Shown: piece after piece, positions 1 through 64,000 of the stretch
Layout of the letters: each line of letters starts with the position of its first letter
Numbering within the stretch: the first letter of the stretch is position 1
Origin: Eukaryota sp. GEM-RC1
Lineage: Eukaryota
Length of the DNA: 64,000 nucleotides
Assembly (NCBI GenBank): GCA_040285855.1
Contig: JAUFOQ010000006.1
Coordinates: 1,426,001-1,490,000, forward strand
Reading direction: 5' to 3'
Made by a program: the position numbers and the translations under genes
Notes under the pieces: model-generated
Database searches by the model: none
What the model was told of the DNA's origin: nothing
What the model saw: the letters and a program-made list of their open reading frames with translations, nothing else

Positions 1-478
1 AATCACACAGACGAAGATCACAATTAGCATTGAGGAGGATATTCCTGGGTTTGAGATCTCTGTGAATGACATGAGCAGAATGCATATATTTGAGTGCTCT
101 TAGAATTTGGTAAATAAAACACTGACAATGTTCGTCGGTAAGAGGTTGAGGAGACTGAATAATTCTGTACATGTCAGTTTCCATGAACTCAATAACTAAA
201 TAGACGTCCTTGAAATGCTTGTAGGACTTGGGAGCAATGATGTCAAGAAGAGTAATGATATTCTCATGTTGGAGATGACGAAGAAGTTGTATCTCGCGGA
301 GTGTACGTTTTCCGTCAACGGGGTTTTCGAACGCGCTGTTGATCTTCTTAATGGCAACCTTCTTTCCAGTTTGGACATCCTTTGCAGCACAAACAAGTCC
401 ATAGGCACCCTGACCGAGAGTGTTCAGTAAGTGATAACGTTCAGGAAGTTCGAATTCAGCTCCAAAAGCAGTCTTCAT
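1..478 (-). CDS. MAP kinase (ERK/p38-type), 5' part; runs off the window start
   Basis: Manual translation from ATG at 478: MKTAFGAEFELPERYHLLNTLGQGAYGLVCAAKD...VAIKKI...KRTLREIQLLRHLQHENII...LTDEHCQCFIYQILRALKYMHSAHVIHRDLKPRNILLNANCDLRLCD. These are typical MAPK signature segments. Absent from the ORF track because there is no stop inside the window. Confidence 0.93.
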   Translation of the reverse strand, partial: MKTAFGAEFELPERYHLLNTLGQGAYGLVCAAKDVQTGKKVAIKKINSAFENPVDGKRTLREIQLLRHLQHENIITLLDIIAPKSYKHFKDVYLVIEFMETDMYRIIQSPQPLTDEHCQCFIYQILRALKYMHSAHVIHRDLKPRNILLNANCDLRLCD

Positions 479-639
479 GTGTAGGAAAGATTTTGACAAA
501 AACTCGGCCAAAATAGGAAACTTGAACTCTTTGTCTTTTTCAAGAGTTCTGTATCACACATCAAATCTGGTTCAATGAGTGACTCTGACAGAGCTGTCCT
601 AAATGTAGGTTTTAAGTGTGTTTTCAAATCTTTTTTTTG

Positions 640-1430
640 TACTAGAGTTTATTATAAACGTAATAAATCAAACAACTAAAATTTGATGTCATTAAAACAA
701 CACCCGTCGCTATCAAACCTTACAACAGCTTTGTCTTCATAAAAGGCACTCACTGCTAATAGAGCTTTGGAGATGATTAGGGGAACTGTTTTAAAAACAG
801 TAAAAACGATCCGATTCAACCATAACGTATGATCAAAACGTTTGTTCATCCTATTTTTTACGATTTTTCCGAAATCGTTTAAAAAATTCAATGCACTTTT
901 CCTAAACGTCCGTAAATTGAAACGGCAAAGGGCATAATTCGTACTCAACATGTTTTACATGTTTTAAAGCCATCAATGGTTTTCTGTACATATCCTGTTT
1001 GGCCTGTTCAGAAATGTCTAAAGGAGAAGTTTCAGACGAAGCGTTCTTTAAAGATGTCTTTTACAAACATCCACTGACACTACATCAACAACAAACAATT
1101 TGTCTGAAGAAGAAGGGACAACAACATCTGCTCTCCGTTTACCAAAAAATTGGTTCTGTTTTTCGACATTATAATTATTACTTGGTTCTAAAGATCTTAA
1201 AAGTGGTTCAACAAATGACTCAATTTTGTAAGACTTACACATAGCATGTATTTGATCTCTTACAGCATCATGCATACACGTTCGATAAGTTATGTAGCGA
1301 TTACAACTTAACAGATGAGAAAACGTTAATTGTTTTCCACAGCTACATTGAAGATCATTTGGCAAATTATATGGCCATAAATAACAAGTTCAATTATAAT
1401 ATTCAAGTTTTCAGGATATATTCTTTAATA
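640..1430 (-). mobile_element. Degenerate 3' fragment of an RLE-type (CRE/R2-like) non-LTR retrotransposon
   Basis: ORF 1048..1365 has a CCHC-like motif (CSC...HLLSC), then HDAVRD, VEP and RADVVV...VVDV, the PD-(D/E)xK restriction-like endonuclease layout. Ends are approximate. Confidence 0.7.
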
Positions 1431-1790
1431 CCGAAAGAATTTAGGAAATGACGTCAATACAGTCAAGGAGTTTCCATATACAACTTTACTAGGATGCCAT
1501 TTGCAGAGTACACAATAATGAATGAATTCTGAAACTGTAATGACACTGGTGTTCAAGTAACAACCAAAAAAACAACACCTGTTTCAGCAAAGCTTAAGGC
1601 CTTACGATGGGTGTTAGAAGTAGAGCTGGGCATTCGACTAGACTAGTCTACTGACTACGGACTAGACTAAGCTTTTAGTCTAAATCGTAGTCTACTCACT
1701 TAGTCTTAGTCTAGTCCGTAGTCTGTTCATTCAATCTGTAGTCTAGTCTGTTCATAATAAATTAGTGTAATCATTAGTCTATTTTTTTAA

Positions 1791-3805
1791 GAATCAAATT
1801 CATTTCTAGACACATAAAATGGAGTATGTTCAAAAATAGACACTTAACAAATTTCTTCTCACATACACTTTACAACATGGATAGCAACCAAAGACAACAT
1901 ACTACAATTGCCCAGGGAAGCAGCTTTGCAAACAAAGAAGACTTGGTCTATCAACACAATCTTTATACAGCTGGACAAAAAGAAGAACTCGTGTAGTGAA
2001 CAGCAGCAAAAAACGCTGGAGTGTTAAATGCAAGACCGACAGCGATTGCAACTACCATCTACATGCATCTTCACGTCGTGATGACGGAGAGTTTACTATT
2101 ACAGCTTTTGAAGAACACACTTGTCGTAGACTTGCTACTACTGCGACACTAACAGCAAAAACTGTTGGAAGATCCCAACTGGACATGACAAACTCGACTC
2201 CTCTCTCCCCCACTTCACTCTCTCGAAAAGCCAAAGAATCTCTTGGTGTTGATCTGACACCGAGTAAAGCCTTACGAGGTGTACAGGAACAGGAAAAATT
2301 GTTATTTGGTGATGCAACTGAATCATATGCTTTACTAGAAAAGTACATTCCAGCTCTTCGACTGTCAGATGCAAATCACGTTGTACATTGCGAATTTCGG
2401 GAATTACAGGATGGTCAGAGGGAGTTTGACAAGATATTTTGGGCATATGGTCCCTCAATTGAAGGTTTTAAGCATTGTAGAAGCTTCCTTACAGTCGATG
2501 CTTGTCATATCAAAACCATGTACAAAGGCCATATGATGATAGCCGTTTCCCTGGATGCCGAAGGGCAAATTTTCCCAGTTGCATTTTCTGTGGTAGGTGG
2601 AGAGACGTTGGCCAATTGGCGGTGGTTCTTGAACCAACTAAAGTCAATTGTGGGAGAGCGGGAACTTACAATTGTGGCTGACCGAAACAGTGGACTTCAG
2701 ACAGCACTCAGTGAAATTTTTGTTGACTGTCATGTGGCCTATTGCCTAGAACACTTAAAGGCAAATGTCAGAAATAATGGAGGTGGGACTATTTGTTCTT
2801 ATTTACGGAAGGCTGCAGAGTGTGTTACAGAGGAAGACCTGACAAATGTTTTGGAAGAGATGAGAGCTATTTCACCTAGAGGCTATGCATATGTTCAGAA
2901 GCTGGATTTTTCCAAGTTAATTGATGTTAGATTCCAAGGAAACCGATATGGGCACTATACATCGAATATATCGGAAAGTTTGAACGCGTGGATCAACAAA
3001 GAAAGGAAAATGCCGATTGTGAAGAGCATGGAATGGATGAGACGACGTCTAATGAAATGGTTCTATGAAAGGAAGAAAAGATCGTTGACTATGAATGGTG
3101 TGTTAGTTGACAGTGTTGAAAAGAAGGTGAGTCAAATTGACGATGAAGCTAGAAGGTTAACTGTACTCCCCAGTAGTGATACCATCTTTGAAGTTTTGAG
3201 TTTTCCACCAAGGATGGTGAATCTTGAAGAAAGATTCTGCAGCTGTGGAGAATGGAAAAGAATAGGGATTGTATGTGTTCATGTGCTTGCAGTGCTGTTA
3301 GCTCAAAGACTGGATTATAGTGAGTTTTGTGAAGAATTTTATACCACAGAACAATACTGCAAAACCTATGAAATTGGTTTGATGCCAGTAGCTTCTCGTC
3401 AGGAATGGGTTCCGGAAAATCTTGATGAACCCGTATTGCCAGAACTTCAACCTCCTACAGGCAATAGACAGTCCGGAAGAGGACGCAGACAAGTGAATCG
3501 GCGAAGAGGGCTAGGAGGAAGATGAATGTGTTATTGATGTTGATATTGTTGTACTATAGTCTTTAGATGTTCAGATATGTATAAATCTGGTTTATTGTGA
3601 TGTAAATAGAGACATCTTGATATCGAAAACAGCAGGAAATACAAAGAAAGATAACAACAGAACAAATGCAGCAGAAGACTTGATCTTCACAGTGTCTATT
3701 TCTGAACCCTCTCTTAAAAAGTATGTCTATAATTGTGTAACATTGAACGTGTGGTGTCTATTTTTGGCGGTGTGGAAATCAGGTGTCTATTTTTGCAGTT
3801 GTCCC
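1791..3805 (+). mobile_element. Mutator-like (MULE) DNA transposon nested in the hAT element
   Basis: 9-bp TSD TTTTTTTAA at 1782-1790 and 3806-3814; weak TIRs sharing TAGACAC at the same offset from each end; contains the transposase gene. Confidence 0.8.
1877..3525 (+). CDS. MuDR/MULE DDE transposase with SWIM zinc finger
   Basis: FLTVDACH, TIVADRN and NISESLN supply the D-D-E triad; YCLEH motif; SWIM CSCGEWKRIGIVCVH. ATG at 1877 joins ORF 1996..3525 through one indel at the A-run near 1977-1981. Confidence 0.92.
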
Positions 3806-4502
3806 TTTTTTTAACACAATGACTGAACCTCCTGAAAAACTGCACAGACTTTCTCTACAACCATTGTCTCCAAAACAGAGTTGGAACGGTCATTAATTCT
3901 ATAAGCCATCAGCAAGTCGCAATCAGAAGCACTGCCTCCTTTGTGCTCCGGATGGTAAAACCATCCAGCGCTTGTTTGTTTGAAATCTTGGGCTGATGGT
4001 ACCGTCGATGTATTTGACTTCTAGTGTTTCAGTAGAATTTTTTTGTTATAAATTCATGTTTGGACAAAACTATTTAGTCTATTTAGTATCTTTCTCTCGT
4101 CTAAGTCTAGTCCGTAGTCTAATGGTGTAGTCTGTAGTTTAGTCGGTAGTCAGTTACTTTAGTCGTAGTCTAGTCTATAGTTTATTGGTGTAGTTTGTAG
4201 TCTAGTCGGTAGTCAGTTACTTTAGTCTTAGTATAGTCTAGTCAGTCTGTGCCAGCTCTAGTTAGAAGTGAGTCATTTCAGTATCTTTCACAATAACCAA
4301 ATTATTTGTTTTTCTTTGCTGTGGAAGTCAAAGATCATACCTCAACTTTTCACCAACTTTTCTACAGATCCTTTGGACACTAAACAAGCCCACAGCCATT
4401 AGAAATCGATCGGGTTGTACGACTTCTACGCACAAATTAAGCGAAAGTCGCTGTTATTGAGTAATCCAAAGAGAAATCTGAGCTGAACACGTACTAGTAC
4501 GA

Positions 4503-4610
4503 TCTTCACTCATATAGGTATTTCATTAATTATTTCTGTCCTGTCCTACTGTTCTGTTTGATTGGAGGTCTGTTTTATTTTCCCAATCTATACACAATTC
4601 CTTCAATATC
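4503..4610 (+). pseudogene. Short degenerate copy of the 5' part of the Frag1/DRAM gene at 8145
   Basis: TTGATTGGAGGTCTGTTTTATTTTCCCAATCTATACACAATTCCTT aligns with CTTATTGGAGGCATGTTTTACTTTCCTGATCTCTACACAATTCCTT at ~8211-8256. Confidence 0.7.
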
Positions 4611-4639
4611 ACAGGAGAACATTCACAAAAAATCATCTC

Positions 4640-5020
4640 AAGGAGATGTGAAAATGCTCAAGTAATAGTCTAACATTTGAACATTTGAAGAACTCATCAT
4701 CAAACATTTGTTTCATGCACAAAACAATTTTTCCACAGTTTTGATTCATCAACATACAACCTATTCTGAAGAACTTTGTAAAGAACAGAAACCCAAGTTT
4801 AGAATGTTTGAATAGAAAACCGTATCTTTATTTATTTATCCAAATATGCCCTTCTATTTCTCTTGATTAGTCGAGATACTGTGCGTGTTTAGTGTGAAGG
4901 GTTAAGGTGAAAAACGTAATGTGTTACCAAATGGGGGTGAAGTCGGGTTTTCGGCTTTGCATCATTTGTTTGTTTTAACAATTCCATATTTTAGTAGGAA
5001 TGGTGCCATTTGTAGTAGCG
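4640..5020 (+). mobile_element. Eroded 3' fragment of the same RLE non-LTR family as 18829-19440
   Basis: GAAGAACTTTGTAAAGAACAGAAACCCAAGTTTAGAATG and GAAAAACGTAAT segments match the copy at 19188-19345. Confidence 0.65.
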
Positions 5021-5687
5021 AATACAGTTGCTGTGACCTGTAAACAGGAAGACTAAAGTGAACGTACAACTATTAGACAGTAGCAATTGTGTTTACAGAA
5101 ATGTGCATAATTCGAGGCGAATGACCACTTGACTATTCCAAAGTGAACTTCCGAAAAAAATACAAAAAATACAAAATCAATATTGAAATCGAGTTAAAAA
5201 AATACAAAAAATACAAAAAAATGTATTTCCCAAGCAAGAGAGAACAGTTGGATGAATGTTGAGATGATGAAGACCGTTTTGGACTTTCCAATTTTCCACT
5301 CTACTTCACGTTTGTTAGTTATTGGCTTGATTCTAATCCTCCAAGAACAACATCAGGCAACTCATCCCCCAGTGTAGCAACAATGGTAAGATTGTTGATC
5401 AAAGCACGCATTGATGTCTAAATCCTTTCAAACCTGCTTACTGGGGCTCTTGAGTCAGCTTCATACTGCTCAAAATTCTATTTAAAAACCTGCGTTTCGT
5501 CATTTGCACTTTGGTAGAGCAAATATTGATAACAAACCTGATGTAAAATACCTTGGAACCACTTGATTTGATTAAGAGTAATAGCTGAATGTATCTAAAG
5601 GGCTGTAAAAGAAAGCCCTACAGGGTGTAATTTTTGCGGCTCTAAATTAGAGCACGGGATCTATTCGGTAACTGTCAGTATTATCAC

Positions 5688-6368
5688 CAGGGATTGGAAA
5701 AATATATTAATATTTATAGTCCACCAACAATATTTATTGACAATAAGAGAATTGGAACAATATGATATTGTGATTGTGAACAATAAATAAATATTTATGG
5801 ACAATATATTGCAATATTGGAAAATACAAACATAACGGAGTTTATTTGCAACAACACATTTTTCTACGAGTTGAAAATTCTACCAATTGTTCTTTCATTC
5901 CAGAAAGCAGGATTTCAGAGCAAGAACTATTCTTTTCTATACTGAACTGATCTAAAACATGTCATGTACAACGTAAAGTAAGTTTTGTGTGACTGAAGAT
6001 CCTCTCAACTTCATAGGAGGGAGGGTGATTGACTGAAAAGTCAATGTGGTCAGAATTGCTGGTGCTTGAAACAATAAGTTGACAGTGGAAGGCGATTGTA
6101 GAACTCACTGTATGGTCTTGTTTAGTTTCCTTCTTCTTAAGGAGTCGATGTCTATTCTAATGGATACTGTGTTTTCCCACAAAGATTCTATAAAACACTG
6201 ATGTTTCAATTTTATCACAAACAATAACACATCAATATATGGCAATATATTGTTATTGTACATGCACCAACAATATCATATTGTTATTGTTTATGTACCA
6301 ACAATATCATATTGTTATTGTAAATATTGCAATATATTGCAATACCAATATATTTTTTCCAATACCTG
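5688..6368. mobile_element. Non-autonomous hAT element / MITE (681 bp)
   Basis: TIRs CAGGGATTGGAAAAATATATT / AATATATTTTTTCCAATACCTG; 8-bp TSD ATTATCAC at 5680-5687 and 6369-6376; subterminal CAATA/TATTG repeats. Confidence 0.88.
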
Positions 6369-6591
6369 ATTATCACCAATGAACACCTGCTCTAGTATTT
6401 CTGTATCAACAACATGTGACTACCCGCTCACGAACAAAAGAAGAAGCAATGATAGTAGATGTGTTAGGTCAATAATGACGTGTAATTGTGACCTATGCCT
6501 TTTTATAGAATTGTAATTTAGAAAATCTATCTTCACCATCGTTTTACGCGTAGAAGCAACAGTGATCACTGACGCTATTAGTCACTGAACC

Positions 6592-7715
6592 ATGGACTGC
6601 CCTAGAACCACCCCCATCCTCAAAGAACTCACCTCAGACCAAGTGAAGCAATATCTTGATGACTTCAAGATCGCCCAAAAGAACGATGACTCCCTCTCCC
6701 TGAGAGATGGAATCCCAGACACCATTTTGGAAGGCATTTACCTTCTAAAGCCTGTGGCCGACCCTGACTCGGAAGAAGACCCGCACGAAGGATTTGTCTC
6801 CGCCGATGAAGAGCTAAAGGGTTTCTTCGAGAGCCGTCAAACGATGCCAGTTTCCGATCCGTTGTCTCAACTCTAGCCAACTTAAGACCAGATTATCTCA
6901 AAGAAAGAGATACGGAGGCAAGATACCTCGCGTTCGAGGAAGAGAGCCAGTCACCTCAACCTTGACCTCCCATGGTGGATGAATCAATTTGCCGAAAAGG
7001 TTCGTCCCACCAGGATTGCCGAAGACTTCGTAGAACGCATTATAGCCGGTTCCATCCCCTCGATGACTATTCTGCTACAAGAGGTCATTGATGAATGCAG
7101 CGCTTTTGAACGACTTGATGGGTACCGTACGCCCAACAACCTTCGTCTCGCATCATAACTAACCACCTAAGCACCCAGTCCCTCACGACCAGTGGAACTT
7201 CCAAAGCTCTCACCAAACTCACGGACAAAGAAAGGACCGAGCTCTCTCGATCTGGTTTTTGCTTTAGATGTATACAGAAGGGTCACGTGGCTGCGATGTG
7301 CCCTCTAGCTGTGAAAAAAGAAATAAACGCTATTAACTATGACCGCCCCCCAATCCCTCCTATCCTAATCCCTGTACTCATAAAGGAAGAAGAAATTCTA
7401 GCTTTTGTGGACCCCGAATCAGAGAGCAGCCTTATCCACTCAGACTTAGTGAAGAGACTACAACTCCCCCTTTATTTCACCAAAGTGTCACTGAAAGGAA
7501 TCCACGGCACCTACAGAACCTCTTATGGTACATCTCAAGTCCAATTTGAACTACTCGAACCACATAATCTGATCTTCACAGCCAAGTTCGTCGTTTATGT
7601 CACGGCTTACCCTGTCATCTTAGGCCGTGATATTCTTCACGATCTAGGACTTCTGTCGGAAAAGGTATATTCCTGCATCTTAAAGGCAAAGAGAACTTTT
7701 CAGACGACGACTTAG
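6592..7715 (+). mobile_element. LTR retrotransposon (Ty3/gypsy-like) gag-protease remnant
   Basis: Broken gag-like frames, a CCHC knuckle CFRCIQKGHVAAMC (~7260-7301), and a retropepsin-like AFVDPESESSLI...VILGRD. No RT or integrase follows. Confidence 0.72.
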
Positions 7716-8144
7716 AAAAATTAGCGTCTTTATTATCACTTCTAATCGATTTTTTCATTGTTGAACTCATACAGTGTCGCTTTTCTCTTCTTTTGGCCAA
7801 AAGCATCTGTACTTTGTATCGTTTTGATCGAGGTCTTTCTGTCATCCATGAGTCAACAGTTTAGGATAAGGATAGACGTATAGTAAATGTGCAATCACTC
7901 AAAATTCCAGATAATGTATTCAGATTTGTGGAATTCTTAATCAATGCTTACAGTAAAAAATACTGGTGACTCTCAAGTTGTGAGAGAAATTTCTTCCACC
8001 ACCGTAAAAACAAAACGAACCATCTCAAAAGAATATTATTAACATACTATGGTGATGAATCACATCAGGAAACAACTTCTTAGAGATTCAGAATAGATAA
8101 AAACGTGTGAAGAAGAAGAAGAAATCTTTTTGTCTTCGCAGACA

Positions 8145-8864
8145 ATGCTCTCTGCTGCTGTCTTTACTTATGTAGGGGTTCCGTTGGCCATTTCTATCAT
8201 CGTATTCTGTCTTATTGGAGGCATGTTTTACTTTCCTGATCTCTACACAATTCCTTACATTTCTTACGTATCAGGACGTTATCCTTTCCTACCAGTCTTT
8301 AGTGGTGGTATGACTATCACTGGTTTCTGTATTGCTACGATGTGTCTTCTTTACACTTTTGTTGTTTACCATCGTTCACCAGATCTATTCAAACACGTGG
8401 GAAAGTTCCTCATTGTGGTTGGATCTCTTTCAACCATTGGTGGATTCTGCTTGGGTGCGCTTTCTCTTGTTTCTGTTTACGACAACATTGTTTTACACAC
8501 TGTGTTTGCACAGGTCTTTTTCTGGACCAACATGATAAGCAACACCATGGTGTTTTTCATGTCCAAAAAAGAACATAAACAGCTACGATATAAAAACGAA
8601 AAGGTGGCAAAACAGGCTCGTTTTTGGATCAAGTATCGACTGTACAACCTCATTCTTCTTCCTGTTGTTGTCATTCCTTACTTGCTGTTTCCAGCTTTCG
8701 TTGACATGGAAAAACATGTTTGGGTGAATTCTCTTTGTGCATTGCTGCAGTACATTTCAGTCATGTTAGTAATTAGCTTCTATGGATCTTTAGCTTTTGA
8801 TTTGAGATCTTTTGTAATTAAAATGGAACCACGGGAGTCGTTGGTTAAAAATGTCTGTGCATGA
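8145..8864 (+). CDS. Frag1/DRAM/Sfk1 (TMEM150/PGAP2-like) multi-pass membrane protein
   Basis: About 6 TM segments; PYISYVSG...PVFS motif; H in LHTVFA; C-terminal QY...FYGSLAFD. ATG at 8145 preferred over the TTG at 8130. Confidence 0.8.
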   Translation: MLSAAVFTYVGVPLAISIIVFCLIGGMFYFPDLYTIPYISYVSGRYPFLPVFSGGMTITGFCIATMCLLYTFVVYHRSPDLFKHVGKFLIVVGSLSTIGGFCLGALSLVSVYDNIVLHTVFAQVFFWTNMISNTMVFFMSKKEHKQLRYKNEKVAKQARFWIKYRLYNLILLPVVVIPYLLFPAFVDMEKHVWVNSLCALLQYISVMLVISFYGSLAFDLRSFVIKMEPRESLVKNVCA

Positions 8865-9244
8865 GGGAAATTGAATCTCTCTTTCTAACTTTGTTCCAAT
8901 GTTTTTTTTGAGTATGTTCAGAAACTTAATTAAGTAGTGGTCTGATGATGTGATGATGTATTCACGTGATAATGGTCCTTTGAAATCGTTTCAAAGAACA
9001 ATTATAGTACTGTAGTACATTGTAGGTTTGTATTTGAATTTAATTTCATCAAACTCGTGACAGTTCTTTTTCTGATATTTAAACAATAGAAGTCGACATC
9101 AACTCTCGTTTTATCATTTGTTTTTCAAACCTTACTCTCAAACACTTCAGAGTTTTATACATGTAACAGATATCAACCTCTTTTGAATATCATCAGAATG
9201 AGGTTTGTGAAGTTGAGTCTAGGTTACTAGTTTTGTTAAATAAA

Positions 9245-10294
9245 GAGACTGACTAAATTGACAACTTACCACAAAACATTGACTAAAAACACAGTTTAGC
9301 AACACGACAATTTTCGGTGATGTGATGCTGCTGTTCTGCTGACGTGATCGCTTACATCATAGCATGACTTCTCATTCCGAAACACTCTCTTATCATCTGG
9401 TCTCATACGTACGAGTCTTTACTGCCTATGAGTGACAACATCAATACTCTTACCACCATGCCTCCTCCATATTCCTTCGAAGAAGAACGAGGAACTCCTG
9501 GATACCCTGCGTCAATCTAATGCAGCTACTTCAAGATTATATATGTCGATCTTTGGTCGGAGTTGTCAGCAGATTTGATCTCCGTCATTTACTTAGGACT
9601 ATGGAAGGTGTACAAGAAATGAACTATGAATACTGATACTGTATTAGACCAAAAGCTGTATGCTTTAGGCTTACCCACAAGTTTAGTTGTAAAGATCCAC
9701 ATTGAAGGTGGAACCAAGCTATCAGAAGACGAGGTACATCCTCAATGGCAGATAAATGGAGAAGAATCTCAGAACATACTTAACCAAGTTCCTTCTGAAG
9801 AGATACAAGATGGTGTTGAAATGCAAGAAGAACAAAGTAGATTCCAGGAACTGTGGAACGCAATTCACAATCTTACTGAGTAAGAAGTGTTGTTGCCTAA
9901 ACTCGAGATGGTTTTGCAAGAAGTACAATCAATTCCACAAGCACCAAACAGGGAAGAACTTCGTTAAACCGGTGGGATCCAGAGGAAGTTTAGCTTGTCA
10001 ATTCGAAGTCGTCGAAAATGAGAACCTAAACACAAGAAAATGTGGTATATGTCAAGCTAGAGGTCACAACAGAAGAACTTGTCCTTGAAGAGAAGCACTG
10101 TCCAAAGTGTAGCTAGAGTAGAAACATAAGATGCATTGTATTGGCAGAAAGAATAAACTATTTTTGATTGAGTATCATGTAGCAATCACATGATTGAGAG
10201 GTAAGAAAGAATTGTAGCACGACAAAAATTTCTCGTGTGCTAAATTGTGTTTTTAGTCAATGTTGTGTGGTAAGTTGTCAATTTAGTCAGTCTC
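9245..10294 (+). mobile_element. Non-autonomous MULE-like element with ~60-bp TIRs
   Basis: TIR GAGACTGACTAAATTGACAACTTACCACA...; flanking direct repeat TAAATAAA; broken internal ORF ends in the MULE-type zinc knuckle RKCGICQARGHNRRTCP. Confidence 0.82.
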
Positions 10295-10319
10295 TAAATA
10301 AAAATACAACATAATACTA

Positions 10320-10834
10320 TTACACAAAATGTTTACATGGATCCGTTTGACCACAAACAGCACATCCTCCTTTAGAAGATGTAGCTCGGGGGTAATAGGA
10401 AACTGTATACTGATCATTCAAAAACAGAGACGCTTGAGTTCTTGACCACGCCATACAATGACTATATGAACCAGAATATCCCACTTCACAGCGGCCATGG
10501 CATTTGCAACGACGTACGGGGAAGATCATGTCATTGTTTTTGGAATTCCCATAATGGCTTCTGAAAGACTCGATTCATACACTTCAACAGCGGAAGTTTC
10601 AGTATTGGCAGTATTAATGTTGGAAGCGCAAAGAGCACATCCACCAGAACTGAAGGTAGCACGTGGATAATGCGTACACCTCGCATCAGGAGCAGCTTTC
10701 ATAGATTCAGCAGTTCGTTGACACCAGCAGAAACAATCAACAACAGATCCAGAGTATCCAGCACTACAAATACTGGGACATCTGCAGCCAGCATAAGCTA
10801 AGGCAATCACCAAAGTGATCAGGACAATCTTCAT
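10320..10834 (-). CDS. Secreted cysteine-rich precursor with two homologous domains (probably one gene split by an indel)
   Basis: Signal peptide MKIVLITLVIALAYA. Domain 1 (CRCPSICSAGYSGS...YPRATFSSGGCALC) and domain 2 (CKCHGRCEVGYSGS...YPRATSSKGGCAVC) are clearly homologous. The frame break is at the homopolymer run 10536-10540. Confidence 0.7.
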
Positions 10835-11187
10835 TTGATAGAGAAGTGAAGTGTTCCAAGACAACTTTTTCATTCATGGATCTTCAAATCACATGGATAT
10901 GTACTCAGTTCAATACAGCACGTAAACCAAGGATACAAGCAGATTACGTGCATTTAGTGTGAGAAATATTAATTGATGAATATTGGTTTAAACATTGAGA
11001 TCGCTTGGAATCAAGTTTGAGAGGTATAGTGACTATGTAATTGAACTAATCCCTTGAAAAAAGTCCACAAATAGTTGATTTCACATTTAAACCGATAAAA
11101 TTCAGTAATTGCATTCCATCTTCTTGTACATGACTTTGATAGAACATAATCAATGTACAAACACTAGAAATCACTTCTCTTTCTACT

Positions 11188-13720
11188 CTAGATTAATAAC
11201 TGACTCTGCTCGACAACTTCCCCGACAAAAGTGTTGAAAGAACGCCTGAATTTATTGAAAAAACACCCATCACTAATAAATATCATCACACCTACAACTA
11301 TATCCTCTAATAGCTCCCTGCTAGTGAAGCTTTGGAGCCGATAAAGGGAAAAATTCTCGGGAATTGTTATTAAAATACCAGACACCGGTTTTATTAACAG
11401 TAAAAAATGGATTAAACACAACAAATACAATCGCCGTTCTCATCCATTTGCAATTCTACTTGCACTTGTTTGAACTCATTCACACTATGCTTACTCTTCG
11501 TAGGTACAAACATCTGGTAAGTATGGATATAAACTTCACTAACTATTCCAGGAACTCTGACCCCATCAACAATAGTATTGTTCCTCTTTTTTAATCCATC
11601 TAACCATTTCCGGTGCAGAGCTCCACCCCAAACCTTCTTCATTGACCGGACAAAGTCAGTTCTTGACTTCATCGTGACACTTTCCAGTTCAATCAGTTCT
11701 CGTTGAGGAAAGTTGCTACCGTCCATGACAGCCTTGAGTATACGTTGATTGAATAAATCCAAATAATTCCGAGTTGCTGAAGTATATGGTAAAGCAAGAT
11801 TTTCATTATTAGGATCACATTCTTTAACTCCAAGATTCTTATGTCTGAGATGTTCGCTAACAATCTTTGTCACAATGTTTCGACGATCATCCATAGTACA
11901 ATACATGGCACTGGAAAAACTTCTGGAAATTACGTCCTTAACGATTCTTCGTAAATCAGCCATGGATCTGATGGAGTCACAGTCAACAGAGGGATCAATC
12001 AACGACAGACTCGTGGCAATCTTCTCAAAGTTAGGACTTGGTTCTTCCATTATAGCATGACGGACACTTCTACTAATAAACTTAGCGGCATAGGTTTCAG
12101 CAAGAGAAATAACAAATTGAACCAAAATTTGAGAAAAAAGGCGGGAAGATTCACTAACATTAAATGAAAGTTGAACAGCGTCAGCATTATCAATCGAAAC
12201 TCGTTCATGATCAGATGGAAATTCTGCTTTATAAGAATTATTCATTGTATGAAGCGTTTGAGTAAAGTTGGGGTCAAGTAACTCCAGCGCTTGAAAGATG
12301 TTAACAACAACATTTGCTGAATCACTGGACACGTCATCCAAGTAACTGGGGTCAAGCTCAATCTGGCTTTGATCAACAAGACCTTGTTGGTGGAGAATTA
12401 ACTCAACAGTTTGGAATGACATTGGCGTAGCTTCAACCCACTCATGGGAAAAGTTGTAATCATCAATCATTTTTGATTGCTTGTTGATTCTGAGAGTGAG
12501 AGAGATGCATTTCTTTGGTTCTTTAAGGGATGGATCCTTTTTCAAATGTTTCTTCTTCGGAACTAGAGAAGCCCGGCGGGAGGCATTTCCTAACATTCTG
12601 TGGTAAAAGAAGTGCTTGAACATTCTGTCCATAGAGTTTTCCTTGGCAAAGTTATCTAATGAAGATCCTTCAGGAACTAAAGATGCCATATCGGAGCAAT
12701 GAATTGACAGAAGGTAGTGGTGACCTTCATCGATGCAGCTGAATGCGTCATCACATAGAGAAGTATCGAACTTATCAATACAGATAACTTGTAGGGATCG
12801 ATAGGATTGGGGACACGGCGAAGGTTCAAGGGAGGTGTCAGCATCTCCCCCAGGGAAAAGATCAGCGAGTGAGGACACAACAGCAGAGAAGTGAGTGAGA
12901 CCAGAGGGAATAGGGGTTGAGGACTTTATGAAAGACTGTCCTTTGTTACCTTGTTGGACGTCTCGTTTGAGCGAAACATTATATACGGACTCATCATAGC
13001 TGCCATAGGGACGAAAGGACAAAGATGGGTAGAGTACAGGATGAAAGAATCGTCCCCCAGTGCAGCTGATCGGCAGATTTGAAGTGCAACTCCAATCGAG
13101 AATGGAGAATAAGGCACAACGGTCGTTAGAGTCTAGGGTAATTTGTATAGAATCACCTGGAAACGGGAGAACGTGAGAAATAGGAACAGATGTGGATCTC
13201 AAAGGGAATGTTGGTAGAGAGATGGGTGCGAAATTGGCAAACTGACGTCGATTCTTGTAGGAGTAGTGAGTAACTCGAGCATTCAACAACAAAGGTTCAG
13301 GAACTGCGAAATATCTACTTCCATCAATTGGAAGCAATGTAATGGTTCCCTGCAACAAGTCTTTGCTTCTGATTCAGGTGAAGCTCAATGTCTCTGTTGG
13401 ACTTCCAGAACGATACTTGATTGGGCTTTACCTTAAAGAGGGCAGCTACAACATCGTGACTAATGTAGCGTTTTAATGGTGAACCAAAGACTTTATGGCT
13501 TCGTGTTGGTTTTTTAGCAGAGACAACAACTACTTGGACTGACATTTAGATTTGAATTCAAAATTTTGCCAAATTTTCTTCCCACAACTGAACGTGTTTT
13601 TGACAGTGTTTCTTCACACTTGGATAGCACTACACTAGGAAGTACTACAGTTGTAGTGTATTTTTTCGGATTTACAACCATTCTAAAGAAATGAAGTATC
13701 GTATCACAGTCAATAGACAT
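11188..13720 (-). CDS. RNB-domain (RNase II/Dis3 family) protein, split by indels
   Basis: Core ORF 11412..13358 has ICIDKFDTSLCDDAFS, LSIHCSDMASLVPEGSSLDNFA and YTSATRNYLDLFNQRILK. Overlapping ORFs 13514..13720, 13324..13545 and 11188..11430 probably belong to the same gene. Confidence 0.75.
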
Positions 13721-13945
13721 GAGTTCTCAACAGTTAAGACAAACAATCGATAGGCTGAAGTTTAGTTCAACTGAACTTCATTAAGACTAACATACTTAAA
13801 CTTAATTGAAGTATTATGACGCTGTCCTTAAACCACCTCAAACTATTGATTTAAATAAGTAAACAATCTATACTGTCTGGGTAATGTGGAAGTATTCCCC
13901 CAAGTAGATAAAAACACAGTATTTAAAATCTTAATATCCTGACAC

Positions 13946-15480
13946 TCAATATATTGGGACAATTGATGTCCTGAGTGCTATTTGTGAGAGAATCTCCTCT
14001 GATGCTTCATCACCAGCACAATATTCTAATTGAATCTTAGTAATTGAAGAGTTAGTCTCCAATGCCTTTGTAAGAGCCAATGTACCATCAATACGGAACA
14101 GATTCCAACTAAGATTAAGAGACAAAAGTGAGCAGTTATTAAGAGACTCAGCCAAAGCTATCACTCCCTTACTAGAAATGTTATTATTAGACAAATTAAG
14201 ACAGGTCAGGGTAGAATTGCACATCAGAGCATCTGCAATCGCAATCGATCCTTCATCACCAATCAAATTGGATTGAAGGTCTAATTCTCGAACAGAAGAA
14301 TTCTCCTTTAATGCCGCAGCCAAAACAACAACTTCAGTAACTCCCAGCATATTACTACTGAGGTCTAGTACAGTGAGTGATGACGTTTCCCTCAGCACTC
14401 TACTCAGGGCAACAACAGTACCTTCTCCGATAGAATTGTGCTTGAGATTGAACTTCATAAGAGAAATGTTTTCAAGTAGAGCATCAGCTAAAGCAACACC
14501 GCCAGTGTTGCCAATGTTATTGTAACTTACATCAAGTGATATAAGAGACGAGTTTCCTTTTAAAAACCGGGCCAACGCGAGAGCTCCGCTGTCTTCTACA
14601 TAGTTATGCTGTAGTTCTAGAAGTTTAATACATGAGTTAGACTTTAAAGCTTCACATAGTTCTAGAATAGCAGAGTCTCCAAAGAAACAATACTCTAAAC
14701 AAATAGCTTGAATTACTAAATTGGTCTTTAGTGCATTGATGATTGCAAGATTTCCTTCCTCTTCGAAACCATTATAGCCCAGGTCAATTGGAAGTAATTG
14801 TACGATTAGATTTGAGTAGGTCGGTGAATGCAATAATTCCGTCATCTTCGATCCAGTTATTGCTCAGATTCACTGGAAACAATTGTATAGTTGGAAGATA
14901 AAAAATCAATTAATTTGAAAATACCATCGTTCTCAATAGCATTATAACTTAAATCAATTGAAGTGATACTAGGATGGAGTGCCAAAGCAGGTGTTAAATG
15001 AAAAACACCTTCAGATCCAAATGATGATTTAAGCCGCACATGACTTAAATTAGGACAAAAAACACTGTTACTTGGATCTAAACAGTCAAGATCTGCAATT
15101 GATCCCACTCGAAGACTTCTAATACTACTTAAACTGAAGGGAACTGAGGACCAGTCAACCGTATCTGCCTCACAATCCAAGTCAACGTTAGAGAGGACTG
15201 AGTTGAAGTACTGACAGTGGAAGGAAATAGGTGGAAGAGATTTAGTGTTGATTGTAATGAAAAGATGTGGTAGAAAGAACGATATGGATTGATGGGTGAC
15301 GTTGAGAAAATGGGAGCTAACAAAGCCAATCTTGGATATAACACGAACAATACGAAAATGAAGAGAAGACACATCAACTGCAGATGAAAGGGAAATGTAC
15401 GCGCAATGTGAGCACAAATTCAATGAATGGCGAACAACGAGGTGGAGAACACTTTGAGGGAAACATATCATGAACGGCAA
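13946..15480 (-). CDS. Ribonuclease-inhibitor/NLRC3-like leucine-rich repeat protein (one frameshift near 14860)
   Basis: 28-residue LRRs of the type LxxLDLSxNxIGxxGxxALAxALxxNxS in both ORF pieces. Confidence 0.85.
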
Positions 15481-15691
15481 AAGCCATGTTCTATTATAGA
15501 AACTTCGTCTTGCGTCATCAAAATGACTACATGTATCGGAAAAGAGTCTCTTCTTAAAACACTACTAGTACATTTGTGGAAACAATGTCGTGTATAACAG
15601 AACTAAACAAAAATAACTTTACAAAAATACATTCTGCAATAGCAAATAATAACAGAAGACATATTCTATTACCATCACGTCACCACAATCA

Positions 15692-18600
15692 TCACGTCAA
15701 CAGTGTAGTGAGATCATCTGTAATACCAATAAACTTAGGATCTTCAGTAGTTAGAGTCAATTGTTCTGCAGGGAAAGCATTTCCAACTTCAGGCACAACT
15801 CCCGATCTAACTCTGTTACCCCACTCGTCATCAACTTCCCTATTTATTGACCTCTTGAACAGCACAATCTCAGTGCTTCGTCTTGGTTCCACGTCTACTT
15901 GTAAAATAGAGGATAATTGTCTTGATAGATCCAGCATAAATTCAAAAGACGTCTGTGGAATTAATATAGCAACAACAATTGAATTGAAGTCAATAGTGAA
16001 ATCTGTAAAACTCAATAACAATTTAGTAAGAGGCTCGAGAAATCTGGTGGCTGTACGTAGTTTTGTATGAGAAATGGCGTCAGGTGCAGCATATATATCT
16101 AACAATGGCAACACTATTGCACTAGGATCAACACGAACAAAACCTAAATTCTCTGGTTTAAAAGCACTTATAGCATGGGTAATTCCTTGCAAAAACGAAG
16201 AATTCTTTGAGAACAAAGACTCCCCGTAGAATCCACAAACAATTCTATTTGAAGGAGGAAGCGGATTAGAGAAAGTTGGGGTAAGTGCAGTTCTCGGGAA
16301 ACAAACTTCTCCACTAATAAAGAAAAGCTTACCACTTTGAGAAATAAGAACAGTACCACATTGATTAGGATTCATTGAAGTACCAAAATGATCACGTGAT
16401 GTCGAAAACACGGTAATCACTGGGTAATCAGCAGTTCCATTCATTTCTACTCCGTTCTGGCATGCTTGATGACCACGGACGATGGCGCTAAAGCCAAGAG
16501 TTTGACAGAACTTCTCAATGGCTTTATTATTAAAGGTGTAACAGCCAGGACCTCTATCACTGTCAGCAAAGCCATCTTTATCAGATCCGCGTTCTTCAGA
16601 TTGGATGTCATTCCACAACAACTCATTCATCAAAGTGTACTGTTCAGAAGTCATATGACCACACTCACTGAGCTCTTTGCTGGGGTCAATAGACTTTGGA
16701 AGTCGTTTGATCTTATCCCACGTGACTCTCCAATTAGATTTGATTGGTCTTGGGATTCCACCATGAACGCAAAAGACTTTTCTTCCGACTGGTTTAGTTC
16801 CAACGGGAGTTTCATGAACTACCGCTACCAATGACATTACATTGAAAACTTCATTCATTCGGTTTAACAGATTATCAGCATCATTTGGGAAATGTTTACG
16901 CAGTATTGAGTATGTTGAATTTGGCCTGCTATCGTCACCACATTGAGCTGAACTCTCGTGATTGCCCCTCAGAATAAACCACTGATTGGGAGCGATAATC
17001 TTCCAAGCTAGGATATAAGCTAATACTTCTAAGGGATTCGGACCTCGGTCTACATAGTCTCCCAGTAAAACAAAATTACCACTAGTAAAAGGAACACCAC
17101 GCCTCCATAGCTCATTGCGTAAAAACGAAAGATCTAGCATGTTACCATGAAGATCTCCCAAAACATAGCAAGGTGAAGGAACATCAAGAGTAATAGGTTC
17201 AGTTTTTAACAAATTCATTGAATGTTCAAAGATTTTCTCACAAAGTTTAACAAAACGATGCTTTTCACTGGATGGAATAACTAATTCCCGGCCAACCCAA
17301 TGATTGTTATCCATAAGCTTATGAAGTAATTCTAAAACAGCAATGGCATCATCCAAACCAGCAACAAAGTCGTTATTGTTACCACCAAACTCCGGACTTC
17401 CAAATTTAGACATTGCTAAGGGCATAGTTACATTTGGACCAACTCTAATAGGCGTTGAACAACCTGACCAATTAACTTGAGAGAACTCATGCTGCTTCCT
17501 AGCAGTAGGGGTGCTGTATGAAGGAGAAAGAGCTCCACTCGAGGAGTGTCTGGAGCGAGGTCGATGAGGGGAAGGTGTGTGGATATCGTCAATGGTTAGA
17601 CCTCTGGGAGAAGCAGGAGGTCTGGTAGGGAAGGTGACAGTAGCCATGAAGATAGGGTAAGCAGATGAGGAGAACCGACCACCCACTACTAGAGCAACGA
17701 TTTCATTGTCAGTCTTATGAACGAGAGATAAAGAGTGGCGTTCACGTCCAAAGGAGAGTTCTCGAGAAAGCTCGCCAAAACTTTGACTTAGGTTAAATGA
17801 ACCAACACAGAGATCGAGATGAAGAGATCCTGAGTTTGAATTGGAGATGGAGAGGAGAGATAGTTGAGGGTAAGGAGCTACGGTATCACGTTCTTCCCCA
17901 CCAGAACATAAGAAGAGAGGTTTGTTTTGTTGGTTTTTACCGGCATAAAGTAAAGAACAACGCATTATAGCAGGAACATTAGGAGAAACAGAGAGGTATT
18001 GGACAGAGACGGATGGAGGAGAAACCTGGCTTTTGGTAACAACTATAGCATCGTTAAAGGAAATGGCATCGAATTGTTCACCAACTCTACAACCACCTAG
18101 GATGAGGACAGATGTTTGGTCAGGAAAGAGAGAAGCAGACCCAGAGTAAGCACGGCAAATTAGCTGTGATTGGTCCGGGGGGATTTTAATCCACATTTTG
18201 CGGGTTTTATGGAAGAGATATGCATCGCTGATGAGACGGAGAGACTCGCCATGGCCAAGAAGACCACCACAAAGTAGTAAGTAATCGGAGGAGATGGGAG
18301 TGAAAACGTGACCAAAACGATCACTTGGCCAGAGGACAGAAGATGGAGATTGTCTAAGAGCAGTCCAGGCAGGGAGGCTTGTAGGTGTAGTGCCAGAAAG
18401 AAACAGAGTTATTGAGGAATCAGGGATAAAAATCTCATATAAAGGAGAAGGTGTGGAGGCAGGCGGACGAGATGTTCTGCCACCGAATACGAATAGATGG
18501 ATCCCCTTTGGTGATGATGACTCAAAAGCTCCAGCAGCATGTTCGTAACGAGGAGAGGGAACTATTCCGGTAGTAAGAATCTTGACAGCCTTTTTGACTG

Positions 18601-18768
18601 GAGATCAACTACAAAAAGGTCGTTGGAGTAGGTTTCCCTAGTCTTACATTTTCCCCCAAAAATCAACACAAAACGACCAGTCTGACAAGCTGTATGGCCT
18701 ATAAGATGAGGCAGGGATCCTGAACGGAACGGATCTGATGAAAGAGAAAGTCTATAGGCAGCAGTCAT
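15692..18768 (-). CDS. Kelch-repeat PPP Ser/Thr phosphatase (PPKL/BSU1-like architecture)
   Basis: GDLHG, GDYVDRG, LRGNHE, HGG and RGHQ motifs. N-terminal kelch repeats (GHTA..FGG, RYEHAA..FGG, RFGH..CGG) read through from 18768 with one indel at ~18591-18596. Confidence 0.88.
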
Positions 18769-18828
18769 TGGAATAACGGAAGCTCGAAATTATTTATTGA
18801 ATATAAACAAACACTACTTATACATGTA

Positions 18829-19440
18829 GTTATTCCATGTTTAAAGCACATTGCTTGCATTCTAAAGTTGAACCAGTTTTGAATCACCTTTCAAAAAATG
18901 AATTTACTGATCAAAAAGAGGGGATCTCCATACTCCGTGGCCTAAATCGAGTCAATCATTAATGGATTTTACTACAGTAGATGTTTGTAACAAATCTTGT
19001 GTTAGTAGGATATTAGATTATTGTCTTAATCCATTAACAGCTGCTGAAAAGCTCAAACACTCCAAGTATGACTCTCCAGTAGAAGAATTAAATCGAAACT
19101 CAGATTCCAAATTTGTGTTTCAACCTGTTGCTGTTTCTCTTTTTGGAACGATTAGTCCTGCTTGTGATCAATTTTTCTAGGATTTCGAAGAACTGTGTAA
19201 AGAAAAGAAGCCCAAGTTTAGAATGGCTGAATGAAAAACCGTATTGTGGTTTCCATATATCGGAATATGCATTTCCATTTCTCTCGATTTGTTGGGAAAT
19301 TGTACAAGTTTGGTGTGAAGGTTAATGTTGAAAAACGTAATCTTTTATTGGATGGGGATGAAGTCGTTTGGATTTAGTCTTAGAATTACTTGTTTGTTTT
19401 TGCAATTTCATGGTTTTGTAGGAAGGTTACCCTATTGCCA
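18829..19440 (+). mobile_element. RLE non-LTR retrotransposon 3' fragment
   Basis: Encodes KVEP...GD...MDFTTVDVC...AEKLKHSKY...FQPVAVSLFG; near-identical inverted copy at 23613-24224. Confidence 0.75.
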
Positions 19441-19856
19441 ATAAGTTATTGGGCACCGAATACAATTGTTCTTCATACAGCTAATACTAGTTCCCCATTG
19501 TTTCCTTCCCGAAGTATGCATTTGTACATGATCAGATTACTTGAAGATGACAACTTAAACGAACAACGAATTCCAAAGTATATTTTAATTCAAGCTCTTA
19601 TGGTCACCAGTGCAATATACCAGTATTTTGCAGTAGTTCTACCACTAGAAGTAGCAATTCTATAGAGTGATCAATTTCATAGACCCTTTTCTATAAACGT
19701 GTACTTTCATACTCTCAGTATGTTCACTCAAGAAGACCACTCGACATCATCAGTGTTTCTTCCTTTAAGATCAGTTTACGAAATACAAAACAAACTGTAG
19801 AAATGATAGATACTGTATGTATAAACAATTCAAAAACTGGCAATCCTAAATGAAAT

Positions 19857-20129
19857 CTACAATAGGAAATACTTGCCATTTTTGTTCCCACCATCAATAA
19901 CTTGACATTTCACCGTATACGGCTTAAGGAAAATATCCTTGTGGTGAAAGTATGTTGATTCAAAATCATAGATTCCAGTAATGTCCAAAGAGCCTGTGTC
20001 ATCAACTGATCCATACGCAACAGGGATGTTGTTGTATACGTAGAAGAATACTTGGTCTTGTCTTGGATAAGGTTGAACCCAAACTTGGACGTTCTTTGTT
20101 TGTAATTGTAAATTAATGGCGTTTTTCAT
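19857..20129 (-). CDS. Hypothetical 90-aa protein
   Basis: ATG-started ORF with plausible globular composition; no recognised motif. Confidence 0.35.
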   Translation of the reverse strand: MKNAINLQLQTKNVQVWVQPYPRQDQVFFYVYNNIPVAYGSVDDTGSLDITGIYDFESTYFHHKDIFLKPYTVKCQVIDGGNKNGKYFLL

Positions 20130-20179
20130 TTAGCTTTTGTGGAAATTCTATTTATAGTACCAAAAGAATTACACACTAC

Positions 20180-22322
20180 TTAAGAGATTCAATGATTCGG
20201 ATCTGGTCATTCTTCAACCATACCTTTAATTCTGCTAAGTTCTCAAGTAATCTCGAAGACATTCTTGCACGTCTTGCCGTTTGAATTGAACCAGTTACAG
20301 AAAAAAATGATTGACAAGGAACTGATGTTGCTGGTGCAGACAAAAACTCATTGCAAGAGCGTATAACTCTGGGAACGCAGACCTGTTATCCTTCCACCAA
20401 ACAACAGGATCAGTTGACAAGGGAACTGTGCCTTCGGATAAGTATTTGTCCAGTTCATCTGCATGAACTAGTTCTCTATTGGAGTTTCTTTTCGATTGTA
20501 TAATTTCTCAAAGTGTGAAGTCTTCTTAACAGTTTTTGTTCTAGCAACAGGTTGGGCATTGTTCTCAACTGGTACATTGTCCGATTGACGATCTTTTGAG
20601 ATCTTGGCAGTAAGCTACGGATTCCTTTAATGTTGTTTTTCACTTCGAGATCTGATATCGGTAACATGTTTGTTTTGAGTCTCGGATCAAGGATGGAAGC
20701 GGTAGCAGCGTAGAAATCGTAAATCAAGTCAGAGTATTTCTCTCGAAATACTTGACACATTTTTTCAGCTGCTTCGTTGATGACGAATGGGAACTCGGGA
20801 TCCGTGGATGCTTGGACAATAAGCTTGTGTAAGTCATCTAAACAAAAGAGCACATGTGAGGCTGTAGCAGTCTTTGAAGCTGAAAGATCTTTAGTAGTAT
20901 CTTTAAACGGTTTAAGAAGTTGAATTAAGTTGCGAATAGTGGAAAGAGAAGATGAATCGATACAAAGGTAACTGTATCCGTTTTCTTGTGAAAGAAATTG
21001 TTCAATTGAAAATGCCTGTTCAACATAGCTTTCCAGTATCATCAATGTACTGTTCCAGCGTGTTTTGACATCCAAAGGAATTGTTTTTGGGGTAGCAATT
21101 CCGTTGCTTTCACAAAATTCAACATAAGTTTGCTTAAACAGAGAGGAAGTATGCAGTAAGACACAAAAGTTCCTTGCACTTTGAATGTGTTCTTCGAAAA
21201 TTTCGTGCGCTTTTCCTACAACAATGTTCAAGACATGAGCAATACAACGTCTAGAAAACATGTAAAAGTTCTGTTCTAGCAACAATTTAACAGCATTTGT
21301 CATGTTGGACGCATTGTCAGTAACGATACTGAAAACTTTAGAAATATTAAATTCCGCACACACTTGTTCAATGAATAAAGCAGTTTGCTCTGCAGTGTGT
21401 GGATGAAGGCATTGGAGTAGATCAAGGGGAAGACTGACCAACTGATGGTTCTCAGAAATACAGTGGACAGTTACTGCTAAAAAAGAAGTATTAGCACGAG
21501 AAGTTTAGTAGTCAACGGTAATAGACGGGAGCGATTCAATTTTGGCTAGGAACGTTTTGATCTCTTCTTTAACAGTTGTGTTTCTGGATATGATTCTCTC
21601 TCTAAGAGTGTTCCTTACGGGTACATTCGGCATAAGAGGAAGAGATTGAGTGCAAGTTAGCAAATCAATGAATGAGTCCGATTCTACAATGTTTAGTGAA
21701 ACGTTGTTCAAGACAAAGAAGTGAGTAAGTCTGTCGTCGAACGAGGGGGTTGATTTCTTAATGCCAAGAAGTTCAGTAATAGGAGCAGTTCTTTGAGGAT
21801 TTCCTTCTAACCATCCGTTGTGATAGTTATCTAGATGTAACTTTAATCTAGAAGTAGTAACCCGAGATTTATTAGACGGTTTTCCTTCAACATAAGGACA
21901 AAGAGAGCAAGTTGTTACCTTACCTTGATTGGAAGAGCTAAAGTGCTTCCAAACAGCAGAGGTTTTTTTCTTTAAAGTCGACGGGGATAGTACATCAGAA
22001 GAAGAGGATTGGGAGGGTTGGTCATCGTCACTATCATGAACATCAATAGGTGATGACATTCTCCTTGTACTTTGGTTAGGAAAAGAAACTAATGGGTTAT
22101 CAAAATCCATTTCTACTGATTCTTAATATGTAGAGTAGTTTTAATTATCAACTCGTTTATATACAATACAATATACAATGTAGTTCTACTTACATTTCCA
22201 TTTCCATATTATATTTCCGTTTCATTTCCATTTCCACATTCTCAAGAAATTTCGTCTATTTCCGCTTCCAGATGGAAATGGAAGTGAGAAATGTGGAATT
22301 TCATTTCACTTTGCCAAGTCTA
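20180..22322 (-). mobile_element. hAT transposon with BED-finger transposase (disrupted)
   Basis: SAVWKHF...CSLC...HLDNYH BED finger, ITVDY*TS, IVTDNASN, RCIAHVLN, DVKTRWNS, LDPRLK and a C-terminal WW...APATSV dimerisation domain. In-frame TAA at 21505 plus frameshifts. 5' TIR TAGACTTGGCA ends at 22322 with TTCCA subterminal repeats; 3' TIR not found. Confidence 0.88.
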
Positions 22323-23058
22323 ATCATGAGTCTGTTTTGGAAGGACATTTCCAATGTTGGACTTTCCAATCTTCCATGTCTAACTCTTTTGAATACAACC
22401 TTTCCAAAGCACTTGGCGTACTTCAAGTTTTGTCGTACTTCACGTCTACTGAAGTACGACAAAACCTGTAGGACGCTCACCAGTATCTACGTTGTCTAGC
22501 TATCCTTCAAGAACTTGTAACAAACGGGTCAAAATTTTGATTTCTGATACAAACAACAACGTTTATGATCAAAACAGTGAAAAATTGCATTTGCAAAAAT
22601 AACAAAACTTCTGATAGTTTTTTTAACAACTACATGTACAACTTCATATTTATCATCTTTAAATGCACCTTTTTTAAAACATCAACCGTCAGATCATCAT
22701 CGACTAATGGATCAATGACATCTGCTCCTCTTTTACCTAAAATGTTATCAGAATCGCTATTTGAGACTAATTGTTGTGACCAGTGTATTTGTGTAATTAC
22801 TTGTGGAAAAAATTTGTGATTGTTGTTGCATCAAAGCTGATGTCAACAACAAGTGGTTCTAATCATTGACTAATTCAAGTTTTGTTTGGTGGTAACTTTT
22901 CGGAATTGTGCTAGTCCGTTTGATAATTGGTTTTAAAAGTCTTTATTTAATTGTTGTATTCCTGTGGTGTGTTTTTCTCTGCACATAATTCATAGCTCCG
23001 TTAAATTAACTTAATCTCATTTGGGAATTTTAAAAGATTCACCATAGGCAATTTGTCT

Positions 23059-23130
23059 GCGACTGTAGTATAGCGGTTAGTACACATCGTTGTGGCCGAT
23101 GAAATCCTGGTTCGATTCCAGGCAGTCGCA
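23059..23130 (+). tRNA. tRNA-His(GTG)
   Basis: Acceptor GCGACTG/CAGTCGC, anticodon arm CATCG-TTGTGGC-CGATG, T-arm CCTGG-TTCGATT-CCAGG, followed by TTTT. Confidence 0.95.
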
Positions 23131-23280
23131 TTTTGGAACACTTACATTGATGGTGTCCCATTTTTAGCCGTACTGTTAGCAAGTTTACGAATTGTCTTAA
23201 CTCAAGTAACAAAACGCACGTACATCTACTAAGCCAAAGTCTCATTGATGTGAAATACAACAGTTTTCAACAAAAATTCC

Positions 23281-23352
23281 TTCTTCTGCCCAGAATCGAA
23301 CTGGGATTAGATGATTCAGAGTCATCTGTGCTAACCATTACACTACAGAAGA
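23281..23352 (-). tRNA. tRNA-Gln(CTG)
   Basis: Acceptor TCTTCTG/CAGAAGA, D-arm GTGTAATGGTTAGCAC, anticodon arm GATGA-CTCTGAA-TCATC, T-arm CCCAG-TTCGATT-CTGGG, downstream T-run. Confidence 0.92.
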
Positions 23353-23612
23353 TCATGTTTCAAACTTCTATGCACTCCAAGTGAGTTCTGAAGATACTTT
23401 TATATCCCATTACATTATTGTAACTCCGTTGAACGCAAAAGTCCTATATGCTATTTCTAGTGTTACGAGCCATATGCGTGTGCAAGTCGAAAAATGCAAT
23501 TGCGGCTCAGTACTCGATATTTCTTTTACCAATTCACTCCACTATACAACGCAAATTGAAATGAGTACAACAAATAGAGTTCAAGCAGAATATTTAGAGA
23601 ACTTTATTCGGA

Positions 23613-24960
23613 AGCCAATAAGGTAACCTTCCTACAAAACTATGAAATTGCAAAAACAAACAAATAATAATAAGACTAAATCGAAACGACTTCATCCCTA
23701 TCCGGTAAAAGATTACGTTTTTCAACATTAACCTTCGCACCAAACCTGTACAATTTCTCCATAATCGAGAGAAATGGAAAGGCATATTCCGATATATGGA
23801 AAACACAATACGGTTTTTCATTCAGCCATTCTAAACTTGGGCTTCTTTTCTTTACACAGTTCTTCGAAATCCTTGAAAAATTGATCACCAGCAGGACTAA
23901 TCGTTCCAAAAAGAGAAACAGCAAAAGGTTGAAACACAAATTTGGAATCTGAGTTTCGATTTAATTCTTCTATTGGAGAGTCAAACCTGGAGTGTTTGAG
24001 CTTTTCAGCAGCTTTTAATAGATTAAGACAAGAATCTAATATCCTACTAACACAAGATTTGTTACAAACATCTACTGTAGAAAAATCCATTAATGATTGA
24101 CTCGACTTTAGCCACGGATTATGGAGATCCCCTATTTTTTGATCAGTAAATTCATTTTTTGAAAGATGATTCAAAACTGGTTCAACTTTAGAGTGAAAAT
24201 CATGTGCTTTAAACATGGAATAACAAGAATCACGTACACCATCATGAATTACTGCACGTAGATGAATAAAATAACGACAATTAATTAAATGACGAAAAAC
24301 ACCATTAGCTCCAACAAGAGGAAGTTGAATAGTTTATTAAATTTACAGGCCAAATAGCCAAACGAAGACGCAGATTGATCATCCAAGCTTCATCAGATAA
24401 ATGAAATCCATACACTTTTTGGAATTTGAGAAATAAATCCAGAAGGTCCACTATTACAATTGTCAATCAAAAAAGCAGCAAACTCGGGACTATTAGTTTT
24501 AGCCATGCTAATACGATTATTAAAGTCCAAGAGTTCAAACTCCTTGTAAATATATTTTGCAGCTTACATACAGCAGAGGGTAAAAGCAGAATCTTGAATT
24601 TTCAAGTCTGAATTTTTGACCATTTAATAGAGTTTTTTTAAACATAAGATTTGGCAACTTTCTTGTTGGACAACCGCTTTTAAAATGCCATCATAAGGCC
24701 TCAAGGCCTTAAGGTACTTAACAATGACCCATTAGATGATAGAATGCCGCTAAAAAGTTGGAAATCGTTGATTACTGCTGTATCTGTCCAATATTAGCAA
24801 AAGTGAACTATAAATACTTAAGTTCTGCCATCATTGAATAACTTCATCAAGCTCAAAATTGGAGTAGAGTAAATAAATACTAAACCTCTCAATTCTTGTA
24901 TTCTATTTCTTCTGGAGTTAAAATTCAAAAGAGCACCATAATACGCATGTTTTTAATCAC
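23613..24960 (-). mobile_element. RLE non-LTR retrotransposon, longer degenerate 3' fragment
   Basis: Broken frames give YGFHLSDEAWMINLRLRL..WP, HLINC...IHDGVRD and KVEP...DFSTVDVC...AEKLKH. The upstream limit is approximate. Confidence 0.75.
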
Positions 24961-25110
24961 ATTATATTGATGCTCAGAACATCAAAACGGAATAGAACAT
25001 GTCAGATAATACAGCGACATTTAACATTAAAATTGTATATTTATCACAAAATTACATTTCAAGAAAAAAACAACCCGATATAATACAGTCAAAATATAAT
25101 TACAAAATAT

Positions 25111-25965
25111 TTACAATAATTCTACAGCTCTCTCTAAAACAACAACATTATCGTTGCTTAGAGAAACTTCAGCATCAAGATCCAACAACTGATGCTCCAC
25201 ATCTTCCAATTGCTGTTTGCGTTCTTGAATTCTAGCCAAGAGTTTCAAAAGGTGTGAGTTTGGTAGTGGAGGTGCTAACCATTCAGTTTTAGCACCAGCT
25301 TGTTTATAGACTTTTTTAAAATTTCTGAAGGGTAGAGCTGTTTCGGGTACACTAATTGGAAATTTAAAGTCGAAGGGACTAATTCGATTAGCATAGAAAT
25401 CTTGAGAGGCAATAGAACTTCTAGGACTAGCTGATGACGTGTCAGGGATTTGCTGACGTGGTTTTTTATTTTTAGGAGGTGGTGGAGGAGCTTTCTTCTT
25501 GACAGGCTTAGGAGGTGTTTGACTGGGAGGTGTTGGTGCTGGTTGATCTCTTGGGGGAGTAAGAGGAGGTTTAGACGAGGGGACTGGGGGAGGATTGGTC
25601 TTTTGAAGAGAAGGTGGTGGAATTTGTGGGGGAGGCGGTGGTGGTGGAGGAGGGACGTTAGAAGCTTTTGGAGCTGGGGGAATGTTGGTGGGAATTGGGG
25701 GTTTTGGTTTAGGTGGAGGAGCAGAAACCGCAGTCTTTGTTGATGAAGAACGACCATTCATCTTTGCTTGTAATTCTGAAAGAAAATCAGTGGGTGGGGG
25801 TTGAGCAGAAGGTGTAGACTGAGGGATACTTGAAGAAGTAGTATGAGAAGACTGTGATTGTTGTGCTTTGGCGATAGCCGCTGGTACAGACTTATCAACA
25901 GTGTCAGTTTTCTTAAGGCCATCCTTTTTAAAGGCTCTAATTTGTTCCAAGACAGAACCAGACAT
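25111..25965 (-). CDS. WIP/verprolin-like actin regulator
   Basis: N-terminal WH2 (LEQIRAFKKDGLKKTDTVDKS), a polyproline middle, and FDFKFP...LPFRNFKKVY resembling the WIP WASP-binding segment. Confidence 0.72.
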   Translation of the reverse strand: MSGSVLEQIRAFKKDGLKKTDTVDKSVPAAIAKAQQSQSSHTTSSSIPQSTPSAQPPPTDFLSELQAKMNGRSSSTKTAVSAPPPKPKPPIPTNIPPAPKASNVPPPPPPPPPQIPPPSLQKTNPPPVPSSKPPLTPPRDQPAPTPPSQTPPKPVKKKAPPPPPKNKKPRQQIPDTSSASPRSSIASQDFYANRISPFDFKFPISVPETALPFRNFKKVYKQAGAKTEWLAPPLPNSHLLKLLARIQERKQQLEDVEHQLLDLDAEVSLSNDNVVVLERAVELL

Positions 25966-26017
25966 TTGTGGGAAAAATGCATTTCAAATTTTCCTCTTTA
26001 CGCAAGGAACATCTGGA

Positions 26018-28325
26018 ATGGCTAAATCACCGCAATCTTCACGCTCTGTTGATTTCCCTACTGTGGAGGAGACAGTTGGCAAATATCTTTATCATCTCCG
26101 TGAAAATCTAGAGTCCAATGGATCGGCTCCAATCCCTCCCCGCATGGCAAACGACTCTTTCAACCTGGTGTATCAGTATATAGCGTGTGGTTCATCTGAG
26201 GGTGACACTAAAGAACGCATCATCGTTCTCATCAAGGATTCTCTATCTGATTATCTTCCTACCATTTCTAGCTACATTGATCAATTCGAAGGCAAACAAA
26301 AGCTCGAAATCTTCTCTCAAAAATGGACACGCTTCCAATCCCTCCAAGTTGGCTACAAAGCAGCTTTTGCCGCTGTCGACTACTCTAACGTTGGATCCAT
26401 CAGCAACACACCTGTTTGCCAAATCATCCGCAAAGAGTTCTATGACCGCGTCTTTCTTCCTCTCATTGTTGATCTCAAGAACCTGTTTTTAGAATACTGT
26501 GAATCTGAACGGCTGGGCTTGGTTAGTGACCCTATTATTCTCCGTTCAGTCTGTCAATTACTAGCAGAAATGGAAACTGTACAGGAAAATACTTTTAGAG
26601 ATCAAATCTTTAATCCTCTGCTGTTGGATCTACGCGAGCTCTACTCTCAGAAAAGAGAAGAACTTCTTGCACTTTCCTTCAGTGATTACGTGGACAAAGC
26701 TCATCAATACGTAACAACTGAAAACGAGATTCTTCGTCGCTTCATTCGTCTCTACATTAATCACTTGAAGGAAGTAGCTCCTCCTCCACCAAAAACTCAA
26801 GGATCTGACTATGCTGATACTTCCAACACGGCCCTCCATGCTCATGGACATGCTCAATACGAAGATACTCTGGCCAAAGCTTTGTATGAAGAATTGATAG
26901 TACATGCGAGAGAGGTGTTGTTTGACCAACACGCAGCCAACGTAAACTCACTAATGATTGACAAGAGCATTGTTGTAAAGAAAGTATATGAGTTGTTTAA
27001 AGAAACTGACCGAGTTATGGGTAATTCTGAGCAGCTATCTTTCCTCTCAAACATTTACGCTTCTTTTATTGAAGGTTGTTACCGTGAAGTCCTTGTCGAT
27101 GATTTAACAATTGATTTAGTCTCAACTTTGCTTGACATTGTTGAGGATACCAAGTTCATACTGAGCTCTTTGTTTATGAATGATGCCATCTTTCAACGCG
27201 TTTTTAATGCAACGCACAAGGGTCTATGCAGACAGCTCCCGTCGTTACCAATAGTTTTGGCTAATTTCTTACACAAGCAAATGAGCGTGGGATTTAATCG
27301 TTTGACTGACGTGGAAGTCTCCACAATTCTTGAGAAATCTCTTGACTGTTTTGTTTTCTGTGTGGATAAGCTTTCGTTTGAGCATCACTACAAGTCACAA
27401 CTTGCTGAACGACTCCTCAATGGATCCTCAAAGTTAGACTATGAGAAGGATATGATCAATCTGTTTAAAACTGAGCTGGGTGTCCAAGTATACTCTCTGT
27501 TTATGCAAATGATCAGTGACATTCTCATTTCAAGTTCTAAGTTACGTAACTTTGATGCTGCATCTTCAACTCCGCTGCCGATCTCCTTCATTCCTACGGT
27601 TATTACTGCTGGTAGATGGCCATATTCCTTCTTTACTGGGGAAGTTAAGTTACCTCCACCAATGGAACAAGCACAGAACAGCTTTATTCAATACTACAAC
27701 TCCATTTTCCAATCAAGAAAGATTGCCTTCCAACCGTCTCTTGGAACTGTTGAAATAGAGTTCAAACCCTCAGCTCAACGAACATCCTACATACTGTCAG
27801 TCCCCACTCCAATGGGGCTCGTGCTCATGTGTTTTAATCGAAAGAAGGCACTCAAATATCAGGATATCAAAGCAATGACTAACTTACCAGATGAGGATCT
27901 CCGTATGGTAATCCCCCCATTGATTGGCAATTCTGTTCTACTAAAGCATAAGACGGCTCAGCTGGATTTGAAGAATCCTCATTTTGCTCCAGATTTTTTG
28001 CTTGCAATGAATATTAAATTTTCAAACCAAAGACTACGTATTTCGATTGCTCGTTTCCGACCTTTTGAAACTCAAAACAAGGCTCGAGTGGATAATGATT
28101 TGTTGTCCAATAGAAACATGGAGATGGACGCTGTAATTGTACGGTTAATGAAGACCAATAGGACTTTTTAGGTATCAAGATTTACAATCACAGGTTATGG
28201 ACATGTTACGTCATCGTTTTGATCCCTCTATTGAACAAATTAAGAGAAGAATTGAACATTTGATTGAGCAAGAGTATATGTATCGTGATGATGATGATCG
28301 TAACGTGTTCCATTATATTGCTTAA
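26018..28325 (+). CDS. Cullin
   Basis: DKLSFEHHYKSQLAERLL, ITAGRWP and the neddylation motif DAVIVRLMK. After one extra T in the run at 28165-28169 the frame continues to IKRRIEHLIEQEYMYRD...HYIA*, the canonical cullin end. Confidence 0.93.
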
Positions 28326-28578
28326 GATAAACAACTATTTTTCTAATTTTGTGTACTTGTTCGGATTAAAAATAGAGATTAAATACAATAAACGGCTTTT
28401 GCAATTGGTTCGAAAAATTTAACAAAAATTGTTGTAATTCTGCACAATCATTGTGCCACAATGTTGCACTATTCATGCGTTTCAGTAATTAAAATCAACC
28501 GATATTAACAAAACCAATTCAGTCAGTATGTGAGGTACTAAATCAACTAACACTTCAGTAGAGCTCAAACTCGAATCA

Positions 28579-29142
28579 TTACTCTTTCCTTTTCTTCTTT
28601 TTTGGACGATGAATATGACTTTCTTGCTTTTGAATCTCTGCTTCTTTTTTAGTTGTATTACGCTTTTTCCAATCAGATCTTTTTAATTGAATAGGTTTCA
28701 AGCCTAGATACGTCCGCTGCTTCTCCTTCATTGCTTTTAAATAATCATCTACACTCAGAAGACTTACAAACCCAAACCCCTTACCACGAACAACTTTTGC
28801 CTTGTAAAAGCTACTGTATGAAGAGAAGTGGGAGGACAACATTGTATCAGTAACATCTGGAGAAAGATTGCCTACAAAAATGCGAAAGTCGTTTTCTGGC
28901 CAATCTGCTAAAGAAACGTCTTCCCATGTATCTCCTGCTATACTTCTATAGTACCTTTTACGTGATCGTTCAGGCACCACTGTATATGAATCATCGTCAT
29001 TCCGGGCTTTGCTTGGTGTTCGTTTAGTGGTGTGCTTAGAAGGGGGAATGTCATGAGTGACCTGGTCCTGGATTACATCAGTAGAAGTAAGTGATTCTTC
29101 TAGTTCAGCTTCAAACAGGGCAAAATCGTCCTCAGATGTCAT
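28579..29142 (-). CDS. RBM42: RNA-binding protein RBM42-like (tri-snRNP-associated RRM)
   Basis: RSIAGDTWEDVSLADWPENDFRIFVGNL...KGFGFVS...KAMKE...PIQLKRSDWKKR matches the RBM42 signature. Confidence 0.85.
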   Translation of the reverse strand: MTSEDDFALFEAELEESLTSTDVIQDQVTHDIPPSKHTTKRTPSKARNDDDSYTVVPERSRKRYYRSIAGDTWEDVSLADWPENDFRIFVGNLSPDVTDTMLSSHFSSYSSFYKAKVVRGKGFGFVSLLSVDDYLKAMKEKQRTYLGLKPIQLKRSDWKKRNTTKKEAEIQKQESHIHRPKKKKRKE

Positions 29143-29290
29143 TTTTTAAGATACTAGATTTACTTGATACAGTTAAAGATGGTGTTGGAGAAATTCTTCT
29201 GATTTCAACTCTGCTCTTTGTCACAGATTTGTTCTTTCTTTGTTAGAAAGCAACTCTTACTTTTATATTTGTTAGATCATATCTGATGAC

Positions 29291-29872
29291 ATGTATTCTC
29301 TATTCACCCAGCTCTCAAAGTTTGCTGAACCTATAGTAACAAACCTCCTTCTCTGTGGCCCTCGCTCTTCAGGGAAAACCATATTCCTCGAGTACCTCAA
29401 ACGCTTCGACTCTAAGCCCTCCTCAATACCCACCACCACACCATCCTACGGTCTCAACATTGTCCACTTCACCAACCGTCTCTTCCCCAGAAACCCTTTC
29501 AGATTCTGGGAGCTTCCAGGTGACGACTCTTTCTCTGATCTCTGGGGAGATTATGCTCGTAAATCACACGCTTTGCTCTACTTCATCCCTGTTAATCCTT
29601 CGCCTTCTTGTCTGTCTATCTTCCACTCTGTGTCTGGCTTAGTACATGGTTGTCCAATAGCGTTTGTCGTCACAAGTCCTGTCGAGATTGATCAAGATGA
29701 GTTTTTGGCTATTTCCCAATTGGTTTTGGCTTGTGTTTCTGAGAGTCAATTGAGATCAGCGACTGTTCATAAGTTTGTTACGACTAGTGGCCAAGGAATG
29801 GACGAAATAATTCAATATTTTGTGCAAAAATTGATTTATACCAAAACTTTAAGACGGATTGAAGAAGATTAA
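29291..29872 (+). CDS. Divergent Arf-like small GTPase, closest in outline to ARFRP1
   Basis: MYSLF N-terminus, P-loop GPRSSGKT, TTPSYGLN, FWELPGD...LWGDY; G3 and G4 are degenerate. Confidence 0.7.
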   Translation: MYSLFTQLSKFAEPIVTNLLLCGPRSSGKTIFLEYLKRFDSKPSSIPTTTPSYGLNIVHFTNRLFPRNPFRFWELPGDDSFSDLWGDYARKSHALLYFIPVNPSPSCLSIFHSVSGLVHGCPIAFVVTSPVEIDQDEFLAISQLVLACVSESQLRSATVHKFVTTSGQGMDEIIQYFVQKLIYTKTLRRIEED

Positions 29873-29994
29873 CTTTTTAAAAATATATACATGATCTATG
29901 AAAGACACAAAAGGTCATTTTCATCGTGAAATTATTTAAATTGATACTGATTATTTAAGTCCATCATTAAATTCTTCAATAGACCAATGGCACT

Positions 29995-32900
29995 CTAGCA
30001 CTGTTTTTTCATGCAAGGAGTCTGGTATTTTGTTTTCCTTACGCATGAGTCTGAGTTTTTTCTTATCTCTTGCTGATATTTCATCTTTTCAATCAATAAT
30101 TCCCTCAGCAAGGTCAAATAATCATCAAATTGACCATCATTGTTAGACTTTCTGGATTTAACATCTATAAAGCCCAATATTTTTTGTTTTAATTCCGCTC
30201 CAGCGATTGAATAAGCCGAAATACCATGAACATTCTCCTTATGAACATCCAGACCTAATTCCATTAGAAATATAGTTAATTCTTCAGACTCTAGTACAAC
30301 TGACTGGTGAACTAACGTGTTCTTACTACTATCAGTAACTGATAGGTCAAAATCAAGACCAATCAACTTTTGGATTAACTGTTTAGCCATTGGAGTGGTG
30401 TTTGAGAGCGCTTCAAACAGAGGAGAGGTGTTGAGGGAGGAGGTGGTGGGAATAGCGGTTGAATCCAGTAAAAATGAAAGAAGATCAGCGTTGCCAGCTG
30501 TGTTTTTGGAAATTTTAAAATATTTTGCAATATTGTCGAGAAGAGAAATAGTTGAGCCACAGCGAGCAAAGAAACATATCCAATCAGCTACCTGCTTTTC
30601 AGAAATATTAAATATTTGATCTTTAAATTTTTCAATTAAAAATTCAAATAAGTCGGTATTAGAATTGATAGTAGCCACAACAAGCATATAATAAACTTGC
30701 GATCCATCTAAAGTTGAGGGAATAATGTCTGCCAAAACTCCAAAAATATCCATTCCAAGTTTACGTTTGGAACAGACTCGAATTAATTTTAAAAAATCGG
30801 AATCACTAATTTCTTTTGAAAAGTTCTTCAAAAGTGAATAAATCAAAACAAGGCCGTGATCAATCGCAGAAGAGGCAAGTTGATCTCCATTAACAGTCAG
30901 ATTCAGTGGTTGATCGATGCTTAAAAGCCATTTGAGAGAAACATAGCTAGTAGATTCTAGAAGCGGATTAGTAGTGGATCTATCAATTGTGGCTGTAATC
31001 AAATCATTAACCATCTCTGACGTCAGCTCACATCCTAGTTCTAAAAGGCAATCAGCAACTGAAACATTCCCACTCAAAATTGATTGGAAGAAGAACGGCA
31101 ATCCTGTCAAATCTGATTGAATAAGAGGGTCAGAGGAAGGGTAGGAATCCATTGGAGAAATAGACAAATCATGTGTGAGAAAATGCAAAATTTCTGACAA
31201 TTTTGAAATACTAATATCTCCGTCACCTGTCACTTCCTTTTCTTTTCCCGTACAAATCAAAGCAAACGCCCACAGTACCACCTCCCCAGGTACTTTAACT
31301 CCAGATGACTTGAGAAACTCTGCAGCCTTCCTATTGTGAGACAGAATAGCAACAATGTAAAAGGGAATGTCGTTGTAATCTAGACCATTAGCATCAGCTC
31401 CAAGTAAGTGAATCACAAACTCTAAAACATCACTAGATAAGTGTAAGACGATTGCCGAAGAGAGTAGCTTGTCTGAATTGGCGGTCATTTTCTTTAAAGA
31501 ATTTGGATTTACACGTAGAAAGTTGTCGAAAATAAAACCTGCAACTTCAATGTTTTCTTTAAGTAAACATACTTCTAAGCAAGTTTCTCCATTAGAGCCA
31601 AAGGAAACCAAAGGATTGGCAAGGAGATCAGTAATCAGCCATTTGATTGTCGATAATGACGTTTCTGATAGCGGCTGTGATGATACCAGAAAGAGCAAGT
31701 AATCCAAGTGATTGGGCTCAGGAACTACTCCAAAGGAAAGTAAGAGCTCAGCAGAATCAGTATGATGTGATAAAACACATCGTGACAGGACATTTTCATC
31801 AGACGAAGGTTTTGACTGTTTACAAAGATCAATCAAATGTGGTTTGAGAGATGAATCGAGGGAAATTAAATATTTTAATATTTCTGAGTGAGAGACGGCA
31901 AGTTGATCTCTTGCGATTGAGCAAAAATCAAGAGCGATTGAAATCAAATTTGATAACGAGGGTCGTCCACCAAGTGATACAATCAACTTGGAAAATTCCA
32001 AATCACCTCGTTTGATTGCTGATGAAAAGCAGTCTCTCCATCAGAATTTACGTGATTGATCTCTACTCCATTGAGGACCAGAAATCGCACGACTTCTGGA
32101 GTAACAGGAGATTGAAAAGAAGAGTAGAATTGTCGAGTTTGTGAACTAATTTGCAATCAGCACCACGCGAGACCAAATTTTTAATAATATTTAAATCTGA
32201 CAAAACATAGTGCAAAATAGAAAATCCATCTAAATCATTCATTGAATTAATATTGTAACCTTTGTTTAATAAGAGATCAACGAGTTCATTAATCAAAGTT
32301 GATTTTTGAGCGACGGTTTTTTCCCGATTAAAGAGATAAGACATTAGAGTTTTCCCTTTGTGTTGCAATGATAGACTTGCATCGTTATTAATCAAAATTT
32401 TACAAATTTCAAAATTTAAATTTTCCACAGCGAATCCAAGAGCAGTTTCATTTGCCAACGACACCACATCCAAATTGACTCCCGCATCAATCAAAACCTG
32501 CACACAAGGCAAGTTTCCTTCTTTACTTGCAATCATCAGAGGCGTTATACCTTTGGGATCAACAAAGTTAACATCAATTCCAGTAGTCAATAGAAAACTC
32601 AAAACTTCAGGACTGCTACTAGCACACGCAAGAAACAGCAAATTCCGACCCTCAATCAAAATTGATTCCGGATTAATTTCACACCATACAATAATTTTCT
32701 TTACAACATCAAGCCTCTGCAACGTGATCGCATCAATCAAATCCTTCAAAAAATCACTTGACGTGTTTCTAGACGTGTTATCTATTTGATTGCTCACGTT
32801 CTCATTACCAGTATTCATGACAGTCATTCCAGGACAAAAACTCCCGACACTAGGCAATCCCAAACTCTTACAAATATCATTACAATTATGAGTCTGAAGA

Positions 32901-33523
32901 AACTGTTGTATACCAGTACTTCCCAAATCTCCCAAACCAAAGCTCTCGCTTGCTGTTGAATGACACTGTGGATCAGTATAGAGATCGTCCCATCCCTGGA
33001 TATCACAGATTAGAAGGGAGTTGGAGGAGTGGTGGTAAGTGAAGTGAGAGAAGGCTTGGGGAGTGTTACGGGAGTCAGGAGAGTACCAACCGTAGTTGTT
33101 GTTGTGTTTTTGAAAGATTCCGTCAATGTATTTCTCACAGTGGCATAGAGGACGGCCTGGTCGATCACAAAGCTCAAGAACATATGCAGGTAGGAAGGAA
33201 ACAAGTTTGGGAGGATTTAGTTCATTGTAAGCTTCTGCAAAACGTTTGGCTATCATTTGGCATTTAACGTCTTTAAAGAAAAGGTGTCGTGGAGGTGTAG
33301 GACGATCTTTTCTAGGGAATTTTGCCACAAGTAGAGCATCTGAATCAGTCACTGAGAAATCATGAAGTTTATGTGCTGCACGGAGATTACCTTGAGAAAA
33401 CGCTGATGGATCTATTTGGACAATGATAGCAGTATTTACCCATTTATCATTGTCAAGATCATAAGTATATTTGATAGCTCTTTCAGTAAGCTGAAGAGTA
33501 AGGGAAGCTGTGAGGTTTGTCAT
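29995..33523 (-). CDS. Alpha-kinase (eEF2K/MHCK-type) with ankyrin repeats, split by indels near 32030-32120
   Basis: FSQGNLRAAH, KHNNNYG, PQAFSHFTY, ICDIQG, YTDPQ, FGLGDLG and HNCNDIC motifs, followed by ankyrin repeats continuing through ORF 29995..32001. Confidence 0.9.
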
Positions 33524-33571
33524 GCAATTGCGTTCTGGTTCGTCCTCATTTTTTCAAAAACAACCCTTTTG

Positions 33572-35047
33572 ATGAGTATTCCTTCATGGACACTCATTAA
33601 CTCAATCTCTCTTAAACAACCATGCTTTAATAATTGTCCTTTTGATGATTCAGTTTTGTTTTTGTGCGATGAAGCTATCCATCAAATGAAAGCTGATGGC
33701 TCCATTGAAACCTTTAGTTGTCTTAATTGTCCCCCACCTCGTCGTTTTGCTGCTTGTTGTCAGTCAAATTCTTCTGTTTTTATGTTTGGCGGTCTAGACA
33801 ATTCCAATTCAGCACTTCGTGATCTTTGGTGTATCAACCTAAACGGAAACACTTCTTCTCCAGCTTGGAAGAAGATGCAAGCAGCTGGATCCGTACCTCC
33901 TCCATTGTTTGGTTCTACCATAGTCTCCTATCAGAATTATTTAGTCGTTTTTGGTGGTTGTAGAGCCGATGGAACAGCCTCTGACTCACTCTTTATCTAT
34001 GATACTCTCTCATCAATGTGGTTACGTTGCAATCTTCCCATTCAAGCACGTAATCGGCAGAAATGGCCTACCCCTCGAGCTCTCTCTTCTTCCTTCATCC
34101 ACGATGGTCATATGTACATCCTCTTTGGCTGTACACGTGTTCCTACCAATCTTCCAGTTACTTCCGATGCCTCCTCCATTCGCTCTCTATGGGGCAGGTT
34201 TCTAGACGACTCGTGGAAACTTCGTCTGTCCTCAGTACACCCTCCGAACTCCTTTGAACCTCCAACAGCTAGGTGGGAGAAGATCACAATGACCGGGGCT
34301 TCTCCTCCTAGTAGAGCTGCCTGTTGTGTCTCTGTCTCTCCTTACGAAGATAAAATTTTAATTTCAGGAGGGTTTTCATCATACCCTAGATCTCCATGCA
34401 CGGACTCCTTCCTACTCAATCTTTCTTCAATGGTTTGTAAGCCACTCAGATGTCGTGGTTCACAACGACCCCCAGCCAGAGCTTTCGGTTGCATCACCAC
34501 GACTTCAATAGGGTTTTTAATTGCTTCTGGTGTTAGCTGCAATTCCTTCTGCAACGATGCATATGCTCTTGATTTCACTGCAATGTCCAATCCAGGTACG
34601 CCTCGTACTCCCACAAGGACGCCTCGTGAGTGCTACACTCCTAGAACAGATCCCTCTACTGGAAGAAGTTATTTTTATGCAGGGTTACCCTCGTTAAATG
34701 ACGTGATTCCTACAATACAGTCCCCTTTCTCTGCTAGGAGTGTGGAGGAACCATCTACTGCTGTTTCGACTGGGTCTTACCTTGGGTTTAGTGAAGTAGT
34801 TGATGATGAGGTGGAGGAAGTAGAGTGGAAGGGAGAGGAAAAACCGAAAAAGAGGAGAAATTTAAAATATGTTGATGGCGATTCGATTCTGTTGTTGAAG
34901 AGTTTGTCGTCGGTTGCTGAGAATTATTCAGATTTGAGCAGTCGAGGTGATTTAGCTATTTCACATATCAAAAGTGCTATTGATATCTTAGTCGAGGAAA
35001 TCACTAGAAGTCAACATGATTCTGAGTCAGGAGATTGTGATTTCTAA
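33572..35047 (+). CDS. Kelch-repeat protein
   Basis: Repeated PPPR...FMFGG, VVFGG and LISGG kelch units; ATG at 33572 (MSIPSW) preferred as start. Confidence 0.8.
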   Translation: MSIPSWTLINSISLKQPCFNNCPFDDSVLFLCDEAIHQMKADGSIETFSCLNCPPPRRFAACCQSNSSVFMFGGLDNSNSALRDLWCINLNGNTSSPAWKKMQAAGSVPPPLFGSTIVSYQNYLVVFGGCRADGTASDSLFIYDTLSSMWLRCNLPIQARNRQKWPTPRALSSSFIHDGHMYILFGCTRVPTNLPVTSDASSIRSLWGRFLDDSWKLRLSSVHPPNSFEPPTARWEKITMTGASPPSRAACCVSVSPYEDKILISGGFSSYPRSPCTDSFLLNLSSMVCKPLRCRGSQRPPARAFGCITTTSIGFLIASGVSCNSFCNDAYALDFTAMSNPGTPRTPTRTPRECYTPRTDPSTGRSYFYAGLPSLNDVIPTIQSPFSARSVEEPSTAVSTGSYLGFSEVVDDEVEEVEWKGEEKPKKRRNLKYVDGDSILLLKSLSSVAENYSDLSSRGDLAISHIKSAIDILVEEITRSQHDSESGDCDF

Positions 35048-35449
35048 TAAACTTGTACCATTAGTGTTGTTTAATGTTTAAATAACAACGAAATATGTAT
35101 CAATTATTCTAAAGAAGTAACTGTATTTCCTAACTTAGCGCTGTTATGTTAATAAGAAAGGGGAATTTATCATGACTCTGACTAAATACATCACTGAATG
35201 CACCATAAATTCATTTATTTTCTCAAAACGATCCAGATATTAAACGAATAATTGTCAAGTATAATTGCAAAATGTTGATAAATGTTCTGACACAGAGGAG
35301 AAACTGAATCCCAAACTGTATTCTGTATCTAACTCTTTGGCACAATCGCGTTGTTCTTCATTATAAGACAGACTTCTTTTGGACCTTTTCTTCTCACTCT
35401 CAAACGACATTGGATTATTAATTAATTTCAAAAATGTCTCATAATTGGT

Positions 35450-36300
35450 CGTCAAAAAGTTTCTTTGATTTTCAACAATCCAACTCCTTTCCTTAATTAT
35501 TTTAATGAGTTTATAAGGTTTTTAGGGAATTATATGGGTAACACTACTGAGACCAAGAAATTGATGATGGTAAACAAGTGTCTTTTGTAATGTTACAGAC
35601 CTGTTCCGCTGGAAAAATTAATCAGTTTCTTCAAGGTCTTTGTCCTGATGTCTCTTGATTGTTCAAGAAATATTAACAAAACGAGAACAAAATTTAAAGG
35701 TAGTTTAGTAGGCAATAGTGATTCATTATCTGGTCATTGTTTTAGATCACCAGAATTTGGTGGAATTGGATTCTCAAAAGTAAAATATCTACGCGAAGGG
35801 GCCTTTCTAGGATGTCCAAAGAATATTTTAGATGAATTTCGTGCTCGGTTCAAGGATTGTTGGACTGCTGGTGGTAGATTATCTTCCTCAAAATGTTTTT
35901 TGCTTCTTAGCTTGAAGAATTTTATCAAAAATCTTGCTGCCGAAGTATGGTCTTCTTTGTTTCCTGTTTTAGCGAGACAAATCCCAAGACGCTCTATTTT
36001 CTCACTTCCAATGTGTGTACGTAAGTTCCAGAAAAAGTTTATTTATTATCAGTTCAAAAGTTCATTAGCTATCACGACTTTAAAAATCGCATTAGCTTAG
36101 CCAAAATTAACCGTCCCGCCTTTTGTGCTTTTTTTAACGGACATTTCAAGTGCTGTTGTGTCTTCTTAAGTCATTCTCTATCCTCAACGCATTTATTTTA
36201 ATTTGAAGGATCAAACATGGGTAATTAATATGCGTTTGAAATTGGGTCTCCGGCCTAATGGCTTACGTCAACTGTCTAAGTGCATCTGTAGTCTTCGGAG
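35450..36300 (+). mobile_element. Eroded non-LTR (CRE-like) retrotransposon fragment
   Basis: PEFGGIGF (post-RT LPxxxGGLG-like segment) and WVINMRLKLGLRP...CIC parallel the RLE family fragments elsewhere in the window. Confidence 0.6.
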
Positions 36301-36981
36301 GACATACAGTTCTGGCTCTAAGTGTTTCCCAGCTAGAATCACGGCGACATCTGAAAGAATTGATGAAACTATCAGGGATTTTAGAATAGATATAAGTTAA
36401 TTCATGACATATGAATCAGATTTAACTTATTTTAAAAAATTTGTTAATTTAAATTATACTAAAAGATTTATAAATTATGCTTATACTGATGGTGTGTCAA
36501 AAATTGATGAAGTACATTCCCCATATGAATATGACAAAATGTTCCGGTTCTTCTGTAATTTAGGGCTTTCGAATTCAGAAATTCTGTTGTGCATATGATA
36601 CTTCAACTTTAAAGTTGTCAGCCATACGATCAACTATAACCCCTATAACTAAGTCTTGTGAAGACGGCAGATATTTGTCACAATCTAAGAGAATTACACA
36701 CATTCCTCTGGCTAAATCATACCAACAAAAGAAGTTGAGCGGACTGTTATGGGTCAAAAAAAGTCTTTAATGGATGAACTTGTGAAATGCATCAGGTGGA
36801 AAATTTACGACATTCTTGGACAGCAACTTAGGAATTGTACAGTAAAACACTTTACGAAATTCAGATTGGAGTTTGGGTGCGAGACAAAGATCAAACAGTA
36901 ACTCCTAGAAGGCAGAACTGGATGTGCTTCTACATTTAGTTTCTGGTTCAAATTAATTTAAACTTTCATTACACGTCGAAC

Positions 36982-37512
36982 ATGTCTGAGGAAGTTCTTG
37001 AAGTGCCCGACGTTGAAGAGCAACAACCAGTAACACAACTGACGGTTGTCAGTAACGATAACATGGAATTTGACATCTCTTGGCAAATCGCGGAAATATC
37101 AGAAACCATCAAGCGTCTTACCGCTGCCAGTCCCAATGAAACCATTTCTTTGCCCGAGGTTGCTGGATCCCATCTCAGGCAGTCAATCGAATGGATGGAA
37201 TGGTCCCAAGATATCAAAGAAAAGGAGAAAAATAATGAGAGTATTCCCATGGCTGTCAAGGAGGAGTTCAAAGATGATTTTGTCGACGTTGATATCTATG
37301 AACTTGCTGATCTATTGAAGGCAGCCCATTATCTCGAAATAGAAGACATGAAGGACAACTGTGCCAAGAAATTCGCAGAGCATCTTGAAAAAATGACCGT
37401 GGATGAAGTCCGTGCAGTTTTTGGTGAAACTGACGATCTATCGCCTGAGAACAAGGCTGCTTTCGAGGAAGAGTACACGAAACTGTCAGCTGATCATGCT
37501 GATGATCAATAA
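36982..37512 (+). CDS. Skp1 family protein
   Basis: VSNDNMEFDI...SETIK, ISLPEVAGSHLRQSIEW, LLKAAHYLEI and TVDEVRAVFG..DDLSPE follow the Skp1 POZ and dimerisation pattern. Confidence 0.88.
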   Translation: MSEEVLEVPDVEEQQPVTQLTVVSNDNMEFDISWQIAEISETIKRLTAASPNETISLPEVAGSHLRQSIEWMEWSQDIKEKEKNNESIPMAVKEEFKDDFVDVDIYELADLLKAAHYLEIEDMKDNCAKKFAEHLEKMTVDEVRAVFGETDDLSPENKAAFEEEYTKLSADHADDQ

Positions 37513-38286
37513 CTCAGCCTTTTGAGTGAAGCACGTGTTTTGTTTATAAATTTTTATCGATTGGGAATAAATCGTTTCTCTGATCAGTTATGTCCAAATT
37601 GATTAAATCAAATATCGTCAAGTTGTTTAAGACACTGTTGATCAAACATTTTGGTGTCTAGTCTTTCGAGGATTATTTATTTTTCCTATTAATAGACAAG
37701 GTGAAAAACGGCTTCAATTTTGCATTACAAAATAAAGAACACAATCGATTGAATCATAGCTTGAAATTATATAATTTCTGCATAATAATTTGTTATACAT
37801 GTAATAATAGAAATAAATTCTATAATAATAGTCTATTTCTAACCATATTTGTCGAAATTACACAGCTACTATTGATTTGTGACTTGTTATATAATGCAAG
37901 TTAGAACGCTTCAGAGCATTCTGATCTCAAAGAAGAAGAAAAACATCATTATTACAACTAGTAAATGTACATGTGGATGAGTTTCGATTGTTTTCCATAA
38001 CAAAATTTTGTTTGGTCTATAATTTCTATCACTATCAATATTATGGAATTATGCTTGTAACAATAATAATTATTTATCCAGTTCATAATTTCAAGATATG
38101 GATTGAAAAATAAACAGCTCTACATCATATCAAAAGCTGGGTCTCAATCCTAAGAGACTGTATAAAATCGAATCAAAATACCTAAACATTATTCCCTTTT
38201 CAATCAACATAGAAAAAATGATAACCAATAAACTTGTCATCTAATCAAACAAACTACAAACAAACTAAAAGTTAAACTAACACTGG

Positions 38287-41200
38287 TCAATCTCGAGAGG
38301 AAAGATAATTAGCAATTAAGGGAACTTCATTAATAACAGACTCAGGTATATTATTAAGTAAAGTTAAAGTAACAGCTTCCTCATTTTTTAATCGAGAAAT
38401 CATTTTCTTAAATACTGTGGGAAAAATAACAACAAGGGTAAGTAAAAATAATCCAAACACAAAACGTATATACTGATTGAAGGAAGAGATCAAGTCTAGA
38501 GCTTCATCTTGATAAATATCAATTGATTGTAGTAAGGCCGAATTGACTCTTTCCAAAATCACCAGCATTTGATTGAAGTGATATCCATCAAATCTAAAAG
38601 AAATACCTTGATTTGCCGTTGAAAACTGTTGACCAATGATTACGAAAGATTCGATTAACACAGACAATCCAGAAGAAGATAAATCGTCGTTATTTTCTAA
38701 ATATTTGGTGGAAAAAACAAGAGAATCTTGAAGAGAGTGGCGACCTGAAGATCCTAAAGAGCCCACTCTGCGTAATCCAAATAGTAGAGAATAGTGAACA
38801 TTTTGTAAACGAATCAAGAGCTTGTTAGTCAACAATCGATACAGCTCACGCTCGACTGGATTGGAAATTGATTGAGCCATTCGGGTAACTACCTCTTGAG
38901 TGAGGGTCAATCGCTGACCGGCAAGGTTGAGCTCTGTCGCTATATGTTTGGTGTGATTCATAGTCACAAACGACAAGACAAAGAAAATAGAAAGAACTAA
39001 AGCAATGACAGTTAGAGCAAACACGTAATGACGAGTCAATAACGTCACCAAATCAACTTTGATTGTTTGTTTGATGTGCGAACTTTCCTTTTCCTGGGTA
39101 CAGGAGCAAGATACAAGAACAACATAGAACAAGACAATGAAATAGCCAGAATTCCCGACAAAAAAGCTAGTATAACAACTAAATGTTCAACATCTTGCAT
39201 AAGCGAAGTATATGATTGAATAAAACGCCTCATAAATCCATGGCGTAGTTGACCAATTTCTGTGTCAAGATTATCTAAAATATAAACATATTTTGGGCCA
39301 GAAACTGTTGCTCGAGCTAAAAGAGCTAATTCCTCTTTAGGTAAAGCCAAATCGTCATCATTGTTGGTGTAAAGTCGAGTCGAGGGTAAGTAACTGTAGA
39401 TTTCTTGCTGAATGTGAAAGTCGGATTCAGAAGTAATGTCCCACGTAACATCTTCAACAGAATTTTTCAAATATTCAGATAATTCAAATGCTTCGGCCCC
39501 TAGTCTCAAAGAGATTAATTGTAGATGAGAAGCTTTCAGCCACCAATTTTCCAAATGAGTTAAATCCTTGACGGCGCTAATATACGCATTAATGGTTTGA
39601 AATTTTGGATATTTTCTAACAACTTCAGTACCACTGTGTCTAAGTTCAGCAAATAGATTGGGAATATTAAAATAACCAACGTAATCAACAGTAGAACCAA
39701 ACTGAGTAAATACAGAAGCTCTATAAGAAAGATCTTGAGACGAAACCTCAAAATTGTTTAATTTTTCCTCAAAATCGAATTTAACAGCATTTTCATAACT
39801 AAGATTGGATAAATGTCGAGATACCAAAAAGACAAATATTATGATGAGAACACAACAAAACGCAGATATTAAAATGAAACTATAAGTAGTCCGCCTGAAT
39901 CTAACAAGTACAACCTTTTTCATTGAATATCCACACGTACCTAATAGTAGAATTAACACAACTATAGGTACAATTAAGACAAACAATGAAAGAGTATCTG
40001 CTTCTGAAGAAACTTGATTAAGTAAAGATTCAACTGTTCCTTTTAGTAATTGATCCAGTTCAATCAAAACATCTAAAGAACGTGATCTATAGAACCAGTA
40101 AACGTCACCAGACAGAAATGACCGGGAAATAATTCGTTGGTCTTCGGGGGACAACAATGCATCATCATGGTTGTTGGAATATGTTAGAACATTAATTGGA
40201 AATTGAATTTTGTTAAATTCATACAAAGTTTCATTTTTTAAATCATAATTAAAATATCTCAAATGATGAGAATCCACAGGATTCTGACCATCAGCCAACA
40301 TTGCAAGATAAATAGCAATTCGTTCATAATAAAACAACAAATCATTATAATAAGAATTTAAACCCAACAATTCCAAGGCTTTAGGATCTTCAATAGCTGA
40401 AGTTAACTGTTCAAATATATGCTGACGTTCCCCTGATGCTATTAAAGTCCAGTAGTCACTGAAAGCAGACATGTCAGAGAACTGAGCAAACCTGAGGGCC
40501 AGAGCGCTTGATTCCCGTTGTAATACAGTTAATCGTTGCAAAAGAGAGTTAGTTTCAACTGATTCAAGATTGACGGTAGTAAAATTATCCAGTGAACCAT
40601 ACAAAACATAGAAAAGAACCATACCAAAGATAACATTAATAATCATAAAAACAAAAGAAAATATCAAATAAGACCTGATCACAACATTAGACTGATTGTC
40701 ATTGGTGACGTCATCAGCAACGTTTATGTGTTGATCTGAGCTCTTTGAATCGTGAGAGTCAACTGAAGATCGGTCCGGATGCACGCTGTCCATTTGTTCA
40801 CTTTGGTCTAGCTCAAAGTCAGTAGAAGCTGGAAAATCATCTTTTGAAGTTTCAGAATTTTCAAGCGATTTAAATTTCTTCACATTCTTATTAAATTTTT
40901 CATCAGATAATAATTTAATAATTGCAGCTTTAGGGATATAAAGAAACAGATTTACTATATAATTTCGTTCAGCAGAAATAAAAGAAAATGCTCTCTTAAA
41001 CAGAAAAAATCCCATGCAAATCAAAAGCAATATAGAAGTAACAAATACCACTGAGCCTAGCAAAAACATGTGATAAATGAAATGACTATTCGCCGACTCC
41101 ATCTGATTCAAAAGTCTAAAAACAGCTTCTGAAAGAGGATGTTGATTGGCAACCACGAAATCAAATGAACTTTTAACAGAAAGAGACAATCCAATAGCCA

Positions 41201-43641
41201 CGTCATCGATGACGTCACGAGAGCCAATGATTGCTGACCTGGAATACTGAAGAACTAACTGCCAGAAAGAAAAGACTTGAGTTTGAGTTCGTTGAGGAAC
41301 AGAAACCGTGAGGGCTACTGAAGCAATGTTGGGACTGACAAAGATCCCGCGTAGTTGAGAGTTAAAGAGGGCATTAACTGGAGTGGTCGTGGAGATTCCT
41401 GGACAGGGAAATGTGTCGTTGGCGTTGAATTCTGAAAAAGATGAACCAAGATAGAGTCTCCGAACGTGTAACACCAAATGCTCTGCTGTCAATTTGATTG
41501 ATTGAATGACATCATCGCGATTGAGATCAGGAATCCCAAAGATTTCCATGGGTCTCAATAATATTTCACTCAACATCACTTGAAGTCCTAGAGAATTCAC
41601 AGTATATCCTAAATGAGCACTCTCATACAATTGTCTGGTAGCAACTTCAATACCATCAAGAGAAGCAGAAGAAGAAACAAAAGCAACCGTAGCAAGTATC
41701 AAAATCACAATACAAGCAAGAATGATTGATCTAAAGAGCTCAGTGATTGACGACTCTGACGAGGATGACGATGAACTCAACGTTTCACCGAGACTGATAA
41801 ACTTTTTCTTTTTCTTGCTTTTCTTGACACCTTTTTTCTAACTACACTGACAGCGCCTCCACTATCAGAAACAGAATTCCCACGTGACGATTGACCGTCA
41901 TGACAACTTGACCCCACAGTTTCAGTTTCAATCAAATCTAACTTGGTTGTTAACTGGGCTAATAATTCTTCATCATTCAACACATATCGTACAAAATCAA
42001 TATAAACCAACAATATTTCTCTATTTCCATTTCCGCTCAGCAATAACTTTCGGAAACTAGAGTCACACTCTGTTTGAGTTTTGTATATTTTGTGAGTTAA
42101 AAGAGGTAAATGCTGTAGGTTTACATTATCTGAGAGCAAATCAGTTCAAAAAGCCTTTAAATGATCTAAACATGATTGAACATTTGCCTGAGTGTCTGCT
42201 AGTTGCCGTTGAACATGAATACAACTCCCAGCATCTTGAGTTTCACCTGTATTTTGTAACCGCCGAAGATCATCACATTGTTGATATAAATTAAAAATGT
42301 AATATTTCCAACACAAGTTTACATCAATATCTAGATCCTTAATTGCACTTAAAGTGACCATCCCAGCAAGAGCATCTTTAGAATAAACTACCTCAAAATG
42401 AGCTTTTAAACACAGTGCATTGACGTTATTGGGGAAAGAGTCAATTAAGGAATCGAAAAGCTTTCTCCCAAGAGCAATGTAGTTAGGGGTAGCGACTCTT
42501 AAGGTCAAAAGGAAACGTGATAGGAGTTCTGATTGATCGACTGATTTTAATTCGGGGATATGGAGCTTATCAAAGTCGAGATCAGCGTGACTACCTTCCA
42601 AAGCTGGACGATTGAGATCTAATAACTTGAACATGGTCCTTGAATAGAGAAAGTGTTCCAAATGGTAAAACACTGTTCCAAAAACAATCATTAAACCAAT
42701 GAAAATAATTGAAATAATCCAAGATTCTAAATTTAAAGGATAATATTCATCAGAGATTTCTTTCGAAACCCAAGTCAATGCCAATGCCGTCCATGCGCCA
42801 AGCATAGCAGCGACCTGGGAGTTAGTTTGAACAGAAAAGAAGGGATGAGAGAACAGGAACGTCACCAGAGAGATTAGTGCAATGGTGGGGTAAAGAACTT
42901 TGAAGAGAATGGGTAAGTGATCCAGACTGATCATGGAAAAGACAAGAAAGACACGTAACATTGTGAACTTAAAGAGCCATTGTGAATGGGGACGGGAGAA
43001 CTTTGTTCTTGAATAAGGGGAGATGCTGAAGTGAGAAAAGATGTAGATGAGTTTCATGAAGAGGACAAATGCAAGCATCGAGATGAAGAGAATTCTAATA
43101 AGAACGGTAGATTGTGTGTAGCATTGGGAGGATGTAAACGTATTCCACTTGCCCACATCAGAGCAGGTGAGAAACAGTAGACAGTGAATGGTGATGGGAA
43201 GAAAGAGAGGACCAACAACAGCTGTATGAATGATTCTGGTGACCCGAAGCATGAAGTAATTGGGAAACTCTTTGATGACACTGTGTATGCATTGAGCAAC
43301 GCCGAGGAGCAGTAGAACGGTAAGAGAAGAGTATATGATGGACATTGTTCTATTACTTAAGAACCAATAAGATGACTCGGCATAGTACGAAGGGAGTAGT
43401 AATCCGTGTAGAAATGGGCGAGGATCAACTGCTGTGTGAAAAGGTTCAAGAAGAGGGTTAAAGACCAATCCAAATAATTCTGTTGTTAGATGACATCTAC
43501 AATGTACACACGTAAGAATTGCGATAAGAATGCGATGTGGGTAAGAAAAGAGTTTTTCCCAAAAACAGAGGACAGTTTTCTGAAAGTATTGAAGGCATTA
43601 CTTTTGAAGAGGTCTAAGTGTGATTCATGACCAAAAGACAT
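38287..43641 (-). CDS. TmcB-like large multi-pass membrane protein; one 32-nt intron, one in-frame TGA, two frameshifts
   Basis: N-terminal TM cluster, helical region (YIDFVRYVL), ERNYIVNLFLYIPK and the terminal NEEAVTLTLLNNIP...VPLIANYL are typical of TmcB/TmcC-like proteins. ATG at 43641 joins ORF 42146..43468 after intron removal. Confidence 0.72.
43480..43511 (-). other. 32-nt spliceosomal intron
   Basis: GTGTGTACATTGTAGATGTCATCTAACAACAG: GT..AG ends, CTAAC branch point directly before AACAG. Removal deletes a stop and gives QFLQLFGLVFNP. Confidence 0.75.
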
Positions 43642-44184
43642 GAATGACTACCAGAAAGGGTTGACTGAAATTAACGTTGGTTGCCGATTTCACTATACAC
43701 TACATTTGTACTACATGTTAGACTTGGCAATGTTAAATGGATTCTACTTTGACAGTCTACTACATGTAGCTAGAGTAGTTTCAAATGCAAAATTCCACAC
43801 CTACCTTTAAGCATTCTCATTACAGTTTGGCACATTGTGCCACTCATTTACAAGCCACGAGCTAACTTATAAGATTCAAGAATTCTAGGGTACATCTTTC
43901 TATGCCTTATGTGGACAATTTCTTCTGTCATGTCCTGGTTGGTTACATGTCATACATTTACAAGGACTTTTAGGAGGCACAGGTCTTATCTGTCAGGTGA
44001 AATATGTTTAATCAATTGCTGTAAATAAACTGTGAAATATTAATATATTATCAAAAAAACAAATATTTCATTTGTAGAATCAAAATTGAGTACATGAACA
44101 ATGACGTGATTGGAAAGAAGCCATTTAGTGTTTCATAACAACATTAAAACGATGTTCAAAAAACTGAAAAAATTCAAATACTTG

Positions 44185-45438
44185 TTAAAATTTAACATTA
44201 ATTCGACTATTATCTTGAAACGTCGCCTTCATCACTTCTTGAGTAGAAACCGGCAAAGAGTTTGCCCACAAATCCACAAAAGTCAACCCACAATTGACCA
44301 CCAAGGAATCAGCCAACACTCGACCACCCTCTGATTCAATTTTACAATTAGTAAGGGATAACCATGATAGAGTTGAGTTAACAGTCATAGCATCAGCTAA
44401 AAACATCACACCTTCATTTCCAAGGGAATTTGAACATATATTCAACTTTAATAAAGATGAGTTATAAGCAAGGGCTTCTGCAAGAGGAGAAATTAACACA
44501 CTAGAAATGAAACATGAAGAAAGATCGAGATCAACAAGATTTGATTGGTGACGTAGAACTCTTGCCAAAAGTGTGCTAGATTCTTCATCAAACCCAGATC
44601 CACTCAAGTTCAAACGTTGTACAGTTTTATTAACAGACAAAGAATGTAAAACACAATGAAGTGAAGGTCCCCGAAGATTGCACTTACTTATGTTCAAGTC
44701 AATTAAAGTTGAGTTTCTGCACATGGTCTTTGCGAGTGATTCCGCATGAGTTAGATCCATTGGGCACCAAGAAAGGTCGAGATGAGTTACAGAGGTGTTG
44801 TTGCGCAAAGCTGTTGGAAAATGCCATGGATTTTTAGAAAGGCTTAACTTTAAACATTGTAAATTTGGCATGAACAAATCCGAACTAGGGTTTAGAAATT
44901 GAAAACTTCTTGAAAGACATTCTAATGCAACTATTCCAGTGTTACGATAAGGCCAGCAAGAGAAAGATTGTAGTCCTCGAAGACCCCAAAGAGCAATAGA
45001 CTGAGGGCAAGACTCGAAAACCATAGACAGGTCCTCCCAGATAGAGATTTGCTTGAAATGGAGAGAAATAGTTTGATGAGAAAAAAGGTGAGAAATTGTT
45101 GACTTGACAATGTTTTGGAACCGGCGACTTACAGAAAGCCAGGGGTAGACTGTTCTAACGAGAGATTTGGTACTACTTAAAACGTAGGGGATAGCACTTG
45201 AAGGAAAAGGACTCATTTTAGAGGACGCCTGGACACATCTTCTTACAACGGTGTGATACAGCATTAAGCTAATTAATGTATGCGGTAAGTTCAATACAGT
45301 GGGAGAAGTAGAGATGAGATCTGCATCTGACTCAGACCCAGATGAAGGTTGTTGCGTTTGGATGGATTGAAGAAGGGATGCATCAAGGGTTGTCCTTGTC
45401 AAACCAGCATGATGCAAGCCAAGTAAGTTTCGATTCAT
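44185..45438 (-). CDS. RI/NLRC3-like leucine-rich repeat protein
   Basis: C-terminal 28-residue LRRs; same family architecture as 13946-15480. Confidence 0.85.
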   Translation of the reverse strand: MNRNLLGLHHAGLTRTTLDASLLQSIQTQQPSSGSESDADLISTSPTVLNLPHTLISLMLYHTVVRRCVQASSKMSPFPSSAIPYVLSSTKSLVRTVYPWLSVSRRFQNIVKSTISHLFSHQTISLHFKQISIWEDLSMVFESCPQSIALWGLRGLQSFSCWPYRNTGIVALECLSRSFQFLNPSSDLFMPNLQCLKLSLSKNPWHFPTALRNNTSVTHLDLSWCPMDLTHAESLAKTMCRNSTLIDLNISKCNLRGPSLHCVLHSLSVNKTVQRLNLSGSGFDEESSTLLARVLRHQSNLVDLDLSSCFISSVLISPLAEALAYNSSLLKLNICSNSLGNEGVMFLADAMTVNSTLSWLSLTNCKIESEGGRVLADSLVVNCGLTFVDLWANSLPVSTQEVMKATFQDNSRINVKF

Positions 45439-46508
45439 TGTTTAGGAGAGAAAAATCTGAATTTGAATCTGCTGTGCTGAAACTGTATTTGTGTTTGTCA
45501 ATGTTTCAGTGCATAGATGTACTTCACAGTAATGTTGTTCTGTATTGTCATTTATGATAACAAATCACAATCACACAAGAAATGAAAAGTGAACGTATAT
45601 GAGTAATTATTCTATTATGATTTATCCCCCAACAATTTGATCTCAAACAATAGTTAAACGATTGCAAATTTATCACGAACTTAAAAACATATAAAAACAA
45701 AATATGTGTTCGTATGTCATAGTTCAAGTCATGGTAAGGGAAAACTCAATTCGTTGGACAGTTTTTGGACTCGTCTAAACGTATCTGACCTTTTACTTCT
45801 GATGATTGCTGCAATATTGTTAGTTTATCGAGACCCTTGAAGATTAATCAGTGTTTAATTGCTAAAAATTTAGCAATTTTTCGTGCACCCCTAAAGAATA
45901 GGTGGATGGGATGAGAAAACAGCTTCACCAACATTTACTAATCCGTTTCAGAATATTTTGACAGTTACTGTGAAATGAGCACATTTTTCGGTTACATGTA
46001 TATTAATGATGGTGACAGGACCTTTTGAGAGCCGTGCATTTGACTATGATCTGAGAGAGAGTTTTGCACTTAAATTGAGAACACCGGACCTCAATGCATG
46101 GATAAATGAAAGAAATTGTACTTATGTTTTGATATATTTTGTTATATTTGCATGATCGAAAAAATGTGTCAAAAATAAATATAAATATAGATAAATATGA
46201 ATATGAATATGAATAGAATATGTATTTATTTATGAGGTGCCCTACATTTGAGTGACACAACAGTTGATGAGAATCTATCTCAATGAAAACGTAGAATGGG
46301 TATTGAAGATATGTTTCTGTTATTTCTAATCTACTCCTGATAGTACAGCTTCTGTCTCAAATAAATTAGTTTTGTCTGAGTGATTTAAGCGATTGTTGTC
46401 TACTTCTTAATTTTCCTTAGCTTTAACTTCATTGTCATCAACACACTGAAAACTTTCAGGAAGAATATCATCATCCATGATTGGTAAACTAAGATTTTCA
46501 CAAACTTT

Positions 46509-46600
46509 TAGTGTTGCACGAAACGTTTCAGCGTTTCCAACGTTTCCGTTTCAACTCAGAGGAAACGTATCCGAAACGTCAATAAACGTTTCCAAAACTT
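46509..46600 (+). mobile_element. Probable hAT-type terminus with subterminal repeats; partner end not in the window
   Basis: TAGTGTTGCACG followed by clustered GAAACG/CGTTTC motifs, organised like the other hAT ends in the window. Confidence 0.5.
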
Positions 46601-47199
46601 GATGATTATCCTTAATTAAAAAGTGGATTTATGTGCGGAGAAAAACACACAAGAAAACGACAAATAAATGAAGATTATCAAAACAAATTATCAGACGAAC
46701 TACCTTATACCGATACCGAAAAGTAGTTACCACCAAACAACTTGGCCAAGATGGAATCAACATATCTGAACATAGACAAAAATAGAAAAATCAAATTTAC
46801 TCTTCCAGTACGATCTGTTAAGCTTCCTGCCAAATTCTGAACATAAATATTCAAACAAATTTCAAAACTCCTTGCTAGAAGAACCAAAATTTCCGTACAA
46901 AGAAACTGCAAAAGGCTGAAAGACAATATTACAGTATTATGTCTTCGTGAATTCAATGCAGCAATTTCATGTACTGTACATGTACATGTATATTATTATA
47001 AAACAAGATTATTAAAATTTTCACCACTATATTGGAAACTTAACTTGAAAATTTAATCAAATGTTCGTTGCTGCATGAGTCTCATATTGTTCTGAAAATT
47101 TAGTACTAATTAAGTGGTACTAGTAGTCGTATGAATAGTGATTTCACATATAAGAAAGAACTGGGAACTGTGAATTTCATTCCAAATGCATTAGGACAT

Positions 47200-47330
47200 A
47201 ACCCTTCACATTTTCATGATCTCATGAGCAAGCTCGTAAGCAAACTCATGAGCAAAACTCACAGTTTGACAAATAAATGTCCTCATTCGCAAAGTCTTTT
47301 AAGACGAGCTAACTTCATAGATTCAAGATT
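47200..47330 (-). ncRNA. Candidate Fanzor omegaRNA scaffold / element right end
   Basis: Immediately 3' of the Fanzor stop. Contains a 7-bp inverted pair AGCTCGT/ACGAGCT (47231-37, 47304-10), short hairpins GTCTT-AA-AAGAC and GACA..TGTC, and two CTCATGAG palindromes. The position matches known Fanzor loci; boundaries are inferred. Confidence 0.4.
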
Positions 47331-50215
47331 CCTGATCTTTATGGTTTACGTGTGAGTCCTTGGGTACATCTTTCTTAGGCTTATTTGGACAAGTTGCTCT
47401 GTTATGCCCAGGCCGAAAACATATACCACACTTGTTAGGACCTCTGACTTTTGTTAGAGGACGCTTCGCTTTACCCTTACCCTTACTCACAGTCTTTTTC
47501 TTAGGAATCTGATCTGTATTCCCGCCATCCACGACAGGTGTTGTTTGAGATTTTGGTCTCTCGAGGATGGCAGGTCTACCTTGACCTTGAATGGTTCCAT
47601 TTACAATATTGTAAATATTGATAGCAGAATTGAAGTCTCTATTCCAGAGGACATGGCATTTAGCACATTCAACTAAGCCCCATGGTGAGACTTTTTTGCT
47701 CTTCAATCTTTCTTTTGATAATGGCAACTGTTTGGTCCATTCATCATCAAAGTTACGCTCCACAATATTGTCTAATTGATTGTGTTCCATAATTTCCTTT
47801 TTTAATTCTTTCTCTTCCTTCTGTAACTTCTTCTTCCAATGAGGATCAGTGACTTTTATCCTTTCAGGATTGGAACAGATACCTTCGTCGTTTCTGGAAA
47901 CACATGCAGAGCAACATTTGCTGGTCTTAAATTCATCAACTAGGAACACTTTAAATCCAAATTTTCTCAATAATTTCCGAATTGAAGCACCTTTTACAGT
48001 CGATGCTTTACCTCTTCTTCGACGAAAAGCAGTGTCGTTCCAGTCTCCATACCCAACAACGACTTCATCTGGGTTTCCAAACTGGAGAGCAAATCTGTGA
48101 AGCATGTTTTTTTCACTTCGTTCCTTTCTTGAATATTGTGTTAAGCGTCTACGTCTAAACCACTTTTCTTCGTAAATTCCTTCAGTAGTTCTTTGATCAG
48201 TAGTGGGTGATCGTAATAAAGAACAGGTAATTTCTTTACCAAGCACAAAAGCAGAATACTGAGTCAAATCACAAGATTTACTGCCTGGTGAGTTAGAGCC
48301 CCATTGATCTAAAATTTGTTGCCCATTTATGTCAATGCGACTGCCATCTGGACTGTGGATAAATTGGGTAGAATATTGTTGTAACCGTTCGGATTCAGAT
48401 AAACGGTGGAGATTATATCGTCTTATTTTCTTCTCCAGCTTCCTCTTCTTTCTCTTAGCTCTTTTTCTTTCCTTCCTTGTTTTTATCTTTTCCATGGAGA
48501 CTTGTTCATATCTGCCTTGCGCTCCCCAGCAGTGTATCTGAATACTTTCCAATCATCACGATTTTTCAACTTGACAGTTGATGGTTTGTCAATAGTGGGT
48601 GCGTCTTTCCAATCCTTCAATTCCTTTTTTAATTTTTTCAAGCTTCCTTTTTTCTTTGATGATTTTGGAGAAATCTTTCTTCTTCTGAGATTGGCTGATG
48701 TATCGAAACCTTCGATTTTCTTTTCCTCCTCAGATTTTAAAGAAGCACAATACATCAAATCATGCTGATTAGGATCAATAGCAACAATTCTTTTGGATTT
48801 CAAGTTTAAGTTTTGAATTTCTGTGGAACTCAAAGAATCAATGTACCTTTGAGTAGCTGTGTAGTCAACTGCTTTCACCTTCTTATGAGGATTTCCTCTC
48901 CCATCAAGCAGATCTTTCCGCATCATCATTAAACTACAGCTAACTCCATCTGTAGAAATAGAACTGTATTTGAAGTCATGAGACAATGACTTTGGAAGAC
49001 ACTTTGGTTTCAAAACTGAGTGCCAAATATCTTTTCGAACGTCATCAAAGCTACCTTTAATTTCTGATGCATAAACTTCTTTAAACCATGTAGTATCCAA
49101 TCTGATATGATTAGGAATCAGTGATTTTGTTAGAGGAAAAGGATTATTGGCAGTAACACCAGGACAAGAGTCCTCAACAAGACGTTTCAAATACACTGCA
49201 TGACTTAAGAATTTCAAAGGATCTACTTTTTCAGCATAATAGATTGTTTTCTCCATTTTACCTTCAAAAAAAGTAAACAAATAGTTAAAAAATAGTAAAC
49301 TCAGTCTAGAATTGGGATCAGGAAACACTTCAACATCTTGAAAATTAATATTTGAAATTTCCCCATTAATGATCAACTGTCTGACTTCATTAAGCTTTGT
49401 ACACAACTCTTGTCGTTGATTCTTATCAGTAAGCTTGTTAAGTCTATCTTTTTCAGGGTAACCAAATTAAATACTTGAAAAACATATTCGTGAAAGTGTT
49501 CACTCATGTTTGTCTTGTAATTCGTTATAATTTCAGTAGCCATGTAATGCAATAAACGAGATAAACGATAACTACTGGGAAACACAATTCTATCAAGTCC
49601 AACAGATCGAGCAGCTAGTTCTAAACGAGGAATGTAATGCATCAAGAAATGTTGAGCAAACTGTTTTTGAGTTGAGGCCTCATTTGGTTTAGAAATTATG
49701 TTTGTTAACGATTCTTGTACAGTCCTAATATGATTCTGATTGTTTACAAGTTTGTGGTCCCTAATCGTCATCATAGACAACACTTGTTCCATTGATTTCA
49801 ACGTAAAAAAATTCTTCCAGTATGGCAATTCAATTTTGGCAGTTTGAATTTTAGTCCAAAGGTCAGGTTCAGGTTTAGGTTCATCACTCGCATCTTCAAT
49901 ATTTTCTAATTTAATAGGAGGAGTAGCAGCATCGATAGACTCTGAAGGTACATCTGTTTCTTCATCAGTTGACTCATCTGTATCAGAATTCATTTCTTCC
50001 TTAACAGTTACATTTGGAACAGTAGCAGGCAGTAACTTCTGAATGTATTCTAAAATACCTGAATGGTGAAAATTATGAACAAAAAATGTTTCAAAAAGAG
50101 AGTACTACGGACTCTTACTTGGTGAGCTCTCTTAACACGAGATTCAATAAATTTAACCTTCGCTTTGGATACAACATTGTCTAGTCGTTTCTTAACCACT
50201 TTCATTGGTGACTTT
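47323..50215 (-). CDS. Fanzor1 (eukaryotic TnpB-derived RNA-guided nuclease) moiety
   Basis: Y...EIITNYKTNMSEHF, FPLTKSLIPNHIRLDT, ISTDGVSCS, RuvC-I IVAIDPN, FRYT, VVGYGDW, RuvC-II FLVDEFKTSKCCSAC, zinc finger CAKC and RuvC-III WNRDFNSAINI. Confidence 0.92.
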
Positions 50216-53134
50216 GAACGTAAGGTTTGCTTTTTGGGATCCAATAGGTCAGCCAACAAGTATTCAATCAGAGGTAATTGTTGAATTGAGTTGTTCAACA
50301 ATAGCGGTTTTGTCGATTCCTTGGCCCAAAGTTCATTTACTTTCTCCAAATTTCTTACAAATTTCTTTTTAATCTTATCGACCTTCACTTTGGGATTGTC
50401 TGGAACTAAAACATTAATACTGTCAATTATGCCATGCAAGTTTTGGACATTATTGACTAATTGAACTTCATCAGGATCAGAGTCATGCTTAAGTTCTTCC
50501 AAGCGTTTGACAGTTTCATTTTTAGAAAAATTATTCATTTCAAGAAAAATTTGAACAACATTTTCCAAAAAACGGCCACCAGTAAAGACATAAAAATTCT
50601 TCAATACAGCATTCAAATCGAGACTAAAAAACGGACCAAAAGTTGTTTCCTTACACCATTTGTTGAACCAAAAGGGAATATAGGGTTTAAATTCTGGAAA
50701 AGTAAACGTTGTATTGATTTTGAAGACTTGACAACGTGATACAAGAAAGGGAAATGTATCTAAGTGAAAGTCATAACTCACAAACAATCGCGGACAATGT
50801 TGAGTAATGAAGGAGATGAAGTTTTTAAGCATACTGGATTCACTATCTGAAATATGTAAAGTACACAAATCCAAATTTGTAGTCTCAAAATTGCCATAAG
50901 AAAATAAGTGTTTTTCATTAAACTCATTGTGATCAATGATCTGGATGGAAATTGATACAATCGGATCAACAGAAGAATCACGTTTAACTTCTAATTGATC
51001 TTCAGCTTCACCTTCAACAGTTTCAATGTCATCATCATCTTGAACAAGTTGAACATTATTGCCATTAATTCTTTCTTTTTTGGCAAAATCACTTTGAACA
51101 TGAATTAAACAAAAAGTTGGCAGATTGTTCCAAAGTAAAGGGGAATTAAGAAAGACTTGAACTTGTATTTCTTGTTCGATAGGCTCAGTATGTAGATTTA
51201 CTTCCATTTTATGGATTTCTTCTTGAATTGGCGATGGATACGACATAATGGAGGCCTGTGATTTTGGTGGTAATTCAGATGGTGGTAATTCAGATGGCGA
51301 TGATAGTTCAGATGGTGGTACTTCAGATGATTCCAATGTGGACATACGGCGGTAAGTCTTTCGTATTGGAGTGTCACCAGTTGAAACAAGGGAGCTGATA
51401 GTTCTAAATTGATTTCGTTGAATTAAAGGTGAACCTCGTGGTGATGGAACATCTGAAATTTTGGCTTTACTTTTTTTAGTGCTTAAACCAGTAGATGTTT
51501 TAGTGCTAGCAAGACGTGAACCTGTGAGAGGAATTGAAGTGGTTGGATGTTCTTTACCGGCAGGAGGTTGAATGGGTAACGATGGTACAATAGGAGCTAC
51601 TGTGGTTTGACGTTGTTGTAGATAAAGTGTCCTTTGTTGAGACAATACATCCAGAATTTTTTCACGAAATATGTTTGCTTGAAGTTCAGTGTTCACTTGG
51701 ACCAAATCAGACTCCACATACATCAGAGACGGAACGTACGTGAGTCTTTTAAAAAGTTCAACATATTTTTGAATATACGCAATGACATAAACTCCACAGT
51801 CGTTAGCAGACTGTGTTTTAGTCACAGGCACATAACGGAAAACATACCCCCATGGCACAAGTACTTCGGATAATATGTCTACAGCTGATTTTACCATAGA
51901 CTTACTCATATCGACGGTAGTTAACATTGGATCAATGAAGATCCATTCCTTTTCACAACAGTCTATAATGGCTAAACCCCAATGAGAACCAGTGACACCT
52001 TCTCTGGAATAATTAGCATTTCTAGTCATGGTATCACTAAGGGGAACAAAGAGATATTTGGAGTTTGTGATTTGATTTTTCTCAATTTTCGTCAACAACC
52101 ATTGATCTAGCGGGACATCTGGTGAAACAATGTATTGAAGCCATGTGGTCGGATGGATAAAACTGCTTTCAAAATCTAACCCTGCTTCTTGAAATATCAC
52201 TTTACAGTACTCCACTATCGCTTCGTCATCAAGCCATTGATTAGGATAAACTGAGTTTATGGCTTCTTGAGTTACGGGTCCTGGATTGGATTCAATATCA
52301 CCATCAGCGGTGAGGTCTTTTGGGAACGGAGGATGGGAAGGGATAAACAGGGGAGACGAGTACTTCATGGCAACAAATGTATGTGTTGATAAAACACAGA
52401 ATGAACTGTCCTTATCTAAACTCAACTGAGCCCGAAACCGTGCAATGGAAACAGTCACAAGTTGAGTCAGATAAGAACAGGATGGCGGCATCATCGAAGC
52501 AACGGCAGTGGAGGGAGAAGCAACGGCAGTGGAGGGGAAAGAACTGTCCTTATCTAAACTCAACTGAGCCCGAAACCGTGCAATGGAAACAGTCACAAGT
52601 TGAGTCAGATAAGAACAGGATGGCGGCATCATCGAAGCAACGGCAGTGGAGGGAGAAGCAACGGCAGTGGAGGGGGAAAGAACTGTCCTTATCTAAACTC
52701 AACTGAGCCCGAAACCGTGCAATGGAAACAGTCACAAGTTGAGTCAGATAAGAACAGGATGGCGGCATCATCGAAGCAACGGCAGTGGAGGGAGAAGCAA
52801 CGGCAGTGGAGGGAAAGAACTGTCCTTATCTAAACTCAACTGAGCCCGAAACCGTGCAATGGAAACAGTCACAAGTTGAGTCAGATAAGAACAGGATGGC
52901 GGCATCATCGAAGCAACGGCAGTAGAGGGAGAAGCAACAGCAGTAGAGGGAGAAGCAACGGCAGTCATCACAGCAACGGCAGTAGAGGGAGAAGCAACAG
53001 CAGTAGAGGGGGAAAGAACTGTCCTTATCTGAACTCAACTGAGCCCGAAACCGTGCAATGGAAACAGTCACAAGTTGAGTAAGATAAGGACATGATGGCG
53101 GACAACATCTGTTTGGATGCAGAACAAACGACAT
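47323..53134 (-). CDS. Polyprotein 1 (~1,930 aa after indel repair): repeat leader - 2A - Ulp1/SENP8-like protease - PolB-exonuclease-like domain - Fanzor1 - zinc knuckle
   Basis: ORFs 52826..53134, 50050..52632, 49373..49993, 48483..49406 and 47323..48552 are consecutive, and each break lies at a homopolymer run. 2A, protease, exo-like domain and Fanzor N-terminus lie in a single uninterrupted frame (50050..52632). Confidence 0.75.
52276..52335 (-). other. 2A/StopGo ribosomal skipping peptide 1
   Basis: HPPFPKDLTADGDIESNPG|P matches the D(V/I)ExNPG|P consensus with the usual upstream DL..DG. Confidence 0.9.
52403..53100 (-). repeat. Tandem array of ~138-bp hairpin units (5 copies, the last partial) in the leader of polyprotein 1
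   Basis: Units start (+ strand) at 52403, 52541, 52680, 52817 and 53016. Periods 138/139/137 differ only in a G-run; the 199-bp unit has extra ~21-bp sub-repeats. Confidence 0.95.
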
Positions 53135-53248
53135 TTATACTGTAGGAGGAAGGAAAATGAAATCCCACACAGACTGTAATGGACATGTGTGTGTGAATTC
53201 ACGTGTTAAAAAACGAAATCTGTAATAAAGTCTATATCAGAATTTCCC

Positions 53249-54766
53249 ATGTCCTACTCAATCTTCAAACTCAGAAATACTTCTGAACAAGAAAGTCGTT
53301 CCCGTACCATCAAAACATATATGAAACTTGTTGTAAAGCTTGCTGATAAGCATGCAGTTAACTTGTCAGTTGTTCTTCTTCCTTATGGAACATACAATTC
53401 ATGGAGAACTAAATCCATCCACATAACGGAAGTGTCAACATCTGACTTACCAGATGATCTTAAAAAGGGTACCATGGATTTTTGCCTCAACTACAAATCA
53501 GCCGTTGCCATTGTGCTAGATGTTGATCTAGAAACTGTTCATCTCTTTCCTTTTGATGGTTCTTATGAGAAGCGTGACATATCTCTTCCACTTCCTTCAA
53601 CAACTTTAACTCTAAATCATCTTAAGGATCTACTCAAAGACGTTAAACGAGTTACAATTGCTCGTTCCCCTCCTCCTCCTCAGCCTCAGTCTCCTCCTCT
53701 TTTACATGATTGTGACAATACTCGCTTTGACGATACTCCATCGCAAGTCGTTTTTCCTTCACCAAAACGTCGTATTGATAACTTCGCAATCAATCATATT
53801 CATTCTATTTTCTCTGAACCATCTGAAATAGTTCCTGTTCCAGTCAGTGATAATGCTAATTTATCTAAACCTATGAAACGCAAAAAACAACGTAACCCGT
53901 TGATTCTTTCTGTAGATTTAATCAGTGATCAGTTTTACATAAATTCAAAATTAAAATTTGAATTTAGTGATATTGAGAAAATGTTGACAAAGGATGATAG
54001 GGAAGGTAAAACACAACTCTTGTTGAGTTCTGAACTTGATTTCATTGTGATGCTTGCATTCCAAAAATTTAAATCAAGTAGGTACAAGTTCCTGCAATCT
54101 CAAGAAACTCAACAGTTGGTAGGTGATCCAATATGCTATGCCTTACATTCTGGTAAGGCCATTGTCGATACACTAAAATCAGGAAAACGAATTCTTGCCC
54201 CATTATGTTTGGTGAAAGAACATGTTCCTGGTGATGCAGGATCTGGTCATTGGATTCTTATTGAATTGTTTCTAAATGAAGCAAATGTATTATTATTCAA
54301 TATTTATGATTCTTTGGATTACTCATTAACCACTGAATTAATCGTTAATCCTTTTAGAACTGTTTATGGATGTGGGGAAACAAATCTGTTTGCAAGATTA
54401 CCAGAGTATAAGGTGGACTATTATATACCTTTTGCACAGTCAACATCGTCTCTTATCTGTGGATGGATTGTCTGTTTGAATGTTACTTTAATTTTACAAG
54501 GATTAATGGTTGATGCACGTCAGGAACAAAATCAGACAAAATTATACACTAACAGATCAAGAAAAAATCTATGTCTTGTTATGTATGATCTACTTCAGAG
54601 TGTACAACCTGATTTGGTGACAGAACAAAATGTAATTGATGGTTCAACAACAAAATTTGAAAACAAATCGTCAAAGACAAAAGACGAAAATGAAGTTTTA
54701 GGGAAAAAACAGGAAAACGAAGAATTAAAACCACTGCAAGTGCTTTTGGAATCAAAAATACTTTAA
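53249..54766 (+). CDS. Ulp1/C48-family cysteine protease (second copy)
   Basis: C-terminal GSGHWILIEL...IYDSL...AQSTSSLICGWIVC carries the H-D-Q-C catalytic set; N-terminal half not recognised. Confidence 0.75.
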   Translation: MSYSIFKLRNTSEQESRSRTIKTYMKLVVKLADKHAVNLSVVLLPYGTYNSWRTKSIHITEVSTSDLPDDLKKGTMDFCLNYKSAVAIVLDVDLETVHLFPFDGSYEKRDISLPLPSTTLTLNHLKDLLKDVKRVTIARSPPPPQPQSPPLLHDCDNTRFDDTPSQVVFPSPKRRIDNFAINHIHSIFSEPSEIVPVPVSDNANLSKPMKRKKQRNPLILSVDLISDQFYINSKLKFEFSDIEKMLTKDDREGKTQLLLSSELDFIVMLAFQKFKSSRYKFLQSQETQQLVGDPICYALHSGKAIVDTLKSGKRILAPLCLVKEHVPGDAGSGHWILIELFLNEANVLLFNIYDSLDYSLTTELIVNPFRTVYGCGETNLFARLPEYKVDYYIPFAQSTSSLICGWIVCLNVTLILQGLMVDARQEQNQTKLYTNRSRKNLCLVMYDLLQSVQPDLVTEQNVIDGSTTKFENKSSKTKDENEVLGKKQENEELKPLQVLLESKIL

Positions 54767-55231
54767 AAAAATGTATTGACAGTGATAGAGAATAAATAGT
54801 ACAATATAGATGTATTTATAATTTTGTATAACAGGTAAGAATAACACAACGCATACACAATAATAATTGTACAATATTACAATGTTCAATTTTGCAGTTT
54901 GAACTGTGTCAGACGTAGTCTGAATACCAATGTTTTGTTACATAGTTATTACTTACAGAACAATCCGTGAATTTCATCCACCTGAAATCTGACAGAAATT
55001 TGTTACAGATTTAGTATGTCAGAAAATGTGACATATTAAACTAGACCAATTTGTTACATATTCAGTGTAGATGTGGTAGCATAGTTTATGTGAAAAATCA
55101 TGGTATAAATTATAAATTTAGACCAGATAAACCCAATCAATCAACTTCTTCGTTGATTGATAAATAAAGAAAAATAGTTATAAAGTATATTGTTCTACAT
55201 AATAAAAAAACATCAATGAATTATTGAAAGA

Positions 55232-58200
55232 CTATATAAAATCAAGTGCTTGCAATCCTGAGGGTCTAAAGAAGTGTTTTTCCAAATTTTGCTTTTTGTC
55301 TTTTTCACGGATAGAATCGTAAAAGACAACGATTTTTTGATTATGTTCATACAAATTGTAAACATGTCTGGCATCATTTGGCAGATCAAAGATTATACAA
55401 AGATCAGCCTGAACAGAATGGTTAACCGCTAATTGAGTAGTACTGATCAATAAAACAGGATAAGTCTGTTCATCGAATGTTTTCAGACTTGATGTAATCT
55501 TTCGTGGTTTTCCACCCTCTAGTGACACAACTTTAAAAGAAATCTCAGGACGAAGCCTTGAAAGTTTCCTTACTTTGTCAACTGAATCAGTTGTAATTAC
55601 AACTTTTGTAACTCAAATATAGTCAACAAATGCTTCACATTGTTGATTTTTTCATCAAAATTCCATCTAGATGAAAGAAACTGAAGTCTTTTCGTCGTAT
55701 CAATGTCGATGGGATGAGCACTTTCTTCAACAACAGGAATCTCAACTTGTTGAACTTGTTGAGTCGATTGAACAGTTAAAGCATGTAGTTCAAGACTTCG
55801 TTGTTCGTAAATATTTTTGAATCACAATAACGAACATCATGAACTTCTAATGGTACACCAGAAATACCAATCACAGATAATGCTGAAAGCATTAACAGTG
55901 TTCCATCCTTTTCAGAACAATGAAAGAATTTAAATCATTGCAAAAATCGATTTTTAACAGTTGACCTGTTAACTCACCACTTGAACAATCAATAATAAAT
56001 TGAATCTGTTTCTTTGGTAGTTTCAAACCGAAACCAACACAGAACCCAAATTCCGTGATGTACATTATTGTGTCATAATGCTTAACATACACTGCATCTA
56101 TAATTCTGTCATCTTTGTGACAGCAGCAAAGTTCCCATACAGGTTGTTCACCAAGCAGCTCCCTTTCAAACAAATTTAGCTTTCGGATTGTACAAGTGCC
56201 GACAACTAGAACGAAATCGTCATAGCACTTCAAACTTTTGAATTCTTCATCACGATCAATTTCAGACATGTTTAAATCCATTAATGTTGAAAAATCTGAA
56301 CAATCAACACAATTTTTTTCATCTTCCTGCACAAAAATAATCAACAACAGAGTCTTCGTTGCGACAACAAAACAATTTTTGCAGCAGCCATGTCAATACA
56401 TTGAGAATCAAAACTGTCTCTGGCCAACGGCAACGGTAATACTCGTCGAATAGTCTTTTGTTTGTCCATTTTTGGCTTGTATTGAATCATAAATATGGGC
56501 CCTTCAAAAGCAATCAGTATGGCCTGGTAAAGCAATTGATGATGAAGTGCAAACATAGTCAATTGATTGTCAAATGGTTTACACTGTGGTCTATCTTGAT
56601 CAATACTGCGACTGAACCTTCGGAGTTCTTTATCAATGTTGTAGACTACCAATCGTAATGTAACATTCAACACAGGAGTAGGAGTAGGAGTAATAGCAGA
56701 AAAAAATTCTGTATGGAGAGTTTCGACAACGTCGTTGTCTATATTCAACGTTCCAATGGCAATTTTTGATTCAAATGAAAAAACAACATAGAAAGTTCTC
56801 ATTTCTTCACGTGTAAAATTTAAGATTTGAACATTTTGTCCTAAATATTTAGCAGTATGAGAAGAGGCAGTACAATACGACTTAGTCCAAGATGACAAAT
56901 CCAAAGTACTTGTAGCTACTGGTGACTGGGGCAATGCAGTAGTTTCACTAATCATGGGTTCAGGAAGGTCAGCGTTTTCGGGGATCATAGGTTCTTCAAC
57001 CTTGTGTTGGGCTAAGGTAATTTCAGAATATACGACTTCATTAAGTGTAGTACATGATGATGCACATAAAGGACACGCAGGATCAAAGCACATCAACAGG
57101 TCCTGTTCATCATTGACTTGGAAATTTAGTAACTGGAAATGATGTTTCCTTCCATTCACATAATCAACGGTAACTGGTGGACTGTTACTTTTCAGTAAGT
57201 TGAAATCAAGAATAATAATGTTGTCATACCATGATTTCAACACAGTTATGGGAACCTCACCTTGTTCCGTTAAATATACCAAAATACGTAATCGATTGAT
57301 ACATCCAAAGGTGGATTCGATTGGTAACTCATGATAAGGCCAGTAAACATTCCAGACACGTTTTACCTCAAAAGATCCATGGATATCCAGCTCATTACTG
57401 TATGCAATTAATTGTTTGAACCTCGAATCTTGACAATGCATTGGTGTACCAACCTTGATAGATGGCTTTGCCATTTCCGAAACCAAATTGATATTGAAGT
57501 TCATTAGCCATACGATGAACAAGTATTGACATGAAGAAGGAATATGAGACAAGAATTGTGGAAACTTATCACCAACAGAAATACCATTATGATAACCTAG
57601 ATCTGTAGGTACAGGGAACAGTGATTTGGCACATTTAACTTCCTTGGACCACTCATTATCAATACGAGTGTATTGAGTCAAATCACTACAAGGACTTGAC
57701 ATAATGTCGAAAGTTAATTTAATAGAATTTCTTGGTATAGTCAAATGTACGATATTACCCCACTGTAACAATTGGTTGTACATGTTCCAAAATTCTCGGT
57801 CATTGACAACTTTCAATGCCATTGATAAATTGAATCGTGATTTGATAATGAATCTATGCCAATCAAGATGGAACGTAAGAGAAAAATTTTTTAATGAATC
57901 AAGAGTTCCACGGCACTTGTTGACAAACAGTAGATTTTCAATTTCAGTTGTATTCTCTGAATGCAACATAACAACAGTGCTTTGGGTTTCACCTGGAGCT
58001 AGATCTGAAGTAATTTTAACTTTTAAACATAATGTCTCTGAACGAGTACTTTCATCATCACTGTCATTAACTTTTAGAGATTTGGAAGATTTGACAATAT
58101 TTTGTTCATCAAACAATTTCTTTATAAAGTTGTTAAATTTTTCTCCATTGACATAACCTTCCAACTTCAACCTAACTGAGAATGAATTGTCTACTACAGT

Positions 58201-61200
58201 TGAATGGAATGACTTATTGGGATAAGAAGCCACAATGGCTTGAAAGAGAGACGTCGTTGAATTTGGAGGTTCAAAAGAGAAGAGAAGATTGTTGATTCAT
58301 TTTGAAACTTATTGAGTGTAACTTCAGAAGGATTTGATATGAAATTGACAAGTTTTAGAGCAATGCCTTCCAATCCTTTTAATTGATTATTGAGATGAGC
58401 ATTAGAATCTTCCATATCCACGAAACGTGAAACTAAAGATCTTAGTTCATTTAAATATCGCTCTAGTTTTTTCAGAAAAACTAATTTAGATAAATTCTTA
58501 AGGGCTTGATCATTAAGGGTTTGATCACGTGTTGGGACAATATCCATATTTTTAATAAATTCGCCACAGAAAAAGTAATGAACCAAGGATAATTTGAAAA
58601 ACATGTCTGAACGTACAACTTTAGATTCTTCAATAGTAGAGAGTTGTTTGAGTAAAGGAATCGATTGTGAAAAGGTATACAAATCGTAAAATGACATAAA
58701 AGTTGTTCGAGAGCAACGAATGAACGACATAGAATTGATACCCGCAAGAAGAATCAATCCAGGACACAGGTAATTGTTTGTTAAACAGAAAAATAAAAAC
58801 TTGAAGTTGTAGAATGAAATATTGGCATTGGTGCAAATCTTTCCGAGATAAGTAAGGGGAGAATTTAGTTGGTTTTTTGAAAGAACATTAGTGCGGAAAA
58901 GAACATCAACCGAAGATATGATGTTGTCGCTAGAAGGAACATCAGGCAGTTGACTGATAAAAAATTCAGGGGGATTTGGACGATTACTGATTAAAAATTG
59001 AGGATTTTCAGCAATCTGTTTGATTGTTAACAATGGCTCAATCAACGAACAATTTAGAATTTCTGGTTCGTCGTAATGCAATCTCGAAGTTCCATTCGGA
59101 TATAAGTTTGTCTGCACAAGACGTAACGAAAGTCCAGGAGAATTTCTTCCAGCACGACCAGAGCGCTGGTCCAAAGAAGCAATGGAGCAATGATGAGTGT
59201 CGAGAAGGTCATCTGCATCAGTTTGCTTTGACAAACCACAGTCAATGACAAATTTGACCCCATCAATAGTCAATGAAGATTCTGCTATATTGGTAGCAAT
59301 GACAATTTTAAATTGTTTTCTCGCTGGTTCAGCCACAGCTGCATCTTGTTGGACTGAATCCAGACTTGAATACAACGGATACACACCTGGCTTCTCAGAA
59401 GAAGCTGGGATGTATAGACCACCAGATCCACTTTTTTCTGACTCTCATACTCATTCTCAATAATATTACTGAGAGTTGTAATTTCTGGACTTCCAGGAAG
59501 AAACACGAGCAAAGTAAATCCTGCACATTCTGGTTCAAACTGAAAAAGTTTCTGAGACAGGGAGTAATAACAGAGACATAGTCGGGCTAACGCTCTGAAA
59601 TTGATACTTTTATATGAAAGAGGATTACAGTTTTGAGTGAAATAGTCGTAGTATAAGTTCACATTTAAGACAAAATAAGTGTAAATATCAATAAAATGAT
59701 CATTGAAAACCTGTTGAAGTGTAGGTTCAAAAATCGGAGTTATCACAAGTTTTGATATTAACGGACCATAATGAAATTCATTTTGACGAACAAAATTCAC
59801 ATCAAGGACAATCAGTGGATTGGTTCTTCCAGCTGCATGGATAGTATAGGAGGGTTCGGTATCTAAATAATTTCCTTGTGTAAGGTAATTAAAACAAGGA
59901 TTAGGTTTGTCCATAGTTGCCGAACAGATTACCACTCTCAATTTTGAATCAGTTTGGGAAATTATTCTCATTTGTGCTAATAAAATGTCAATGTCACATT
60001 TTCTTTCATGAACTTCATCCACCATGATAGTTGCAAATCGAGACAGATTGCTATTGTTTGTCAGAAATTTAGAAGTGAAGGCAGCGGTTTGAACTTCGAT
60101 AAATCTTGGAGAATGTACTGGAATGTTCGTATTCTTGTTGCCTGTTCGGTATCCAGACAGAGGAAAATCACTATCACATAAATCATTGATAAAATTGGAG
60201 AGTTTTGTGGCTGGTAGAACTCTAGGTTGACACACAATGATTGGTTTCAAAGTAACCATAACCACAACAACACCAGTTAAGACAGATTTCCCGGAACCTG
60301 TTTGACCAGAAACAATAAACGGAATAATATTGTTGTCTTTGACATGATTTTGACCAACAACACGAAACAATTGATAAAAAGTGTCTTTTCCTTCATTAAC
60401 AAATGCAATACGGCAGTTACGTGCTTTTGAAATCAACTGAAAGCAAGAAAACACCAAGTGGAAGTAGGCGTCATTACTGTCAACAGTATGATTCCACTGT
60501 TCATTTAGTGTCAAAATTTCAAGAATTTGTGTTAGTAAATCACTTTCGCGGACATAAGATTTCAAATGTGCTAATTTAGAGCTTACTTTAGGAAAATCAA
60601 TTGATGTAAATGTACACGTTGGTTCCTCTGGTGAAGTCACAGTGCTTGGGAAATTGTAAACATAGCGGGGAGGTCGTCTCCATTGAAGATAATGATCTAA
60701 CAACATCTTGTAATCACTATGATTTGACGCCAACCATGACAATGAGACTAAGTATTCCATTGCCTGGAAACAGAAAGACATTAAAGAGAGATCTTTTTTT
60801 TCTTTTTTTGTTCATAATGGTAATGGGCACAAAATGACAGTTGGAACATGAGCATACTCATAGTTTCAATTTTGTTTTCGAAAAAATCTTGATATACAGT
60901 AAACTGATGTCGGTAAACTTCTTTCCGTTGTACAACTTGTTTAGTTTCAGGGTCTTTAATTTCGACAATGCGGCTTTCTTCATCTGTATCCACAAAAGTA
61001 TAGTGCTCGAGAAAATGACAAAAGTTAAAAAATCTTGAAAGTAATTGAGAAGTGTAGGACGAATCTCTGATATTATTAAAATCATCCCACATAATACTAA
61101 GAGAAGTTTGATTATATAGATCATCAAATCCGTCATCATTTAAAGGATCGTCTGTAGGATCGTCAGTATGTTCAAAATCAGAATCTTTGACATCAACATC

Positions 61201-62808
61201 AGGTTTTTTGGGGGCTTCTTTTTCAATTAATTCAATAACATGAGCAATATCAAAGATTAACATTTTGAGTTTATAACCAGCTTTTGACTTTGCAAACTTT
61301 TCAATAACTTTTTGGTTTTCTTTGTACATTTCCAAAGTAAAATGATTATTCGTACGATCATACACTTGAAGGTTGAGTTTCTTCTCCTCCACAACAAATT
61401 GCAGATGGAGCATTGTTAATAAAATGTCCAGCATAACCTCAGGACGTACCAAAACTTTAGGGTTGATATTTTGATACAAGGATGTGATACTTAATGAAAC
61501 ATCACTAAGTCTAAAAGTTTGGAAGGGACAATCATTATAACTGTGACCAGGAAGAAGGCAGAAGAGACATGGAGCAATAAAAATGCAAAACGATTCACGA
61601 AAAGAAGGTTGTTTTTGAGGACAATGGGGAGGCATCTCATATTTGAATCCAAGAGGCTTAATCGGTAAACTCACAGTAGATTCTCGATTAGGGTCACACA
61701 ATTGCAACCAATATTTATGGAGGGATTCCAACGCTCCATCATAATTGAGCAAGTAATGATTAGCATCTTGTTGACATTCAATCAACTCCGATTCATAGTG
61801 TTTGGCCATGATGTAATTTTCAATTCTCCAATTACTTGGCGTGTCGCCAGGTTTGCAACACTCTTGCATAATTTGGGCCAGGAACGAGCGTCGTGATTCA
61901 TTGTCTGGATTGGGAATGTGATCTGGAGCGAGATCAGTTAAGTTTTCGGATTCATCTATAAAAACATGATTCATACATGAACAAACTTGGAAACCAGGTG
62001 TTCTTCCAGATCTTAGCACTGGATAAGCAAAAGTTTCATGTGGAATACGGCAGTAACGATGCAATATGCCCATGTGGTATTTAGTTCTTTGATTATGTTT
62101 CTTTTGTTTTAGCTGAGTTTCTTCTGTTGGCGGTTCTTCTGTTAGAGTTTCTTCTGTTGGCAATTCTTGTGTTGGCGGTTCTTGTGTTGGCGGTTCTTCT
62201 GTTGGCGGTTCTGGCAGAGATGGAGGAGGCGATGGTGACACAGAAGTTCTTCTGGGTCTCTTTACTTCTGGGGATGGTAAACGATCATGGGGACCTGGAT
62301 TCTGCTCAACGTCTCCATCGATAGAGAGATCACGCTTCCATGATGTGGACGAGAGGATAGAGCACAGAATAAGCGGAGACGACATCGGGAAGCACGTATC
62401 CACACATTTCTTCAACCCACCATCCATATCCCGTGACCGTGCTATGGAAACAGTGTTTGGGTGATGTGATGAAGCAATGGCGGATGTGGACGAGAGGATA
62501 GAGCACAGAATAAGCGGAGACGACATCGGGAAGCACGTATCCACACATTTCTTCAACCCACCATCCATATCCCGTGACCGTGCTATGGAAACAGTTTTTG
62601 GGTGATGTGATGAAGCAATGGCGGATGTGGACGAGAGGATAGAGCACAGAATAAGCGGAGACGACATCGGGAAGCACGTATCCACACATTTCTTCAACCC
62701 ACCATCCATATCCCGTGACCGTGCTATGGAAACAGTGTTTGGGTGATGTGATGAAGCAATGCCGGATGTGGACGAGGCGAGGGGTGTTAGCAGTATAATA
62801 GAAGTCAT
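55232..62808 (-). CDS. Polyprotein 2 (~2,500 aa after indel repair): repeat leader - 2A - Pro-rich - CCHC knuckle - DEAH helicase - unknown - degenerate RecA-like helicase domain
   Basis: Abutting ORFs 60781..62808, 59285..60781, 58194..59384, 56341..58233, 55892..56347 and 55232..55528 on one strand with little or no intergenic space; joining them into one gene is inferred. Confidence 0.65.
58900..60330 (-). CDS. DEAH/RHA-family RNA helicase core within polyprotein 2
   Basis: Motifs I GQTGSGKS, Ia CQPR, II DEVHER, III SAT, IV LVFLPG, V ATNIAESSLTIDGVKFVIDCG and VI QRSGRAGR; one frameshift at the run near 59431-59437. Confidence 0.92.
62115..62212 (-). repeat. 15-bp coding minisatellite (EEPPT/QEPPT) just after 2A peptide 2
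   Basis: EPPTEEPPTQEPPTQELPTEETLTEEPPTEE. Confidence 0.85.
62290..62340 (-). other. 2A/StopGo ribosomal skipping peptide 2
   Basis: WKRDLSIDGDVEQNPG|P matches the D(V/I)ExNPG|P consensus. Confidence 0.92.
62342..62776 (-). repeat. Tandem array of 141-bp units (3 copies plus 12 nt) in the leader of polyprotein 2
   Basis: Units start (+ strand) at 62342, 62483, 62624 and 62765; copies are nearly identical; 47 codons each, frame preserved. Confidence 0.95.
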
Positions 62809-62958
62809 TGGAGTGGGAAAATTATGGAGCTGTAAACAACTATACTGTACTGATAGAACAAGGAATTCTCATGTCTTCACAACTACATTTACAAGGATCG
62901 CTTTGTGTACACTTTTATTTTCTCTTTGATACATGTAGAACAATTTATTACTATGCGT

Positions 62959-64000
62959 TTATTCTAAATATTGATGTTGATAAAGTAAAACATAGCCATT
63001 TAAAGAAATCTCAGTTAATACTGTCTGTTCGTCTACACCTTTCTTGCAATCACTATTGGTATCATGTAACCACCAAGAACCTTCTTTTTCCTTTGCATAT
63101 GTCACACAGTGACCGTCAGCAAGGGAATCATAATGACAGATCGCAGACAGCAGTCTGTATGTGTATTTTTCTTCAACACTACTTTTGGTCTTGGTTGACA
63201 CTTTGGCGGTTGAGGTTCGACTGGTACTTCATTCCCAATCACTACCTCTAACAAAATGCTGACTCCCACAATTTCTTTCATTTTCATTAGAAATGTCAAA
63301 GACAGACAATTCTTCTGATGTTGGATAATGAGACAATGTGTAAATGTCCTTAAGTGGCAGTTGTGAGTTGATTTCATTGGTAGGGGAAAACTCAATCGAT
63401 TCTGAACCCAATTGTGCTTCAGAAGACAGGAATAGATAGAGTGATAGATTTGAAGAAATAATAACTGGTTGAGGATGTCCAGTCAGTCTAATGATAAGAG
63501 CTTTTGGAAGAGAAGCAAAAGTTTCAGTAATTTCTGATTTTTGTTCAGGACAAGTAGCACAAATTTTTTCTTTTCGAAAAGGTAGATGAGCTTGCAACAA
63601 TGATTCGAGATCGGTTGGTCTAGAAGGATACCGCCTTTGGATACTTTCCTTGTTAATTTCCAAGGCGAAGTGAATGTTAGATGTTGGATCAGTCCCACAC
63701 CAAGAACATTTTGTTGTTGTTTTAATACAGAAACAAAATGCATTAACAGCACAAGAATGCTTTAATTTTTGAGTTATCAACAATTGATCTAAATCTTGCT
63801 GAAGTGATGATTTGACATCTAACTGAGTCTGAACTTTTTTTGGTGATGGTTTCTCATCTAAATCATATCCATAATATTGGAAGTCTGTAGTATCAGTTTC
63901 TTCTGATTCAGACTGTGGTTCAAATTTTTGACAAAAGAGTGTAATTCATCATTTGATGAAGATGGCAAGGTGGTGCGGAATTCCTTGTCAAGTGTTTTTA
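62959..64000 (-). CDS. Ubiquitin-specific protease (USP/C19), C-terminal part; broken by indels and probably starting beyond the window
   Basis: CSWC and CATC zinc pairs, FASLPKALIIRL, His box LSAICHYDSLADGHCVTYAK..GSWWLHD and the terminal GYVLLY box. Cys box not seen. Confidence 0.75.

Follow-up and report, generated by a model that had tools for sequence, protein, structure and literature searches.

Fanzors are described as stand-alone nucleases. In the accessible parts of the literature on Fanzor1 (SpuFz1, PpFz1, and GtFz1; PMC3627910, PMC10432273, PMC10711439), the group has a TDG motif in the WED domain and a RuvC-II Glu defined as the residue six positions before the zinc finger (both PMC10711439), a RuvC-I motif of the form D-P-x, mostly DPG (D383/N385 in SpuFz1; PMC10432273), and a spacing of D-X(125,275)-[TS][TS] after Bao and Jurka 2013 (PMC3627910). 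The additional parts of the gene described here have counterparts in other systems, as far as the available text of each source goes. Among mobile-element ORFs, the ORF2p of non-LTR retrotransposons (L1Tc, Ingi, CR1, and L2; PMC3708506) carries a 2A motif at its N-terminus, and 2A is likewise present in Dualen/RandI or OTU fusions, some of which have a deubiquitinase in the ORF (bioRxiv 10.64898/2026.06.17.732966). Capture of a C48 protease by a DNA transposon protein, with a link to anti-silencing, is known from the Ulp1-carrying non-TIR MULEs (Kaonashi/VANC; PMC13317346), and a 3'-5' exonuclease has been tethered to an RNA-guided nuclease in the engineered TREX2-SpCas9 (PMC13370227).

The locus lies on the minus strand of a 64-kb stretch of contig JAUFOQ010000006.1 from Eukaryota sp. 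GEM-RC1; this whole stretch is called the window, and all coordinates refer to it. From 53134 to 47323, it encodes a tandem-repeat leader, the motif GDIESNPG/P, a C48 protease domain, a PolB-exonuclease-like domain, and a complete Fanzor1, in this order (Table 1), and the flanks in the window contain intact eukaryotic genes and several transposons. With the described Fanzor1 proteins it shares the TDG and D-P-x motifs, the shifted RuvC-II Glu, the C4 finger, the NRD motif, the overall fold (in the orthologue model), the multi-copy state, and the fact that no linked transposase is seen. It differs from them in about 690 extra N-terminal residues (C48 and PolB exonuclease), a 2A-linked repeat leader, RuvC insertions of about 110 aa, and a zinc-knuckle tail, giving a protein of 1,650 aa compared with mostly 590-800 aa in full-length relatives. 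Unlike the 2A-bearing retrotransposons, it has a Fanzor as cargo and no reverse transcriptase or APE, and its protease is of the C48 type rather than Josephin or OTU. The C48 domain of Kaonashi/VANC is fused to VANC and not to an RNA-guided nuclease, and 2A goes unmentioned in the accessible part of that review (PMC13317346). In contrast to TREX2-SpCas9, the exonuclease fusion here is natural, PolB-derived, and present in two species, with the active site intact in one and decayed in the other.

Titles and abstract openings in the open-access literature yielded no such fusion architecture. The legible supplements of PMC10530073 and PMC10432273 hold no exonuclease, Ulp1, SUMO, or 2A-type entry, with figure S1B of PMC10530073, which is unreadable, possibly listing Fanzor fusions. 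Both GEM-RC1 and strain RCL are free-living metamonads with Nanopore R9.4 assemblies corrected with Illumina data, according to the accessible text of the source (10.1101/2023.05.03.539051), and no publication joining Fanzor with metamonads was found. Of the two fusions, that with the exonuclease is more firmly new than that with the protease.

Four overlapping minus-strand frames span 52692-47323. The first of these runs from stop to stop over 50050..52692, slightly beyond the 50050..52632 given in the original prediction, and its contents are those predicted: the repeat leader, DIESNPG/P, a C48 domain with its H/D/Q/C residues, and a DNA_pol_B_exo1 domain, all found where claimed. Beyond the exonuclease, the same frame continues into SPMKVVKKRLDNVV..HQVRVRSTLFLKH without a stop, and the stretch SPMKVVKK..HQVRVRSTLFLKH aligns to the N-terminus of ordinary Fanzor1 proteins, while the rest of the Fanzor1 is spread over three further overlapping frames. 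Each of the three junctions is one base short, and all are located at homopolymer runs. With X inserted at each break, the protein after the 2A site is 1,652 aa long and has zero in-frame stops. The fusion of about 1,650 aa proposed earlier is supported by read-through in paralogues and by an unbroken orthologue.

Table 1. Features of the locus and its surroundings, in window coordinates.
Feature	Position	Strand	Evidence or remark
Tandem-repeat leader, 138-nt/46-aa units	52279..53134	-	start ATG 53134; broken at C-runs here
2A-like StopGo motif PPFPKDLTADGDIESNPG/P	52276..52335	-	D of DIESNPG/P at 52299
C48 (Ulp1/SENP8-like) protease domain	51700..52278	-	Pfam E 6.5e-6; score 26.6 bits (cut-off 20.7)
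Ser/Pro-rich linker, predicted disordered	51120..51650	-	sequence; pLDDT 21-38
Whole PolB-type 3'-5' exonuclease domain, no polymerase palm	50250..51120	-	Pfam E 3e-7, 30.5 vs cut-off 23
Fanzor1 (WED/REC/RuvC/TNB)	47600..50211	-	TNB E 8.8e-9; PDB SpuFz1 E 2.8e-7, PpFz1 E 4e-5
Junction 1 (one base short) at a T6 run	50086-50081	-	crossed in 11/16 A-type, 4/4 B-type models
Junction 2 (one base short) at an A5 run; least certain	49453-49449	-	broken alike in 16/18 A-type models
Junction 3 (one base short) at an A4 run	48491-48488	-	crossed in P0044, P0051, P0052, P0053
Candidate omegaRNA stem in ORF tail, just after RuvC-III	47510..47590	-	z -3.0, 0/200 shuffles as stable
C-terminal extension with CCHC zinc knuckle (47430-47389) and stop	47323..47600	-	zf-CCHC_2 E 0.029, below cut-off
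Second candidate omegaRNA or element end: conserved sequence of moderate structure past the stop	47230..47330	-	z -2.3
3'-end-only B-type remnant (knuckle and post-stop sequence)	43800..43990	-	RPVPPKSP..C..C.QPGHDRRNCP as in P0034/P0058

The nuclease is a Fanzor1, as predicted, judging from its motifs, the TNB match, the PDB matches to SpuFz1 and PpFz1, and the fold of the orthologue. The TDG motif of the WED domain is present at 48953 (STDGVS), and the RuvC-I Asp at 48776 stands in IDPN, a D-P-x motif. The RuvC-II Glu at 47934 is located six residues ahead of the zinc finger (E-FKTSKC-CSAC), and the C4 finger is followed by RuvC-III (CSAC..CAKC-HVLWNRD) with its Asp at 47637; all three RuvC acidic residues named in the prediction are present, across the three homopolymer junctions. 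The Bao-Jurka spacing is exceeded in both the window copy (283) and its orthologue P0078 (281) because of the insertions, compared with 170-182 in three ordinary relatives, and we regard the published range as descriptive rather than functional. Between these two proteins, the Fanzor parts are 29% identical (blastp, E 1.5e-81). The tail extension is absent in the second species and has two zinc knuckles in B-type copies.

At the other end of the gene, the motif at the leader boundary fits the 2A consensus GD(V/I)ExNPGP (PMC3708506) and recurs in models of the B type and of the second species, where P0219 has a variant, NLGP. A 2A motif by itself is insufficient for ribosome skipping and needs context, according to the available text of the same source. 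Leader units in the window copy are spaced by 199/137/139/138 nt and are 98% identical, with length differences only at a C-run, and paralogues P0244/P0245 read in a single frame from the MSFVLHPNR start of the window copy through 2A. Other subfamilies have unrelated repeat leaders (P0027/P0030/P0032/P0238). The 2A leader cassette of the GEM-RC1 genome is also found on an unrelated helicase polyprotein; we rejected linkage of that polyprotein with the Fanzor element, as none of the 12 helicase models lies 10 or fewer locus tags from a family member (1.4 expected).

The C48 domain of the window protein retains its His-Asp-Cys triad and oxyanion Gln (His 51984, Asp 51933, Gln 51813, and Cys 51798, corresponding to H99, D116, Q156, and C161, in the contexts HWG, FIDP, and QSANDC), and this part has weak PDB sequence matches to NopD, ChlaDUB, and Ulp1. 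Foldseek searches with the protease-exonuclease model returned a NEDD8 protease and family-B polymerases; these matches agree with the sequence evidence and contribute little to it, and the model is poor (pLDDT 36.7). A NEDD8 protease and NopD are the structures closest to the C48 domain, the former on this model and the latter by weak sequence similarity. A divergent ORF at 53249-54766 was considered as a relative of the protease and rejected, giving no alignment to the protease alignment (probability 0.6%).

For the exonuclease-like domain, the predicted homology stands (Pfam E 3e-7), with profile matches to family-B polymerases (E 2.5e-6) and 29% identity to the exonuclease of P0078 (blastp, E 4.6e-12), but the ExoII and ExoIII carboxylates are gone. 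Compared with the DEDDy pattern, the window protein has none of the expected carboxylates of ExoI (DxE), ExoII (NxxxFD), and ExoIII (YxxxD): it reads FCLIHVQ / YDFHLDT / NSIQQ where the second species has SFDVET / YNCDKFD / YCVND, with the window ExoI (HVQ) placed by spacing and predicted strand and aligned by eye. A DIET at 51030 was discarded as ExoI, as it sits in an unconserved acidic loop. The active site of the window exonuclease has decayed.

The state of the second species is different. P0078 (1,473 aa), from Eukaryota sp. TZLM3-RCL and belonging to a cluster of 4, was the sole protein above 1,000 aa among the best 150 of 188 matches (HMMER, query P0007, E 0.001). The unbroken 1,473/1,479-aa models P0078/P0217 consist of a leader, GDVEANPG/P, a Ser/Pro linker, a PolB exonuclease, and a complete Fanzor1; Pfam finds the exonuclease (E 5e-13) and TNB in them and no C48 match. 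All exonuclease carboxylates are kept in P0078, P0217, and P0219 (SFDVET, YNCDKFD, and YCVND/YCLND). In a quick tree with 43 rows and long branches, Fanzors from the two species are joined in a single clade (SH-aLRT 99), apart from 37 other rows. The exonuclease-Fanzor stretch of P0078, modeled with AlphaFold2 from 89 sequences, has a mean pLDDT of 70, with mostly 80-97 in the Fanzor part and about 25-47 in the exonuclease part. Foldseek matched its Fanzor part to PpFz1, SpuFz1, and GtFz1 at E 2e-22 to 2e-15 (SpuFz1: E 5e-19, TM 0.78); the top seven matches were Fanzor1 structures, and a Fanzor2 followed at E 0.03, all for the orthologue and not for the window copy.

Since the second species has it intact without a protease, the shared conserved core is the 2A-exonuclease-Fanzor. 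An intact exonuclease would be the ancestral state, as suggested by the intact site rather than by a rooted test. The protease, in turn, looks like an addition in the lineage where the exonuclease decayed, with one C48 domain in subfamily A and two in subfamily B, the second of which has Ser for the catalytic Cys. All 11 clusters matched by the protease-exonuclease frame are from Eukaryota sp. GEM-RC1. The protease fusion is well supported within one lineage, and the protease is not the conserved partner.

Paralogous copies, which had been suggested as a check of the fusion, are numerous: judged by locus tag, the 80 gene models of the family occupy 74 distinct places. Among them, P0247 (98% identical to the window copy) reads through leader, 2A, C48, exonuclease, junction 1, and REC in one frame of 1,040 aa. 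B-type P0029 covers C48, exonuclease, and the Fanzor N-terminus, and P0001/P0007 extend from the exonuclease tail to RuvC-I; a full-length A-type model is absent among the gene models examined. The junction tallies (Table 1) are biased, as clusters were reached via fragments ending at these junctions, and they cover 15 of the 26 members in the largest cluster, with the clusters of P0023-P0027 and P0029-P0031 not listed; gene models can also hide predicted introns, and P0022 and P0244 skip junction 1. At junction 1, the other A-type models of the 16 are broken as in the window (two, one being the window's own), gap-skipped (two), or end just before it (one). Junction 3 is read through in four of the five A-type models holding FRYT, the fifth being broken earlier at a G4 run. 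Curation of the window copy and its paralogues gave 12 distinct break sites, of which 11 are at most 4 nt from a run of at least 4 (background, 25% of positions) and 10 are near runs of at least 5 (background, 11%), junction 3 being counted only via an adjacent run. No stimulatory or stable RNA structure was found downstream of junctions 1, 2, and 3 (z 1.27, 0.41, and -0.29, respectively). We take junctions 1 and 3 to be sequencing slips.

Junction 2 is probably also a slip. If it were real in subfamily A, it would represent either -1 recoding, yielding mostly protease-exonuclease-REC along with some nuclease of full length, or a lesion common to a nuclease-dead amplified subfamily. Such a reading could draw on the identical break in 16 of 18 A-type models (one of them the window's own), on the lower rate at which an A6 run at 51081 is broken (3 of 10 models), and on the context G-AAA-AAG, which resembles a slippery heptamer. 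However, the run is crossed in P0071 (A-type), in 5/5 B-type models, and in 4/4 second-species models, and P0223 (A-type) passes it and is broken soon after. With no structure downstream and with RuvC and zinc-finger residues intact past the junction in the C-terminal cluster members examined, we consider a real break unlikely. A broader form of this view, in which the window copy and most others are dead pseudogenes with real indels and the fusion is the fossil of an inactive element, would account for the decayed exonuclease and for the many truncated or rearranged models (an internal deletion in P0036, A-B mosaics P0026 and P0030, and the 3'-only remnant at 43800-43990). It is hard to reconcile with 1,652 codons without an in-frame stop, with breaks confined to homopolymers, and with copies that are mostly 86-100% identical in protein, which points to recent spread, and we hold it to be quite improbable.

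It could also be that the Fanzor is made mainly alone from the Met at 50205, with the upstream frame as a separate or minor product. This Met is conserved at the Fanzor start in subfamilies A (SPMKVV), B (PPMKVV), and C (CPMKVI) and in P0078 (PGMKTV), and the part from Met 50205 onward equals a normal Fanzor1. Yet the exonuclease-Fanzor boundary is without a stop in every lineage, across about 30% identity, and Ile replaces Met there in P0217/P0218/P0219, so that separate production seems improbable. The reading that we favor as probable is that the window holds one copy of a multi-copy Fanzor1 gene, which likely belongs to a DNA transposon lacking a transposase and which, in functional copies, likely encodes a single polyprotein.

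Counting against this reading, neither a linked transposase nor TIR/TSD was found, and 45500-56000 contained only chance-level inverted pairs. Two regions near the 3' end are candidates for an omegaRNA. Within the first, the hairpin 47574-47521 is the most stable of 33 ORF4 windows against synonymous recoding (z -4.1) and is located where ordinary Fanzor1 ORFs end. Residues on both of its arms co-vary by subfamily (PAIL/VDGG, PAVL/EDGG, PSVL/ENG, and PSAL/ESG), a protein-level pattern that would be compatible with pairing. The second, past the stop, is common to 43800-43885 of the B-type remnant (z -2.3 and -0.5). With two DNA copies compared, either region may belong to the omegaRNA; Rfam returned nothing relevant for them, with one chance match (E 0.83). 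In scans with the C-terminal alignment, relatives in viral contigs were found in 0 of 184 pattern matches, and the one metagenome candidate among the matches listed was a bacterial membrane transporter locus, a false positive.

Under the favored reading, skipping at the 2A motif would free the repeat leader from a protease-pseudo-exonuclease-Fanzor of about 1,650 aa. The Fanzor would load an omegaRNA from the 3' end of the element and cut empty sites, where repair would copy the element back, by analogy with restorative homing. Such homing has been reviewed for TnpB, with experimental support there and not for Fanzor in the accessible text (PMC13565253). The ancillary domains could be placed in this scheme by analogy as follows: (i) as the cut is made at some distance from the junction, a short non-homologous 3' tail would be left, which the intact ancestral exonuclease may trim, whereas in the window lineage this domain would have decayed to a scaffold; and (ii) the protease may remove SUMO, NEDD8, or ubiquitin from the fusion protein itself or from chromatin or repair factors, and so act against silencing or turnover. 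The analogy for the exonuclease role is polymerase delta proofreading in gene conversion, and that for the protease role is the Ulp1-bearing VANC (PMC13317346). That a eukaryotic OMEGA nuclease has turned into a self-contained homing machine, with its own end-trimming exonuclease of the proofreading type, exchangeable Ubl proteases in one lineage, and a 2A leader, and that it reaches many loci with no transposase of its own, is a tentative idea that we put forward with some doubt.

An exonuclease-Fanzor fusion that is retained in two species, with about 30% identity between them, offers a direct test of break-end processing in Fanzor homing, and the unbroken orthologue of 1,473 aa is open to experiment independently of the window frameshifts. 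The protease-bearing subfamilies connect an RNA-guided nuclease to ubiquitin-like signaling and provide a handle on Ulp1 capture by transposons. The 2A-exonuclease-Fanzor is likely a natural counterpart of engineered exonuclease-editor fusions.

Further divergent Fanzor-family subfamilies (gene models P0075, P0079, P0080/P0233, P0037, and P0077) all came from records named Eukaryota sp. GEM-RC1; the exonuclease motif was kept in part, as YNCDKFT, in one of them, and one lay nearer to the type of the second species, Eukaryota sp. TZLM3-RCL.

The C48-like ORF lies head-to-head with the Fanzor leader across a 115-nt gap and may belong to the same element as the Fanzor gene. It had no match in Pfam; its C48-like motifs are GHWIL, YDS, and Q..S.ICG, and the Atlas lead was C48, with high confidence. 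The USP-like fragment also had no Pfam match. Within the hAT element, the transposase (20476-22122) carries a BED finger, and the flanking inverted repeats are ~600 nt long (91-95%).

Features of the window outside the Fanzor gene
Feature	Position	Strand	Remarks
MULE transposase	1885-3525		
gag/aspartyl-protease remnant	7119-7715		
MITE-like element	9244-10295		58-nt inverted repeats
hAT element	18829-24224		transposase between long inverted repeats
C48-like ORF	53249-54766	+	C48-like motifs; Atlas lead
Helicase 2A polyprotein	55892-62808	-	leader repeats, 2A motif, DEAH helicase match
USP/C19 ubiquitin protease-like fragment	63100-63945	-	likeness judged by eye

Besides the Fanzor gene, the window holds a second 2A polyprotein, whose leader is built of 141-nt repeat units and shares "TVSIAR" with the Fanzor leader. 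Its 2A-like motif, GDVEQNPG|P (at 62313), is followed by a DEAH helicase and long regions of unknown kind, in a frame interrupted at homopolymers, like that of the Fanzor gene. The polyprotein falls in a cluster (n = 14) that includes a member with read-through (gene model P0010, 1,629 aa). This suggests that the leader-2A cassette is used genome-wide on cargo unrelated to one another.

Follow-up and report, generated by a model that had tools for sequence, protein, structure and literature searches.

The window analysed is a stretch of 64,000 nucleotides from Eukaryota sp. GEM-RC1, and its right-hand block (47,200-64,000) holds two long ORFs, both on the minus strand and each interrupted by frameshifts. 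The gaps between genes in the block are 114, 465 and ∼150 bp. ORF B (∼53,134-47,323) carries, in order, leader repeats, a 2A motif, a Ulp1 protease, a degenerate PolB exonuclease and a full Fanzor1; ORF A (62,808-56,341) carries leader repeats, a 2A motif, an N-terminal domain, a DEAH helicase and a C-terminal domain. The original prediction listed the Fanzor and the helicase apart from two 2A polyproteins; they are in fact downstream parts of these two ORFs, and the polyprotein fusion of the Fanzor, overlooked there, is the main novelty of the locus. Six of the six tested junctions at the breaks in ORFs A and B are read through in other copies, and the frameshifts are likely to be long-read errors. 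Introns were rejected as the cause of the breaks because the copies retain the residues at the junctions and the shifts are of a single base, while an altered genetic code, considered from a listing of stop codons, was set aside since all three stops terminate long host ORFs.

Domain organisation of the block

The 5' leader of ORF B (52,399-53,134, minus strand) consists of five hairpin-forming units of ∼139 bp (TRF), with a folding z of -5.29, and is followed by a 2A-like ribosome-skip motif, DIESNPGP (52,276-52,317, minus). This motif is canonical in every ORF B model showing it; of the 164 proteins compared, 32 carry GD(V/I)ExNPGP, all canonical, and no altered GD[VI]E motif was found among the 164. 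The motif alone is insufficient to prove ribosome skipping (PMC3708506, excerpt). Next comes a Ulp1/C48 protease domain (51,751-52,275, minus; PF02902, E 6.5e-6) with His, Asp, Gln and Cys in place, the His being present in 18/18 and QxNDC in 18/19 ORF B models. A degenerate family-B DNA polymerase exonuclease domain (50,707-51,129, minus; PF03104, E 3e-7, stronger in subfamily 3 at E 5e-10) lies with the protease within one ORF, 50,050-52,692. Exo I and Exo II of this domain are altered with respect to the canonical motifs, and the polymerase piece is likely to be dead.

The C-terminal part of ORF B (47,323-50,205, minus), split over four frames, is a Fanzor1 and by prediction an RNA-guided nuclease. 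It matches PF07282 (E 8.8e-9), possesses the RuvC D-E-D, a C4 zinc finger and a C-terminal zinc knuckle, and aligns end to end with 11 stand-alone Fanzor1 proteins, bearing out the original prediction of a Fanzor. Fanzor1 proteins were recognised by the pattern D-X(125,275)-[TS][TS]-C4 zinc finger-RD (PMC3627910) together with the RuvC D-E-D, and the window reads IDPN, VDEFKTS, CSAC/CAKC and NRD at these positions. The TDG motif of the Fanzor1 WED domain (PMC10711439) is present as STDGVS at 48.96 kb. Among the copies, the catalytic E is retained in 19/19 models and the final D in 13/13; the first D is found by pattern in 28 of 35, the other seven belonging to subfamily 3, whose aligned members read GIDPNE. 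When a model of the exonuclease-Fanzor part of a relative, P0153, was submitted to Foldseek (low confidence, pLDDT 41), the top four matches were Fanzor structures, the best being PpFz, GtFz and SpuFz. Three subfamilies retain the exonuclease-Fanzor fusion, at identities as low as 28-44% (P0020, P0079, P0161, P0153), and leader, Ulp1 and exonuclease occur in six combinations among 14 models.

ORF A is similarly led by a 5' leader (62,342-62,808, minus) of three 141-bp units (TRF), the hairpin apex of which is common to B, and by a 2A-like motif, DVEQNPGP (62,290-62,334, minus), identical in eight models; the two 2A motifs previously predicted are thus both present and canonical. The N-terminal domain (60,781-62,289, minus) contains a CX2CX4HX4C knuckle and, in P0099 and P0105, shares its reading frame with the helicase. 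No family match was obtained for this domain, and a homologue search with the region was empty; the representative of the cluster that holds it spans the helicase only. The predicted DEAH helicase is confirmed (58,275-60,781, minus) as a DEAH/RHA RNA helicase with intact motifs, retained in the copies, which matches the HrpA/HrpB models and DHX36, DHX29 and Prp-type helicases (E ∼1e-26). A metagenome scan with the helicase returned 14 distant helicases at 25-49% identity and no copy of the element. The C-terminal region K (56,341-58,275, minus), ending in RRLCC, follows the helicase in one uninterrupted frame in P0128 and falls in a cluster of nine; its predicted fold is unusable (pLDDT 27), and the ESM Atlas gave no usable match for either this region or the N-terminal domain.

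Between the two polyprotein genes lies ORF U (53,249-54,766, plus strand), 505 aa long, head-to-head with B and multi-copy, in a cluster of 16 whose members are 95-99% identical. ORF U had been predicted to be the second of two Ulp1 proteases. The first is present in ORF B, but in U a Ulp1-like order of H, D, Q and C can be made out only by eye, and nothing was returned for it by Pfam, NCBIfam, PDB, hhalign or a home-made Ulp1 profile. Fragmentary ORFs ending in a lone Helicase_C (PF00271, E 2e-5) occupy 55,232-56,392 (minus), and a 10-bp hairpin is present at 55,137-55,162. The predicted USP was also recovered, as a USP/UCH-like gene (62,959-63,945, minus) with the His-box of PF00443 (E 2.5e-8) and matches to USP11/4/15, although it lies behind an in-frame TGA and has no start codon in view.

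Copy number, shared leader and probable right end

Copies were counted among named relatives, all of them from Eukaryota sp. GEM-RC1, and abundance is given as model depth, counts of loci having been set aside after the locus-tag control failed. Beyond the window, the B exonuclease is present in at least 39 copies, 21 of which have at least 80% identity, U in at least 14 and A in at least 8-9. B, U and A are multi-copy, on 8-12 large contigs of these relatives, whereas the LRR gene adjoining the block is a one-member cluster, which supports the mobile element originally predicted. As the three parts are repeated, and a likely boundary lies at 47,261, the alternative of single-copy genes with no definable boundaries does not describe the block. 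Near copies are all ∼95% identical, with median identities to the window of 95.4% for B (n=57), 95.6% for U (n=14) and 95.0% for A (n=21), indicating that the parts were amplified at the same time. Near-copy depth is 21 for B versus 7-8 for A, partly because B was the target of more searches. Adjacency by locus tag (U-B, 0/14 within 8 tags; A-B, 5/23 within 12 tags versus ∼4 expected) is uninformative either way, as pieces of a single ORF were also non-adjacent in the method's own control (1 pair within 2 tags versus 2.9 at random).

A 25-nt hairpin motif is common to the leaders of A and B, having eight matches, five of them in the B leader, and none elsewhere in the window; the A and B versions are identical at 22 of 25 nt, a match reached by 0/2000 shuffles. 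Given this common leader and the similar copy depth and divergence, it is plausible that A, U and B belong to one giant element. The reading that we prefer, tentatively, is of a single large DNA transposon that has amplified recently, of which the block could be the right-hand 17 kb and which would have its transposase past the window edge.

Past the Fanzor stop, a conserved non-coding block (47,261-47,334, minus) is shared with a short, ghost-like remnant outside the block (43,822-43,975, minus), in which the zinc-knuckle tail of B is followed by the same 3' sequence. The 70-nt block ends ...AAACTGT at 47,261, 62 nt beyond the stop, and its alignment to the remnant at 43,822-43,886 scores 55, a value that 0/5000 shuffles reach, with an identical end base. 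The folding signal is weak (z -0.74). This conservation makes it likely that 47,261 is the right end and makes the 3' block a candidate omegaRNA (guide-RNA) scaffold. The remnant is flanked by TA (ends TA/CAGT) versus CA for B. Another block resembling an omegaRNA, at 46.7 kb, was rejected as not significant (E 4.3), Rfam gave no match from 44 to 64 kb at E up to 1, and HDV or hammerhead ribozymes in the leaders fitted poorly by eye.

No convincing left TIR was found within 47,300-64,000, nor any good left-end match to the B terminus inside the window, and the left end may be situated beyond it. The B terminus ranks 2,493 of 127,952 on the TIR matrix of the outside Fanzor family described below, and a weak alternative left end is present at 53,170-53,178. 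Possible, but on balance unlikely, is an arrangement in which B alone would be a non-autonomous Fanzor1 element of ∼5.9 kb (47,261 to ∼53,178) moved in trans, with A and U being one or two related elements nested or adjacent. No other part is as abundant as B, which comes in three subfamilies, ∼5.9 kb fits the ∼2.4-6.1 kb of viral relatives, CAGACTG/TA, nearly matching the right terminus, is found 44 bp upstream of the B leader, and non-autonomous Fanzor-only mariner elements are known (PMC3627910, excerpt). However, when one mismatch is allowed the window contains this 9-mer pattern 19 times, and the similarity goes no further than the 9-mer; U and A are of the same age as B, A has the leader of B, and diverged variants of A also exist (P0129, P0130).

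Mobilisation genes and relationship to known elements

Pfam, NCBIfam, PHROGs and a viral mariner profile detected no transposase, Rep, integrase, RT or capsid in the block. With a DDE_3 profile built from 23 viral mariner transposases, none of the 595 window ORFs gave a match (best E 0.22). The original prediction of no such gene in the window thus holds for the block but not for the window as a whole, which contains a MULE transposase (1,885-3,525) and a broken hAT transposase (20,476-22,122). LINE and LTR-type pieces also lie within the first 46 kb, which does not consist purely of the conventional host genes originally described there. GC3 of the block is lower than that of host genes (0.28 versus 0.33, p 0.0015), yet in its codon choice the block fits the host model no worse than the host genes themselves.

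Among the outside Fanzors found, the nearest belong to a family of cargo-carrying Tc1/mariner transposons represented by 68 loci (L015-L082) on viral contigs. Of these loci, 29 bear the label GVMAG, and identity of the window Fanzor to outside Fanzors is ∼21-39%. Members of this family are ∼2.4-6.1 kb long, with a DDE_3 ORF inside the left TIR and variable cargo; in 54/57 loci the right end follows the stop by 41-62 nt, a matching TIR is found upstream in 38 of the 57 loci having a right end, and TA flanks both ends in 35/35. Together with the Tc1/mariner (IS630-like) Fanzor1 elements PGv-1, PUl-1 and PUl-4 (PMC3627910, excerpt), they resemble the block in having Fanzor1 at the right end with cargo upstream, in the 41-62 nt spacing, and in a terminus of the TA/CA type seen in the remnant. 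Those elements of 2.4-6.1 kb carry a stand-alone Fanzor of ∼660 aa and their own DDE_3 gene, whereas the window Fanzor is the tail of a ∼1,800-aa 2A polyprotein, no TIR pair or transposase was found for the block, and the unit may exceed 17 kb. Spu-1/SpuFz1 of Spizellomyces punctatus (PMC10432273, excerpt) is likewise a multi-copy Fanzor1 with conserved catalytic sites, no internal transposase, a short 3' region (∼80 nt of omegaRNA between stop and IR) and ghost-like remnant loci, but, unlike the block, is 2.1 kb long with a single unfused ORF and 30-nt IRs.

The original prediction also allowed for an endogenous virus, and PolB exonuclease, Ulp1, USP, SF2 helicase and Fanzor are all found in giant viruses. 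That the block would belong to an endogenous large DNA virus or to a Polinton-like element with structural genes beyond the window gains from this, from the viral contigs of the nearest Fanzor family and from the low GC3, but is very improbable. No capsid, packaging ATPase, primase, polymerase core or complete PolB was found in the 17 kb in view, and codon choice fits the host model. The helicase belongs to the RHA type, its closest matches being DHX36, DHX29 and Prp helicases. Viral scans with the window Fanzor part, the front of B, U and the leader motif gave no matches, and none of eight non-Fanzor proteins matched the 68 viral loci, leaving distant Fanzors as the sole viral relatives of the parts compared. 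Polintons/Mavericks, Teratorn and Helentrons (PMC6431247, excerpt) are also large multi-gene mobile units with proteases and helicases, but the 17 kb seen has no integrase, protein-primed PolB, capsid, herpes genes or RepHel.

Features of non-LTR elements are evident at the front of both ORFs. Tandem 5' repeats occur in L1, SLACS and CZAR, and the LINE pieces in the window are of RLE type, as judged by eye. A canonical 2A near the N-terminus of a long ORF is typical of L1Tc, Ingi, CR1 and L2 (PMC3708506, excerpt), NeSL and Utopia have an N-terminal Ulp1 (PMC4640811, excerpt) and some Fanzor1c are LINE-associated (PMC10530073, excerpt). A and B might be derivatives of such retrotransposons that kept the 5' repeats, 2A and Ulp1, exchanged the RT-endonuclease for other domains and are copied through RNA by a LINE in trans. 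This is nevertheless improbable, as neither RT nor endonuclease was found for A or B, in which PolB exonuclease and Fanzor or a DEAH helicase stand downstream instead. Further, B has no poly(A) or repeat tail, A and B share no 3' sequence with the LINE pieces, U is on the opposite strand, and Rfam finds no ribozyme in the leaders.

Copy depth drops from the Fanzor end inwards, and the leaders and the sequence at 55,137-55,162 form hairpins, as might be expected of a rolling-circle, Helitron2-like unit undergoing one-ended transposition from the Fanzor end. This origin is scarcely credible, as no HUH Rep or SF1 helicase, Pif1 included, was found in the block and, judged by eye, the right end is not CTRR. 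CTRR is the canonical right end of Helitrons. Non-autonomous Fanzor1 families of Helitron2 type do exist (PMC3627910, excerpt).

Proposed activity of the element and its implications

If the block is the right-hand part of a large DNA transposon, its layout would be left-end transposase, cargo and right-end Fanzor, and jumps to new sites would depend on a DDE transposase, most likely of Tc1/mariner type as in the nearest Fanzor1 family found. The hairpin repeats could serve as promoter or leader of each polyprotein gene, and skipping at the 2A motif is proposed to shed the repeat-encoded peptide such that the protein begins with the protease. The Fanzor might bind RNA read from the right end (47,334-47,261), with flanking DNA as guide, and cut sites that have lost the element, which repair from a sister copy would restore; cutting and repair would raise copy number and shuffle modules. 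The fused Ulp1, with U and USP if active, may counter silencing by removing SUMO or ubiquitin-like marks, either around the cut or from proteins of the element itself, and the presumably dead exonuclease may act as a nucleic-acid-binding spacer. A bolder reading, speculative and distinctly unlikely, is of a new type of giant Fanzor transposon exceeding 17 kb, with 2A-led polyproteins, a shared hairpin leader, a nuclease that arrives at the cut site with a SUMO-type protease of its own attached, and a mover not recognisable as any known transposase, possibly one of the unassigned domains of ORF A.

Fanzors otherwise described or compared are compact, stand-alone proteins of ∼600-730 aa. In this family, three subfamilies and dozens of young copies retain a Fanzor at the tail of a 2A-Ulp1-exonuclease polyprotein, which joins LINE features (leader repeats, 2A, Ulp1) to a DNA-transposon nuclease and suggests that an RNA-guided nuclease occurs naturally with a deSUMOylase-type domain tethered to it. 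We found no description of the fusion or the element in the literature, although supplements of Fanzor surveys could list long fused Fanzors, and neither 'Metamonada' nor 'Metamonad' appears in the main text of three 2023 Fanzor papers. The many near-identical copies, if their flanks differ, would allow guide, TAM and homing to be tested directly in a metamonad. The host is a single-celled anaerobe of this group. The repetitive share is 48% in Skoliomonas sp. GEMRC versus 4.5% in Barthelona sp. PCE (PMC11316075, Table 1), and the element may explain part of this 48% repeat load of the named relatives.

The 2A-led ORFs and the Fanzor polyprotein

Minus-strand ORFs in 62,868–56,341 and 52,692–47,323 overlap adjoining ORFs in shifted frames. 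Eleven of twelve junction pairs, host genes among them, are −1 shifts, the twelfth being +1 net and readable as two −1 steps, and most junctions are situated at A or T runs. Across six junctions, junction residues in other copies were in frame versus shifted in 23 versus 7, 15 versus 8, 3 versus 14, 5 versus 1, 1 versus 0 and 1 versus 2 cases, with shifted counts taking in the window's own models and predicted introns in gene models possibly masking shifts. Since residues are kept across the tested junctions in other copies, the block has two long minus-strand ORFs: A (62,808–56,341), ordered leader, 2A, a zinc-knuckle N-terminal domain matching no family, DEAH helicase and C-terminal region K (56,341–58,275), and B (∼53,134–47,323), ordered leader, 2A, Ulp1, PolB exonuclease and Fanzor. 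The frame breaks in A and B are likely assembly deletions, while the third junction, at which the majority are shifted, may reflect genuine decay or recoding.

The fusion in B is real. One open frame in the window holds Ulp1, exonuclease and the Fanzor N-terminus and, among related predicted proteins, P0020 continues from 2A into Fanzor within one model, P0079 and P0161 span exonuclease through RuvC-I, and P0153, at only 28–44% identity, carries exonuclease and a nearly complete Fanzor in a single model. No description of a 2A-Ulp1-exonuclease-Fanzor polyprotein was found in those parts of the literature searched, and the words 'fusion' and 'fused' are absent from the main text of the three 2023 Fanzor papers or mean tags only.

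By sequence, B belongs to Fanzor1. Across models, its Fanzor retains D-E-D and the C4 finger and its Ulp1 retains the His and QxNDC, while the helicase of A retains Walker A in 7/7, DEVH in 9/9 and motif VI in 8/9. The 2A motif is canonical in all 32 models carrying one. Relative to the canonical motifs, Exo I and Exo II of the B exonuclease are altered and the enzyme is likely dead. A terminates in RRLCC in all eight models extending to 56,341–56,370 (−), the terminal CC of which could be a prenylation signal.

Copy number, mosaicism and extent

All 13 proteins listed as matches to the front of B are named from Eukaryota sp. GEM-RC1, and other copies of A, B and the intervening plus-strand ORF U (53,249–54,766) are known as predicted proteins only. 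Seven of ten window proteins looked up are present in the protein collection, in clusters of 16 for U, 14 for A, 9 for K and, for the Fanzor pieces, 18, 7 and 26; the cluster of a host LRR gene, the control, contains 1. Mapping of 143 named models placed B on 12 contigs, U on 9 and A on 8. Other copies, counted as models overlapping one position, number at least 39 for the exonuclease (at least 21 at ≥80% identity), 36 for mid-Fanzor, 14 for U and 8–9 for A, lower bounds drawn from up to 15 listed models per cluster and length-limited searches. Median near-copy identity among the models listed is 95.4% for B, 95.6% for U and 95.0% for A. B is mosaic: among 14 models, four types of leader, one or two copies of Ulp1 and two types of exonuclease occur in six combinations.

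A, U and B are equal in age, similar in depth and tightly packed, and a leader is common to A and B, favouring, tentatively, a single large element. Against a single element, the copy depth of B exceeds that of the other parts, and 53,170–53,178 is a weak candidate for an alternative left end; B as a stand-alone element is the less likely of the two readings. A convincing left end was found nowhere within the window. Locus-tag adjacency gave no linkage of parts and is void as a linkage test, as control pieces of single ORFs were likewise no closer than random.

A and B have different leader units, yet these agree at 22/25 bases over a 25-nt stretch (0/2000 shuffles). Of the eight occurrences of this motif, five are in B and three in A, the rest of the window having none at ≤3 mismatches. 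The motif is located at the apex of a predicted hairpin (z −5.29 for B, −1.92 for A). The B leader loop (52,431–52,455 (−) and repeats) holds CCATTGCAC, which resembles the U1A-binding loop of U1 snRNA, perhaps by chance; the A counterpart is CCATAGCAC. In the U-A gap (54,930–55,220), TTTGTTACA is present as three repeats, and a 10-bp hairpin without mismatches lies at 55,137–55,162 (z down to −4.5).

A 70-nt block 3' of the Fanzor stop of B matches 43,822–43,886 (0/5000 shuffles), part of a short remnant at 43,822–43,975 (−), and both copies terminate at AAACTGT. Thus, a right end is likely at 47,261, 62 nt beyond the stop, a distance close to the roughly 80 nt of the SpuFz1 omegaRNA (guide RNA) region (PMC10432273). 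Folding energy of the block is unremarkable by itself (z −0.74).

Viruses and Fanzor1 cargo transposons

The original prediction of a giant mobile element or endogenous virus loses its second half, as genes for virion proteins, packaging, a primase or a polymerase core were looked for in the block and not found, and viral contigs yielded no relatives of its tested non-Fanzor parts; on present evidence the block is not a virus. Eight block ORFs have a lower GC3 than 12 from host genes (0.277 versus 0.325, p 0.0015), but codon preference is consistent with the host model.

Besides four additional GEM-RC1 clusters and another known before, the listing of Fanzor relatives gave 11 stand-alone proteins (556–731 aa, 25–39% identity) from outside GEM-RC1. 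One of the 11 has relatives in 68 viral loci (L015–L082), 64 of which reach the Fanzor C-terminus; the right end is conserved in 57 of these 64, 38 of the 57 having a matching upstream TIR, and full-length cases have TA flanking both ends (35/35). The interior holds a DDE_3 transposase (one representative, E 2.8e-15) and variable cargo, a layout equal to the mariner-Fanzor arrangement of PMC3627910. The family is widespread on viral contigs (for example L074:3877-8022 and L040:1871-8011); its TIRs measure 26 bp, an ORF of 113 aa is conserved, and the cargo (UvrD helicases, Eco57I methylase, RING, NUMOD nuclease) is swappable. It serves as a model for the window block, short of proof because the proteins are distant, the B terminus ranks only in the top 2% on the family's end matrix and the window contains no such DDE_3-type transposase. 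The block would work like a Fanzor1 cargo transposon, the class assignment reaching Fanzor1 and not Tc1/mariner.

Guide-directed cutting of emptied sites, then sister-copy repair, is proposed for Fanzors in PMC10432273. The Fanzor of B would similarly cut emptied sites by guide, with repair from a sister copy following, which would account for the amplification burst and mosaics. The putative roles of Ulp1, exonuclease and 2A of B derive from family knowledge.

Host genome and the first 46 kb

We infer that Eukaryota sp. GEM-RC1 is Skoliomonas sp. GEMRC, a free-living anaerobic metamonad with a 33.5 Mb assembly (Nanopore with Illumina correction) that is 48% repetitive, according to PMC11316075, whose main text makes no mention of Fanzor. 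In the first 46 kb of the window, transposon pieces (MULE, broken hAT, LTR-type knuckle-protease ORF and LINE 3' ends) are interspersed among compact eukaryotic genes. The MULE transposase with SWIM finger (1,885–3,525 (+), a 546-aa open frame) lies between TAGTC-rich repeats at 1,665–1,751 and 4,063–4,240. An in-frame TAA interrupts the hAT transposase (20,476–22,322 (−)), and its 11-nt sequence of terminal type, TAGACTTGGCA, is found again at 43,719. Seven GAAACG/CGTTTC motifs within 75 bp follow TAGTG at 46,509–46,592 and resemble hAT subterminal repeats; a partner end was looked for and not found. The ORF at 7,119–7,715 (+), with weak Pfam matches to retroviral-type aspartyl protease and zinc knuckle, is likely an LTR-element remnant. 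Non-LTR retrotransposon 3' pieces, RLE-type as judged by eye, lie at 4,768–5,000, 35,591–36,134, 18,829–19,437 and 23,616–24,224, the last two being 93.6% identical.

Single-base frameshifts also occur in host-type genes, named by eye, at 38,287–43,597 (long membrane-protein gene, with one in-frame TGA), 29,995–33,553 (alpha-kinase-ankyrin) and 13,946–15,561 (LRR), so gene models of the assembly are likely often split. A non-coding 150-nt repeat occurs at 46,590–46,744 and 22,876–23,027 (∼76% identity); tRNA-His (23,058–23,131) starts 30 nt after the end of the latter copy, and tRNA-Gln lies at 23,281–23,352.

What the first reader, a model, noticed from the sequence alone, without database searches (positions are those of the whole stretch)
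52388..62776. Two different leader arrays share a 25-nt core and two flanking motifs conserved at nucleotide level: candidate new structured RNA element
Seen: the 138-bp and 141-bp units are otherwise dissimilar, but both carry the sense-strand core ACTGTTTCCAT(T/A)GCACGGT(TT/CA)CGGG, identical at 22 of 25 positions. Copies start at 52431, 52569, 52708, 52845, 53044 and at 62430, 62571, 62712. Both also have GCC(G/A)TTGCTTC upstream. ATTCTGTG(T/C)T(T/C)TATC lies downstream (52388-52402 versus 62356-62370) and is read in different frames in the two genes (SFCVLS versus ILCSI), so the constraint is on nucleotides rather than peptide. The core folds as ACUGU-UUCCAUWGC-ACGGU, and the loop UCC could pair with the downstream GGG. 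Inference: a cis-acting RNA motif (translation element, ribozyme or protein-binding site) or an internal promoter, amplified independently in two genes.
Basis: partly seen in the sequence, partly recalled or inferred. Interest (0 to 1): 0.9.

Follow-up and report, generated by a model that had tools for sequence, protein, structure and literature searches.

The report
Swappable hairpin leaders before 2A peptides
Two genes of a multicopy, likely mobile element in a protist begin with tandem repeats that share a 25-base motif predicted to cap an RNA hairpin, just ahead of a predicted ribosome-skipping (2A) signal that would let these leaders be amplified and swapped without changing the protein.

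Summary
The shared 25-nt core is real: 8 minus-strand copies, 22/25 identical, 0/1000 shuffles. The flanking motifs are weak (28/1000) or chance (229/1000). The core is read in the same frame in both genes (TVSIARxR). Both arrays lie inside the ORF, just upstream of a DxExNPGP 2A motif. One gene is 2A–Ulp1–dead exonuclease–Fanzor, the other 2A–DEAH helicase; both are multicopy in one protist. Among paralogues several leader types join several protein bodies at the 2A. A third leader type is compatible with the core in a shifted frame (0/2500 shuffles), and a radical V>D change occurs in 14/24 units, so the constraint looks nucleotide-level. V>D would reinforce this fold. There is no Rfam or ribozyme match and no copy in three public collections. 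Best reading (0.45): an mRNA stem-loop signal in exchangeable leaders that 2A insulates from the protein. Rivals: internal promoter, ancestral relic. True covariation is not shown because no further DNA was available.

The parts
52388..53134 (-). Leader array 1 (type A): five hairpin units separated by a 21-nt minisatellite spacer, inside the 5' end of the reading frame (first ATG 53134; frame broken here by +/-1 changes in a poly-C run, in frame in paralogues)
52406..52480 (-). Predicted long hairpin of the last array-1 unit (about 21-bp lower stem), centred on the core
   Evidence: 1 of 500 arm shuffles folds as well
52431..52455 (-). 25-nt core, array-1 version; further copies at 52569-52593, 52708-52732, 52845-52869, 53044-53068
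52388..52402 (-). 15-nt downstream motif (single copy in array 1; statistically marginal)
52276..52299 (-). 2A/StopGo core motif DIESNPGP of gene 1
50050..52632 (-). ORF: leader, 2A, Ulp1 (C48) protease, PolB-type exonuclease domain with changed acidic residues, start of Fanzor
47323..50104 (-). Rest of the same polyprotein in three frame-shifted pieces: Fanzor/TnpB-family nuclease
   Evidence: intact homologue P0126
62342..62776 (-). Leader array 2 (type D): three 141-nt in-frame units
62393..62488 (-). Predicted long imperfect hairpin of the last array-2 unit, centred on the core (not beyond arm composition: 70 of 500 arm shuffles fold as well)
62430..62454 (-). 25-nt core, array-2 version; further copies at 62571-62595, 62712-62736
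62356..62370 (-). 15-nt downstream motif (also 62497-62511, 62638-62652)
62290..62313 (-). 2A/StopGo core motif DVEQNPGP of gene 2
58194..62808 (-). Gene 2: leader, 2A, Cys/His-rich region of no Pfam family, DEAH-box helicase, in three frame-shifted pieces (paralogue P0046 covers them as one 1629-aa gene call)

Best explanation
The 25-nt core is the shared, predicted apical stem-loop of a long hairpin in the 5' coding leader of two polyprotein genes, and it likely acts on the mRNA as a docking signal for a protein or the translation machinery, while the adjacent 2A motif would cut the leader-encoded peptide away. SHOWN: the shared core; its place inside tandem leaders directly upstream of a 2A motif; multicopy gene families; mixing of leader types and protein bodies at the 2A. 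PREDICTED: the fold (CUG/CGG stem, U-rich internal loop, CC/GG, 7-nt loop AUWGCAC, on top of a 20-27-bp helix). INFERRED: ribosomes start at an AUG in or before the array, read the open frame and skip at NPG/P, so the mature Ulp1-exonuclease-Fanzor or helicase protein starts at the same proline however many units or whichever leader lies upstream. This would free the leader to evolve under RNA constraint, to be multiplied (several docking sites, more expression or stability) and to be exchanged by recombination at the 2A codons. The binding partner is unidentified. An RRM-type protein is the first candidate, because the array-1 loop is the AUUGCAC heptamer known from U1A.
For: Core far above chance. 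Same apical fold predicted in both unlike contexts, P 0.78 and 0.98, and as the alignment consensus. Array-1 hairpin z -2.8 and -3.8; 1 of 500 arm shuffles folds as well. The sense strand folds better than the antisense in all three units tested (-33.9/-27.2, -30.6/-28.3, -34.1/-29.4 kcal/mol), and the apical fold is not predicted with DNA parameters. V>D lies inside the core in 14 of 24 type-A units from 10 proteins. Its only single-base route turns a U.U mismatch into an A-U pair where array 2 has U-A and raises the apical fold to 0.99. The four changes in P0018 together keep the fold (0.98). The type-B leader shares 5' start, flanks and 2A context with type A; its peptide fits the 19-nt core with 2 edits in another frame: 0 of 2500 shuffles in the homologous slot, 2 of 400 shuffles and 15 of 400 body windows over the whole unit. 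Leader-by-body mixing in 41 proteins: B, C and E each precede two or three different bodies. A conserved 5' element followed by an N-terminal 2A is the layout of L1Tc (PMC5814959, passages).
Against: No DNA-level covariation: only two independent DNA versions exist here, and all five core pairs are invariant in them. The paralogue changes are inferred from amino acids. Of 9 distinct type-A changes at paired or facing positions, 5 keep or gain a pair and 4 break one (36 of 142 possible changes keep or gain; the 3 'keep' changes are transitions). Of 7 type-D changes, 2 break and 1 keeps. The array-2 hairpin is not beyond composition (z -0.2 and -1.1; 70 of 500). The core is in the same frame in the two window genes. 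13 of 15 further leaders tested show no trace of the core; the 2 that do are type B, so it is not required for a 2A leader. No expression, probing or binding data.
Confidence: 0.45

Rival explanations
1. The units are DNA-level internal promoter or enhancer monomers, like rodent L1 5' monomers or the Pr77 promoter; the core is a transcription-factor site and 2A makes transcripts from any unit give the same protein.
For: Tandem 5' units that differ between families and are exchanged are typical of L1 (PMC5381506, passages). Pr77 is an internal Pol II promoter upstream of a 2A (PMC5814959). Units of types A-E each carry an in-frame Met. Frame-independent conservation fits DNA as well as RNA.
Against: The core sits at the centre of a long sense-strand hairpin in both contexts; sense folds better than antisense, and the apical fold is not predicted with DNA parameters. 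The common V>D change fits the RNA fold. A 9-mer shared upstream of both arrays is not significant (269 of 2000).
Confidence: 0.2
2. The core is a relic of a common ancestral 2A-bearing leader, or a short gene-conversion tract, with no function of its own; arrays accumulate because anything in frame upstream of 2A is tolerated.
For: Types A and D align loosely along the whole unit and up to the 2A. Most other leader types are also tandemly amplified without the core. The synonymous contrast (1 of 7 vs 5 of 9) rests on few codons.
Against: The core (22/25) is better kept than the 2A codons (25/39), appears to survive a frame shift in type B, and stays at the hairpin apex although the arms differ.
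Confidence: 0.2
3. The constraint is on the peptide TVSIARxR (targeting or ribosome-pausing role of the released leader peptide).
For: Same frame in both window genes, and the loop's variable base is a synonymous third position. Type C has TVS-H/P-LR. N-terminal 2A leaders can act as signal sequences (PMC4981915, search listing only).
Against: V>D in 14 of 24 units; 6 of 7 shared codons are identical; type B fits the core in another frame.
Confidence: 0.08
4. The unit is a self-cleaving ribozyme of an undescribed fold that defines the 5' end of an uncapped RNA, as L1TcRz does.
For: Position at the 5' end before a 2A parallels L1Tc; strong conservation of predicted unpaired bases.
Against: No Rfam ribozyme family at E up to 10. 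Relaxed HDV, hammerhead, twister and hairpin descriptors found nothing on either strand (written from recall, no positive control). The arrays lie downstream of an in-frame ATG. No reverse transcriptase domain was found in the ORFs scanned.
Confidence: 0.07

Closest known systems
Trypanosoma L1Tc/ingi Pr77 signature plus N-terminal 2A (PMC5814959, PMC3894237; passages read)
   Same: A short conserved nucleotide element at the 5' end, shared by otherwise different mobile elements and followed by a 2A near the N-terminus of a long ORF.
   Different: No HDV-like fold found. The element is tandemly repeated and lies inside the ORF. The cargo is Ulp1/exonuclease/Fanzor or a DEAH helicase, not endonuclease plus reverse transcriptase.
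Rodent LINE-1 5' monomer arrays and 5' UTR replacement (PMC5381506, passages)
   Same: Tandem 5' units of variable number; different families use different units on related bodies.
   Different: L1 monomers are non-coding CpG promoters of about 200-650 bp. Here the units are 81-198 nt, in frame, end in a 2A, and the shared part is a predicted hairpin apex.
U1A/SNF binding loop of U1 snRNA stem-loop II (PMC2203988, PMC5992148; passages)
   Same: AUUGCAC in a hairpin loop after a C-G pair (array 1).
   Different: Array 2 has AUAGCAC, type B would carry an inserted base, and the predicted loop is only 7 nt. Giardia has no clear U1A, and metamonad U1 loops read CGCAUAC (Giardia) and UGCAUAU (Trichomonas) (PMC3510501).
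Fanzor1 elements (PMC10530073, passages)
   Same: C-terminal TnpB-type domain; homologue P0126 matches the Spizellomyces Fanzor structure; multicopy; structured region after the stop codon.
   Different: Fused behind 2A, Ulp1 and a PolB-type exonuclease; no transposase seen next to it. The main text of PMC10530073 has no occurrence of 'exonuclease' or 'helicase'.

Membership tests
HDV-like ribozymes | Match to an Rfam HDV-like model | tested here: not met
   (E up to 1 on the window, up to 10 on each array)
HDV-like ribozymes | Nested double pseudoknot with P1 partner, P2, P3/L3 and a catalytic C in J4/2 | tested here: not met
   0 hits on both strands of both arrays; descriptor written from recall, no positive control
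HDV-like ribozymes | Self-cleavage | not testable with these tools
   needs an in vitro assay
Hammerhead / twister / hairpin ribozymes | Conserved catalytic core motifs or Rfam match | tested here: not met
U1A/SNF-binding hairpin | AUUGCAC heptamer in the loop | tested here: inconclusive
   present in 5 of 5 array-1 cores, absent (AUAGCAC) in 3 of 3 array-2 cores; definition from PMC2203988
U1A/SNF-binding hairpin | Loop-closing C-G pair | tested here: met
   predicted, P 0.79 and 0.98
U1A/SNF-binding hairpin | Host U1A/U2B'' protein with this specificity | not testable with these tools
   no genome held; relatives diverge
Pr77-type retroelement leader | Followed by an N-terminal 2A | tested here: met
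Pr77-type retroelement leader | Heads a non-LTR element encoding endonuclease and reverse transcriptase | tested here: not met
   Pfam of the downstream ORFs and paralogues shows C48, exonuclease, TnpB and DEAH domains only
Pr77-type retroelement leader | Internal Pol II promoter at transcript +1 | not testable with these tools
   no RNA data listed
LINE-1 5' monomer arrays | Tandem 5' units, replaced between families | tested here: met
LINE-1 5' monomer arrays | Non-coding units upstream of ORF1 of a LINE | tested here: not met
   units are in frame with the ORF and the element is not a LINE
2A/StopGo peptides | DxExNPG/P motif in frame | tested here: met
   invariant in 12 of 12 aligned relatives for D, E, N, P, G, P
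2A/StopGo peptides | Ribosome skipping activity | not testable with these tools
   needs a dual-reporter assay
Fanzor/TnpB nucleases | TnpB-type C-terminal domain | tested here: met
   PF07282 E 7.8e-9; P0126 vs Fanzor structure E 6.8e-7
Fanzor/TnpB nucleases | Structured guide RNA at the 3' end | tested here: inconclusive
   47000-47400 folds at z -2.0; partial second copy at 43857-43926

The most novel reading that the evidence does not exclude
A new expression architecture: a library of interchangeable, tandemly amplified structured-RNA leader cassettes written inside the ORF and insulated from the protein by StopGo. One cassette family carries an undescribed RNA motif (long helix, U-rich internal loop, AUWGCAC loop) that sets translation or stability of a Fanzor nuclease polyprotein and a DEAH helicase polyprotein of a large mobile element.
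Probability: 0.3. Interest if true: 0.85.

Novelty: new variant of a known kind. Interest (0 to 1): 0.58.

Why it matters
2A/StopGo is described as mostly viral, with sporadic examples in retrotransposons (10.64898/2026.09.24.754024, passages). Here it heads a Fanzor-bearing and a helicase-bearing gene family and marks the point where leaders are exchanged. If the hairpin apex is functional, this would be a new RNA motif and a direct test of an open question: why mobile elements keep a 2A so near the N-terminus (discussed in PMC3894237). The answer suggested here is that 2A frees the first few hundred coding bases to act as RNA. The 2A-exonuclease-Fanzor fusion is also a new effector layout worth testing. 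A search for 'Fanzor' with 'StopGo' found 0 papers; 'Fanzor, exonuclease, fused, Ulp1' listed nothing relevant among the 20 of 120 shown. Supplementary 2A lists of the surveys were not seen and might contain these peptides.

Tried and rejected
No genome was held, no sequencing run was listed (no evidence either way), and no earlier scan findings were returned, so no further DNA copies could be read.

Pattern scans found 0 matches in viral contigs (19-mer), metagenome contigs and prokaryote genomes (degenerate 25-mer), and no blastn match in phages. Protein-guided scans gave no relative or only unrelated 2A-bearing contigs (23 + 15 + 1 loci); 0 of these 39 hold the core within 3 edits.

Rfam gave only two tRNAs and chance-level hits. 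A test for stems from peptide alone failed its positive control and was dropped. The downstream motif was not significantly compatible with leaders B, C or E (26-241 of 300 shuffles). The shared upstream 9-mer was rejected (269 of 2000). The sigma-70 and terminator scan was empty and is not suited to a eukaryote. The homologue search with gene 2 returned nothing although its cluster exists. Two Atlas searches gave no usable hit.

Considered and set aside: (a) mimicry of a tRNA-Ala anticodon loop (recalled idea; the variable base falls at the wobble position, but it is equally a synonymous site, and no partner triplet is conserved between arrays); (b) pre-miRNA (the conserved part is the apex, not the stem); (c) pairing of the downstream motif with the loop (6-7 bp possible by eye, but too close to the stem base in array 1; not tested). 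No structure prediction or complex job was run.
Full report
1. OBSERVATION. The 19-nt part of the core occurs 8 times without mismatch in the 64-kb window, always on the minus strand, against 0.03 expected; 0 of 100 shuffles reach 8. 0 of 1000 shuffles of one leader reach this against the other. The flanking motifs are weaker: 229 of 1000 shuffles reach the 10/11 upstream match and 28 of 1000 the 13/15 downstream match. The downstream motif occurs once in array 1 and three times in array 2. Array-1 spacings are 138, 139, 137 and 199 nt, explained by a C-run of 5, 3, 5 and 4 and a longer minisatellite spacer; array 2 is 141, 141. The core reads TVSIARFR and TVSIARSR, the same frame in both genes.

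2. CONTEXT. The window is eukaryotic (cullin-like, Skp1-like and kinase-like ORFs, recognised from recall; two tRNAs). Each array ends 40-90 nt before an in-frame DxExNPGP motif (52299, 62313), the only two full matches in the window. Gene 1 continues as Ulp1 protease and PolB-type exonuclease and, across frameshifts, as a TnpB/Fanzor nuclease ending at 47323. An unnamed homologue, P0126, has 2A, an exonuclease with intact acidic motifs and Fanzor in one 1473-aa frame; the window's exonuclease has lost its first acidic motif. Gene 2 continues as a Cys/His-rich region and a DEAH helicase; paralogue P0046 spans these as one gene call. All 9 hits of the first homologue search were proteins of the protist labelled Eukaryota sp. 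GEM-RC1. Five neighbouring window ORFs fall in 90%-identity clusters of 7-18 members, nearly all from that assembly. I take the label to refer to the free-living metamonad Skoliomonas sp. GEMRC (inference; 10.1101/2023.05.03.539051, passages). Helicase-family genes lie within 30 gene numbers of a gene-1-family gene in 9 of 13 cases (random mean 3.2, P about 0.001). The tail family (1 of 7) and the plus-strand Ulp1 family (5 of 14) show no such excess (only the members I saw). This suggests a large composite mobile element or shared insertion hotspots; its ends were not found.

3. LEADERS ARE EXCHANGEABLE. Paralogues carry many different leaders in front of the same kind of 2A: A (array 1), B, C, D (array 2), E, F and looser repeats in more distant proteins. 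Unit numbers vary from 1 to 8. Among 41 proteins classified, B precedes two bodies (8 and 3 proteins), C two (2, 1), E three (2, 1, 1), F one, A one (14) and D one (8). The gene calls show the arrays in frame with the 2A, though this sample is biased towards open frames. In array 1 only one of three frames is free of stops.

4. PEPTIDE OR NUCLEOTIDES? Three results point to nucleotides. (i) V>D inside the core peptide occurs in 14 of 24 type-A units from 10 proteins (the count includes the window's own gene call). (ii) Type B shares its 5' start, flanks and 2A context with A, and its peptide can be encoded by the 19-nt core with 2 edits in another frame: 0 of 2500 shuffles in the homologous slot, 2 of 400 shuffles and 15 of 400 unrelated windows over the whole unit. 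(iii) Shared codons differ synonymously at 1 of 7 positions in the core but 5 of 9 in the 2A (too few for significance). Against generality: 13 of 15 further leaders tested, all but the two type-B ones, show no trace of the core.

5. FOLD. In both contexts the minimum-energy structure is a long hairpin centred on the core, capped by CUG/CGG (plus U-A in array 2), a U-rich internal loop, CC/GG and the loop AUWGCAC. RNAalifold on six units gives the same apex with all five pairs invariant, so there is no covariation in the core (its three two-sided changes lie in arms whose alignment is uncertain). The array-1 hairpin is beyond chance (z -2.8, -3.8; 1 of 500 arm shuffles), the array-2 hairpin is not (z -0.2, -1.1; 70 of 500). 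Sense folds 2-7 kcal/mol better than antisense, and DNA parameters keep the array-1 lower stem but not the apex. The full spectrum is only suggestive: 5 keep or gain against 4 break among 9 distinct type-A changes at paired or facing sites (36 of 142 possible changes keep or gain). The frequent changes keep or gain, while the breaks occur in 1-2 units each. Type D has 2 breaks and 1 keep among 7.

6. MECHANISM. Most likely (0.45), the apex is an mRNA docking signal displayed on a long helix, and 2A uncouples it from the protein: translation through the open leader frame and skipping at NPG/P would give the same mature N-terminus for any leader type or copy number. The link of leader and 2A and the mixing are shown; the fold is predicted; skipping, binding and the effect on expression are inferred. 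The array-1 loop is the AUUGCAC heptamer that U1A contacts together with a closing C-G pair (PMC2203988, passages; PMC5992148, passages). But array 2 departs from it, and metamonad U1 loops differ and Giardia lacks a clear U1A (PMC3510501, passages), so I give U1A itself about one chance in eight. Rivals are an internal promoter (0.2), a functionless relic in a region that 2A makes tolerant (0.2), peptide constraint (0.08) and a new ribozyme (0.07).

7. COMPARISON. It works like the L1Tc Pr77-plus-2A layout (PMC5814959, PMC3894237, passages) and like L1 monomer arrays (PMC5381506, passages), but fails membership of both: no HDV-like fold, no reverse transcriptase in the ORFs scanned, and coding units. 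No Rfam family matches. No copy was found in viral, metagenome, prokaryote or phage collections, and 0 of 39 unrelated 2A-bearing loci hold the core. In four 2A surveys I read only term-search passages. 10.64898/2026.06.17.732966 has no hit for Fanzor, TnpB, metamonad or GEM; PMC12338488 none for Fanzor, GEM, protist or DNA virus; 10.64898/2026.09.24.754024 and PMC12846837 none for DNA virus. Their supplements were not seen. 'Fanzor' with 'StopGo' gave 0 papers.

8. VERDICT. The larger result is the architecture: exchangeable, amplified leaders ending in 2A on a Fanzor-bearing and a helicase-bearing multicopy gene. Function rests on prediction and on protein-inferred variants, because no further DNA or RNA data could be read. 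Novelty: new variant of a known kind; interest 0.58.

Noticed in passing
window 47323-52632 (-); P0126: Fanzor/TnpB fused behind 2A, Ulp1 and a PolB-type 3'-5' exonuclease. The exonuclease has lost acidic residues in the window's family but keeps them in P0126 (1473 aa, one frame) and P0119.
   Followed up: partly
window 47000-47330 (-) and 43857-43926: Structured non-coding region right after the Fanzor stop (z -2.0) and a short, roughly 80% identical second copy of the Fanzor 3' end: candidate guide RNA and non-autonomous remnant.
   Followed up: partly
window 62962-63945 (-): A ubiquitin-specific protease C-terminal part (PF00443, E 2.5e-8), interrupted by an in-frame stop, ends just upstream of array 2; the element probably continues beyond the window.
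   Followed up: partly
window 53249-54766 (+): Multicopy ORF (16 cluster members) divergent from gene 1, with no leader array or 2A. It has an Ulp1-like H-W motif by eye but no Pfam hit.
   Followed up: partly
window 55892-58296 (-): Multicopy ORFs downstream of the helicase (9 cluster members) with no Pfam or Atlas match; possibly the C-terminus of the helicase polyprotein.
   Followed up: partly
window 18829-19437, 23616-24224, 4768-5000, 46835-46926: Related remnants that resemble the 3' end of a restriction-like-endonuclease non-LTR retrotransposon (family recalled, not tested). Two are 94% identical inverted copies around a hAT transposase and two tRNA genes.
   Followed up: no
window 53136-53144 and 62841-62849 (-): The 9-mer TACAGTATA occurs only twice in the window, once upstream of each array, but is not significant in a pairwise test (269 of 2000).
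   Followed up: yes
proteins P0108, P0128, P0137, P0143, P0154: Further, unrelated tandem leaders in front of 2A-Ulp1 in more distant relatives; none fits the core. Each may hold its own RNA motif.
   Followed up: partly
window 1996-3525 (+), 20476-22110 (-), 7296-7715 (+): MULE transposase, hAT transposase with BED finger, and a retroviral-type aspartyl protease fragment: the window is rich in mobile elements.
   Followed up: no

Follow-up and report, generated by a model that had tools for sequence, protein, structure and literature searches.

In L1Tc/Ingi and other APE-type non-LTR elements, a 2A peptide sits near the N-terminus, in frame with the enzymes and downstream of a 5' cis element. 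In the excerpts available of the papers describing them (PMC3708506, PMC5814959), the L1Tc/Ingi 2A lies about 40–80 aa from the start, no array is described, an HDV-like ribozyme and a promoter make up the 5' element, and the cargo is APE-RT. According to a 2026 preprint, it is unclear what N-terminal 2A peptides do in the mobile elements of eukaryotes. StopGo sites of the DLTxDG class in RNA viruses split two working proteins; in reticulocyte lysate, skipping by the tested representative of this class was almost complete, at nearly 100% (PMC12846837, section 10, in excerpt). Fanzor1 nucleases of eukaryotic DNA transposons carry a RuvC triad, and their elements are multi-copy with a conserved 3' end and a variable flank; the excerpts of PMC13565253 and PMC10530073 mention neither a protease fusion nor a 2A on a Fanzor. 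In a related host lineage, the Giardiavirus IRES extends into the coding region of the capsid, so that RNA structures serving translation lie beyond the proposed AUG, and the mature capsid starts with Pro (PMC2757703, PMC8230311, both in excerpt). No 2A is reported there and the later paper prefers direct initiation at Pro. An engineered parallel shares the logic of the genes below, with an in-frame RNA element followed by a 2A that frees the cargo. Replicon vectors keep a capsid-coding cis element and remove its peptide with the FMDV 2A. One such vector, Kunjin C20 + 2A, is named in a legend in the excerpt of PMC6321401.

The two genes considered here lie on a 64,000-nucleotide stretch of contig JAUFOQ010000006.1 from Eukaryota sp. 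GEM-RC1, which we call the window. Each would start with an exchangeable cassette, consisting of an ATG, an in-frame repeat array and a 2A peptide; this repeat-leader/2A design was not found in the literature searched. In our preferred reading, to which we give a probability of about 0.55, this is a translated-through RNA control cassette, with StopGo discarding the leader peptide. The array probably acts as an RNA control element traversed by the ribosome, and the 2A is predicted to free a useless leader peptide, so that the cargo would always begin at the same proline.

The leaders of the present design consist of tandem units over as much as 336 aa and are exchanged between cargos, unlike those in the L1Tc/Ingi excerpts. 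The parallel with L1Tc drawn in a sequence-only reading of this DNA fails in its specifics, since neither an HDV-like nor a hammerhead fold, nor an Rfam match, was found in the arrays, and neither cargo has a reverse transcriptase or an AP endonuclease. Unlike the viral 2As, those of the window sit in chromosomal genes and, we infer, discard a leader. While the replicon vectors are man-made and single-copy, the window design is natural, tandem and exchangeable. The Fanzor1 of gene 1 differs from those in the excerpts in that a 2A, a SENP8-like protease and a domain resembling an exonuclease precede it. Neither a transposase nor a terminal inverted repeat was recognised between 43000 and 64000 for its element, which may reach past the window.

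The two loci and their cargos

A search of the window in six frames for strict D(V/I)ExNPGP octamers returned just two, DIESNPGP (52299-52276) in gene 1 and DVEQNPGP (62313-62290) in gene 2, both on the minus strand, with 3.5e-5 expected by chance; these are the two 2A peptides named in the sequence-only reading. Both continue in frame into a long ORF and combine the octamer with a DLTxDG-type context, as in the viral class. The hexamers upstream of them, DLTADG and DLSIDG, are both present at RNA-virus StopGo sites in the excerpted supplement of PMC12846837. Judged by these motifs, skipping very probably takes place at both sites.

Table 1. Features of the two genes and their neighbours, in window positions
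Feature	Position	Strand	Remarks
Isolated 3'-end fragment, related Fanzor element	43857..43938	minus	second copy of right-end block
Likely right end of Fanzor element	47304..47412	minus	conserved block stops at 47304, flank diverges
Fanzor1 (TnpB-like) nuclease, four frameshifted pieces	47323..50205	minus	PF07282, E 8.8e-9
Family-B polymerase exonuclease-like domain	50707..51129	minus	PF03104, E 3e-7; phrog_262
C48 (Ulp1/SENP8-like) protease	51750..52278	minus	PF02902, E 6.5e-6; regions of His 51990, Asp 51939, Gln/Cys 51813
2A/StopGo peptide 1 (...FPKDLTADGDIESNPG / P)	52276..52335	minus	predicted mature protein from Pro 52278
Last A1 hairpin (predicted)	52405..52492	minus	21-bp lower stem, apex as in A2
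Array A1, gene 1, from first ATG 53134	52403..53134	minus	5 copies, ~80-nt predicted hairpin unit plus 21/18-nt spacer sub-repeats
Gene 3, divergent, ~115 nt from gene 1 ATG	53249..54766	plus	lacks both 2A and array; motifs resembling a protease's seen by eye alone
Gene 2 cargo, ~2,350 aa, frameshifted pieces	55232..62292	minus	domains in the next five rows
Gene 2 second helicase-C-like domain	55235-55612	minus	
Gene 2 650-aa region without domain assignment	within 55232..62292	minus	
Gene 2 DEAH helicase	60307-59168 (motifs)	minus	
Gene 2 zinc knuckle	61569	minus	
Gene 2 PTEE repeats	62119-62212	minus	
2A/StopGo peptide 2 (...WKRDLSIDGDVEQNPG / P)	62290..62349	minus	predicted mature protein from Pro 62292
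ATG 62808 and array A2	62342..62808	minus	141-nt unit in three exact copies, frame kept and free of stops, predicted hairpin in each
Ubiquitin-specific protease gene, pieces, upstream of gene 2, leaves window	62959..63945	minus	PF00443, E 3.4e-8 on 62962-63204

The cargo of gene 1 opens with a protease that matches the C48 family profile and has the His-Asp-Cys triad with its Gln; the corresponding protein of a sister isolate, P0103, matches SENP8 in the PDB. The exonuclease-like domain looks degenerate, as its acidic catalytic positions appear, by eye against the family motifs, to be lost. The nuclease that follows retains the RuvC motifs D (at 48782), E (at 47940) and D (at 47643) and a C-terminal zinc knuckle, with the Glu six residues ahead of the zinc finger as defined in PMC13565253. 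The best PDB matches of P0103 are the Parasitella and Spizellomyces Fanzor1 (E 1.2e-22 and 1.3e-15), and the window pieces are 28–31% identical to P0103. By its motifs and by these matches of P0103 the nuclease is a Fanzor1. Gene 1 is thus a mobile element that carries a Fanzor1, and encodes a polyprotein that the sequence-only reading had overlooked. In P0103, leader, 2A, C48 protease and Fanzor form one intact ORF of 1,560 aa, which belongs to a 23-member cluster. The window holds only two 3' ends of the element, sharing a conserved block with differing flanks. Beyond the isolates, a metagenome scan with the leader-protease piece gave 136 pattern matches with none confirmed, and the Fanzor alignment found four short metagenome loci, all without NPGP, and no confirmed locus among 162 pattern matches in viral sequences; a scan of viral contigs for the core pattern gave no match.

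Gene 2 consists of an ATG, three in-frame 141-nt units, a 2A and a DEAH-helicase polyprotein, in which DEAH-box motifs I, II (DEVH), III (SAT), V and VI are all present, spread over two frames. Its first ORF had no homologue among 8,000 candidates of 371–1182 aa, so that only the leader of gene 2 is known to recur, and the ESM Atlas returned nothing usable for two of its pieces. Both genes are broken downstream by one-base frameshifts, several of them at A or T runs. Two relatives, P0016 and P0151, stop just where the window sequence does, and so have downstream frameshifts in common with it. The divergent gene 3 had been considered as a second C48 protease, an assignment unsupported by Pfam, PDB, pairwise comparison or a custom-built profile (E 0.74); its single-sequence structure model has a pLDDT of 39.

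Reading frame and predicted RNA structure of the arrays

The units of A2 span 62342-62776, and the frame is open from ATG 62808 into the 2A; ATGs out of frame also occur in A2. A relative, P0056, has a unit of 50/51 residues. The anchor-to-anchor lengths in A1 are 199, 137, 139 and 138 nt from 5' to 3'. Its one-base shifts all fall in one C run (5, 3, 5 and 4 C, at 53015, 52816, 52679 and 52540), and the remaining length variation is in multiples of three, made up of 21- and 18-nt sub-repeats and a 60-nt insertion. In the assembled sequence, the frame leading into the 2A opens no earlier than 52692 and has its first Met at 52632, and ATG 53134 is one base out of frame with the 2A. The sequence-only reading had both arrays stop-free with a unit that is a multiple of three, which is right for gene 2 and overstates the frame integrity of A1; the gap of ~0–70 nt that it gave between array and 2A agrees with the ~68 nt of gene 1 and with gene 2, where the array overlaps the 20-residue 2A peptide. 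Five relatives (P0009, P0013, P0014, P0020 and P0021) share the MSFVLHPNR start of gene 1 and run uninterrupted over 2–3 units into the 2A. The frame breaks of A1 may be assembly error or real decay.

The two arrays have a core in common, of which a 17-nt stretch occurs in 8 copies in the window, all inside the arrays, where 0.02 are expected; 21 of 24 nt are alike between A1 and A2, against at most 17 in 60 shuffles. Modelling suggests that the A1 and A2 units are homologous hairpins with a common apex, a prediction that covers these two leader types. With fold boundaries picked after a first fold, the last A1 hairpin has a z of -4.7 on the mRNA strand and -2.9 on the opposite strand, and the A2 hairpin has a z of -2.8 on the mRNA strand and a weaker one opposite. 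Between A1 and A2, a single comparison with a structure derived from these very sequences, 4 of 16 consensus pairs are changed on both sides. A back-translation test for stems in 15 unit types was underpowered, its positive controls failing (p 0.095 and 0.19), and the one low value in this test, that of type G, came from two copies of a palindromic piece.

Ribozymes were rejected as the identity of the arrays. A descriptor of the HDV-like fold (P1, P1.1, P2, P3 and the J4/2 cytosine), custom-made and uncalibrated on a known ribozyme, matched neither unit on either strand and 0–14 of 100 shuffles; no hammerhead fold was present in either window unit, and Rfam gave chance-level matches only, none of them to U1. 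A tRNA search of the arrays found none, and a bacterial promoter scan, of no relevance here, was empty. The U1A-type binding hairpin has an AUUGCAC loop closed by a C-G pair, inside a larger loop. The A1 loop equals this heptamer and the A2 loop is one base off, both loops being of 7 nt only. By these models, and at slightly less than even odds, a protein could bind at the apex and so govern translation or the stability of the mRNA, the number of copies serving as a dial.

Leaders in relatives and the competing explanations

The relatives of the window genes are Skoliomonas-type metamonads, anaerobic protists, represented by three related isolates. The octamer is present in 75 of 112 named proteins; the other 37, left unclassed, are for the most part fragments that begin further downstream, and in a few the motif is altered. 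P0011, which matches the window's own protein, is left out of the counts of leader types, repeats, Met positions and hydrophobic stretches given here, and of the custom-built profile. The leaders fall into 19 clusters, or 18 types after merging a truncated one. These types, not fully independent of each other, include 14 with in-frame repeats, and five are each found on 2–5 cargo types. Among leaders of at least 100 aa, 38 of 40 are repeated, compared with 1 of 49 in 2A proteins from other organisms, and none of 14 viral 2A loci has an upstream array of a period above 3 nt. The chance of a unit being both in frame and stop-free is ~5–9%. Since the relatives are known as predicted proteins only, in-frame arrays are preferentially seen and copies with broken arrays look like short leaders.

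The 2A stays intact while the leaders turn over completely, and this holds as well in the sister isolate, where identity over the protease region is only 27%. Identical mature N-termini are found behind unrelated arrays, one array type heads different cargos, and across the three isolates the design heads the protease-Fanzor1 polyprotein, the helicase polyprotein and other cargos. By this comparison the modular cassette proposed in the sequence-only reading appears well supported. The leaders were rather more probably than otherwise swapped by recombination within the common 2A-coding stretch. Translation likely begins at the ATG lying furthest 5' and runs through the array, so that the units would have to keep frame.

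As 11 of the 15 unit types contain Met, initiation within an array is possible. The units could thus be tandem internal-promoter monomers acting as DNA, which would provide transcription and an in-frame ATG in any unit, with the 2A trimming the remaining stub. Mouse L1 has tandem promoter monomers at its 5' end. The GC content of the arrays (~49%, against 35–36% in the cargos) and, in the excerpt of PMC5814959, the internal promoter upstream of the L1Tc 2A fit this explanation as well. We nevertheless consider it unlikely, because the predicted strand-asymmetric folding and double-sided changes suggest an RNA structure and because the sole Met precedes the array in 3 of 42 repeated leaders, leaving these three without a Met within or after it. 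Less likely still, the arrays are permissive junk, functionless units whose frame-keeping duplications are tolerated as the 2A decouples the leader. Many leader types are indeed unrelated in sequence, copy number ranges from 1 to 8 units, and leaders without a repeat, short ones included, make up 33 of 75; yet the near absence of arrays from other 2A proteins, and the core and stem that A1 and A2 retain on unrelated cargos, speak against mere tolerance.

A functional leader peptide, serving as a signal or anchor and giving two localisations by partial skipping as in sea-urchin proteins (PMC12846837, in excerpt), seems improbable. Eighteen of the 75 leaders do have a 19-residue hydrophobic window of at least 1.8, several of them 41–57 residues ahead of the skip, but the two leaders of the window peak at 0.97 and 1.38 only, and a comparison of five leader types shows no invariant residue beyond the 2A. 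That error-prone long reads gave rise to the arrays as assembly duplications is hardly credible: one-base homopolymer shifts do occur throughout genes 1 and 2, but substitutions in an ordered pattern and insertions of sub-repeats set the units apart, the first and last units are modified, and arrays recur at many loci in more than one isolate.

Meaning for StopGo and for the mobile elements

The relatives offer dozens of natural copies in which the leader varies and the 2A and mature N-terminus are fixed, so that the leader-discard function is directly testable. The loci also extend StopGo to metamonads, supply new 2A variants, and may offer a copy-number expression dial for engineering. Gene 1 adds a Fanzor1 architecture with a deNEDDylase-like protease, which suggests that an RNA-guided element may come with an enzyme of its own to counter silencing.

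Giardia has very short 5' UTRs and is not known to scan. The excerpts of PMC4705826 and PMC9014877 hold no statement on that point. As a tentative wider proposal, Skoliomonas-type mobile elements would share a genome-wide plug-and-play module, in which RNA control hairpins are kept in frame, tuned by copy number and swapped at the 2A between Fanzor, protease, helicase and nuclease genes, with StopGo just discarding the leader. If this proposal is true, the gene 1 product would also be the first Fanzor polyprotein known to be processed by a 2A. Such a module would solve how 5' cis elements can be carried when initiation takes place at the first AUG, as may be the case in this lineage.

The 2A peptide and the reading frame of the arrays

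The window, read in six frames, contains two strict matches to the octamer D(V/I)ExNPGP, the core of the 2A (StopGo) peptide, at 52299-52276 and 62313-62290, where 3.5e-5 would be expected. The hexamers on their 5' side, DLTADG and DLSIDG, are both present at RNA-virus StopGo sites (PMC12846837, supplement); in lysate, skipping by the assayed representative of the DLTxDG class came to almost 100% (PMC12846837, section 10). The sequence-only reading had proposed for both minus-strand genes a start codon, a stop-free array of 46- or 47-codon units and then the 2A. Gene 2 has exactly this design, with three exact 141-nt units (array A2) running stop-free from ATG 62808 into the 2A. In gene 1 the 2A is present as described but the stop-free array is not: the units of array A1 measure 199, 137, 139 and 138 nt, their C runs have 5, 3, 5 and 4 bases, and relative to the 2A frame the ATG at 53134 is shifted by one base. 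Because of these differences in C-run length, the 2A frame is open in the last part of A1 only.

Five relatives read continuously from the same ATG position into the 2A, and the first frameshift after it, a T run, is read through in four related predicted proteins (P0010, P0016, P0019, P0025). Homopolymer error is therefore the favoured explanation of the gene 1 frame breaks, as judged by sequence comparison; real decay is possible, since P0151 has the same T-run frameshift and P0016 the next one. The closest relatives of gene 1 are proteins 90-94% identical under the NCBI name Eukaryota sp. GEM-RC1, and more come from isolates TZLM3-RCL and TZLM1-RC; all comparisons beyond the window used predicted proteins. 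The window is eukaryotic, AT-rich and densely packed with genes, and its lineage is taken to be that of the Skoliomonas metamonads, which passages of PMC11316075 place as sister to Fornicata and describe as nanopore assemblies with short-read correction.

Cargoes, neighbours and known elements

After the predicted skip, gene 1 encodes a C48 protease whose triad is intact, then a Ser/Pro-rich linker and an exonuclease-like domain, and finally a TnpB-like nuclease that ends at 47323, ~1,650 aa over four frames in all. P0103 (TZLM3-RCL), the head of a 23-member cluster, has the identical domain order in a single 1,560-aa ORF and aligns with the window over the protease, the middle part and the nuclease; against PDB it matched Fanzor1 and SENP8 and nothing else. 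A conserved block ending at 47304 has a second, isolated copy at 43857-43938, which suggests that 47304 is the right end of the gene 1 element; no transposase for it was recognised in 43000-64000. In the gene 2 cargo (~2,350 aa), PTEE repeats and a zinc knuckle precede a DEAH helicase, which is followed by an unassigned region and another helicase-C-like piece; no homologue was found among proteins of similar length. P0056 has the leader type of gene 2 (the leader being the peptide ahead of the 2A), there built of a longer unit.

Gene 1 and the plus-strand gene 3 lie head to head ~115 nt apart (53135-53248), which implies short 5' UTRs or a common promoter. A ubiquitin-specific protease gene in pieces (62959-63945), with its 5' end beyond the window edge, ends 150 nt upstream of the gene 2 ATG. 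In translation, the long inverted repeats around the hAT-like transposase resemble a retroelement C-terminus, and a third related piece lies at 4763-5029.

Other elements in the window
Feature	Position	Strand	Remarks
MULE/SWIM transposase	1885-3525		apparently intact; TAGTC-rich subterminal repeats on either side; region 1650-4240
Zinc knuckle, then apparent retroviral-type aspartic protease remnant	7119-7715		
MITE-like element	9244-10295		58-nt inverted repeats, 97% complementary, 936 nt apart; no long ORF
Inverted repeats, ~600 nt	18829-19437, 23616-24224		element span 18829-24224
hAT-like transposase	20476-22122	minus	between the long inverted repeats
tRNA-His	23058-23131		between the long inverted repeats, alongside the transposase
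tRNA-Gln	23281-23352		as above

An N-terminal 2A, ~40-80 aa from the start, is known from non-LTR retrotransposons (passages of PMC3708506), and in L1Tc it is combined with a promoter and a ribozyme (passages of PMC5814959). Genes 1 and 2 would operate in a similar manner. Unlike those elements, they have no RT, no APE and, by our own descriptor, no HDV fold, so they are not members of the non-LTR class and the suggested parallel to the L1Tc-type ribozyme fails. Fanzor1 is known from many DNA transposons; a term search of the accessible text of PMC13565253 and PMC10530073 returned no 2A or protease fusion of it. The literature searched, partly in excerpt and including 2A surveys (Repbase and subscription journals lying outside its scope), described neither these proteins nor leaders of the array-2A kind. 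The isolate names had no match in the supplements of PMC12338488 and PMC12846837; those of two 2026 bioRxiv 2A surveys may list the motifs.

Leaders and cargoes across the family

A profile from five leader-2A stretches, run on two protein collections, gathered 112 proteins from the named isolates, 75 of them with the octamer. These fall into 17 cargo clusters and 19 leader clusters (18 with one truncated member merged), several leader types being related to one another. Fourteen leader types show repeats in tandem and in frame, in 1-8 copies and with a main period between 10 and 76 residues. These counts carry an ascertainment bias, as gene models display in-frame arrays only; 33 of the 75 leaders show no repeat. 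The idea of a modular cassette is well supported by comparison: five leader types each occur on 2-5 cargo types, and proteins with the mature start PVTQEAIN have leaders of three unrelated kinds.

A protease profile, itself built from 15 of the 75 cargoes, matches 63 of them; of the other 12, seven are short and truncated, one is a zinc-ribbon nuclease and one a piece of a ubiquitin protease. 2A leaders of this kind are followed in P0293 by the zinc-ribbon nuclease (phrog_559, E 1.4e-18), in P0268 by what may be a viroplasmin-like piece (by eye), in P0286 by a ubiquitin protease C-terminus and in P0269 by an unassigned basic protein. P0203 (889 aa, ~14 near-exact 66-residue units, no 2A) is probably a chance match of the leader profile.

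In an earlier tally, leaders of at least 100 aa were repeated in 38/40 named Skoliomonas-type proteins vs 1/49 2A proteins from other sources. A further 112 cluster representatives, of which 103 have the octamer, yielded three with a repeat flag, all from these isolates. At 14 viral 2A loci, no array with a period >3 nt lay upstream. By chance, as judged from shuffled units, a frame-keeping unit free of stops arises in only 5-9% of cases.

The array as a proposed RNA element

On sequence grounds A1 and A2 are judged homologous. A 17-nt core has eight copies in the window, all inside the two arrays, and the A1/A2 core identities are 21/24 vs at most 17 among 60 shuffles. Each unit is predicted to form an 80-88-nt hairpin, with z of -4.7 (A1) and -2.8 (A2) on the mRNA strand vs -2.9 and -1.25 on the other, for boundaries picked after the first fold. 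In the predicted common apex, 3 bp of stem lead to a 3x3 internal loop, then 2 bp and a 7-nt loop; four of 16 consensus pairs changed on both sides between A1 and A2, which amounts to one independent comparison. Neither an HDV-like fold nor a hammerhead core was found in the units with our descriptor, and an Rfam search of the arrays gave chance-level matches only. The A1 loop is identical to the U1A-binding heptamer; A2 differs at one base, and the likeness is thus a lead. A weak lead is a putative tRNA T-loop/B-box in the leader units of P0074 and P0007, where GSNP and RFDS are present, the translations expected from it. By eye, in the two cases of genes 1 and 2, the predicted hairpin starts ~42 nt past the first ATG (53134 and 62808), and TACAG lies 5 and 19 nt before it.

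That the arrays are promoter monomers is unlikely in our estimation, and that they are tolerated junk is improbable. We consider it very improbable that the leader is a working signal peptide, and scarcely credible that the arrays are an assembly artefact.

We prefer a reading in which the first ATG lies 5' of the array and the array would be a cis element that ribosomes translate through. StopGo would release a cargo beginning at Pro regardless of array length or type, and leaders would be exchanged with the junction at the 2A; such an arrangement would explain why the frame is kept, why leader peptides turn over completely next to an invariant 2A, and why leaders are exchanged at it. The sole Met precedes the array in 3/42 repeated leaders. 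The hairpin, we infer, may bind a protein, with copy number setting expression. Giardiavirus uses structures within its coding region (passages of PMC2757703 and PMC8230311).

Starting translation at the first AUG, a trait of Giardia on which passages of PMC4705826 and PMC9014877 gave no confirmation, may also apply to this lineage and be the reason for the leader-2A design.
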